The translations under genes and the position numbers were made by a program. Shown piece by piece: positions 1-40,594 of a stretch of DNA of 40,594 nt (position 1 is its first letter; each line of letters begins with the position of its first letter). The DNA is from a virus (lineage: Duplodnaviria; Caudoviricetes), in the IMG/VR virus record IMGVR_UViG_3300032212_000053, positions 1 through 40,594 of that record; one strand, written 5' to 3'. The notes beneath the pieces were generated by a model, which had not been told where the DNA came from, searched no databases, and worked only from the letters and a program-made list of their open reading frames with translations.

Positions 1-28
1 AAGGTGGTAAGTAGACGCTAACCACCCT
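1..28 (-). terminator. Terminator-like hairpin ending the structured region
   Basis: AGGGTGGT...ACCACCTT followed by TTATT across the junction. Confidence 0.5.
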
Positions 29-127
29 CTATAAGCTTAGCCAACCATAAACTATGCTTTAAAAAATATGGATTAATCAGGAGTCACTATGGCAATGTTA
101 GACCATATCCCTTGCGGGTAACACCGA
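1..127. repeat. 127 bp terminal direct repeat (identical to 40468-40594); likely assembly circularisation overlap
   Basis: aaggtggtaa...acaccga occurs at both ends; 127 equals a common assembler k-mer size. Confidence 0.95.
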
Positions 128-313
128 AGATAGAGGAAAGCAATCCCTAACTATGAGTGCAAAGACGTGGAGCCAACAGGGATTCCACCTGTCGTAATGT
201 CATTAAAAACTCCGGAAGACCTACCTAGATAGACCTTACGTAGTTTTAAACTTGGGAGATGGAAGTCAACGCACAACCATCAATTACACATCCCCATGTA
301 ACCAAGATTTAAA

Positions 314-418
314 TTACTTAGAGCGTTTCTTAGAACGTCTAAGCTTACCACCGTTAGCTTTCTGCGCAGACATTAAGTCTAGCACAATAAAGTTTGAGGG
401 TGTTTTCTTATCTGCCAA
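314..418 (-). CDS. Small basic peptide, 34 aa (MADKKTPSNFIVLDLMSAQKANGGKLRRSKKRSK), not in ORF track
   Basis: TTG start directly after the upstream TAA; open frame to TAA at 314-316. Confidence 0.5.
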   Translation of the reverse strand: MADKKTPSNFIVLDLMSAQKANGGKLRRSKKRSK

Positions 419-886
419 TTACGCAGCTTCTGGAGCTGGTAATTTATCAGATACTTTTGAGTAATCTGGAGCAGAAGTTTCAAGAGCTTTAAGAGCTTTT
501 GTACTTTTAGCGATAACATCTGGTGTAGCACCTTCAGCTGTCATGTCAGAGATGATAGCATTTTTAGATGCTTCTTTCTGGCGGTTAAAAGTTTTACGAA
601 TTGACTCAGCTTGTTTAGATAAACGCTTAAGACCGTTAATCCCTTTACCTTCAGCTTTTTCTACATAGAAGAAGTCTTCAGTTGCTGGTAAGAATTTACC
701 TGATACAGAACACATAATGTGAGTAACTTTGTCACCTTGCATTTTTGTAACTTCTGCTAAGTTAACTTTCATACCTGCTGAACGTGGTTCTAAAAGACCT
801 GTTAAAGCCTCAACTAGTTTTGCTGGAGCATTGTGCTCTTTACATAGTGCCATTGCACCTTCGAATGTTTCTTTTTTAGTTGCCAT
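419..886 (-). CDS. Hypothetical protein, 155 aa, paralogue of 8961-9404
   Basis: AAGGA SD; follows tandem promoters; codon use resembles capsid/ssb. Confidence 0.8.
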   Translation of the reverse strand: MATKKETFEGAMALCKEHNAPAKLVEALTGLLEPRSAGMKVNLAEVTKMQGDKVTHIMCSVSGKFLPATEDFFYVEKAEGKGINGLKRLSKQAESIRKTFNRQKEASKNAIISDMTAEGATPDVIAKSTKALKALETSAPDYSKVSDKLPAPEAA

Positions 887-934
887 AATTTATCCTTTGG
901 CTGATTTGATTAAACGTTTCCGTTTGTTAGTATC

Positions 935-966
935 ATTATATCGTTTTAATCTTAAACGAATATTAA
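935..966 (-). promoter_or_regulatory. Sigma70-type promoter, conserved phage motif
   Basis: Minus strand TTAATATTCGTTTAAGATTAAAACGATATAAT. Confidence 0.75.
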
Positions 967-1019
967 AAAGAAAATCTTTTAATGACTCTAACAAACGGAA
1001 AGACGCTTATTGGATTATT

Positions 1020-1051
1020 ATTATATCGCATTAATATTAAACGAATATTAA
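1020..1051 (-). promoter_or_regulatory. Tandem sigma70-type promoter
   Basis: Minus strand TTAATATTCGTTTAATATTAATGCGATATAAT. Confidence 0.75.
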
Positions 1052-1084
1052 ATTGAATAAGAAATTTTCAGCTCATAATCGCGA

Positions 1085-1162
1085 TATATGGACGATTATG
1101 ATTTATCTATATAATAATATAGATTATAAAATATAAACTCATACAGGCAAGATATGGGGCTA
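1085..1162. repeat. ~78 bp imperfect palindromic element, copy 1 (copy 2 at 34712-34790)
   Basis: Shared TATATGGAC...ATAATATAG...CTCATA...AAGATATGGGxCTA. Confidence 0.7.
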
Positions 1163-1369
1163 AAATCTAATAATATCTGTATCTATATTATCTAAATTTT
1201 GTTTGATATTTTCTTCATGTTTAAGCTGACGTTCTTGCGCAAACCTAACGCGCTCTTGATACATCTTATACGCTTCTGAAGGTTCTTGTGATGGCGTCGG
1301 CATAGCTAATACTTTGGGAACCTCCATAGGTGATAGAAACCAGTAGTCACACAATTCTTGAGTAGTCAT
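1160..1369 (-). CDS. Hypothetical protein, 69 aa
   Basis: TAATG coupling to the helicase stop. Confidence 0.65.
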   Translation of the reverse strand: MTTQELCDYWFLSPMEVPKVLAMPTPSQEPSEAYKMYQERVRFAQERQLKHEENIKQNLDNIDTDIIRF

Positions 1370-2712
1370 TAGTTACTCATAAAGATGGAGTGAGTGCTTC
1401 GGCTCATACCAACATATAATAGTTTCATGCGCTCAAGCTTATCCTGACAGATAGCTAAGTCTTTAGAATCAACATAACTATGTTTCACTTCAGAACCTTG
1501 TGCTTTATGTATTGTCATACAGTGTCGAAAGTCTATGTTACATACAAAGTCATTGATAGCTTTATATTCTCTATACTCCGCTTTGCTTGACTTGTTATTT
1601 TTATTATTGTTTACAAGCTTCTTACCTAAGTTATCGCGAATGATTTTATTCTGATAGCTTCCAAAGATACCTGCTACTTTTGTACCATCACTTAGGTGAT
1701 AGAACTTAACATAGTCTAGAGTGTTCAAGAACTGCAGTGGTTTGTATTTACTAGCCATCGTAATTACACCATTAGCTGTGAGTATTTCATCGAACACTTC
1801 TGCTTTGTCAGTAATGTGGCTGATTTCAACTACTCTTCTTAATGTTGGGATATATACCTCATCACCATCTTTAGGAATAGCATAACCTTGAATCCTCTTG
1901 TTATGATTCTCCACAGCTTTATTAGTATACGCATACATTTGCTTCTCTTCTTCATCTTCCATGTAAAGCTTATCAATATCAACACCCCTCACAAAGTTCT
2001 CTGTAGGTTTAAGATATGCCATAGGTCTTGTACCTTCTATCATTTCAACCAACTCAGCTAATGGTTCAGAGATAGTTGTAGTAGAGCGATGAATCTCTGT
2101 TAGTTTTGTCCAATACTTCCCACCAGGTACAGGAGCTGTTGGACCTTTGATAGGACTCAGCTGATTGAGGTCACCAACGTATAACACTTTGATAGGTGGA
2201 ATGTTCTTGGTAACAGCTTCAGTTAATGGTGTATCACAGCTCTCACAGTACAAGATATCTTCTGACACTTCTCTACCACAAGGACACAATACCTGCTCAA
2301 GCAATAGCTCATCTTGTAATTCTCCAATGCTCATGTAATCATCATCACCAACGAAACTAAACTCATCAACTATTAGTAGTTGTAAATGCTCAGGTTTACC
2401 TTGCTGACGATTAGTCATAAGTGCTTGAATAGATTTAGCTTTCTCATTAAGACCAGGACGTTTCTTCAGCCAACTATGTAATGTTCTGACTGGTGTTGTC
2501 TTCGGCATCTTGCTTTGGATAATCTCCTTAGCTTGATGAGTGTAAGCAACCATTAGATAATTAACCTTAGTTTCTTCTAACCAGTCAACAACAGCTCTTA
2601 ATTCTGTAGTCTTACCAGAACCTGCTGGGCCTGTTAAATAGCTTTCAAGTTCTACATCTTGAGCCATGAAGTCTTGTACAGTTGATAATACTTTAGGATT
2701 TAGCTCAGCCAT
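1369..2712 (-). CDS. Dda/RecD-like SF1B DNA helicase with Cys4 insertion
   Basis: Walker A GPAGSGKT, TLHS, Walker B LIVDE, VGDxxQL, TIHKAQG, YVGMSR. Confidence 0.9.
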   Translation of the reverse strand: MAELNPKVLSTVQDFMAQDVELESYLTGPAGSGKTTELRAVVDWLEETKVNYLMVAYTHQAKEIIQSKMPKTTPVRTLHSWLKKRPGLNEKAKSIQALMTNRQQGKPEHLQLLIVDEFSFVGDDDYMSIGELQDELLLEQVLCPCGREVSEDILYCESCDTPLTEAVTKNIPPIKVLYVGDLNQLSPIKGPTAPVPGGKYWTKLTEIHRSTTTISEPLAELVEMIEGTRPMAYLKPTENFVRGVDIDKLYMEDEEEKQMYAYTNKAVENHNKRIQGYAIPKDGDEVYIPTLRRVVEISHITDKAEVFDEILTANGVITMASKYKPLQFLNTLDYVKFYHLSDGTKVAGIFGSYQNKIIRDNLGKKLVNNNKNNKSSKAEYREYKAINDFVCNIDFRHCMTIHKAQGSEVKHSYVDSKDLAICQDKLERMKLLYVGMSRSTHSIFMSN

Positions 2713-2831
2713 GAGAAAAACTCCTTAATTTCTTTTTGCCATATCATTAATGGCCAACCTACCCAGAATGTGATAAATGCTATCCACTCTAGCAGTTCTT
2801 TTGCGTCTTCTTCTAGTTTAAATTTGAACAT
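2700..2831 (-). CDS. Small hydrophobic protein, 43 aa (MFKFKLEED...), not in ORF track
   Basis: AAGGAG SD; central hydrophobic stretch. Confidence 0.55.
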   Translation of the reverse strand: MFKFKLEEDAKELLEWIAFITFWVGWPLMIWQKEIKEFFSWLS

Positions 2832-2869
2832 AATATCTCCTTTATTTGCACTCCACTGAGTACATAATT

Positions 2870-2900
2870 AAAGAGACACCGACGCTAAAGCGCCGATACC
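2870..2900 (-). terminator. Intrinsic terminator
   Basis: GGTATCGGCGC-TTTA-GCGTCGGTGTC then TCTTT, directly after a stop codon. Confidence 0.65.
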
Positions 2901-3274
2901 TACTTCTTATTCTTTCGAGCTGCTTGACGTTTTGCTATATCTTTCTTATAAGCATTACGTTGTGCATCATTCTTGAATTTACTATGTTTGTAGTAATATT
3001 CTGTTGCCTCTTGAAGAGTCTTATCAACCTTCTTAGGTTTTGTTTTATTCTTATCAGCTGTTGGTGCGATACCTGCTGAACGACCTGGAGCCCTTGAAGC
3101 TATAATGTTAGCACTTCTAGCTTTACTTAGATTTTTACCATATTTTGCCATATGTATTTCCTTCTTAGGTTTTGTGTGTATTCCTTGATACGTCAAGGTG
3201 AGTACAACACTCGCTATGAATAATGAAATGCTTGTAACTACAGCAACTATTAGTGCTTCTTTTTGATTTAACAT
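2900..3274 (-). CDS. Basic protein with N-terminal TM helix; possible internal start at 3151
   Basis: Hydrophobic N-terminus; GAAGGA SD before MAKYGK; Lys-rich remainder. Confidence 0.65.
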   Translation of the reverse strand: MLNQKEALIVAVVTSISLFIASVVLTLTYQGIHTKPKKEIHMAKYGKNLSKARSANIIASRAPGRSAGIAPTADKNKTKPKKVDKTLQEATEYYYKHSKFKNDAQRNAYKKDIAKRQAARKNKK

Positions 3275-3675
3275 TATATCTCCTTTATAGCTTTAGCTAA
3301 ACTCCTTGCAACTGTGCTACTATCCCAAGTAACTCCACTAGGTCCATTAGCTCTACTTAGTGCTTCTAGATATTTACTATTAATCTTGTACGGTTCAAAC
3401 CACTCAGGATTCTGCATAATAAACAATCTAACTACATTTACTGTTGAGACTTCTATCTCTTCTGGAAAGTCTTCCCAAGAATCTAATATTGCCTGGTCTA
3501 ACTTAAACTTAACCATAAGCATGTCAACATTCTTAGACCGACTTTCTTTTAGCAGAGGGTCTCTTATAGCTTTATGCAACTTAGCTAATGGTTTCTTAGC
3601 TACTTTATACTCAGGCCCAAGAGAGATGAGCCAAGACCTAACAAATAGGCCTGCTAGTAGTTGATGTTCGGTCAT
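3274..3675 (-). CDS. Hypothetical protein, 133 aa
   Basis: Coupled ORF in the minus-strand operon. Confidence 0.7.
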   Translation of the reverse strand: MTEHQLLAGLFVRSWLISLGPEYKVAKKPLAKLHKAIRDPLLKESRSKNVDMLMVKFKLDQAILDSWEDFPEEIEVSTVNVVRLFIMQNPEWFEPYKINSKYLEALSRANGPSGVTWDSSTVARSLAKAIKEI

Positions 3676-3768
3676 TTGTTTTCACCCCACTTTCTTGGAA
3701 AGAATTTTTTATAAATTATATAACCCGCTTCTATACATAATAATATCATAAATAAGATTAAAATAATA

Positions 3769-3942
3769 TTAGTCATTTACAGTTACCTCCAAGTCATCTC
3801 TTTCAAATCTCTGGCCATTGTTAAAGCTTGCTAGAGCAAACTCTATGAATAACTTCTTTACCCTATCAGGAGCCTTAAGCTTTGCAGCCTCAGCTTCCAA
3901 AAATAGCACGTAGTGGTGGTAAGTATCTATCTTTACTTTCAT
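3769..3942 (-). CDS. Hypothetical protein, 57 aa (MKVKIDTYHH...), not in ORF track
   Basis: TAATG coupling to the primase-helicase stop. Confidence 0.55.
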   Translation of the reverse strand: MKVKIDTYHHYVLFLEAEAAKLKAPDRVKKLFIEFALASFNNGQRFERDDLEVTVND

Positions 3943-6332
3943 TAGTCAATGTCCTCAATCTCTTGTATGTCATGTTTATTCATATACTTAGCAATATCTT
4001 CAGGTACTTCAGTTATCGCCCACTCAGTCTTTCTACTTCCAGTTTTAATCGATGTACCAGGAGAGTATTCAACACCTCCATAAGTAACATGCCTAATGAG
4101 CTGGAGCTTCTTCTTGAGTATCTTAATTTCCATATGTGAATGGTCAAATAAGCCTTCAGTCTCTGCCGCATCTGGTCTACTGTTAAGAATTCTAATAATC
4201 GTCTTACCAAGTCTCGGCTGATAATAGATACAACTAGCTATTGATTCTGCCGTGAACCCGCTCTCAATCAGTATTTGACAGAATAGAGAGAAGTCATTTG
4301 TATCTACAGCTTTGATTAGCTTATCTTCAGATGTCAATGCTTGCTCTTGGAAGAGTTTATAGTTCTCATCTTTCCATGAATGGTTTGTTACATATGCATC
4401 ACCTTTTAGTGAGTCCACTTCTGTGCTAAGGTAGAAAGCGAAGTCTTTCGTCTCTGCTGTAATTCTTTTCTGAATCTCAACGTTTGAGAGTCCCAAGGCT
4501 TCAGCCACAGTTGAGAGGCTTCTAAACACAACCATTCTTCTGTCTGCCGCCTCTGTAGTGAGCTGGGTAGTTTCATTAGTGGTAAGAAAGAATGTGATTT
4601 CTTGGGCATAGATTTCATTGTCCAGACTTGAGTGCATTGCTCTAACTCCGTTGATGGTTTGGTTTCCAGTAATCTCATTAATAGCCTTTATCATTTTAAT
4701 TCTATCTGCTGTAACAAGGTGATGAACCTCATCTAATAGCACCACGTCTGTATTCACTTGCCAATCATTGTACTTATCTGTTAAGACATCGATCGACACC
4801 TTGCTGTTTCTCTTATGCGTTAGTGGAGCAAGTACACCATTAACTATAGCTGATTTAAAACTATGAGGTACACCAAACAAAACAAAGAATAACGGTGAAT
4901 GGTCTCTAGTCATTAGCTTACGTCTTAGGAATGGTAGGAAATGTGTATAGAGCATTGGACCTACTGAAGACTCTAGTGCTGCAAGCGTCGTCGCCGGATA
5001 CGTATAATCTTGAGCATAATCATGTGGCTGATAAAACACTGCTTGCTCTGGTGTCCACTCATAAAGATTGAACGCTGACTCACCTTTAACTCTTTCATAG
5101 CTGTCGATGTATCCAAACTGTGCATCGGGTCTATCAACTAAGTTAATGTCTTTAATCTTACTTATTAAACTATCTTTAGCTATTCTAAGTGGAGCGACAG
5201 ATTTGATAAAGTCGATAACTGCCGAAGCTGTCTTATACATCTTAATACTTCCGGAGATGTGGTTGTGAACGAGGTAATTGTTAGCCCCTGCTGACGCATA
5301 TTGGAACACTTCAACTGTCTCATGCTTGTGATTTTGGAAGATGAACGAGCTCTTATTCCAGTCTTCATTATATTGCCATACTTGGGTTCCTTCAATTTGA
5401 GAACTGCCTGATAATATGTAATCACAGATGGCTTGTACTTCCTTTCTTGGCTTCGGAGAGCTAAAGAGACTGTTGATGTAATGGATTGCTTTTGTGAATA
5501 AGTCTTCATTGACTGATATATCCCTTCCTAAGATAGTTGCGATAGATACTAGGTATGCTTGTGCTGCTTCCGGCTCTGGTAAGTTGTTTGGGTGATATGC
5601 GAAGTCTTCAACCTGATTACCTTCCAATAATGCTTTATAGTGTTTAGTTGTTACGATAATCATTAACTTCTCAAACATCTCTGTCATCTTGCCGTTGTTT
5701 GCTCCTGCGATGCTGTTGATTGCACTTTCAACTATGTAACCTATTTTGCTATTCATTAATAATATAGGTGATGATTCAGTTTTAGTAATTACCTTAGTTG
5801 TGTTCATCATATAATAGTTCATTAAGAATAGTTGCATCATCATAGGCATTGGTGTAAGCTCTGGTGCATGACTCAACATCACTTTGGTTGTGTTCGCAGG
5901 TGTAGTTAATAGTACCAATGTCTCACCCATCAACACATCTAATGAAGCTAACTTCTTACCGTTCGGATTGTTGATGTACTCTGTAAGCTTATTACCTTCT
6001 GGTAAGCTATATATCATATGACCACCTGGTTTACCAACTGCCATAGTTATGTGTTTACATTGGTCTTCTTCAGAACATGCTGCATCAATATCCATTGCTT
6101 CAGTGAATAGGTCATTGTCGAAGTCTACTGCTATGATACCACTCTTACCTGTATGTGCGAGATAAGTGTTCTTGTTGTCTTGGAGTAGGTCTTTGAACTC
6201 TCGCTCTTTCACAGTCCACTTCCCAAGTCTGAACGGTTCTAGTGTGCCATCTTCCGACTTTAGAAACTTCTTTAAGGTTGTTTCATCACGTACTGTTATT
6301 TTGTTTTTAATTTCTATTACACTAAGCTTCAT
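3942..6332 (-). CDS. Prim-Pol (AEP) primase fused to an SF3/D5-like helicase; start corrected to 6332 (MKLSV)
   Basis: GIIAVDFD and GGHMIY primase motifs; GVPHSFKS P-loop, VLLDE, FLTTN, DRR; GGAGGG SD at 6332. Confidence 0.85.
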   Translation of the reverse strand: MKLSVIEIKNKITVRDETTLKKFLKSEDGTLEPFRLGKWTVKEREFKDLLQDNKNTYLAHTGKSGIIAVDFDNDLFTEAMDIDAACSEEDQCKHITMAVGKPGGHMIYSLPEGNKLTEYINNPNGKKLASLDVLMGETLVLLTTPANTTKVMLSHAPELTPMPMMMQLFLMNYYMMNTTKVITKTESSPILLMNSKIGYIVESAINSIAGANNGKMTEMFEKLMIIVTTKHYKALLEGNQVEDFAYHPNNLPEPEAAQAYLVSIATILGRDISVNEDLFTKAIHYINSLFSSPKPRKEVQAICDYILSGSSQIEGTQVWQYNEDWNKSSFIFQNHKHETVEVFQYASAGANNYLVHNHISGSIKMYKTASAVIDFIKSVAPLRIAKDSLISKIKDINLVDRPDAQFGYIDSYERVKGESAFNLYEWTPEQAVFYQPHDYAQDYTYPATTLAALESSVGPMLYTHFLPFLRRKLMTRDHSPLFFVLFGVPHSFKSAIVNGVLAPLTHKRNSKVSIDVLTDKYNDWQVNTDVVLLDEVHHLVTADRIKMIKAINEITGNQTINGVRAMHSSLDNEIYAQEITFFLTTNETTQLTTEAADRRMVVFRSLSTVAEALGLSNVEIQKRITAETKDFAFYLSTEVDSLKGDAYVTNHSWKDENYKLFQEQALTSEDKLIKAVDTNDFSLFCQILIESGFTAESIASCIYYQPRLGKTIIRILNSRPDAAETEGLFDHSHMEIKILKKKLQLIRHVTYGGVEYSPGTSIKTGSRKTEWAITEVPEDIAKYMNKHDIQEIEDID

Positions 6333-6553
6333 ATTAGCCCTCCAACGTATTGTACTATTACCATTATAGCATATCCTGCACCAAAGAAAGCAGCAGCTGT
6401 CCATACAAATGGCCACATGATTCCAGCAAGTAATGCTAGTGTTCCAGAGTTTGGTCGCTCTGTGTAGCATGTTGTAAGATATACTTTAACTACTATTACA
6501 GTTAGGATAGCTAGTGCTACGTACCATAACTTTTCTTTTGTTGTGCTATTCAT
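6329..6553 (-). CDS. Small two-TM membrane protein
   Basis: Two hydrophobic segments; AAGGAG SD. Confidence 0.7.
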   Translation of the reverse strand: MNSTTKEKLWYVALAILTVIVVKVYLTTCYTERPNSGTLALLAGIMWPFVWTAAAFFGAGYAIMVIVQYVGGLI

Positions 6554-6565
6554 TGTTTAGCTCCT

Positions 6566-6886
6566 TTACCATGCACTTGGGCCGAAGTCTAGTACTTCTT
6601 GAACTGTTGGCATTCTATTATAATCCCACCATTCTGAGCCATCATACTCACCTCTTGTTAACCATGACCCATCATTAAACAAAACTGTCCCGAATAGCTC
6701 TTGACCACCATAACCTTCGTCGTAGTCAAAGTCTAGTATATCTAAGCTATCTAGTTTATCAGATGTTTTAAGTATCTCTCGCTTATCTGAGGCATACCCG
6801 AATAAAACAATAATAGCTTTGATATCTTCTATTGTTTTATTTACTTCTTTTAGTTCTTCTTCTAACTCTTCTTTTGCATTTGTCAT
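6566..6886 (-). CDS. Hypothetical acidic phage protein, 106 aa
   Basis: YDxGYGGQELFGTV and RGEYDGSEWW resemble a widespread uncharacterised phage family. Confidence 0.8.
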   Translation of the reverse strand: MTNAKEELEEELKEVNKTIEDIKAIIVLFGYASDKREILKTSDKLDSLDILDFDYDEGYGGQELFGTVLFNDGSWLTRGEYDGSEWWDYNRMPTVQEVLDFGPSAW

Positions 6887-7290
6887 TATCTCTTACCTCC
6901 GATAAATAGTGGAACACCGTTGATGATAGTATAGTTATCTTCAATGTTGCTCATGAATGTTGTGTCGCCTTGTGCGTAAGCTAATAGTTCTGGTGCCTCA
7001 TTCCATAATGTGTCGTAGGCTCTACCGCGCAGTTCCTTAGCTGATAAACAGTCTGGGTCATACGCTGTGATAATTAGCATTTGTTTGTTGTTGCTCATGA
7101 ATGTTGGTGATACGCGTAGCAACACTGCTAAACTCGAGGCTTTGAGGATGTCACTCTTAACGAGTCTACCAGTCTCTCTACCCATGTAGTATAACATTGC
7201 TCTATGTACCTTATTCTCTGGCATCTCTATCTCACCGTCGTAGATAGCTTCTAAATAGTCATATAACATTACTTGTCTCCGATTAGCCAC
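6886..7290 (-). CDS. Hypothetical protein, 134 aa
   Basis: Coupled ORF. Confidence 0.7.
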   Translation of the reverse strand: MANRRQVMLYDYLEAIYDGEIEMPENKVHRAMLYYMGRETGRLVKSDILKASSLAVLLRVSPTFMSNNKQMLIITAYDPDCLSAKELRGRAYDTLWNEAPELLAYAQGDTTFMSNIEDNYTIINGVPLFIGGKR

Positions 7291-7460
7291 TGGAACTTAC
7301 CAGTTGTATTGTCGAACTCTGCACACTTAGCTTCGATCGCTCTCGTCTGTGCTAGCTTCAGTAGATTCTTGTTTTCGTTGATTAGTATTAGACCTAATAG
7401 TACTGCTCCAGCCATGAAACCTAATATAAATACAATCCACGCTTCTGTGTTACTTCGCAT
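7269..7460 (-). CDS. Small membrane-anchored protein
   Basis: AAGGAG SD; N-terminal TM helix. Confidence 0.65.
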   Translation of the reverse strand: MRSNTEAWIVFILGFMAGAVLLGLILINENKNLLKLAQTRAIEAKCAEFDNTTGKFQWLIGDK

Positions 7461-7620
7461 ATTGTCTCCTTTGAACTATTGAAAATGTTAAGCCTTGTGG
7501 TGATACTTTTCTAGCTACCATCACATTACCGTAGTTTAGCGAGAGTTGAGCTGCCTTCTGAACAGCTATTGCCTCTCTCGCTTGTTGCTTCTGTATTAGT
7601 ATTGTGTTGAAGTCTTTCAT
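7450..7620 (-). CDS. Hypothetical protein, 56 aa (MKDFNTILIQ...), not in ORF track
   Basis: GGAGGG SD; fills an operon gap. Confidence 0.5.
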   Translation of the reverse strand: MKDFNTILIQKQQAREAIAVQKAAQLSLNYGNVMVARKVSPQGLTFSIVQRRQYAK

Positions 7621-7621
7621 C

Positions 7622-7786
7622 TTACTGCCCTCCTAGTAAGCACTGTTGTGCTGTTTCTAACGTGCTGATTAAGCCGTCGTAGTATTCTTCAGGCCCTAAC
7701 AACTCAGCAAAAGCTATTACTGTGTCGATGTGTACGTTGTATTCCTCAGATAGTTCTTCGAGGTAGTTGATTTCGTCGTTACACAT
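7622..7786 (-). CDS. Acidic protein, 54 aa (MCNDEINYLEELSEEY...), not in ORF track
   Basis: GAGG SD; open frame in operon. Confidence 0.6.
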   Translation of the reverse strand: MCNDEINYLEELSEEYNVHIDTVIAFAELLGPEEYYDGLISTLETAQQCLLGGQ

Positions 7787-7907
7787 GGCTTAGATACCTC
7801 TTGACTATCTCGTCAATTCGTTTATCTCTGTTGCTTCTCTTGGTACCGAATACAACTCCTGTGGTCTTGCTTGCGATTAGTTTGTTTGCTCTTGCTAGTT
7901 TGTGCAT
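7779..7907 (-). CDS. Basic protein, 42 aa (MHKLARANK...), not in ORF track
   Basis: AAGGAG SD; first ORF after the promoter at 7934-7965. Confidence 0.6.
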   Translation of the reverse strand: MHKLARANKLIASKTTGVVFGTKRSNRDKRIDEIVKRYLSHV

Positions 7908-7933
7908 TGTGTCTCCTTGTGATTAGATTTGTT

Positions 7934-7965
7934 ATTATATCATATTTATTTTTAAAATAATATAA
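7934..7965 (-). promoter_or_regulatory. Promoter for the primase-helicase operon
   Basis: Minus strand TTATATTATTTTAAAAATAAATATGATATAAT. Confidence 0.6.
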
Positions 7966-8010
7966 AATATAATTTAAATTATTATTTCATTTTTCAAAAT
8001 AATATTTTTA

Positions 8011-8341
8011 GTTATTCGATTATTGCGATTATTCGATTAATGACTTCCGTTAGAAGCTGTTGCAAATCGAGCAATAATCGAAAAATCATATGTCCATATC
8101 GTCAATAATCGGATTTTTTTTTGATTATTGTAAACGTCCCTGGATATGCTACAGGGCCTATTTTGGGCTGATTTTCGTCAATAATCGCAATAATCGAAAA
8201 AAAGTCCCCTATATATATTATATTTAATTTCCTAAAAATAGGGTCCTATATTATTGGTTTTTGTGATTATTGCGATTATTGGTTTATTTCGATTATTGTG
8301 ATTATTGTGATTATTTGATTATTATGATTATTTGATTATTA
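8011..8341. repeat. GATTATT/AATAATC iteron-like array; putative replication origin
   Basis: About 15 copies in both orientations, many at 8-9 bp spacing, next to an AT-rich tract. Confidence 0.75.
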
Positions 8342-8393
8342 ACTTCTAACTAAATAAAAACAATAACAAAGAAGGTTCGCTAACAATTATTAG

Positions 8394-8483
8394 CTATCCC
8401 TCGTTACGTCTCTCAATTAGCTCCTTTACAAAGAATACTAATGCAAAGAAGCACCCTAACGCTATAGCTTCACTTGTGCTCAT
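8394..8483 (-). CDS. Hydrophobic peptide, 29 aa (MSTSEAIALG...), not in ORF track
   Basis: AAGGAG SD; single TM helix. Confidence 0.5.
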   Translation of the reverse strand: MSTSEAIALGCFFALVFFVKELIERRNEG

Positions 8484-8724
8484 AATAGCTCCTTGCGAGA
8501 GAGTCCCAAACAACGTCTGACAATGCAAACATATGGAATGTAACCTTGCCTCCGCACATAATAGTTAATGTCAATGTCTCGTCACCTTCTTCAAAGAAGT
8601 CGTGCTCACAAGCAATCCAATAGTCGAACTTAATAGTCATGTTATGGTCTACTAGGCTTAGTTCACCGATTTGGCTATACTTTGAGGCTGTCTCTACTAA
8701 TGTTACAATGTCTTTGTACTTCAT
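8470..8724 (-). CDS. Early hypothetical protein, 84 aa
   Basis: GGAGG SD. Confidence 0.7.
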   Translation of the reverse strand: MKYKDIVTLVETASKYSQIGELSLVDHNMTIKFDYWIACEHDFFEEGDETLTLTIMCGGKVTFHMFALSDVVWDSLARSYYEHK

Positions 8725-8726
8725 AA

Positions 8727-8891
8727 TTAGTCCTCCACAATGTCATAGTCTTCACTACGACCTTCTTCATAACCCTCAAGTTGAGCTTTAGTTTGCTCAG
8801 GCTCTTCAGTATATATAATAGTTCTCCCGTCTGGGTACACTTCTATCTTAGTAAAGCTAGTGATGTCTAGCAATTCTGGTCCGATATTCAT
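8727..8891 (-). CDS. Early acidic protein, 54 aa (MNIGPELLD...), not in ORF track
   Basis: AAAGG SD; open frame. Confidence 0.6.
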   Translation of the reverse strand: MNIGPELLDITSFTKIEVYPDGRTIIYTEEPEQTKAQLEGYEEGRSEDYDIVED

Positions 8892-8960
8892 AGTAACAAC
8901 CTTTCAGAGTTAAAGACTCTATAGAACCCTAGAGTGAGCTAGAGCTCTAAGAACCTTAGC

Positions 8961-9404
8961 TTACGCTTCGGCACTTGAGTTGAATAAAGCCCAATCTTCT
9001 TTGAAGTTGTATGTGCTTGGAGCGTTGAGTGCTTCTTTAAGCTCTTTAGCTTCTTTAGCCATCTCTTGCGCTTTGTCCATGTCTCCATGTTCTACAAAGT
9101 ATGTCACTTGAGCATTACAACTCTTAATACGAGCATTCATTTTGTTCCATACACTAATGCTAGCTTTACAATAGCCTTTGCTTTTGCCCTTAGTCATGAC
9201 CATGTTCGCAACTGGCTCGTAACATTCGTGAAATCTACACCATGCTTCTACAACGTTGCCATCTTTGTCTAACTTCGGCGGATTTGCGCTAGTACTTCCC
9301 GACTTTGGCGCTAACAATAGCTCTAATGCTTCTTTTAAAGCCTTACTAGCTTTAGACTCTTCTAATAGTTTAGACACTTCTGCCCATGTTTGTGTTTTTG
9401 TCAT
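8961..9404 (-). CDS. Early hypothetical protein, 147 aa, paralogue of 419-886
   Basis: Aligns by eye with 419-886. Confidence 0.8.
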   Translation of the reverse strand: MTKTQTWAEVSKLLEESKASKALKEALELLLAPKSGSTSANPPKLDKDGNVVEAWCRFHECYEPVANMVMTKGKSKGYCKASISVWNKMNARIKSCNAQVTYFVEHGDMDKAQEMAKEAKELKEALNAPSTYNFKEDWALFNSSAEA

Positions 9405-9474
9405 AATAGACCCTTTTGTTTTGATTTACACTACTAAGAGTGTGTAGAACTATACTAATATAGCTCTCACACGC

Positions 9475-9729
9475 TTAATACTTCGCTAGACAAATCTCTA
9501 GACAACGATTCAACCATCTTAACATGTCTATTTGAAAGCTATCACTATTTAAGTGCACTTCACTAACTTCAAAGATATATTCGTCGAATGACATATTAAA
9601 TGGCATATCACTATCTAAACATTCGTGAATACTTTCCCAATCATGACCTATAGCTAACGTACTATAATCTTTATTAACAACTAGCTCTTGAGCTTCTAAA
9701 ATACTTTTATACATTGCACTATTCCACAT
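9475..9729 (-). CDS. Early hypothetical protein, 84 aa
   Basis: AAGGA SD. Confidence 0.7.
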   Translation of the reverse strand: MWNSAMYKSILEAQELVVNKDYSTLAIGHDWESIHECLDSDMPFNMSFDEYIFEVSEVHLNSDSFQIDMLRWLNRCLEICLAKY

Positions 9730-9793
9730 AGTTAATCCTTTATTTAGAGTTTAGTACTCTTTGCAGACCTCTAGGCAGAAGTCTGTAACAATA

Positions 9794-10018
9794 CTATACT
9801 TCTTCAACTATATCGTCGAAGCCTTCTCGCATAATATAATAGCCAAATTCATAAGCATGTTGCTCATCACTTTTCATTATATCTTTAATAAGCTCATAAA
9901 TGTCTAAATAGCTTTCGTTCGCATCAATACGTATTCGTACACTATCTTCTACTAATAAGTCGTCTTCATATTCATAGCTTATAAAAGCTGTATTTCTATC
10001 ATTATTATAACTATACAT
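9794..10018 (-). CDS. Early acidic protein, 74 aa
   Basis: GAGGA SD; D/E-rich. Confidence 0.7.
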   Translation of the reverse strand: MYSYNNDRNTAFISYEYEDDLLVEDSVRIRIDANESYLDIYELIKDIMKSDEQHAYEFGYYIMREGFDDIVEEV

Positions 10019-10129
10019 TATTTTAATCCTCTTAAGATATCTCTTGACACTAGTACACTGTAGCTCATCGCTATCACTATTATTATAGTATTCATGTTTT
10101 TATCTCGCTTTCGTTTTATTTATATTATA

Positions 10130-10325
10130 ATTATAACGAGTTAAACTTAAACGAATATTAGCTCGAAAGCTTTAATCGTTTTCATTTAATTCGTATATTA
10201 TAATTATATCATATAAACATTAAAGTTTTATTAAATTAATTAAAAAGATTTATTTAATTAATTTAAATGACTTTCATGCTTTTGATACTTATATTATAAT
10301 ATACGTTATATTAAAATTAAATTAA
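10130..10325 (-). promoter_or_regulatory. Three tandem early promoters (10130-10161, 10203-10234, 10293-10325)
   Basis: Each reads (T/C)TAAT..TTTAA..TATAAT on the minus strand. Confidence 0.7.
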
Positions 10326-10654
10326 AAAGAATTTAAATTTTGCTTAAATTAAAAAGTTAATTAATATAAAATGAAATATATATTTATATATGAGACGCGC
10401 GCGTATTAAAATAACAAGATATTATTAATATAAAATTAATAGAATGTATTAATTAGTATATTTAATATTAAATTAAGCTAACGAATTATAATATATTATA
10501 ATGTAAATATAATACAATATATTATAACGTCAATGACATACAACATAATATAATGCAAATATATTATAATATAATAAAACGCTAATAATATATAATATAA
10601 TAAAACGAATGATAATACAAATGAATTAAAACGTAATAAATTATTTACAAACGA

Positions 10655-10680
10655 GGGGGGGGTGGGAGGGTGTGGGCGGG
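10655..10680 (+). other. G-run cluster (potential G-quadruplex or packaging signal)
   Basis: G8-T-GGG-A-GGG-TGT-GGG-C-GGG at the edge of a very AT-rich tract. Confidence 0.6.
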
Positions 10681-10828
10681 CCGTCGTGCGCATACAAAGC
10701 TAGCGAAGAAATCCCACGAAAATTTCCACAGCTCCCTCAATTCAACTGAATAGCAACGAAGTCTAACACATACACCCAAGCAACCTTCTCCCACAAATAA
10801 CGAAAATCTAACGCATTACAACCCAGAT

Positions 10829-10860
10829 TTAATGTTATTTTAAACTATACATTATATAAT
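10829..10860 (+). promoter_or_regulatory. Promoter for the terminase operon
   Basis: TTAATGTTATTTTAAACTATACATTATATAAT. Confidence 0.7.
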
Positions 10861-10955
10861 ATACGAAATTTTAAGCTATCATCTGAAGATGCTAGCGCAA
10901 TTTATATCTGCATGCAGATAAAATCAACTCGCTTCTAAAGCATTGAAGGACACAT

Positions 10956-11588
10956 ATGACAGCAGCACAAAAGAAAATGCAAGAGCTTATGGCAGGTTCA
11001 ACACCAGCAGAAAGTAGCCCTGTAATTGAACCAGAAACACCTATATCCACGGAAGATTCGCTAGACAATATAGGTTACACCTACGACGGTATCACAGAGA
11101 TAGATTGCGAACCGATCGACTTCAGTGACCTAGGTAAGAAGTTGGAGACTGAGGAAGAGTTGGCTCCAGTGATTAAGAGTATTATCGAGCCGGAACCGGA
11201 GCCAGAGGAACCAAAGGATTTGTACGTTGATGCTCCAGTGGTTATAACGCCAGAGGAGATACCTGAACCGACAGAAGAGACGAAGGTACCAGCAGCGGTA
11301 GCGACAATACTGGATGCGACGCCGGTGGCTGCACCGAAGGAGCTTGAGCTAAGTGCTGATATTGTAAAGCTCCAGAGTGGTGCGATGCAGTTTAAGCTCA
11401 AGGCGATGGAGGTTGCACAAGACTTTATAGTTCATGATGCATCTCATAGCGAGGTTAAGGACCTTAAGGCGATGGTAGATATCGTTGCGACAATAGAGAA
11501 GAGTTATGAGGCACCACCTGAAGCACCGAAGGTAACAGTACAGGTTCAGATACAGTCGCTGATGGCAGGGTATGCAGATGACTGTTGA
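10956..11588 (+). CDS. Acidic Pro/Glu-rich protein; putative terminase small subunit (by position)
   Basis: Overlaps the TerL start; helical C-terminus; no diagnostic motif. Confidence 0.5.
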   Translation: MTAAQKKMQELMAGSTPAESSPVIEPETPISTEDSLDNIGYTYDGITEIDCEPIDFSDLGKKLETEEELAPVIKSIIEPEPEPEEPKDLYVDAPVVITPEEIPEPTEETKVPAAVATILDATPVAAPKELELSADIVKLQSGAMQFKLKAMEVAQDFIVHDASHSEVKDLKAMVDIVATIEKSYEAPPEAPKVTVQVQIQSLMAGYADDC

Positions 11589-13104
11589 GGAACCACTAGA
11601 GCTGACAGAGGAACAGCAGGACTTTATCAAGAATAAACTTAGCTCAAAGCTATGGCGTATGAACAACCTCTACAAGATTAGAGACAAGAGCGGTACGCTC
11701 GTAACATTGAAGCTCAATTCAGCGCAGAACAAAGTACTTACACTGTTCCGACACATTAGAAAGATTATTCTCAAGTCACGGCAGCAAGGTATATCAACAC
11801 TGTACCTAGCTTATAACCTAGATGATGTTCTGTTTAAGCCAGGTTATCAGGCTGGTATACAGTCTTACGGTTTGGATGAGTCGGATAAGCTGAGTAAGAG
11901 AGCTACACTGATGTGGGAGAAGCTGGACCCAATGGTTAAGGAACTTATGGGACTTAAGCTAGAGACGAACAACAGCAAAGGGATGAGCTTCAGCAATGGG
12001 GCCGTACTTAAGATAGGTAACTTCCGTGGTGATACACTCCAGAGTTTACACGTATCAGAGCTAGGTAAGATTGCGAAGAAATATCCAGAGAAAGCAAAAG
12101 AGCTTAAGACTGGGGCATTCCAGGCGGTATCGAAAGATAATAAGATTACAATTGAGTCGACAGCAGAAGGAACATCAGGGCTCTTCTACGAGATGTGGCA
12201 GAAGGCGGAACTACTTGCAGATGAAGGAAGAGAGCTGAGCCCACTAGACTTTCAAGCTATATTCCTCAGTTGGTTAGAAGACCCGGACTGTAACCTTGAT
12301 TTTGAGGTAACTATACCATCAGAGATAACTAAATACTTTACAGAACTAGAGAATCTATTAGATATCACTCTAACACAAACCCAAAAATGGTGGTATGCAG
12401 CAAAGTATGACGAGTTAGGTGAGGATATGACTCAGGAGTACCCATCAACAGCAGAGGAAGCATTCCAGGCAGCGAAAGATGGCGCATATTATGGTAAATA
12501 CTATAGAGATAATATAGTTAAGCGACAACGTCTCATTAAAGGTATATATGACCCTAACCTACCTGTTTATGTGGTGTACGATTTAGGTTATAATGATACA
12601 ATGGTAGCTATCTTCTTCCAACACTTCCATGATGGTGTAAGAATAATAGACGAATATCACGAGAATGGTGAAGCTATTAAGCACTATACGAAGATGATGG
12701 ACGATAAGAGAGCTAAACTAGGGTATAACATACAACAACCTATATATCTACCACATGATGCTGAGGTACATAGCTTAAATGATGGCAAATCACGTTCTGA
12801 GATATTCAGAGAAAACGGTTATCGCAATGAGGTACTACCTAAGATATCTATATATGAAGGGATAGAGCTTGTGAGAGACTGGACTGAGAATATGTGGATT
12901 GATGATAGCTTAAAGTATGTAAAAGACACATTCATTAACTATAGTAAAGAATGGGACGATAAATCAGGTACATGGAAGAAGTCACCGAAGCATGATGAAT
13001 ACTCGAATCCTGCTGATGCAATTAGATATATGTGTCAAGTGCTAAAAAGAGGGTTCAAAGCCAAGAAAAAGAAAAAGCGGAAAAAATCAGGATATGCAGT
13101 ATAG
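11572..13104 (+). CDS. terL: Terminase large subunit
   Basis: LKSRQQGIST Walker A, LHVSE Walker B, ESTAEG, YDLG nuclease, HD..S..ADA.RY. Confidence 0.95.
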   Translation: MQMTVEEPLELTEEQQDFIKNKLSSKLWRMNNLYKIRDKSGTLVTLKLNSAQNKVLTLFRHIRKIILKSRQQGISTLYLAYNLDDVLFKPGYQAGIQSYGLDESDKLSKRATLMWEKLDPMVKELMGLKLETNNSKGMSFSNGAVLKIGNFRGDTLQSLHVSELGKIAKKYPEKAKELKTGAFQAVSKDNKITIESTAEGTSGLFYEMWQKAELLADEGRELSPLDFQAIFLSWLEDPDCNLDFEVTIPSEITKYFTELENLLDITLTQTQKWWYAAKYDELGEDMTQEYPSTAEEAFQAAKDGAYYGKYYRDNIVKRQRLIKGIYDPNLPVYVVYDLGYNDTMVAIFFQHFHDGVRIIDEYHENGEAIKHYTKMMDDKRAKLGYNIQQPIYLPHDAEVHSLNDGKSRSEIFRENGYRNEVLPKISIYEGIELVRDWTENMWIDDSLKYVKDTFINYSKEWDDKSGTWKKSPKHDEYSNPADAIRYMCQVLKRGFKAKKKKKRKKSGYAV

Positions 13105-13105
13105 T

Positions 13106-13137
13106 TTAATATTCGTTTAAGCTTATCTCGATATAAT
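13106..13137 (+). promoter_or_regulatory. Promoter for the scaffold/capsid operon
   Basis: TTAATATTCGTTTAAGCTTATCTCGATATAAT. Confidence 0.8.
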
Positions 13138-13163
13138 AAACGCATATACATTAATATAAGGAC

Positions 13164-13907
13164 ATGAGAATGAGTAATCAAGGTAAAGCTGCTACTCCTA
13201 CTGATGACAAAGAGCTCAGCTATGAGCAACGTGTGCAAGCAGTTTTAGCAGAAACAAAAAGAGATGAGAAAGGTGGTTTAGTTCTCCCAGAGAATACACC
13301 GGAAGACATAGCTTATGCTGTTAAAACTAACATGCGCTACAGAGATACACAGGCTGCTTATACTAAAGCACAACAAGGTCTCAAAGCACAGGAAGCTACC
13401 AATTCTGCATTAACTGAAAAGTTAAGTGGTTTAGCTAGCAAGTCATTTTCAATAACTCAGGAACAGCGGGAAGAGCTAGAGGATTTGAAAGTAACTAACC
13501 CAGACGCTTGGAGAACTAAGCTTAACGAGTATGACCAGTTAGCTAATGCACAGATGCAACAGACTTTATCTGAGGTATCTGAAAAAGCAAAGGCCGTTTC
13601 TGAAGATGAGAGACGCCGTCTCCTGCTTAATGAATTCAATCAGCAGCACGGTATGATTATCACAGACGATGTGTTAACAAACGACGTTCCTCCGCGCTTT
13701 ACAAAAGCATTGGAGAACGGTGAGGTCACTTTTGAAGAGTTCTTAAGTAATGTGCAAACATACTTAGAAAAAGATAAAGTAGTAGGTGGTGGAGCTAAGG
13801 TTGACAATGAGAAACCAGACCTTGGTAAAGCCGGCGGAAGTACTAAACCACAGCAACAAGCTGTGGAAGGTAGTATTACCGAACAGTACGAAAAAGCAAT
13901 TTTTTAA
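13164..13907 (+). CDS. Capsid scaffolding protein (putative)
   Basis: Helical/coiled-coil protein directly upstream of the capsid gene. Confidence 0.7.
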   Translation: MRMSNQGKAATPTDDKELSYEQRVQAVLAETKRDEKGGLVLPENTPEDIAYAVKTNMRYRDTQAAYTKAQQGLKAQEATNSALTEKLSGLASKSFSITQEQREELEDLKVTNPDAWRTKLNEYDQLANAQMQQTLSEVSEKAKAVSEDERRRLLLNEFNQQHGMIITDDVLTNDVPPRFTKALENGEVTFEEFLSNVQTYLEKDKVVGGGAKVDNEKPDLGKAGGSTKPQQQAVEGSITEQYEKAIF

Positions 13908-13922
13908 AAAAAGGTATAACAC

Positions 13923-15044
13923 ATGGGTACAGCAGTTGTTATTGAAGGTTCAGATTTAGAACGTAAAGGTTGGATGGTCGAAGGACTTGTTCAAAAAGCT
14001 TCAGAATCTATTTTTGCTCCTTACACAGGTTCAACAAAAGACGCTATTGTTTATCAGGAAACTGATATTAGTGCAGATGCAGGCCACACTGTAGTTTTTG
14101 ATTTCGATGGTAACCTAACAGGTAAAGCCGTTAAAGGTAAAGAACAAGCAGAAGGTAAAGGTGAGACTAAACGTAAGTTCTCAGACAAAATTACAGTTGA
14201 AAAATATCGTCTTGTTGTAGACAATGGTGATAAGTTTGATGGTGTAAATATTGGTGATAAAACTATTAATGAGCATTCAGATTCTCGTAACGGTTTAGCA
14301 GATTTATATATTCGTTTCAAAGACCAAGGTCTTATTGATGCTGCTCAAGGTAATGTCGGTCAATCTCCTACTCATATTATTGATTTAGGTTCAACTTTTG
14401 ATGTAAACAGCGTAACTGATATTGTTTCTACACTTAAAACTGGTAAAGGTTTTGATACAGGTGCTACACGTCGTCCACCACCATTCTTCAAAACACAAGA
14501 CGGTAAGAAAATGTGGCTATTTGCAGCTGACACTTTCATGATTGCAAAGCTTCAAAAAGATGCTAGTTATCAATCACTTGTTTATAATGGTGACGTTCGT
14601 GGTAATAACAACCGTGCTATTGATGGTATTGTTGGTAAACTTGGTAACTTAATTATTGTTGAGTGGGATTCATTCTTTGGAGAAACTGCAAATGCTGCAG
14701 CAACTTGGGGATTAAATGACACTGAAATTGAAATCGCTGGTTTACGTCAGTACGATACAGTTAACAATGTTTGGACAGGTCAACCTGCTTTTGATGAAGC
14801 TTCAACATTACGTTCACGTGGTTTAATTCTTGGTTCTGGTGCATTACAATGTGCTATGGGTAAAATGCCTGACTACAAGATGGAAACACATGACTTTGGT
14901 GCTTATTCTGAATCAGCAGTTGAATTCTGGACTGACTACAAGAAAACAAATATGTCTCTTGAAAGTGGTGAAGATTACAAAATGGCTAAAGTAACAGGTA
15001 TCGACTGGTCTTGTATCGCAGTTGATTTAGTAGTTCAAGCGTAA
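13923..15044 (+). CDS. Major capsid protein (N4 gp56/DUF4043-like)
   Basis: 373 aa; strong codon bias; VKGKEQAEGKGE and RGLILG..AL segments; position. Confidence 0.85.
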   Translation: MGTAVVIEGSDLERKGWMVEGLVQKASESIFAPYTGSTKDAIVYQETDISADAGHTVVFDFDGNLTGKAVKGKEQAEGKGETKRKFSDKITVEKYRLVVDNGDKFDGVNIGDKTINEHSDSRNGLADLYIRFKDQGLIDAAQGNVGQSPTHIIDLGSTFDVNSVTDIVSTLKTGKGFDTGATRRPPPFFKTQDGKKMWLFAADTFMIAKLQKDASYQSLVYNGDVRGNNNRAIDGIVGKLGNLIIVEWDSFFGETANAAATWGLNDTEIEIAGLRQYDTVNNVWTGQPAFDEASTLRSRGLILGSGALQCAMGKMPDYKMETHDFGAYSESAVEFWTDYKKTNMSLESGEDYKMAKVTGIDWSCIAVDLVVQA

Positions 15045-15054
15045 AGGGTTCTGA

Positions 15055-15447
15055 ATGGCAGATTTAACTAAAATTGGTAAAAATAACCAAAAGAGAGAAG
15101 TAGTTGTAGCAGTATCGGAAACGACTGCTACTTCTGCTACTATGGATGATACACTATTTAACATTCCAGTTATCGGTGTATTAATTAAGAGCGTTACAGT
15201 AGTTGTTGAGACTGTTTCTGGCGCTGCAACATCTACTGTAGATGTTAAGATGGGAGCAACTGTTATTGCAAATGAAACAGCTGTAACTGCAACAGGCGCT
15301 GTAACAACGGCAGTAGACCAATACTTCGCAACAGGCGGGTCAATTTCAATTGTAGCTGGTGCAGTAGCTCCGGACGCAGCTGGTAGACTAAGAGTAATGG
15401 TTGAATATATCGAACTAGATACTACAAATGGTAACTATATCGGTTAA
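15055..15447 (+). CDS. Capsid decoration/cement protein (putative)
   Basis: Small T/A/V-rich beta protein between capsid gene and terminator. Confidence 0.6.
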   Translation: MADLTKIGKNNQKREVVVAVSETTATSATMDDTLFNIPVIGVLIKSVTVVVETVSGAATSTVDVKMGATVIANETAVTATGAVTTAVDQYFATGGSISIVAGAVAPDAAGRLRVMVEYIELDTTNGNYIG

Positions 15448-15454
15448 TTAATCT

Positions 15455-15477
15455 GACACTCTTCGGAGTGTCTCTTT
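15455..15477 (+). terminator. Intrinsic terminator after the capsid genes
   Basis: GACACTC-TTCG-GAGTGTC-TCTTT. Confidence 0.8.
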
Positions 15478-15497
15478 AAATAACTAAAGGACTTAAA

Positions 15498-16256
15498 ATG
15501 GCTACAACTGTTGCTTCTCTCTTAACTAAGGTACGACGTAGATTATCAGATGAAGATAAGCAGCGTTGGAATGATGATAGACTTCTAGAGTCTTTAAACG
15601 AAGGTATCACTGACATTGTAGCAGTTACCCAGATGGAACTTGAGAACATAAAGTTCGTTGCCATAGAAGAAGGTTTAGCTCTTTATGACTTATCTGACAT
15701 AGCTCTTAAAATTACAAGAGTTGAGTGGGATAGCCAAAAGATACCTGTTATTACTCACAATAACATGGATAGTATTAAGCCAGGTTGGTCGGAAGACATT
15801 GGTAGTCAAGTTGAAGCAGCTATCTATGATAGAAGTAGAGGTGGAGCAATTAAGCTTTATCCTATTCCCAGCTTCACAGGTACTCAAGCTATAGTTGATG
15901 CTCAGTATGGCACAGTTACCGCTATCTACGGTTCTTCAGTAATTACTTTAGAAGTTATTGACGGTATACCAACAGGTGCAAACCTCACAGAGTATATTAA
16001 AGTATACTTTATAGCTAGAGAAACTATTCCTTTAACTATTAATGACACTATACCTTTAGACACATTATGGGACCAAAGTCTTAGACACTATATAGCTTTC
16101 GATGCACTCCGAGATAACTTCGACGCACAAAGTAAACAAACAGCACAAGAGGAATATCAGCTGTATACTACTACACTTAGTCAAAGAATTAAGTTTAGAG
16201 ACTCGGACGATAGAACAAAAAGTAAAAGAAACACGACGTATAACAAGGCAATATAA
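15498..16256 (+). CDS. Head-tail adaptor / tail tubular protein A-like
   Basis: N-terminal VRRRLSD...RW.D..LL..LNEG pattern. Confidence 0.7.
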   Translation: MATTVASLLTKVRRRLSDEDKQRWNDDRLLESLNEGITDIVAVTQMELENIKFVAIEEGLALYDLSDIALKITRVEWDSQKIPVITHNNMDSIKPGWSEDIGSQVEAAIYDRSRGGAIKLYPIPSFTGTQAIVDAQYGTVTAIYGSSVITLEVIDGIPTGANLTEYIKVYFIARETIPLTINDTIPLDTLWDQSLRHYIAFDALRDNFDAQSKQTAQEEYQLYTTTLSQRIKFRDSDDRTKSKRNTTYNKAI

Positions 16257-19042
16257 TGGCTAAAATCGTACATATCGAAAAGAATAAAGCAGGTGTAGAA
16301 GACTTAACATTTGGTACAGCGGTAGAGCAACAATCAAGAAATGGTGAGACTGTTCCAGTAACTCAAATTAATGCAGGTAACATGCCTTTTGATGCTTCGA
16401 GAAGTTTACAGGAAGCGCTAGATGAAAGCTACCCAACAGTGGAAGTAGTAGGAAATGACTTACGTAGAGATATCCCTACTGACCTGCTATATGACCCCGC
16501 TAATCCAAGTAACATCAATACTGTTGGTGACAACATGGCTGCGGTCGCAGCAGTTGATGCTAATGAAGTAAACATCAATGCTGTAGCTGCCAATGAAGCA
16601 GATATTGATGCAGTAGCATTAAATATTGCTAATGTAAATGCTGTAGCAACTAACGAAACTAATATCAATGTGGTAAATGCTAATAAACTTAATATTGATG
16701 CAGTTGCAGCTAATGAAACTAATATTAATGCCGTAAATGCTAATAAAGTTAATATAGACGCAGTAGCGGCTAATGAAACTAATATTGACACTGTGGCAGC
16801 TAATGATGCAAATGTTACGGCAGTTGGCTCTGATTTACTTGGTGCTAATAATATTGGTTTGCTAGGGCCTAAAGTTACTGATGGCTCACTAGATACGGCA
16901 GCTAATTCTGTTGTCACACTAAATGGTATTTACCTTGGCGCACACTCTGTGGCACCAACACTAGACCTTAATGGAGACCCTTTAACAGGTGGTGAACTGT
17001 ACTTTAATACAGCAGATGCTGACCCAGCTAACCATATCATGATGGCTTATAACGGAACTACTTGGAACCCAGCATATGGCATTAATATAGCAACAGATGC
17101 TATCACTTTTACTAATAAGACTATTGATGATGTATCTAACTATGTTAACGCTAATGCGCTACACTACCCAATTAAAGCAAGTGGTATTATTAATAGAGGT
17201 GACTGCTTAGTTGCAGTAGATACACTTGGAGACGGTACAATTGTAGCAGCTGTTCGAAGTGCTAATAACCAACCAGCTATTGGTATGTCTGATAGTAATT
17301 TAGCTAACAATGAATTGGGTAAAGCGCTAACAGTTGGTACATTCAAGAATTTTGATGCTACTGGTTTAACTGTAGGACAAATCTTATATCCTGATGCTAC
17401 TGGAAGTATGACTAATACACCAACTATTGCTGATGGTAATTATAATCAACCTTGTGCTTTTGTAGCAGAAATCAATGGTGGTAATGCTCAATTAGTAATC
17501 AATTTCCACTCTGCACACGAGAGCTCAGACTTAATTAGTTATGGTGCTGGAAGTGTAAAAGATTTTCTGGATAATGCAGCAAGAGTAGATACAGCTAACA
17601 CTTTTACTGAGAACCAAACCATTTCTAATATTGGTCCAGTTTTAACTTTTGATGATACTTCAGGCTCTGGTGGAGGTCGCGTTGTAGCTACTGATAGTGC
17701 AATATATCTACAAGGTAAGTCTTCAGATGGTATAGGTAATGGTAGTGTTCACTTAACTGGAAACAATGGAACTGAAGCTATCAAGGCTGAAGTTAGAGCA
17801 AGTAAGTTAGAAGTTAAAGCAGCAGCTAATCCATATATAGAGTTTATTGATGAAACGTATGTAGGTTCTTTATGGCAAATGAGAAGCTTTGCTGACTCAC
17901 TCAGATTTATGCATAATAACAGTAGTAGATTGATTTGTTATGATACTTTTGTGCATGCGTTAGTAGACTTTATTGTAAGTGGAGATATTACAGCAACTGG
18001 TAATGTTGAAATAGGTTCTGGTGCAGACGGTGTTAACGCTGGTGTTTCAATATCAACAGCTGCTGGAACTCAAGGTATGGCATTATTTAATAATGGTAGC
18101 GATGATTGGCTAAGACTAAACGCTACTAGTGCTTTTGCTTCAGGGATTTATTGTGGTGGTGGTATATTTAGAACGGATGGTACAATACAAATAGGTAGTG
18201 GCGGTAGTAAATTCTCGGCTGATAATTTAGGTAATGTTACAGCAGCTGGAATTCTAAAATTAGGTAATGGCAGAGCAGCGTCAGACCATATAGGTAATCA
18301 GTCTGCTACGTCTTTAGCATTTACTGTTGATACAACAAACGTATCTTTTTCTGGTACAGTAGTTTATCCTAACGGAGTACTTGAAGAGGTTAATTCAGGA
18401 ACTGTGAATGTTGGTGCATTATCTGCTACCGCTACTTACGACTTCTACTGGACTCAAGGGGGTACAATTACAGCAGTGAAGATTTCTGACAGTGCTAGTA
18501 CTTCATCTAATAGAGCTGTAGTAGGTTTCAGCCACACTGCTCATATGTCCTTTTATAACGGAGCATGGAGAAATAGTTCAGGTGTAGATATGGGTAATGT
18601 CGCTCCACTTGGTAGAACTGTTTCCACTAAATTAAACGGTACATTTTCTAGTGTTGGTGATTCTTTTTACTACCCAAAATATGAGATTAGAGATAACAGA
18701 GAGAGTCTTGTACATAACAAGAAATTGGAAGCTATATTTACACTTACTGGGACAACTACTCTAACAACTCAGATGCTGGATGGGTGTGTGGTGACGAATG
18801 CTGCTGCCAGTATTTGGAGAATCACCTTCAACTCACCAATGCCAGACACTAACTATACAGTTTCTGGGTTTTATTATAATGGTAAGGTTGATGGAGTATC
18901 TGTTGGAGGCGGTGGTAATGCTGCTTGGGTGAGCACTAGAACTGATTTAAATAGAACTGTTAATTATGTAGATGTTGCAGCGTATAACTATGCTGGTAGT
19001 AATCAGGCTGCTGGACAACTACAAGTACAAATACATAGATAA
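16256..19042 (+). CDS. Tail fibre / receptor-binding protein
   Basis: 928 aa; 10-aa repeat shaft; YLGA...PT.D..G.PL..G.LYFN; Gly/Ser-rich distal domains. Confidence 0.85.
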   Translation: MAKIVHIEKNKAGVEDLTFGTAVEQQSRNGETVPVTQINAGNMPFDASRSLQEALDESYPTVEVVGNDLRRDIPTDLLYDPANPSNINTVGDNMAAVAAVDANEVNINAVAANEADIDAVALNIANVNAVATNETNINVVNANKLNIDAVAANETNINAVNANKVNIDAVAANETNIDTVAANDANVTAVGSDLLGANNIGLLGPKVTDGSLDTAANSVVTLNGIYLGAHSVAPTLDLNGDPLTGGELYFNTADADPANHIMMAYNGTTWNPAYGINIATDAITFTNKTIDDVSNYVNANALHYPIKASGIINRGDCLVAVDTLGDGTIVAAVRSANNQPAIGMSDSNLANNELGKALTVGTFKNFDATGLTVGQILYPDATGSMTNTPTIADGNYNQPCAFVAEINGGNAQLVINFHSAHESSDLISYGAGSVKDFLDNAARVDTANTFTENQTISNIGPVLTFDDTSGSGGGRVVATDSAIYLQGKSSDGIGNGSVHLTGNNGTEAIKAEVRASKLEVKAAANPYIEFIDETYVGSLWQMRSFADSLRFMHNNSSRLICYDTFVHALVDFIVSGDITATGNVEIGSGADGVNAGVSISTAAGTQGMALFNNGSDDWLRLNATSAFASGIYCGGGIFRTDGTIQIGSGGSKFSADNLGNVTAAGILKLGNGRAASDHIGNQSATSLAFTVDTTNVSFSGTVVYPNGVLEEVNSGTVNVGALSATATYDFYWTQGGTITAVKISDSASTSSNRAVVGFSHTAHMSFYNGAWRNSSGVDMGNVAPLGRTVSTKLNGTFSSVGDSFYYPKYEIRDNRESLVHNKKLEAIFTLTGTTTLTTQMLDGCVVTNAAASIWRITFNSPMPDTNYTVSGFYYNGKVDGVSVGGGGNAAWVSTRTDLNRTVNYVDVAAYNYAGSNQAAGQLQVQIHR
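16510..16830 (+). repeat. About ten 30-nt (10-aa) repeats NI(N/D)xV(A/N)ANxx in the tail fibre
   Basis: Visible in protein and DNA, with an alternating 20-aa superperiod. Confidence 0.85.
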
Positions 19043-19050
19043 GGAAACAT

Positions 19051-19533
19051 ATGAAATACTATAAGATATGGGAAGATGGCAGAGTATCGGTAACAGAACA
19101 CGATAATCTTCCACAATCTCTACTTGATGATGGGTGGATACTTGATGAAGGTAAACTGCCTATAGATGCAAATGAGAGTAAGCCTTATAAGCAGCTAGCA
19201 AACCTAGACATAGTAGAAGATACTGAGACGATAAGTATTGAAGCTACCTTGCGTATTATTACTGACTATACTGATTTAGTATCCAATCATATTCAAGCAC
19301 GTATTAACATGTACAATACAGCACATAAAGTAGCTTTTGGCTCAGTACATAATATGGCTATATATTTGCAAGATGTTGCTTATGAACATTATCAGTTTGC
19401 TGTTGATATAGTAGCATGGAATAAGCTGGTATGGGAAAGTTATAGAGCTACTATGTTATCCGTTGAAGCTGGAACTATTGCATTACCTTCTGATATAATT
19501 AGTACACTACCACTATATGCAGGAGTTGTTTAA
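19051..19533 (+). CDS. Tail fibre assembly chaperone (putative)
   Basis: Follows the fibre; C-terminal W...VW...LP pattern. Confidence 0.55.
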   Translation: MKYYKIWEDGRVSVTEHDNLPQSLLDDGWILDEGKLPIDANESKPYKQLANLDIVEDTETISIEATLRIITDYTDLVSNHIQARINMYNTAHKVAFGSVHNMAIYLQDVAYEHYQFAVDIVAWNKLVWESYRATMLSVEAGTIALPSDIISTLPLYAGVV

Positions 19534-19889
19534 TGTTTTGGCATATATTAGGTATAGTGGCTATAGCTACAATAGTGCAAGCATATATTTTAGGAAGACA
19601 GTTCAAGGACAGCAAGAGAGACTACTGTACAGCTAGTCCTGAGAATATAGGTGTTATTGAGTTAGGTAAAGACTGCTGTAGACAACATGACAAAGATTAT
19701 ACTGGCTCATGGCAATTAAAGTTAATAGGCGATTTGAAGTTGCTTAAATGTGGAGCCACAAAAGGATTGTGGCACTTAGTAAGCTCAATAGGTTTATTGC
19801 TATATATAGTTCCAGTATTTCTAGCTGTCAGTACGGTTGGTTGGTATTACTGGTTTAAAACGGAGAAGAAAGATGACAAAGAAAAGTAA
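19533..19889 (+). CDS. Membrane protein with phospholipase A2-like motif
   Basis: DCCRQHDKDY and downstream GD.KL.KC; hydrophobic ends. Confidence 0.55.
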   Translation: MFWHILGIVAIATIVQAYILGRQFKDSKRDYCTASPENIGVIELGKDCCRQHDKDYTGSWQLKLIGDLKLLKCGATKGLWHLVSSIGLLLYIVPVFLAVSTVGWYYWFKTEKKDDKEK

Positions 19890-20097
19890 AGATATATTGA
19901 GGTATATAATCTTAGGTTTTGCTATGTGGTTCGCAGTTCATAATACTAACACTATAGTATGCTTTATTATTGCACACTATGACGAGCTAGAAGCTCCCGT
20001 TATCGCTGGACTAACTGGTATCAATGCAGCCGTCTTAAGCCCTTGGATATATTGGTTAAAGAAAATGGCTGAAACACAAGCAGGAGAACCAAAATGA
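19873..20097 (+). CDS. Holin (putative); start corrected to 19873
   Basis: 74 aa, two hydrophobic segments, upstream of the spanins. Confidence 0.55.
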   Translation: MTKKSKDILRYIILGFAMWFAVHNTNTIVCFIIAHYDELEAPVIAGLTGINAAVLSPWIYWLKKMAETQAGEPK

Positions 20098-20348
20098 ACA
20101 CTGAAGCAATAGTAGGTTTATGTATAGCTGCAGTATTAATGTTTAATACTTGGCAGACAAAAGCTTTACAATTAGAGGTAGAGAATCTCAAAACACTCAG
20201 GGTGTACGAGAAGGCTTTGTATGATGCGAATCTTACAAGAGAACAATATATAGCTACTAAGCTAGAAGAAATTAGAAAGGAATATAATGAAAAAATTAAC
20301 GGCCTTAACAACACTCCTATTGGCACTGTTATCGACTTTGGTGACTAG
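20094..20348 (+). CDS. i-spanin (Rz-like)
   Basis: N-terminal TM plus coiled coil; overlaps a lipoprotein gene. Confidence 0.7.
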   Translation: MNTEAIVGLCIAAVLMFNTWQTKALQLEVENLKTLRVYEKALYDANLTREQYIATKLEEIRKEYNEKINGLNNTPIGTVIDFGD

Positions 20349-20595
20349 TGGTTGCTCTGAAAAACTAGTTTACATGGAATGCCCTGAGTATCCTGTTCCG
20401 GAGAAAAGACCTTTGTTAGATTTCAATGGTACTGGTAAAGCTAAGAAGGTGTCAGCTACACATTGGTTGGTTACTGATAAACAAGTTAGAGAAGTCCTAA
20501 GGTTTGAGAAAGCTTGTTATGAAAATGAAGCCGAACACTTAGGAACGGCGGAAGCAATTAATACATACAACAGAGAGCTTAACAACAATAATTAA
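20287..20595 (+). CDS. o-spanin (Rz1-like lipoprotein)
   Basis: MKK-hydrophobic-TSG/C lipobox; Pro-rich segment. Confidence 0.75.
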   Translation: MKKLTALTTLLLALLSTLVTSGCSEKLVYMECPEYPVPEKRPLLDFNGTGKAKKVSATHWLVTDKQVREVLRFEKACYENEAEHLGTAEAINTYNRELNNNN

Positions 20596-20623
20596 TATTA
20601 GTTTAACTTTAATACGGTATAAT
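20592..20623 (+). promoter_or_regulatory. Internal promoter within the lysis region
   Basis: TTAATATTAGTTTAACTTTAATACGGTATAAT. Confidence 0.7.
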
Positions 20624-20646
20624 AGATAAAAATTTAAAGTTGTTTC

Positions 20647-21186
20647 ATGAATGAAAAACGGTTGCATACAGTTGAAAAAGAGATTGGTGACATTAAAGAA
20701 GAGATTGCTAGACTAGGAGCAGCTTGTGATTTACATGCTCCTATGGCTATTGAAGCCAAGGAAGCTTTGCCACATTTAGGGAATATGCTGGCTACTTTAG
20801 TTGAACAGCAAAAGTCTCACCAACAGAGAAATGATTTTAAAGATAATTTAGATGATGAGCGTTGGGCAGCTTTTAATAAAGCGGTAAGTAATCTAGAAGA
20901 ACAGATAGCTGAGTTACAAACTGTTCAACACCTTGCTGAGGTTTACGCTGCTGAAGAGCGAGGTAAAGCTAAAGCTAAAGAAGAAGCTGAAGAAGTAGCT
21001 TCTGGAATAGTGGCGGATAGGTTATCTCTTAAGCGCAAGATTATTGGAGGGGTTCTAACTCTTTTTGCTTTACCTATAATCTATGTTGGTGTCTATGTTA
21101 TAGAGGCTGCGTACTATACGCACAAGAAGATGGATACAGAAGTAATAGTTAAAAAGAAAGTAAGGAATGAAGATGCGGACACTTGA
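20647..21186 (+). CDS. Coiled-coil protein with C-terminal TM (possible holin/antiholin)
   Basis: Heptad pattern plus one TM; directly upstream of the endolysin. Confidence 0.55.
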   Translation: MNEKRLHTVEKEIGDIKEEIARLGAACDLHAPMAIEAKEALPHLGNMLATLVEQQKSHQQRNDFKDNLDDERWAAFNKAVSNLEEQIAELQTVQHLAEVYAAEERGKAKAKEEAEEVASGIVADRLSLKRKIIGGVLTLFALPIIYVGVYVIEAAYYTHKKMDTEVIVKKKVRNEDADT

Positions 21187-21574
21187 TTATTTTACTAGAA
21201 AAGATGGTTCAGATGAATTAGCTTGTAGATGTGGTAATACTGATTGTGACTTAACAGTTCGTGCTTCTTCTAGATATAAAGCTAATAAATTAAGGGAATT
21301 ATATGGAAAGCCTCTTTATCTATTCGGTGCTAGGTGCGATCGCCACCCTGAGTATAGCGGCCCTCGCAGTAGCCATGGTGATCGCTCTGGACAAGATGGA
21401 GTGAAGCCTTGTGCTTTTGACGTCGATACGGAGAAACATTCTAAAGACGATACTAAGGCTATTATTTTTATTGCCCAGATTGTAGGGTTTAATAGATATG
21501 GTCTTAGTAACACAGGACAATGTCATTTTGATGATGATGAAACAAAGAAAGATACCTACTGGGTATATAGCTAA
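21167..21574 (+). CDS. Endolysin, peptidase M15 family
   Basis: YF...E.ACRCG, RC..H, SSH...AFD, HFD zinc-ligand pattern. Confidence 0.8.
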   Translation: MKMRTLDYFTRKDGSDELACRCGNTDCDLTVRASSRYKANKLRELYGKPLYLFGARCDRHPEYSGPRSSHGDRSGQDGVKPCAFDVDTEKHSKDDTKAIIFIAQIVGFNRYGLSNTGQCHFDDDETKKDTYWVYS

Positions 21575-21583
21575 GGAGCTAGT

Positions 21584-23812
21584 ATGATTATTGGACAATT
21601 TGATGGTGGTCTTTCTATACGAAAGTCTGATAAGCTTATAGGCCCTAATGAAGGGATTCAAGTACAAAATGTAGATACATCTACGCATAAACTCGTTCCA
21701 CTGAAACAAAGTTTATACATACCAACACAAACAATAGCTAAGTATGCACATTACTTTGAAGCTTTTGATGTTTGGGAATACTCTGCTAATGAACGTAGTT
21801 ATGTTGAGTATAAACAAAAACTTTACTATACTGACGAAACTACAAGACCTCAAGTAAATGATGGTCTAACTACTAGGTCTTTAGGTTTATCAGAACCGGA
21901 ACCTTATAACTTTTATAATCCGGATTATACTGTAGACTTACTATCTCCTAATGCTCTACTACCTCTTTCCTATAAAGTGGAAAATTTAGTAGCAGTAACA
22001 GAAGACGGCATTTCTGGTACTAATACTTTTCATATGAACTTAGCAGACTTTGCTATGAACCCAGAAACATTATATTTCTCTTCTGATAGTGAGAATATAT
22101 ATACAGTATCTTCCATAGTTGCAGATTCTGGGTCATATAAGGTTACACTAACAACTAATCTTAGTAGTAACATATATAAAGGAACACCTGTTACAATTTA
22201 TACAGAGCTTGTAGGCTCTAGTGGAAGCAGAATTGATGATACTTTCTATTACTCTAATACTGTCACTGGTGCGGACCTTTATATATTTAACTTAACAAGT
22301 ACATACTATGCTGATGCCAAAATCTCCGGAATTATGCAACTACAAACAGCAACACTAATACCAGGAGAAAACTATAATTTACAAGTAAATTTAGGTCCAA
22401 TTGAGGCAGACGCCGCTTATATTATATATGGAGCTTCACCTCATACTGGAGATAGATTTACATTAAGTACCTTAAGTATTTCACAAGTAAAAGAACTTAG
22501 CTTTAAAGCTGAAAGCGGGCATAGGTTCTATTTAGTCATTGAGCAGTCTGGAGCAAGTGTTGACCTTAATATCACACTAGAAGCATTACTATATACTTAC
22601 CCTGCTTTACCTGAGTTTGCTTTAACTTTGTATAATAGCACTTTAGATATAGAATCACAACCTGTCTTTGACTTTGCTGGTTTTGATTATCTTAATGGTT
22701 TAGGTCGTTTCTATTGGGGTAATGTTAATGTGCCTATTAATAAACAACACGCAGATTTAACAAGGCTATATCGCAGACATCAAGACACAGGGAAATGGAC
22801 TTTAATTATTGAGCAGTCATCTGACTTAAATTATTTAGGGACAACATATTTACCGGACATAGTCTATAAAGACCAAATACTAGATAGCTATAACAACAAT
22901 GCTCCACTAGAAAATATGAACTATTTAAGCGTAGCTTATGGTAGATTATTTGCAGCTATCGAGAACAAGTTATATTATAGCCAAGTCGGTTTCTTTGAAT
23001 ATTGGCCCACATTTAACTATCTTGAGATAGAAGAAGATATTACAGGTATTGCGGTTGTGCCGTCAGGTTTATTAGTATTTAGTAAATATAAGACTTATTT
23101 AGTTAGAGGACAAGACACAGCTAACTTCTCAGTATCTATACTAAGTAACAATGTTGGGTGTCTATCTCATTACTCAATAGCTTATATTAATTCTAATGCT
23201 ATTTGGTTATCGGAAGAGGGCATCATGTATGGCTCAGGTGGAACTATCACAAAAGCCTCTTATGAGAAACTTGGAGATATGAAAGGGTTTAAAAATCTTG
23301 CGGGTAATTATAACCTACCAGTGGCAGTTACTCATCAAGAGAAGTACTATATAGCTTTTGATGAAACAAGAGACTTCTTAAACAACTGTGTTCTTGTTGG
23401 AGATATCACAGGAGGCCTTAAGTTCTATACCTCATCAGAAGAAGCGAGTAGTCTAGCTACAACTAGAGGAGACTTGTTTAGTATTAGAGGAACTACTTTA
23501 TATGAAACTGAAGCTGCAGCCACTAACAAACAATTAGTTTTTAAATCTGGGCAACTATTTGAAAGCGGATTAACAGTAGCTAAAACATATAACTCTTTTT
23601 ATATAAGCTATATAGGTGATGTAACTGTGACTTTATTTATTAATGATATTGAGGTAGCTAGCAAAATACTTAGTTCTGTTGACTTAGATGTACAAGAGTT
23701 ACACATACCAAAATCTAGTCAAAGAGGATATACTTTAAGCTATAGTGTTTCTGGAACTGGTGAAGTATATGAAGCAGAGTTTAAATCATCAAGGAGAACT
23801 TATGGCAGCTGA
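21584..23812 (+). CDS. Tail nozzle / tubular protein B (P22 gp10-like)
   Basis: F.GGL start; LYYS...F..WP; VGCLS..SI; WLS..GI. Confidence 0.75.
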   Translation: MIIGQFDGGLSIRKSDKLIGPNEGIQVQNVDTSTHKLVPLKQSLYIPTQTIAKYAHYFEAFDVWEYSANERSYVEYKQKLYYTDETTRPQVNDGLTTRSLGLSEPEPYNFYNPDYTVDLLSPNALLPLSYKVENLVAVTEDGISGTNTFHMNLADFAMNPETLYFSSDSENIYTVSSIVADSGSYKVTLTTNLSSNIYKGTPVTIYTELVGSSGSRIDDTFYYSNTVTGADLYIFNLTSTYYADAKISGIMQLQTATLIPGENYNLQVNLGPIEADAAYIIYGASPHTGDRFTLSTLSISQVKELSFKAESGHRFYLVIEQSGASVDLNITLEALLYTYPALPEFALTLYNSTLDIESQPVFDFAGFDYLNGLGRFYWGNVNVPINKQHADLTRLYRRHQDTGKWTLIIEQSSDLNYLGTTYLPDIVYKDQILDSYNNNAPLENMNYLSVAYGRLFAAIENKLYYSQVGFFEYWPTFNYLEIEEDITGIAVVPSGLLVFSKYKTYLVRGQDTANFSVSILSNNVGCLSHYSIAYINSNAIWLSEEGIMYGSGGTITKASYEKLGDMKGFKNLAGNYNLPVAVTHQEKYYIAFDETRDFLNNCVLVGDITGGLKFYTSSEEASSLATTRGDLFSIRGTTLYETEAAATNKQLVFKSGQLFESGLTVAKTYNSFYISYIGDVTVTLFINDIEVASKILSSVDLDVQELHIPKSSQRGYTLSYSVSGTGEVYEAEFKSSRRTYGS

Positions 23813-23957
23813 AGTACAACCACCACATGACATGCAAGACCTGGAGTTAATTAAAGGTTACTACGAAGCCATGTCTCAGAAAGTAAAACAGCTAGAAGAG
23901 CGCATAGAACAGCTCGAAGATGAGGTAACAGAACTACAGAACCTTATTCAGGTTTAA
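23802..23957 (+). CDS. Small coiled-coil protein, 51 aa; start corrected to 23802
   Basis: AAGGAG SD; heptad repeat. Confidence 0.65.
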   Translation: MAAEVQPPHDMQDLELIKGYYEAMSQKVKQLEERIEQLEDEVTELQNLIQV

Positions 23958-23986
23958 TGTTCATTTAATCTTTATTTAGATATAAT
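23954..23986 (+). promoter_or_regulatory. Promoter for the GNAT/ejection/portal operon
   Basis: TTAATGTTCATTTAATCTTTATTTAGATATAAT. Confidence 0.7.
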
Positions 23987-24004
23987 AGAGGTTAAAGGCA
24001 AATT

Positions 24005-24451
24005 ATGACAATAGCAAGAGAGTTTCTTTCTGATACACTTATCGATGAAATGCAAAACTACTTTGGGCTAGGTTATAAAGCATATAATGATGACGAAGAT
24101 TTAGAACTTGACCCTAACTGGGACACATACAAAGCCTTGCAGGATAGCAATCTTTTATTTATCTTTACTGTTAGAGACGGTTCTAAACTTGTTGGATATG
24201 CTTGGTATATTGCAATGCCAAGTCTCCATAGTAAGTCTACTATATTCGCTGCAGCCGACACAATTTACTTAGATAAGGATTATAGAGGTAGATTTTTAGG
24301 TATTAAGTTATTTAAGTACGCGGAAGAAGTACTTAAAGAGAATAAAATTACCTTAGTTCTTTACAGTGTTAAAGTGTATGAGAATTGGGGTAAACTTCTA
24401 GAGCGTTTGGGATATAAACAATCAGAAGTCACTTACCAGAAAAGGATATAA
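24005..24451 (+). CDS. GNAT-family acetyltransferase
   Basis: LVGY; IYL..DYRGRFLGIKL motif A; LLERLGY. Confidence 0.85.
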   Translation: MTIAREFLSDTLIDEMQNYFGLGYKAYNDDEDLELDPNWDTYKALQDSNLLFIFTVRDGSKLVGYAWYIAMPSLHSKSTIFAAADTIYLDKDYRGRFLGIKLFKYAEEVLKENKITLVLYSVKVYENWGKLLERLGYKQSEVTYQKRI

Positions 24452-24452
24452 T

Positions 24453-25145
24453 ATGGTAGGAGCAGCAGTAGTATCAGCCGGGGCAGCTATTTATAGTGCA
24501 TATGAATCCGGCGAACAGGCAGACCAAGCTCAGTCAAGCCAAGAGCAAGCAATGGCACAACAGCAAGCTATAGCTGATGAGCAGATGGCTTATCAACAAG
24601 AATTACGTTCACAATGGGACCAAACTTTTGGTAGTGTAGAACGTAACTTAAGCGATTATTACAATAACTTAAGCCCAGAGAAACTAACTACAGCTGGTGT
24701 GCAAGCTAATCAGGAATCATTCCAAGCTGTACAGAAACAATTACAGCAAACATTAGCTCAAAGAGGTATTAGCGGAACAGGTGTTGAAGCTCAAGGGCTT
24801 ACGCAATTAGCTGTTAGTCAAGCACAACAAGACGCTAATGTTCGTGTGAATGCTCCACAACAAGTAGCTCAACAGCAACAAGGTTTTTATAGTTTAGGTA
24901 TTCCTCAGAAGCAAGCTATTCAAGGTGGAATTAATTCGGCTTATGGTTCTCAGATGGGAGTACAACAAGGTGCTTATAATCACTACAGTAATCAGTATAA
25001 TCAAGCACAACAAGCACAAAATGCTGCTTATGGTTCATTAGCTAATGTGGTAGGACAAACAGCAGCATACTATGGTGCTGAAACACAACCTCAGACACAA
25101 CCTTATAACCCATATGCACAGCCAACTACAGGAGGAACAAAATAA
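24453..25145 (+). CDS. Internal virion / ejection protein
   Basis: Ala/Gly N-terminus; Gln-rich; LAQRGISG; position. Confidence 0.7.
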   Translation: MVGAAVVSAGAAIYSAYESGEQADQAQSSQEQAMAQQQAIADEQMAYQQELRSQWDQTFGSVERNLSDYYNNLSPEKLTTAGVQANQESFQAVQKQLQQTLAQRGISGTGVEAQGLTQLAVSQAQQDANVRVNAPQQVAQQQQGFYSLGIPQKQAIQGGINSAYGSQMGVQQGAYNHYSNQYNQAQQAQNAAYGSLANVVGQTAAYYGAETQPQTQPYNPYAQPTTGGTK

Positions 25146-26899
25146 TGAGTTTTGGGCCAGGATTAGGCGCTGCGGCGGCAAATGCTTTTGCTTCAGGCGT
25201 ACAAGGACAACAACAAGGTGTAGATAGAGGACAAGCTAGGGAACGTGCAGCATTGCAAAATCAAAAGCTTCAGCAAGATTTACAGGCAGGAGCCTACCAG
25301 CAGTCGTTACAAAAGTCTCCGGAACAAGTTGAAGCTGAAATGCAGATACTAGCAGAGCAAACAAAAAATATGCAGAATGAGCTAAATAAGAAGAAAGTGT
25401 TTAGTGCTTTTGATAACTGGGGAGGTGATACTGAACTTCTTAATAAAGAACTAGTTAATAATAAACAAATTAATAGCGCGTTATCAGCTGAATTACCTGG
25501 TTTTACTCAGATGTATAAAGTTAGAGATATTAATCTTAATTCTCCTGCTGATGAATTACGTTTACAAAGAGATAGTAAAGGTATTGTTACCTTAGAGCAA
25601 ATAAAAGCTATTCAAGAATCTCGTAGACAAATGATGAATATGACGGGTGAAGAGTTAAGACAGCAAGGGCTAAACCCAGATTTAGATGGTTTTAATAGAT
25701 TTGTTATGGTTGATGGTGTAGACCAAGAAGGAAATACAGTATCACAGGTAGTTGATATGATGTCAGTTTATGAAAGAACTGGATACCTGGGTGGTTTACA
25801 TGACCGTAGACAGAAGGAAGCATTAGAAGCGGCTAAGCGCGCGGCTGAGAAAGCTAAAGCAGCGACAGGTGGCTCAAGCAGAGCACTAACACAAGTTGAA
25901 GCTGATGAAAGAGACCGTAAAGCTGCTGTGGCTCGTGGAGATTTTCCAGCTGATGGTTCTTTAAAAGAATTTCAAGACCAGCAAAAAGAAGCCACTAGAG
26001 AAAAGATTAGCACTAAGAATCGTTTACAAAGAGCCAAGGAAGGTACTTACTATGAGCAGGAAGTTGATGAAGACGGAAATAAATTACCTTTAACATATGT
26101 ACAAGAAACCATGAGTAAGCGTGAAGGTGATTTTAGAGCGTCACTAACAGAAGTAGCTAAAAAGAATGCTGATAAAGAATTATCAGAAAATGAATTTACA
26201 ACTATTTTAAACAGAGCTAAGGATTTACAAGTTGATACCAAAGGTAACCCTGTAACACCAGATAAAAAATTACTTGATGAAGTAAATAATAAAACACGTG
26301 TCCTTCCTGGGTTCAAGCAATTGCTAGATAAGATACAAACACTTGATATGAGTAGAAGTGCTTTTGAAAAAGTAAAAACAGGCTTAGCTAAGTTAGGTGT
26401 ACATGGTAATTATAACGAAAAAGAAATGGCACAGTTCTTAAATAAGGTTAGCTTTGATGCGGAGTTACAGACACTAATGGCACAATTTGTTAAAGATATG
26501 TCTGGGGCTGCAGTTACAGAGCAAGAGAGAGCTATGTATTCTAAAACCATTGCTGGTGGTGACTGGGGAAATAAACAAGCTATGGAGGCTGCATTATCAG
26601 GATTTATAAATAGTCTTTCACAACAGCATGAAACAAACTTGGAGACTTTACACTCGGATGCTCCGGCAACCTACTTGATTAAACAAAGAGATTATGATAA
26701 ACAGTTAAATAAGTTCGCTAAAGTCGAAGGAGTGAACCAGACACGTGAAACACCTTCTAACATTCAAGAAGATGCTAAGCCAGCAGATGCTGCAGCCGCA
26801 TATAAAGAGTATGCAATGCAATATAAAGATGCTAAGCCTGGTACACCAGAATATGCTGAGAAGTTAAGACTTTTCAAAGCTATGAAAGAGAGTAAGTAA
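25145..26899 (+). CDS. Internal virion / ejection protein
   Basis: Helical; MSGAAVTEQE motif; position. Confidence 0.65.
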   Translation: MSFGPGLGAAAANAFASGVQGQQQGVDRGQARERAALQNQKLQQDLQAGAYQQSLQKSPEQVEAEMQILAEQTKNMQNELNKKKVFSAFDNWGGDTELLNKELVNNKQINSALSAELPGFTQMYKVRDINLNSPADELRLQRDSKGIVTLEQIKAIQESRRQMMNMTGEELRQQGLNPDLDGFNRFVMVDGVDQEGNTVSQVVDMMSVYERTGYLGGLHDRRQKEALEAAKRAAEKAKAATGGSSRALTQVEADERDRKAAVARGDFPADGSLKEFQDQQKEATREKISTKNRLQRAKEGTYYEQEVDEDGNKLPLTYVQETMSKREGDFRASLTEVAKKNADKELSENEFTTILNRAKDLQVDTKGNPVTPDKKLLDEVNNKTRVLPGFKQLLDKIQTLDMSRSAFEKVKTGLAKLGVHGNYNEKEMAQFLNKVSFDAELQTLMAQFVKDMSGAAVTEQERAMYSKTIAGGDWGNKQAMEAALSGFINSLSQQHETNLETLHSDAPATYLIKQRDYDKQLNKFAKVEGVNQTRETPSNIQEDAKPADAAAAYKEYAMQYKDAKPGTPEYAEKLRLFKAMKESK

Positions 26900-28731
26900 T
26901 GAAGACAGATATTAAAACATTACAAGATAGTTTTAAGCTAGGACATGATACTTTCTTGGAGTCTCGTAAAGAGGCTACAAGAGCTACAGATTACTTTCAT
27001 AATAGACAGTATGATTTGGACCAACTTAACACATTAGCTACTCGTGGACAACCTGCTGAGACATTCAATGTTATTAAGTTATTTAGTAGATTAACAATAG
27101 GTTATTACTCAACTATCCTTAACACTGTTAAAGTTGAGCCAGTTCAAATCAATGATATTAATACGGCAGCATTATTAAATGATGGTGTTGACCATATTAT
27201 GCGTAATAATAGTTTTGAGCATACTGGTGACGACCTTAAACTAGATGGTTTACTATCTGGTATTATGTGTTTACATGTTGATGTTGTTGAGACAGGTACT
27301 AAAGATAGCTTTGGAAGACCTATTAATCGTGTTAAGTTAGAGCAGGTAAACTCTGAAGAAGTTGTGCTAGACCCTATGAGTAGAAAGCGTGACTATAGTG
27401 ATGGTAGATTCTTACATAGATTTAGATGGCTAACCGAAGAGAAGGTTGAAGAACTATTTGGTACAGATAAGATGGAAGAGCTACAGGCTTTTGATAATCA
27501 TCTAAATACTAAAGAGTCTGAGTTTGCTAATAAGTATAACATTCAGTTCCAAGGTGAGTATAAAGTCTTCGATAACTATTTAGTAGTTCATACTGTTATC
27601 ACTGACAATGAGCAAAAAGTTTGGGAGATATTCTGGTCTGGTGATACTATCTTGTCAAAGAAAGAAGTGACATATAAAGATGTTAAACCTTATAGAGTTC
27701 AGAAGATTCATAACTCTAACAAATCAGAATACTACGGAATGTTTAGAGAAATTCTAGAGTCTCAAGATGCTATTAATCAAGCATTAATTAAGATTCAGCT
27801 TATGGCTAACTCTCAGAAAGCTTTTGTACAAACAGATGCTGTTGAGGACATGGATGAGTTTGTTGATGCGTTCAATAGAGTTACTGCAGTTATGGAAATG
27901 CAAAATATTAATGGTGTACGTATTGAGAACTTAACAAGAGAAGTAGCTGACCAGTATACAATTATCGACAAAGCTTTCGATCGTATCCAACAAGTACTAG
28001 GTATTAATGATAGCTTCTTAGGACAAGCTTTTGCCTCTGATAGCGGTCGTAAAGTTAAACTACAGCAGAACCAAACTATTATGTCACTTAGATACATTAC
28101 GTCACCATTGCAAGAAATGTACACAGGAATAGGTTGGGATTGTGTTAACCTTATGAAGCAGTATTACTATGCTAATCAGATACTAAGAATAGTTGATGAG
28201 TCTGTCGGTGAGCGCTGGATTGAGCTAAATCGTCCTGAGATGCAATTCTCTGGTAAGTATGACCCTTTAACTAGTGAACCTATTATGGTACCACTAATGG
28301 AAGAAGTATTAGACCCTGAGAATAATGAACCGCTTGAGCAGAATGGTGCTATAGTTGTTGCTCCGATTCCAACAGAAGATACAGACATAGCTTTCTCAAA
28401 TGTTGATATTACGATTGAAGTATCTGCTTATAATGATGAAGATGAGAAGAACCAACTATTTATGGAGACGTTCTTATCAGGTCCAGTAGGGCAGAACTTA
28501 AGCCAAGCTAATCCTGCAGGATACTTTAAAGCAGCTAGTTTAGGTATCAAGACTCTTAAAACTAGATATAGCCCAGAAATTTCAGCTATATTAGAACAGA
28601 CGTCTCAGATGCTTAGTCCGCAGATGCAACAGCAAATGCAAGCAGGTCAGTTACCTGGACAAAGCGGAGGACAACAAGCACCTAAGAGTGCTGAGTTGAA
28701 ACTCCCACAGAATACAAATGAAGGTGCATAG
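26899..28731 (+). CDS. Portal protein (P22-like)
   Basis: Y...QY....L..RGQP..TFN.I; DP.S...D.SD.RF; GIND..LG....SG; Gln-rich tail. Confidence 0.9.
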   Translation: MKTDIKTLQDSFKLGHDTFLESRKEATRATDYFHNRQYDLDQLNTLATRGQPAETFNVIKLFSRLTIGYYSTILNTVKVEPVQINDINTAALLNDGVDHIMRNNSFEHTGDDLKLDGLLSGIMCLHVDVVETGTKDSFGRPINRVKLEQVNSEEVVLDPMSRKRDYSDGRFLHRFRWLTEEKVEELFGTDKMEELQAFDNHLNTKESEFANKYNIQFQGEYKVFDNYLVVHTVITDNEQKVWEIFWSGDTILSKKEVTYKDVKPYRVQKIHNSNKSEYYGMFREILESQDAINQALIKIQLMANSQKAFVQTDAVEDMDEFVDAFNRVTAVMEMQNINGVRIENLTREVADQYTIIDKAFDRIQQVLGINDSFLGQAFASDSGRKVKLQQNQTIMSLRYITSPLQEMYTGIGWDCVNLMKQYYYANQILRIVDESVGERWIELNRPEMQFSGKYDPLTSEPIMVPLMEEVLDPENNEPLEQNGAIVVAPIPTEDTDIAFSNVDITIEVSAYNDEDEKNQLFMETFLSGPVGQNLSQANPAGYFKAASLGIKTLKTRYSPEISAILEQTSQMLSPQMQQQMQAGQLPGQSGGQQAPKSAELKLPQNTNEGA

Positions 28732-30996
28732 ATGACTTTAGAAGAAGAAATGGCAGCATACGATGCTGGCCTAGCAGATGAAATGTCTGCTTATGATATG
28801 GAGCAAGGTATCGAAACACCAAGCGCCGGCACTCCAACGGCACCTGTTGAGACTGATGCAGATTATGCTCCTGGTGGACAATTCGCAGCCCCTGTTATAG
28901 ATGAGAATACAGAAGTAGCACAACCAAAAGGTGTCACTGATTACCTAGGAGATATAGCTAACGCGCCTAGTGAAGTTGGCCAAGAGTTTGCAAAGTTCTT
29001 AGCTTATCCTATGATGCAAGGTAAAGAGAATGCTCCAGATGCTGGACAAGCTATTAGAGATACCTTGGCTACAGTTGGTGAAGGTGCAGCAGCAACAGCT
29101 CTAGGTGTGATTAAATCTGGTGCTGACTTAGTTGGGCTTCTTCCTAACGTTGACACTAGTGAGTTCTTAGATGATGAACTAAGTGTACTTAACACCGCTA
29201 TAGAAGACTATAAAACTAAATATAAGGTCGACGGTATTACTGCTGAAGACTTCGGTAGATTTTTACCTAGCTTAGCTACATTAGGTGCGAGTACATCAAG
29301 TAAATTAATAGTACCTATTATTGAAGGTTTATTAGTTACTGGTGAACAACGTGGTGCAGGCGCAAAGGCTGGTGAAGCTTTTATGACAGGAGCGTTGACA
29401 GCCGCAGGTACTGCAGGATTAGGTTTAATTCTAGATTCAATTCTTCCTCCTACTAAGAAAGCTTTACTTAAGTATTTACAAGAGGAACATGATATCTCTG
29501 ATACTGCAGCAGACCAAATGCTACTAAGATATAAAACACTAATGAAAGCTGACGATTCAGCAGATAGTAGAATTAAAGCTATTATCGATCAACTAGGTGG
29601 TGCAGAAGGTTATACATTAAAACATGCTGCTACAGAGCTTGGACCAAAAGCCGCGAAGTCTATTAGATTAGAGTCTTTAGGTCGTAAGAAGCTAATGAGA
29701 GATTTAGTTAAATCAAGCCAAGGTTTAGTTGGTAGAGCTTCAGTTGACCAGTTAAGTGCTTTTAGTAAAACACTACAGACTGCACAAAAAGGTTTACAAG
29801 ATTCTTACACTAGTATGAAGGCCTTAATGCCTGAGACACCTATTAAGAATACATTCGTTACTAATGCCTTAGACATTACCTCTACGTTAAAGACACTGGA
29901 TGGTGACTTTGTAAGTGCTTCAGCAAAAGAGACAGCGGGTGGGATTACTAAAGTGCGTACAGAAAATGCTAAAGGTATTGCAGAAACCTTAACTGAGAAG
30001 ACTAAAACAAAGCTGTCTGTTCCTGAGTTAGAAGAAGCTAAAACAGCTACAGGCTTTCTAAAGCAGTTACTAACGTCAGACGAGCTTACACCTAAAACAC
30101 TAGTTGAAGCTATTAGATTATCAAAAGATATAAGCCCAAACTTAGATGCTATTGGTAAAGCGTCAATGAAAAATCTTAGTAATGATTTAGAAAATGTTTT
30201 AAAAGCTAATATTAGTAAAGAACAGTATAGCTTATTTAAGAAAAATAAAAGTGACTATAGCCAAATGCTAGGTCTCAAGGACCATTACATCGGTAAGTCT
30301 TTAAATAATATTTATGACAAGAAACTGAACCCTAAAGGTACTCAGACTGCTGGTGAGGTTATGGAAGAGTTAAGAGCTATTAATCATTCTAGTGAAGGTG
30401 TTCTTAATAGTATCTATAAAGTAGCTGGAGGTTCTGCAGAAGAGAAATTTGAGCAGTCTTTAATAACTGATATGTTAGAAGAGAATGTTAAAGGTGGGTC
30501 ATCTACTTTTGTTAGCTTCGGTGAATTAAATGACGTTATTAAGAATAAAGGGTTTATTAGTAAGTATGGACAAAATTTCCAGAAACTAACTGATATAGCT
30601 TCTAAGAGTTTTGCCACTGATGATACAATTAAAGCTGCTTTATATAAGACACCTCACGCTACATTAGAACGTTTAGCTAGTGTGCAAGGTCAAGGTAAGA
30701 TGTGGTTAGTTGGTAGAATTTGGCCTCATATTGAAAAGAGATTTCCAACAGAAGCTGCTAAGCATGCTAGATATGGTGATGCTTTAAAAGCTATTATGTC
30801 TAAGCCTACATTTGCTAAGACTGCGCAAGAAGTTTTGGAGGAGTTACCAGAGTATGAGAAACAGCTAATTAGAGCTGATTTAAGTCAGAGTGTGAAAGAG
30901 TTCTTATCTACAGATGCTGCGAAGATGGGATTTGCAAGAAGCGTAGGTACTGCAGGTGCAGCAACGGTTGAAGCTACTCCATCTATAGGGCAGTAG
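28732..30996 (+). CDS. Large internal virion / ejection protein
   Basis: 754 aa helical, Ala/Gly hydrophobic patches; last late gene. Confidence 0.6.
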   Translation: MTLEEEMAAYDAGLADEMSAYDMEQGIETPSAGTPTAPVETDADYAPGGQFAAPVIDENTEVAQPKGVTDYLGDIANAPSEVGQEFAKFLAYPMMQGKENAPDAGQAIRDTLATVGEGAAATALGVIKSGADLVGLLPNVDTSEFLDDELSVLNTAIEDYKTKYKVDGITAEDFGRFLPSLATLGASTSSKLIVPIIEGLLVTGEQRGAGAKAGEAFMTGALTAAGTAGLGLILDSILPPTKKALLKYLQEEHDISDTAADQMLLRYKTLMKADDSADSRIKAIIDQLGGAEGYTLKHAATELGPKAAKSIRLESLGRKKLMRDLVKSSQGLVGRASVDQLSAFSKTLQTAQKGLQDSYTSMKALMPETPIKNTFVTNALDITSTLKTLDGDFVSASAKETAGGITKVRTENAKGIAETLTEKTKTKLSVPELEEAKTATGFLKQLLTSDELTPKTLVEAIRLSKDISPNLDAIGKASMKNLSNDLENVLKANISKEQYSLFKKNKSDYSQMLGLKDHYIGKSLNNIYDKKLNPKGTQTAGEVMEELRAINHSSEGVLNSIYKVAGGSAEEKFEQSLITDMLEENVKGGSSTFVSFGELNDVIKNKGFISKYGQNFQKLTDIASKSFATDDTIKAALYKTPHATLERLASVQGQGKMWLVGRIWPHIEKRFPTEAAKHARYGDALKAIMSKPTFAKTAQEVLEELPEYEKQLIRADLSQSVKEFLSTDAAKMGFARSVGTAGAATVEATPSIGQ

Positions 30997-32239
30997 CTTC
31001 ATAAGTACTATTATTAAAGTCTTGCTTCTTAGAGACTTTCTTATATACTTGGCTTGAAATAGCTTTCTTGACAAGTATATGATGAACCTCTAACGACTCA
31101 CTTCCTTCAGTATTAATAATACGGTCGCGACGCTGTATAAACTTAGCACCAGAATAGTCGCTACTAAGTATAACAAAACTTTTAAGATGAGATAAATCAA
31201 CACCTTCGGCATGAGCACTAGAGCTATATAGCTTAGCATGCTTAAAATGTTTTTCAAGTAGTTTACGCTCACCAACGAAGTGGCACATAATTCCTGTAGT
31301 TTCTTCATCTCCAAACGTTTCCTTTATATAATCTATCTTTTCAGTATTGCCTAATTCGATATACTCATCATCAATCTTAGCTATTCCAGACTCCATCATA
31401 TGTAACGATGTTCTTAGCTTCATAGTTGTATCACAAACTAAAGTATATTCATCTTCAGAATTGATAGCCATTACTTTAAGTATGTTATCTTTTTGTAGTT
31501 GATTATAACCTAGTTTAGTATTCTTACTAAGTTCAACATAATGCTCAACATCTTTAGCTTGTAGAGCCTTATCAATGCCAGCATCTTCTTGTGTCATATA
31601 AATAGTAAAGCTATCTATAATAGGCATAAGTTCTGGCTTTGCTCTTTCATATTGAGGCATGTCTCTGCCTTGTACCTTAATATAATACTTGTCTCCATAC
31701 TGCCTATGGAAGTCGTAGAAGTTGCGATGTTTGAACGGAGTGTATTTAGATATTGCCATCTGATGATAGATACCACAAGGACTTTCAACGACAGCTGTTC
31801 CACTTAAATGGATATGGGGTAGATTAGCACATAGCTCTTGTATCTTCTGGATTCTAATAGAAGGCTTACCAAGAACACCTAAGTTATGAGATTCATCTAT
31901 AATAACTAGTTGATAGTCTTCAGGATTAATCTTAAGTTTATAAACCATTTTACCAGACTTCAACTTAGTACGTTTCATAATCTGCTCATAGTTAATAACA
32001 GTATAATCATGTTGTAGATTAAGTGAAGGTTCTTGTGTAAACTTTTCCCAACCACCAATAGCAGCCTTCTTAGTTAGTACTAGAACCTTATCAACTTTCT
32101 GTGAGTGCTCAGCAGCTAAGATAGCTGTGAGAGTTTTACCACTACGAGGTTTACCTGCTAGATACGAATATCCTCTTTGCTTTAGCATATCAAATACTAA
32201 AGCAGCGAATTTAACTTGATGTGGTTTAGGAGTAATCAT
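30983..32239 (-). CDS. SF2 (SNF2-like) helicase
   Basis: GKPRSGKT, NYE, IIDESH, LSGT, EGVDL, Q...RI. Confidence 0.88.
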   Translation of the reverse strand: MITPKPHQVKFAALVFDMLKQRGYSYLAGKPRSGKTLTAILAAEHSQKVDKVLVLTKKAAIGGWEKFTQEPSLNLQHDYTVINYEQIMKRTKLKSGKMVYKLKINPEDYQLVIIDESHNLGVLGKPSIRIQKIQELCANLPHIHLSGTAVVESPCGIYHQMAISKYTPFKHRNFYDFHRQYGDKYYIKVQGRDMPQYERAKPELMPIIDSFTIYMTQEDAGIDKALQAKDVEHYVELSKNTKLGYNQLQKDNILKVMAINSEDEYTLVCDTTMKLRTSLHMMESGIAKIDDEYIELGNTEKIDYIKETFGDEETTGIMCHFVGERKLLEKHFKHAKLYSSSAHAEGVDLSHLKSFVILSSDYSGAKFIQRRDRIINTEGSESLEVHHILVKKAISSQVYKKVSKKQDFNNSTYEATAL

Positions 32240-32529
32240 AGTTTTGCGATTTGCTCGCCAAGTTCTTTATGAAAAGCTTTAAGAGTAGCAATAGCTTTCT
32301 CATTAACTTCTTTGAAGTCTTCTTCATCATAATTAACTACTAGGTTAAAAGGTTTAACATCAATGTAAACCGAACAGTTTCTATCCATCTCAAAATCAAT
32401 AACGTCTTGGTCTGAATGTCTTGTGTGTCTAAATGAAAACAGTTCTAGCTGTTCCATAATGCCTTCTGGTGTATCTGACTCAATACCAGTATCTTTTGTT
32501 GTTAGTGTTTTATTTTCTTCTAAGCTCAT
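32236..32529 (-). CDS. Hypothetical protein, 97 aa
   Basis: Coupled ORF. Confidence 0.65.
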   Translation of the reverse strand: MSLEENKTLTTKDTGIESDTPEGIMEQLELFSFRHTRHSDQDVIDFEMDRNCSVYIDVKPFNLVVNYDEEDFKEVNEKAIATLKAFHKELGEQIAKL

Positions 32530-32800
32530 CTAAATCCCCCAGGAATGGTTTAACTTGTGTTTCAGACCACATCACTTCTGAGTGGCCACCTATATCTTCT
32601 ATCGTATCTAAGTGGTGTCTTTGTAATGGCGTAACATTCTCCTTAGTTGAAGGACGTTTAACCTCAACGGCGAAGAACATGCCTCTATAGCAACCTATTA
32701 AATCAGGAATACCTTTCTTAGTATAGATACCATTAACTATATAACAGCCTTCTTTCTCAAAGGCTTTAATAATTTTAGATTGTATTTTCTGCTCTGACAT
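32510..32800 (-). CDS. VRR-NUC nuclease / Holliday junction resolvase
   Basis: E..IQ..I, GIPDL, AVEVK, LQ. Confidence 0.9.
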   Translation of the reverse strand: MSEQKIQSKIIKAFEKEGCYIVNGIYTKKGIPDLIGCYRGMFFAVEVKRPSTKENVTPLQRHHLDTIEDIGGHSEVMWSETQVKPFLGDLDELRRK

Positions 32801-33036
32801 TATGCAAAGTCTTTACAAGTAAAATCAGCTTCAATCCAGCCATGGTTATTAGGAGCTATACAGCGTAAACCTTTAGCACCTTTGTCTGTAGAGAATGCAC
32901 AGTCTGCACAAGTACCTTGAGTAACTTCTACCTTCTCTGGCCCAGTAACTTCTTTCTTTGTGGGTTTATTACCCAAACCTAGGATTTTCTTTAGTTGTAA
33001 AACTACTAAGTTCCACGCTACTATTAAACTTTGCAT
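32800..33036 (-). CDS. Small Cys-rich protein
   Basis: CADC...C...C..F. Confidence 0.65.
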   Translation of the reverse strand: MQSLIVAWNLVVLQLKKILGLGNKPTKKEVTGPEKVEVTQGTCADCAFSTDKGAKGLRCIAPNNHGWIEADFTCKDFA

Positions 33037-33923
33037 TAATCTATCTCCGATATCAATTTGTCATCTCTTATTTGAAGAAATGTTGGTTGTATATATGTTG
33101 CCATGATTTGTTCGTACTCAATCTCAACAACACTGCCTATGAAACGTAAAGGTAAGTTTGTTCTATCTGCATCAGATAAACCAGAACCAACACTAACGCG
33201 TCTACCTCTCTTATCACGTAAAACAAGAGCACCGATTAAGCCTTCATACTTACCTTCACCTGGTACAGTATCAATACATTCTAAGTCAACTGTTTTACGA
33301 TACTTTAGTTTAATGCTGTAATTTACACGCTTACCTGGTAAATAAGGCTCATAGGGTGAAGACAGCATAGCTCCTTCCCAACCATTATTTACCAGCCCCT
33401 TAGCAATCTCTTTAGCTTCAGCTCCTGTGACAAGCTGTGTCTCAATTACTTTTGTATATGTAGTTGAGTGTAAAACTAGCCTAGCTGCTGATAGCCGGCG
33501 TTCATAAAGCATATCTAAATCTAGGTCACCTTCATCAATATCTATGTAGTCAAAGACTTGAATATTAGAAAACCTTTCATCACCAGCATAGTTTACTAAA
33601 CCTTTTGCAAAGCTTGTTCTATATGTAGTTAAGATAGCTGAGTTTCTTCTATCTCCTAGTTGACCTAAACTATTGTGCATAAATTCTGCGATTAATACAT
33701 AGCTACCTTTTGTTTTTGCTTTAAGGTCTTCAGCTACACCAAGAATACAAAACTGTTTCCAGTCTGAGGTATACATAGTTACTTCATCTTCTTCTTTAAC
33801 AATGAAGATTTGGTTACCATCATACTTAGTAGATAATAAAAACTTATCTGTATCAAAGGTAGCTAATGCTTTCTTAGGTAGCTTATCGAAAGCCTTACCT
33901 TTTTGCGGCTTAAACTGTTTCAT
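33036..33923 (-). CDS. ATP-dependent DNA ligase
   Basis: KYDG, VFD, EGAML, KLK, VGSGLSD, P.F..IR.DK. Confidence 0.92.
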   Translation of the reverse strand: MKQFKPQKGKAFDKLPKKALATFDTDKFLLSTKYDGNQIFIVKEEDEVTMYTSDWKQFCILGVAEDLKAKTKGSYVLIAEFMHNSLGQLGDRRNSAILTTYRTSFAKGLVNYAGDERFSNIQVFDYIDIDEGDLDLDMLYERRLSAARLVLHSTTYTKVIETQLVTGAEAKEIAKGLVNNGWEGAMLSSPYEPYLPGKRVNYSIKLKYRKTVDLECIDTVPGEGKYEGLIGALVLRDKRGRRVSVGSGLSDADRTNLPLRFIGSVVEIEYEQIMATYIQPTFLQIRDDKLISEID

Positions 33924-34455
33924 TATTTATTACCAAAACCATGTAATCTAGTGAGCACCCAAAGAAGTGATTAATAGGATAGCGTTCTTGAACTTTCATC
34001 GGAATTACTAACTCTCTTTGTGAGTTATCACTTAACATTACCATGAATGTATCAGGTATAAATGAATGCTTTGTTTCTATAGTTATAATAGTAGGCTCAG
34101 GACATTGCTGCTTCTCAAACTCTATCTTTTGCTGTTCATAGGTAGGGTCAGTATTTTTAATAAAGTTACCATTAGCATTTAAGAAGCCTTGTCTGTCTTT
34201 AATATCATCCCAAGCTTTACTACCACATTCAGCTAGGGAATGTCCTTTAAGTGCAGCGATATTAGTTAGTACTACAAAACAATCTCCAATATCATCTTTA
34301 ACATCTTTATCCTTAGCTAAGTTATCTGCTAATTCTCCAAGCTCACTCATTAGTTTTAAACATTGAGTAATAGCATTACCGTTTGTTAAGATACCTTTGT
34401 CATGTGACCATTCCAGTATTTTTATGTTTAATTGTTCTAGTGTATATTGTTTCAT
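33910..34455 (-). CDS. MazG-like nucleotide pyrophosphohydrolase with C-terminal extension
   Basis: Q.LKL.SE.GEL, DDIGD..V.L, A...IKDR.G...NG.FIK. Confidence 0.88.
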   Translation of the reverse strand: MKQYTLEQLNIKILEWSHDKGILTNGNAITQCLKLMSELGELADNLAKDKDVKDDIGDCFVVLTNIAALKGHSLAECGSKAWDDIKDRQGFLNANGNFIKNTDPTYEQQKIEFEKQQCPEPTIITIETKHSFIPDTFMVMLSDNSQRELVIPMKVQERYPINHFFGCSLDYMVLVINNETV

Positions 34456-34679
34456 TTTGTTTTCTCCAATTCGTATTTTAGGTTCTCTTTCCCAAAAGGG
34501 TGAAGAACAACTCCAACTTTTTCAAAGACTCTAAGAGCAACAGTGAGGCTAGCATTATAGCTATGTTCTTTCTTATAAGCCGATAGCATGCTATCACTTA
34601 TCCCAAGAAACTTAGCTATTTCTTTGCTTGTATCAAAGTCACATGCAAGCTCTTTAATATAGTCATGAATAAATTTCAT
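34452..34679 (-). CDS. Helix-turn-helix DNA-binding protein
   Basis: SKEIAKFLGISDSMLSAYK. Confidence 0.75.
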   Translation of the reverse strand: MKFIHDYIKELACDFDTSKEIAKFLGISDSMLSAYKKEHSYNASLTVALRVFEKVGVVLHPFGKENLKYELEKTK

Positions 34680-34711
34680 TTATAACCTTTATAAGATTTT
34701 ATTATATCTCC

Positions 34712-34790
34712 TATATGGACTTTTATCATCAACTAATATCATAATATAGGTTAATCGATAAAAGTCTCATATGGGTAAGATATGGGACTA
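34712..34790. repeat. ~79 bp imperfect palindromic element, copy 2, abutting a minus-strand TATAAT (34701-34706)
   Basis: GACTTTTATC (34718-34727) / GATAAAAGTC (34757-34766); aligns with 1085-1162. Confidence 0.7.
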
Positions 34791-35393
34791 ATTTTTGATA
34801 TTTAACGCAATCAAAAATGATACATTTGTCAGAGCATGTGCAAGGTGAGGTAAGCCCGATTCTTCATCTACCTCTTCACCACTTCTCCAAGCTTCCAGGT
34901 GACGATACAGTGCATCAATATAGCGAGTTGCATCATCAACTTCTCTCCAGTTGTTTGGTTTGTATTTCTTAGCTCCGTAAGTTAATACCTCTGCTAAGGC
35001 TTTAGTAGCCTCTGGTGGAATTAAGCCATAACGAAGCTTACCAGTATCAAACTTCATGAACTGCTCAGATACTATCACATTGTCAATGCCGGCTCCTATA
35101 ATAGCAGTAGCACAATTGTCACAAGGCTTATGTGTTACATAGATAGTATGCGGCTTCTTTTTAGTATTGCCTAAGTTTTGAATAGCAGCAACTTCAGCGT
35201 GAATAACATAAGGGAAAGTCTTACCATTATTATCTTCACAATTACCATCGTTTAGTACTTCTGGATTATAGTTAGTTCCAGAGCTTAGAATTCCACCGCA
35301 GTTATCAACAATAACAGCAGCAACTTTACGCTTCTTACATGAGCAATGCTTTAGCGTCTGGTCTAAAACATCTTGAATCTCTTTAGGTATCAT
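34788..35393 (-). CDS. dCMP deaminase fused to a DUF5664 (dATP/dGTP diphosphohydrolase-like) domain
   Basis: HAE and PCDNC; KFD.GK.RY.LIP...GAKKY..NNW...D.ESGLPHL.HA. Confidence 0.88.
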   Translation of the reverse strand: MIPKEIQDVLDQTLKHCSCKKRKVAAVIVDNCGGILSSGTNYNPEVLNDGNCEDNNGKTFPYVIHAEVAAIQNLGNTKKKPHTIYVTHKPCDNCATAIIGAGIDNVIVSEQFMKFDTGKLRYGLIPPEATKALAEVLTYGAKKYKPNNWREVDDATRYIDALYRHLEAWRSGEEVDEESGLPHLAHALTNVSFLIALNIKN

Positions 35394-35746
35394 AAGTATA
35401 ACTCCATATTTTGGCGTTTAACCAGTAGCTCATAGCCAGATAATCTAAATTCATATCCGCCATCAAGGTCGTCATTACTACGAACAACAATTAATAAGTC
35501 TGGTTTTTGTTTGAAAGTATCAATACCGAAGTTGATATCGTACTCAGCCTCACAGCTAGTAGTAAAGTATGCAGACTTAAGAATACTCTTAGGTAAGCTA
35601 TTTAACGTCTCTTTACTACATAACACTCTTTTGCCTTTAATAAGTCTTGTGATAAAGTCTTTATCCCAAGAAGGACGAGCAGGTAATTGCCCTTGCTCTC
35701 CTATATACTTATTATTCTTACTTAATAAAACTACGCCTAATGTCAT
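35390..35746 (-). CDS. Divergent, short dihydrofolate reductase-like protein
   Basis: IG..GQLP, D..F, K.V....T..SLP; adjacent to the ThyA-family gene. Confidence 0.65.
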   Translation of the reverse strand: MTLGVVLLSKNNKYIGEQGQLPARPSWDKDFITRLIKGKRVLCSKETLNSLPKSILKSAYFTTSCEAEYDINFGIDTFKQKPDLLIVVRSNDDLDGGYEFRLSGYELLVKRQNMELYL

Positions 35747-35747
35747 G

Positions 35748-36533
35748 TTAAGCCTTCAATTCAAATTTAATCGGCTGGTCGTGGATATACTCACGAAGCT
35801 CTAAGTTAGCTGGAACCCATTCTGAAACTTTTGTATTACCTGTATAGACAAACTTAGGTAATCTATATATCTCTCTTCCAAGATATTCATAAGCTGGCTC
35901 AATATGCTCATCATAGATATGAGTATCACCAAAGACCATGGTTACTTTACCTGGAATAAGATTAGTTTCAGAAGCCATAGCTATATTCCATGCGGCAGCA
36001 AGGATTGCATCTGAAGGTACACCAATCATAAGGTCTGCACTTCTTTGGTACCACATCATGTCTAGTTTACCATCTCTCACATACCATTGATATAGTAAGT
36101 GACAACAAGGTAAGTCTAGGTTTTTAATGTTGTTAGGCTTCCAACCAGTGATAAGCATGCGACGATTTGTTGGGTCTGTTTTAATCATATTAAGAACTTC
36201 TTCAAGTTGATTAACACCATTAAAGTCAATCCAAGTATTACCGTAATCAACATTAATAGAACCATCAGGCTTAGCCCAGTCTCTCCAATAGTTACAACCG
36301 AATGCTTCAAAATCTGCTAAGGCCTTTGGACCACGTAGCATAGCTGCTAATTCACCTAGAACACCTTTATAAAACATCTTACGACCTGTAAGTAATGGAA
36401 AGCCATCCTCTAAGTCGAAAGATAATGTCTTAGCAAAAGAAGATAATGTTTTACCATTTCTACCTTCTGTCTGCTTGCCTTCAGCTAATAGCTCTTTAAC
36501 TATTAATTTGTATTGTAATTCGTAGCTATTCAT
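35748..36533 (-). CDS. thyA: Thymidylate synthase-family enzyme with Asp at the Asn177 position; start corrected to 36533
   Basis: GRNG, FPLLT.RK, GEL, RR, PCCH, YQRSAD, GVPSD, DTHIY..H. Confidence 0.9.
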   Translation of the reverse strand: MNSYELQYKLIVKELLAEGKQTEGRNGKTLSSFAKTLSFDLEDGFPLLTGRKMFYKGVLGELAAMLRGPKALADFEAFGCNYWRDWAKPDGSINVDYGNTWIDFNGVNQLEEVLNMIKTDPTNRRMLITGWKPNNIKNLDLPCCHLLYQWYVRDGKLDMMWYQRSADLMIGVPSDAILAAAWNIAMASETNLIPGKVTMVFGDTHIYDEHIEPAYEYLGREIYRLPKFVYTGNTKVSEWVPANLELREYIHDQPIKFELKA

Positions 36534-37383
36534 CTTCACTTCCTTTCGGTGACCATAAGTCAATTTTAAAATTCTCACCATCTTTAACTAAGCAGTGCAT
36601 GTTAACTAATTGCATAGTTAACGTTGCAGCTTCTTCAGTTAAGCCTTTGCTATCCCAAGCGCGGCAAACACCTTCCCAAAGCTCTTCATGTGTCATGTTT
36701 TCATTAACAAACTTCAGTGCTTTCTTAGGACCTAAGCCTTTAACACCTGGAACGTTATCAGAAGTATCACCTAAGATACATTGTAGATAAGGCCACATTC
36801 TAGCTTCACCTTCTGCAACTTCAACGAAGTGCATATCTTTATTAAAGTGGCGTGACTCATAGTAGTTAAAGTGGCGACCAGGAAGACATTTAATAACATC
36901 TTTATCAATCGCACACATAATGTACTTATCAGGGTTTTCAGCTTTTAAATGAACTACCATATCATCAGCTTCCCACTTAAGGGACATTGTTGAGTCGTAG
37001 CGTTCCATAAGATTAGCTTTACACTCTTTCAAACCTACAGGAGCTTTAGCTGCACCTTCTTTGGTACGATTAGCTTTATACTCAGGAAAGATAGCATATC
37101 TAAAGTTCTCACGACCACCAGTGAAGTGTAGCTCCGCTGTCATACAACCTGTACGGTCTAAGATACGTTGAATCTTTTCTTCAGCTATCTTAAGTGCTTC
37201 AGTGTCGTCAATAATAAACTCACCATCTGCTAACTCTTCTTGAGCTGCAAGACAAGCTGTGAAAGCTACAGTATCTGCATCAATCAAAGCAATCTTATCA
37301 TTTTTCTCTGGTAGTTGCTCACCACCAAAACCTATATCTAAATCTTCTAGCTCTTCATCAGTGCCTTGAATTCCATCAATCAT
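36526..37383 (-). CDS. 5'-3' exonuclease (T7 gp6/FEN-like)
   Basis: IDAD, YKANR, EADD, DKD, GD.SDNVPGV.GLG.K.A. Confidence 0.92.
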   Translation of the reverse strand: MIDGIQGTDEELEDLDIGFGGEQLPEKNDKIALIDADTVAFTACLAAQEELADGEFIIDDTEALKIAEEKIQRILDRTGCMTAELHFTGGRENFRYAIFPEYKANRTKEGAAKAPVGLKECKANLMERYDSTMSLKWEADDMVVHLKAENPDKYIMCAIDKDVIKCLPGRHFNYYESRHFNKDMHFVEVAEGEARMWPYLQCILGDTSDNVPGVKGLGPKKALKFVNENMTHEELWEGVCRAWDSKGLTEEAATLTMQLVNMHCLVKDGENFKIDLWSPKGSEDE

Positions 37384-37384
37384 G

Positions 37385-37930
37385 TTACTTACCTCTTACT
37401 TTATCTAAGGTAACACAAACCATTTTAATCTGATGAATACAATCATCAATAGCATTATGCTTTGTGCCTTCAAATGGAATTTCAACTTCTTTATAAGGAA
37501 GTAAATCAACAACGGTTCTAACATCTTTATCACACCAGTACATTAATGGAAAGTCTACAGAATGTCTACGATATAGATTTCTAAGCCAAACATTATCGGC
37601 AGAAATACCATTACCCCATAAACGAACATCATTAAGTTTATCATGGCAAGACGTAATAAAGTCAGTAACTTTCTCAAGTCCAGTAAGTAGCTTAACACGT
37701 TTAGCAGTAATTAAAGCATTCTTAGCTTCATTGCTTTGCTCGTTCCACCACTTTAAAGTATCTTCATCAATCTTACCCCCGTTTAAGGCTTGAGGTAAGA
37801 CATCTAAGGATACCTCCAGCTTCTTACCGATAACCCCAGTATCTAAATCAAACTCAACTAATGCAATAGATGTAACTACTGCATTGTTATCTAGAGATAA
37901 GGTCTCTAAGTCCATCATAATATCACGCAT
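37385..37930 (-). CDS. DEDDh 3'-5' exonuclease
   Basis: DLET, WGNG..AD, D.RT, HNA.DD. Confidence 0.88.
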   Translation of the reverse strand: MRDIMMDLETLSLDNNAVVTSIALVEFDLDTGVIGKKLEVSLDVLPQALNGGKIDEDTLKWWNEQSNEAKNALITAKRVKLLTGLEKVTDFITSCHDKLNDVRLWGNGISADNVWLRNLYRRHSVDFPLMYWCDKDVRTVVDLLPYKEVEIPFEGTKHNAIDDCIHQIKMVCVTLDKVRGK

Positions 37931-37939
37931 GTCTTCTCC

Positions 37940-39634
37940 TTAAGCCGCTTGGCTATGTTCTGCATCTACTGGCATTGGTATGTCTTTGTAGTGCATAAGG
38001 TCACACTTACAAATCTCTTCCCATGCTTTCTGCATATTTCTCACCATAATCTCTCGATAGTGGTCAACTCGTGTGTTAGGTACTCTAGCATTGATTTGGT
38101 CATGTACAACATTATAAATCATACTAATCATCTCAGGTGCTTCTTTAAGTATATAGTGAACAGCTAATTTAGTTGTCTCACCAATTGTACCTTGTGTTGG
38201 AATATTAATAGCATCTGTACCAAGCTTTGGTTTAGCACGACGACCAAGAGCAGTTCTAACAACGTAAGAAGGTTTCTTATAGTTATTCCATGCTGCTTGG
38301 TGATATCTATTAATAGCCGGATAGTGTTTCGAATACTTAGCTTTAATAGCCTGCGCTTCAGCTAATGTAAACGTTACACCATAGTTTAAGAATGCAAACT
38401 CTTGGAATGAAGCTGCTGACATACCGAAGATAAAACCGAAACTAACTGCTTTACCTTTCTGTCTATCTGCTTTAGTAATATCTTCAATAGGTTTACCTGT
38501 TGCCATAGAAGCAGAAACTTTATGTAAGTCGATACCAGCTTTCAGCTCGTTGTACATAACTTCTTCTTTCATAATAGAACAAGCAGCACGTAGCTCAGCA
38601 GTACCGAAGTCACATTCAATAACTGTTGTATCTTCTGTATCTTCATTGAATAAGTACTGAAGGTCTCTAGTTATCTGTTGACTGTTAATGCCTCTTGGCA
38701 AGTCACCACCTGTGGCAGTAAATCTACCAGTAACAGCACCAGCAACATTAAATCTAGTATAAACCTTAGGATAGTTATAGCTAATTAGGAATGTTCTACG
38801 TTTGATTAGACGACGTTGTTCATACACTGCTTTTGCAATGGTATTATCTTCGGCAATTAATCTAATTAACGTAGCTTTATCTGAACTGTCTGTTCCTAAT
38901 ACTGCTTTAACCTGTTTAGGACTATTACAATTAAGACCAGTCCAAGCTTTCTTAGCATCATATCCATAAGGTTCACGTACGTTATCTAAGATAACAGAGT
39001 TAACATCAATCTTAGCTTGTACATCATCTAGCTCTTTCATAACCGAGGTTTGGTCTACTTCTAAACCATTCTCTTGATACTCAATCGCATATTTCATAGA
39101 TAAGATATCAACTTTATAAGCTAATACATCTCTATACTGCTGAATGTTTGGGTCTTCCCATAACTTACTAATAGCAACAACGTCAGTTGCAGCATATAAT
39201 AGTTGTTGCTGCGAAAGATAAGCACCTATAACATAAGACTTTTGCATTTGCTTCTTGTCTAAGTTAGCATATAATCCATCAAGACCAAACTTAGATAGTA
39301 CTTTATCTAGCGCAAACTCCATCCATTGTGGATAAGCAGACTTAGTTAAGTAGATTAAATCATCAAAGCGGTCTGTAGTCATGTTCAATGTACCGAAGTC
39401 ATATGAAGCATTGTACCAAACTGTCCATAATGGTTTAATAAAATCTTTAGCCTCTTGTAAATCTAATATATCAGTGTCGATAATATAGACTAAGTCTGAA
39501 GCTTGTGGTTGGAATAGCTGGATAAGTCTCGTGTTGATGTATAAGCCATCTGACTCAATATCAGCAAAGACTGGTAAGTTTTGGTCGAAGGTTGGAATTT
39601 CTTCCAATGAGTCGACTACTTTGAATTTAACCAT
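37940..39634 (-). CDS. Family A DNA polymerase with 3'-5' exonuclease domain
   Basis: Exo DIE, N..YD, YA..D; pol TGRF, DF...ELR, R...K...FG..FG, QG, VHD. Confidence 0.95.
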   Translation of the reverse strand: MVKFKVVDSLEEIPTFDQNLPVFADIESDGLYINTRLIQLFQPQASDLVYIIDTDILDLQEAKDFIKPLWTVWYNASYDFGTLNMTTDRFDDLIYLTKSAYPQWMEFALDKVLSKFGLDGLYANLDKKQMQKSYVIGAYLSQQQLLYAATDVVAISKLWEDPNIQQYRDVLAYKVDILSMKYAIEYQENGLEVDQTSVMKELDDVQAKIDVNSVILDNVREPYGYDAKKAWTGLNCNSPKQVKAVLGTDSSDKATLIRLIAEDNTIAKAVYEQRRLIKRRTFLISYNYPKVYTRFNVAGAVTGRFTATGGDLPRGINSQQITRDLQYLFNEDTEDTTVIECDFGTAELRAACSIMKEEVMYNELKAGIDLHKVSASMATGKPIEDITKADRQKGKAVSFGFIFGMSAASFQEFAFLNYGVTFTLAEAQAIKAKYSKHYPAINRYHQAAWNNYKKPSYVVRTALGRRAKPKLGTDAINIPTQGTIGETTKLAVHYILKEAPEMISMIYNVVHDQINARVPNTRVDHYREIMVRNMQKAWEEICKCDLMHYKDIPMPVDAEHSQAA

Positions 39635-39672
39635 TAACTTCCTTTATTCAGTTGAGTTGTTATTAACGAAGC

Positions 39673-39702
39673 AAATAAAAAGGCAAGACCGTAGCCTCAC
39701 CT
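39673..39702 (-). terminator. Intrinsic terminator after ssb
   Basis: AGGTGAGGC-TACG-GTCTTGCCT-TTTTATTT. Confidence 0.75.
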
Positions 39703-39714
39703 AATTATCTATTC

Positions 39715-40386
39715 TTAAAGGTCTGGTTGTTCGCCAGACTCTTCAATTGGAGCAACGTAGTCGTCACCCATATCAATAGCTTCAGATTCAATATCTTCGT
39801 CGATATCAACACCTTCACCCTCACCTTTAACTAGTTTACCTAGTTGAACAGCAGATAAATATAATGTTACTTTATCAGAACCACCAATGTTGTTACCTTG
39901 TGCTGTACCATGGATGATTCCTGTTGAACCTTCACCAATGAACCAATCAGCTCTTGCATATGCTTCAGTAATGTCAGCTGTTTTGCTTTCACCATTGTTA
40001 CCATATAACTTAATAGCTTGTGGTTTACCATCAGGCCATTTAGTGTTTGTTTTAAAAGTAATTAAAGTATTACCTGTTTCAACTTTGCGAACTTCTTCAG
40101 TTGCAGGGTCAATGTCAGTTTTGTCATCTGACGGCTTAGTCTCTGGTTTCATACCATTTGTACCTGGTAGACCTTTAACATTGTTAGCTTTTTTATATGT
40201 TGCCCACTCTTCATCAACTAGTGCTTGAAAAGCTTTATGTGCTGGACCATCTGTAGGAACTGAAAGACTTGCAACGAATTGCATTCTAGGTTCTTCACCA
40301 GGCATTGCACCATTACGACCATCACCTTTGATGAATACATACTTTAGCTTACCAACTTGTGTTTTTACTTTTGTACCTTTTGCCAT
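39715..40386 (-). CDS. Single-stranded DNA-binding protein (T7 gp2.5-like)
   Basis: IGEGS.G and LYL.AVQ..KL pattern; acidic tail; upstream of the polymerase. Confidence 0.8.
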   Translation of the reverse strand: MAKGTKVKTQVGKLKYVFIKGDGRNGAMPGEEPRMQFVASLSVPTDGPAHKAFQALVDEEWATYKKANNVKGLPGTNGMKPETKPSDDKTDIDPATEEVRKVETGNTLITFKTNTKWPDGKPQAIKLYGNNGESKTADITEAYARADWFIGEGSTGIIHGTAQGNNIGGSDKVTLYLSAVQLGKLVKGEGEGVDIDEDIESEAIDMGDDYVAPIEESGEQPDL

Positions 40387-40467
40387 TTGTTTTACCTTGT
40401 TTTAGTTTTGTTTTACGTTGTTTAGTAGCATACTACTATTTGCTTATCCTTGTGATAGGCTTAATAA

Positions 40468-40594
40468 AAGGTGGTAAGTAGACGCTAACCACCCTCTATA
40501 AGCTTAGCCAACCATAAACTATGCTTTAAAAAATATGGATTAATCAGGAGTCACTATGGCAATGTTAGACCATATCCCTTGCGGGTAACACCGA
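40468..40594. repeat. Second copy of the 127 bp terminal repeat
   Basis: Identical to 1-127. Confidence 0.95.

What the first reader, a model, noticed from the sequence alone, without database searches (positions are those of the whole stretch)
33910..36533. Candidate 5-methyl-dCMP pathway: Asn177Asp ThyA + DHFR + dCMP deaminase-DUF5664 + MazG
Seen: the ThyA homologue reads YQRSADLMIGVPSD, against E. coli YQRSCDVFLGLPFN, so Asp (codon 36009-36011) replaces Asn177; the other catalytic residues look intact. Established: this residue discriminates dUMP from dCMP. N177D (L. casei N229D) converts ThyA into a dCMP methylase, and T4 dCMP hydroxymethylase has Asp here. Hydroxymethylases do not oxidise folate, so the adjacent DHFR points to reductive methylation. 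Inference, two models: (a) 5mC is incorporated genome-wide, as in Xanthomonas phage Xp12, with MazG or DUF5664 removing dCTP; (b) a non-canonical route dCMP -> 5m-dCMP -> dTMP through the adjacent deaminase. I saw no dNMP kinase gene.
Basis: partly seen in the sequence, partly recalled or inferred. Interest (0 to 1): 0.85.

Follow-up and report, generated by a model that had tools for sequence, protein, structure and literature searches.

The report
Podophage 5-methylcytosine module, candidate hidden kinase
This complete 40.6-kb phage genome carries a thymidylate-synthase gene with the aspartate that likely makes it methylate cytosine nucleotides, so the phage likely builds its DNA with 5-methylcytosine and likely makes thymidine from the same product, a recipe already known from phage Xp12; what may be new is that a small fused domain, which trades places with nucleotide kinases in related phages, would be the pathway's missing kinase.

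Summary
Observation confirmed: codon 36009-36011 is Asp at E. coli ThyA Asn177, other catalytic residues are intact, and 120 of 120 listed homologues share it. The chemistry is known. Xp12 has the same four functions, and Yang et al. (bioRxiv 2024) showed such enzymes make 5mdC and linked deaminases turn 5mdCTP into dTTP. This scan noted the cassette on other DNA before.

Variant features: a separate TS clade (26% to Xp12, His147 kept) of Kafunavirus-like podophages, a 118-aa DHFR-fold protein, and a MazG replacing PRA-PH. Site avoidance favours 5mC DNA: GATC 7 vs 108 expected, GGCC/CCGG/GCGC/CGCG not avoided.

Most interesting: 75 of 81 Asp-TS groups carry exactly one of DUF5664, DUF6378, DUF1599-like or a dNMP kinase, and none carries two (17.6 expected). 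Xp12 and RDJL Phi1 show the swap inside one fusion protein. DUF5664 may thus be the missing 5m-dCMP kinase. The lead came from an earlier scan note. Against it, the one assayed DUF5664 is a slow dNTP pyrophosphatase. Nothing here was assayed.

The parts
35748..36533 (-). ThyA-fold enzyme, Asp175 at the N177 position, PCCH/PSD clade; predicted dCMP C5-methyltransferase
36009..36011 (-). GAT codon, Asp175 (= E. coli ThyA Asn177)
35390..35746 (-). 118-aa DHFR-fold protein, own family without Pfam annotation; Asp28 (likely the Asp27 equivalent) nearly invariant; activity untested
35073..35393 (-). N-terminal PF00383 zinc deaminase domain (HAE, PCxxC intact) of the 201-aa fusion; predicted 5-methyl-dC nucleotide deaminase; boundary approximate
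34788..35072 (-). C-terminal DUF5664 (PF18909) domain; fills the slot held by dNMP kinase, DUF6378 or a DUF1599-like domain in relatives; candidate 5m-dCMP kinase
34452..34679 (-). small HTH protein, same position in close relatives; probably not an enzyme of the pathway
33910..34455 (-). MazG-like all-alpha NTP pyrophosphatase; replaces the PRA-PH-type enzyme of most relatives; predicted dCTPase/dUTPase
1..40594 (.). complete phage genome (direct terminal repeats); GATC nearly absent, GGCC/CCGG/GCGC/CGCG not avoided; no dNMP kinase found

Best explanation
The phage likely methylates dCMP with its Asp177 ThyA-fold enzyme, likely phosphorylates the product and builds 5-methylcytosine into most of its DNA against host restriction, and likely deaminates part of the 5-methyl-dC nucleotide pool to make thymidine. 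Shown here: the residues, folds, gene order and co-occurrence. Inferred steps: (1) TS: dCMP + CH2-THF -> 5m-dCMP + DHF; (2) the mini-DHFR recycles DHF; (3) the MazG removes dCTP (and dUTP), feeding dCMP back; (4) 5m-dCMP is phosphorylated by DUF5664 or a host kinase, the least certain step; (5) the PF00383 domain deaminates 5m-dCTP (or 5m-dCMP) to dTTP (dTMP); (6) the phage PolA incorporates 5m-dCTP.
For: Asp at 177 with the catalytic set intact, conserved in 120 of 120 listed homologues. Yang 2021 and 2024 tie Asp177 to cytosine-modified contigs; 5 of 7 tested Asp-TS made 5mdC in vivo; the top neighbours there are TS, PRA-PH and PolA within 3 kb of the deaminase, the layout of this clade. Xp12, AXL1 and RDJL Phi1 carry pyrophosphatase-TS-deaminase-DHFR. 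Among 81 Asp-TS groups: NTP-pyrophosphatase 68, deaminase 61, kinase-slot domain 75; among 17 Asn-TS groups 2, 2 and 1. VPMS1, Kolga and G002 have the Asp-TS but no PF00383 deaminase genome-wide, so the product is not only a route to dT. Window: GATC 7/108, AATT 0.77, but GGCC 29/28, CCGG 24/23, GCGC 37/35, CGCG 19/16. Xp12 DNA is cut by DpnII and MboI (GATC) and MluCI (AATT), not by HaeIII, HhaI, HpaII or BstUI. Clade loci avoid these four GC palindromes less than control phage loci of equal GC (O/E 0.94 vs 0.74, 53 vs 41 loci, p 5e-8).
Against: No member of this clade is shown here to have modified DNA; I could not see the sequences Yang et al. tested, and 2 of their 7 gave no 5mdC. In their data 17 unmodified contigs also had TS beside a deaminase, and only 53% of those were predicted to make dT. 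His147 is retained, while position 147 differed between modified and unmodified contigs and Xp12 has Pro there. Against Asn-TS loci the palindrome contrast is weak (0.93 vs 0.83, p 0.08; 6-mers 0.91 vs 0.79, p 0.004; GC not matched). GATC loss can come from host Dam/MutH (recalled), and Xp12 does not avoid GATC (269/280). VPMS1 DNA is reported to give HhaI bands (PMC4870561). Neighbour HMMs were built from the Asp clade, which biases the Asn control low. No recognisable kinase in the genome.
Confidence: 0.7

Rival explanations
1. Bypass only: the enzyme makes 5m-dCMP, the deaminase converts it all to dTMP, and the DNA keeps ordinary cytosine.
For: No recognisable kinase in this genome or in KF-1, PH1, Amaethon, Kolga. 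Some unmodified MetaGPA contigs carry non-dT-type TS beside a deaminase. Reported HhaI bands for VPMS1.
Against: 20 of 81 Asp groups lack a nearby deaminase, and three near-complete genomes lack one entirely. G002 has TS plus kinase only. A pyrophosphatase is kept in 68 of 81. VPMS1 has 148 HhaI sites with a largest fragment of 1.8 kb; the paper's text speaks of bands shared by three different phages, so that gel cannot be read as a complete digest (figure not seen). Xp12, fully methylated, also lacks a recognisable kinase.
Confidence: 0.14
2. The enzyme is a dCMP hydroxymethylase and the DNA holds 5hmC or a derivative.
For: Asp177 is shared with T4 gp42; the DHFR-fold protein is shortened and absent from most of the clade.
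Against: 23% to T4 gp42 over 142 aa vs 34% to ThyA; folate-site W80/W83 and a ThyA-like C-terminus retained; no glycosyl- or carbamoyltransferase among 46 ORFs scanned; GATC enzymes do not cut 5hmC DNA but do cut 5mC DNA.
Confidence: 0.07
3. The enzyme still methylates dUMP; the cluster is an ordinary dTTP-supply operon (deaminase, TS, DHFR, dUTPase).
For: Closer to canonical ThyA than to Xp12's enzyme; His147 kept; passes TIGR03284 cut-off; Wayne DUF5664 hydrolyses dUTP.
Against: Asn->Asp switches specificity (cited); Asp is invariant over about 40-60% identity; two clade groups that read Asn exist, and one of them (L064) has lost pyrophosphatase and deaminase.
Confidence: 0.07

Closest known systems
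Xanthomonas phage Xp12 / PaMx74 / AXL1 5-methylcytosine module (MT664984: QNN97215, QNN97214, QNN97213, QNN97212)
   Same: Asp177 TS, PF00383 deaminase, DHFR, all-alpha NTP pyrophosphatase and a small helical domain in one block; no recognisable dNMP kinase.
   Different: TS only 25.7% identical, outside this clade in a quick tree; Xp12 has C-P and GLPYD, this has C-C-H and GVPSD; DUF5664 fused to the deaminase rather than a DUF1599-like domain fused to PRA-PH; MazG-type pyrophosphatase; 118-aa DHFR; podophage layout; no HhH-GPD glycosylase hit.
MetaGPA Asp177 TS + methylation-selective deaminases (mSCD-B5; Yang et al. eLife 2021, bioRxiv 2024.12.05.627091)
   Same: Asp-TS within 3 kb of a PF00383 deaminase, near PolA; same proposed route 5mdCTP -> dTTP.
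   Different: mSCD-B5 is a single 154-aa domain; no DUF5664 fusion, kinase or DHFR is discussed in the parts read. Whether this clade was among those tested cannot be told.
Kafunavirus-like podophages KF-1, IW-1, ETP-1, ZHX, Amaethon, VPMS1, PH1
   Same: TS 45-55% identical with Asp, capsid 49-60%, deaminase::DUF5664 fusion in KF-1, Amaethon, PH1.
   Different: They have PRA-PH after TS and no DHFR; annotated as plain thymidylate synthase; no modification data found.
DUF5664 of Arthrobacter phage Wayne (ALY10775; NAR 2026, PMC12884076)
   Same: 41% identity over 78 aa to the window's domain.
   Different: Assayed as a dATP/dUTP/dGTP -> dNMP pyrophosphohydrolase (kcat 0.48/s for dATP) in a Z-genome phage; dCTP is not named as a substrate and phosphotransfer is not mentioned in the section read.
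Roseobacter phage RDJL Phi1 block (PRA-PH::dNMP kinase, TS GLPYD, deaminase, DHFR)
   Same: Same four functions; shows a true kinase in the block.
   Different: Xp12-type TS; kinase domain where Xp12 has a DUF1599-like domain.

Membership tests
ThyA-fold dCMP C5-methyltransferase (Xp12-type function) | ThyA fold with catalytic Cys, Arg, Asp169, His207/Tyr209 | tested here: met
ThyA-fold dCMP C5-methyltransferase (Xp12-type function) | Asp at E. coli position 177 | tested here: met
ThyA-fold dCMP C5-methyltransferase (Xp12-type function) | Linked deaminase, NTP pyrophosphatase and DHFR | tested here: met
   (family or fold only, activities untested)
ThyA-fold dCMP C5-methyltransferase (Xp12-type function) | Makes 5m-dCMP; 5mC replaces C in virion DNA | not testable with these tools
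   only indirect site-avoidance evidence
Xp12/Pamexvirus TS sequence clade | CP(T/V/I) and GLPYD motifs, grouping with Xp12 TS | tested here: not met
   PCCH/GVPSD, 25.7% identity, separate clade SH-aLRT 99; Xp12 is a long branch and no one-clade test was run
Canonical ThyA (dUMP) | Asn177 | tested here: not met
T4-type dCMP hydroxymethylase | gp42-like sequence (FRND motif) and hypermodification partners | tested here: not met
   23% over 142 aa; no partner among 46 ORFs
Dihydrofolate reductase (35390-35746) | DHFR fold | tested here: met
   Foldseek E 1.5e-6; VIA Z 12.0, rmsd 2.5, 113 aligned; RibD-C-like reductases score Z about 10
Dihydrofolate reductase (35390-35746) | Full folate/NADPH site and activity | tested here: inconclusive
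   Asp28 nearly invariant, but 118 aa against about 155-165 for bacterial DHFR chains; profile match to a canonical DHFR weak (E 0.007)
Methylation-selective deaminase (mSCD) | Preference for 5mC nucleotides | not testable with these tools
   trait is polyphyletic with no sequence signature given
P-loop dNMP kinase (for DUF5664) | P-loop / phrog_139 or PF21448 match | tested here: not met
   any kinase role would be by another fold

The most novel reading that the evidence does not exclude
DUF5664, DUF6378 and DUF1599-like domains are small non-P-loop nucleotide phosphotransferases that activate 5-methyl-dCMP. DUF5664 might move pyrophosphate from dATP or dGTP in one step, with its reported slow hydrolysis a side reaction. 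The window's protein would then join 5m-dC activation and deamination in one chain, and Xp12's unidentified kinase would be the C-terminal domain of QNN97215. A second, independently derived clade of 5mC phages, including cultured Kafunavirus-like podophages and pelagiphage Kolga, would be unrecognised.
Probability: 0.35. Interest if true: 0.78.

Novelty: new variant of a known kind. Interest (0 to 1): 0.45.

Why it matters
The pathway is known, so the cassette itself is of modest interest. Two things are testable at once. Several cultured phages annotated as having plain thymidylate synthase are predicted to have 5mC DNA. And the gene-swap pattern names candidates for the one unassigned step, phosphorylation of 5m-dCMP, which would give a function to three widespread phage domains and possibly a new kinase fold. 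The deaminase is also a candidate 5mC-selective enzyme of the type used for methylome sequencing.

Tried and rejected
Single-protein locus scan gave 1 clade member among 11 loci; alignments were needed. Homology among the three DUFs is not shown: hhalign DUF6378-DUF1599 E 0.0009-0.014, DUF5664-DUF6378 E 0.004 then 0.36, DUF5664-DUF1599 none; atlas searches returned only own-family or unnamed clusters; no solved structure for DUF5664. The DUF5664-deaminase profile hit is an overlap artefact. Pfam PF07659 did not ring on Xp12, so 'DUF1599-like' there rests on phrog_1485 (E 2.4e-5) and my own HMM, and the PF07659 negatives are weak; the PF19905 search had no positive control. Kinase-led scan: 2 of 80 loci had a ThyA (both Xp12-type, PRA-PH::kinase, no DUF); the rest say little. 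eLife supplements hold no protein motifs in the text held, and the zip is cut. Profile search of the mini-DHFR against PDB sequences found no DHFR. GTDB scan: 13 loci, all on MAG contigs of 2.7-46 kb, none shown to be chromosomal. No modification data for KF-1, Amaethon or VPMS1 in searches. The Iyer et al. 2013 paper on Nmad domains was not held. The careful tree did not finish; only the quick tree is used. No complex prediction was run.
Full report
Setting. The window is a whole virus record of 40,594 bases with direct terminal repeats, 100% complete by CheckV. Its capsid is 49-60% identical to Pseudoalteromonas phage PH1, Vibrio phage VPMS1, Edwardsiella phage KF-1 and relatives, and Dickeya phage Amaethon. 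The minus-strand replication block reads PolA, exonucleases, TS, DHFR-like, deaminase::DUF5664, HTH, MazG, ligase.

Observation. Confirmed at the stated codon. The alignment to solved ThyA is ungapped through the motif, and the model (pLDDT 95.8) superposes on E. coli ThyA at TM 0.95. All catalytic residues checked are present; the nucleophile is C144. All 120 listed homologues of 831 found have Asp.

The enzyme's clade. Identity is 33.6% to E. coli ThyA, 25.7% to Xp12 TS and 23% (142 aa) to T4 gp42. In a quick tree of 71 rows, 63 rows form a clade with SH-aLRT 99; Xp12 and gp42 are long branches whose place is unsure. An independent origin of Asp177 is likely but untested. Cultured members are KF-1, IW-1, ETP-1, ZHX, Amaethon, VPMS1, PH1 and Kolga (Asp read directly in VPMS1, KF-1, Amaethon, PH1 and Kolga).

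What is known. Yang et al. 2021 (PMC8670742; passages and section 11; supplements searched) found Asp177 in modified contigs and named position 147 as the other differing site. Yang et al. 2024 (bioRxiv 2024.12.05.627091; parts 1-3 of 11 and sections 20, 21, 43 and passages; supplementary figures and sequences not seen) showed 5 of 7 deaminase-linked Asp-TS make 5mdC in vivo when T4 gp1 kinase is supplied. They showed mSCD-B5 deaminates 5mdCTP but not monophosphates, and proposed that this replaces a dUMP synthase in 5mC phages. Xp12 carries pyrophosphatase, TS, deaminase and DHFR in a row, as does AXL1, whose DNA resists most enzymes tested (PMC9206674, passages). Earlier scan notes reached the same reading on other genomes.

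Neighbourhood survey. One search examined 251 loci; 248 had a readable residue 177. Grouped at 80% identity there were 127 Asp and 20 Asn groups; 81 and 17 had at least 2 kb on both sides and were counted, the rest dropped. Within 5 kb of the Asp enzymes: NTP pyrophosphatase 68, deaminase 61, DHFR 19. For the Asn enzymes: 2, 2, 7. The HMMs were built from Asp-clade neighbours, which lowers the Asn counts. PRA-PH and MazG types never co-occurred in the first survey and are related (E 7e-6), so the window's MazG likely fills the dCTPase slot. Two clade groups read Asn: L064 keeps only the mini-DHFR nearby (DUF5664 6 kb away, no deaminase in its genome), but L265/L292 keep PRA-PH and DUF6378.

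The kinase slot. An earlier scan note (e1-10044314) said a small domain swaps with kinases; I tested this. Of 81 Asp groups, 75 have exactly one of DUF5664 (38), DUF6378 (22), DUF1599-like (10) or dNMP kinase (5); 6 have none, 5 of them divergent non-PCCH enzymes; none has two, against 17.6 in shuffles (0 of 5000). Kinase groups have a DUF in 0 of 5, others in 70 of 76 (Fisher 1.8e-5; groups are related, so this overstates independence). With short-flank groups included it is 0 of 8. In the first survey, merging at 70% gave 1 of 3 and p 0.035. Sister loci L079 and L086 (support 99) read TS-PRA-PH-DUF6378-deaminase and TS-PRA-PH-kinase-deaminase. Xp12's gene before TS is PRA-PH fused to a DUF1599-like domain, while RDJL Phi1, L187 and L191 have PRA-PH fused to a dNMP kinase. 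Whole-record searches found no phrog_139 kinase in the window, Xp12, KF-1, PH1, Kolga, Amaethon or G008; VPMS1 gave only a weak hit (E 1e-3, 37 positions) in a 755-aa frame; the positive controls G002 and RDJL Phi1 rang. No DUF5664 was found in the kinase-bearing G002, G003, G004, G005, G006, G007 or RDJL Phi1, several of them incomplete. That Xp12 induces a 5m-dCMP kinase is recalled, not from a call.

Against the kinase reading. Wayne DUF5664, 41% identical over 78 aa, hydrolyses dATP, dUTP and dGTP to monophosphates, slowly (PMC12884076; abstract, passages, section 20). DUF5664 also occurs in phages with no annotated TS, such as TW1 and fEV-1. Homology of the three DUFs is not shown. Searches listed no paper assigning kinase activity to them (listings only, apart from PMC12884076); subscription papers are not covered.

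Mini-DHFR. The 118-aa ORF belongs to a family of 77 proteins with no precomputed Pfam domain. Its model (pLDDT 94) matches DHFRs best. It follows the TS directly in 12 of 81 Asp groups but also in the Asn revertant L064, so it supports folate oxidation, not base choice.

Is the DNA modified? Only indirect evidence. The window almost lacks GATC (7 vs 108) and is low in AATT (0.77), yet does not avoid GGCC, CCGG, GCGC, CGCG, AGCT or TCGA. In Flodman et al. (PMC7653180; passages and supplementary table) Xp12 DNA is cut at GATC and AATT but not at GGCC, GCGC, CCGG, CGCG or AGCT, and 5hmC DNA is not cut at GATC. Clade loci avoid GC palindromes less than kinase-bearing control loci (53 vs 41), and the TS-less phages TW1 and fEV-1 avoid C-containing 6-mer palindromes (0.73, 0.45). 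The contrast with Asn-TS loci is weaker (87 vs 17). Hosts differ between sets and host Dam could explain GATC loss (recalled). CCWGG, which BstNI cuts in 5mC DNA, is only mildly low (58/70). The reported HhaI bands of VPMS1 (PMC4870561, passages, figure not seen) stand against, but a full digest would give nothing above 1.8 kb.

Verdict. Real, and mostly a known system: a 5-methyl-dCMP module that works like Xp12's but is not in Xp12's sequence clade. Confidence about 0.88 that the TS acts on dCMP as a methylase and 0.7 that the DNA is largely 5mC. The open and more interesting point is the kinase slot (0.35). Interest 0.45.

Noticed in passing
L025:9089-10792: The 5'-3' exonuclease and the Asp-TS are one 567-aa ORF; in the window they are adjacent genes.
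   Followed up: no
L064:9998-10813; L265, L292: PCCH-clade enzymes with Asn at 177, natural revertants useful as assay controls.
   Followed up: partly
L015:16974-17456 (Xp12 QNN97216): HhH-GPD glycosylase beside the Xp12 module, perhaps for T:G repair; no such hit among 46 window ORFs.
   Followed up: no
L104, L105 (Gracilibacteria MAG contigs): Clade TS matches by tblastn but no TS ORF under table 11; may use a recoded stop codon.
   Followed up: no
window 1-40594: CpG is depleted (rho 0.57; clade median 0.70 vs 0.83 in control loci), but Xp12 is not (1.02).
   Followed up: partly
window 37940-39634: PolA is only about 30% identical to its best matches, PH1 and an Aquificae hot-spring virus.
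   Followed up: no
L017 (Kolga), L042-L049, L074: The same TS clade sits in phages with other replication modules, suggesting the module moves between lineages.
   Followed up: partly
L330, L341, L346, L326, L080: Asp-TS outside the PCCH clade with none of the slot domains detected nearby.
   Followed up: no
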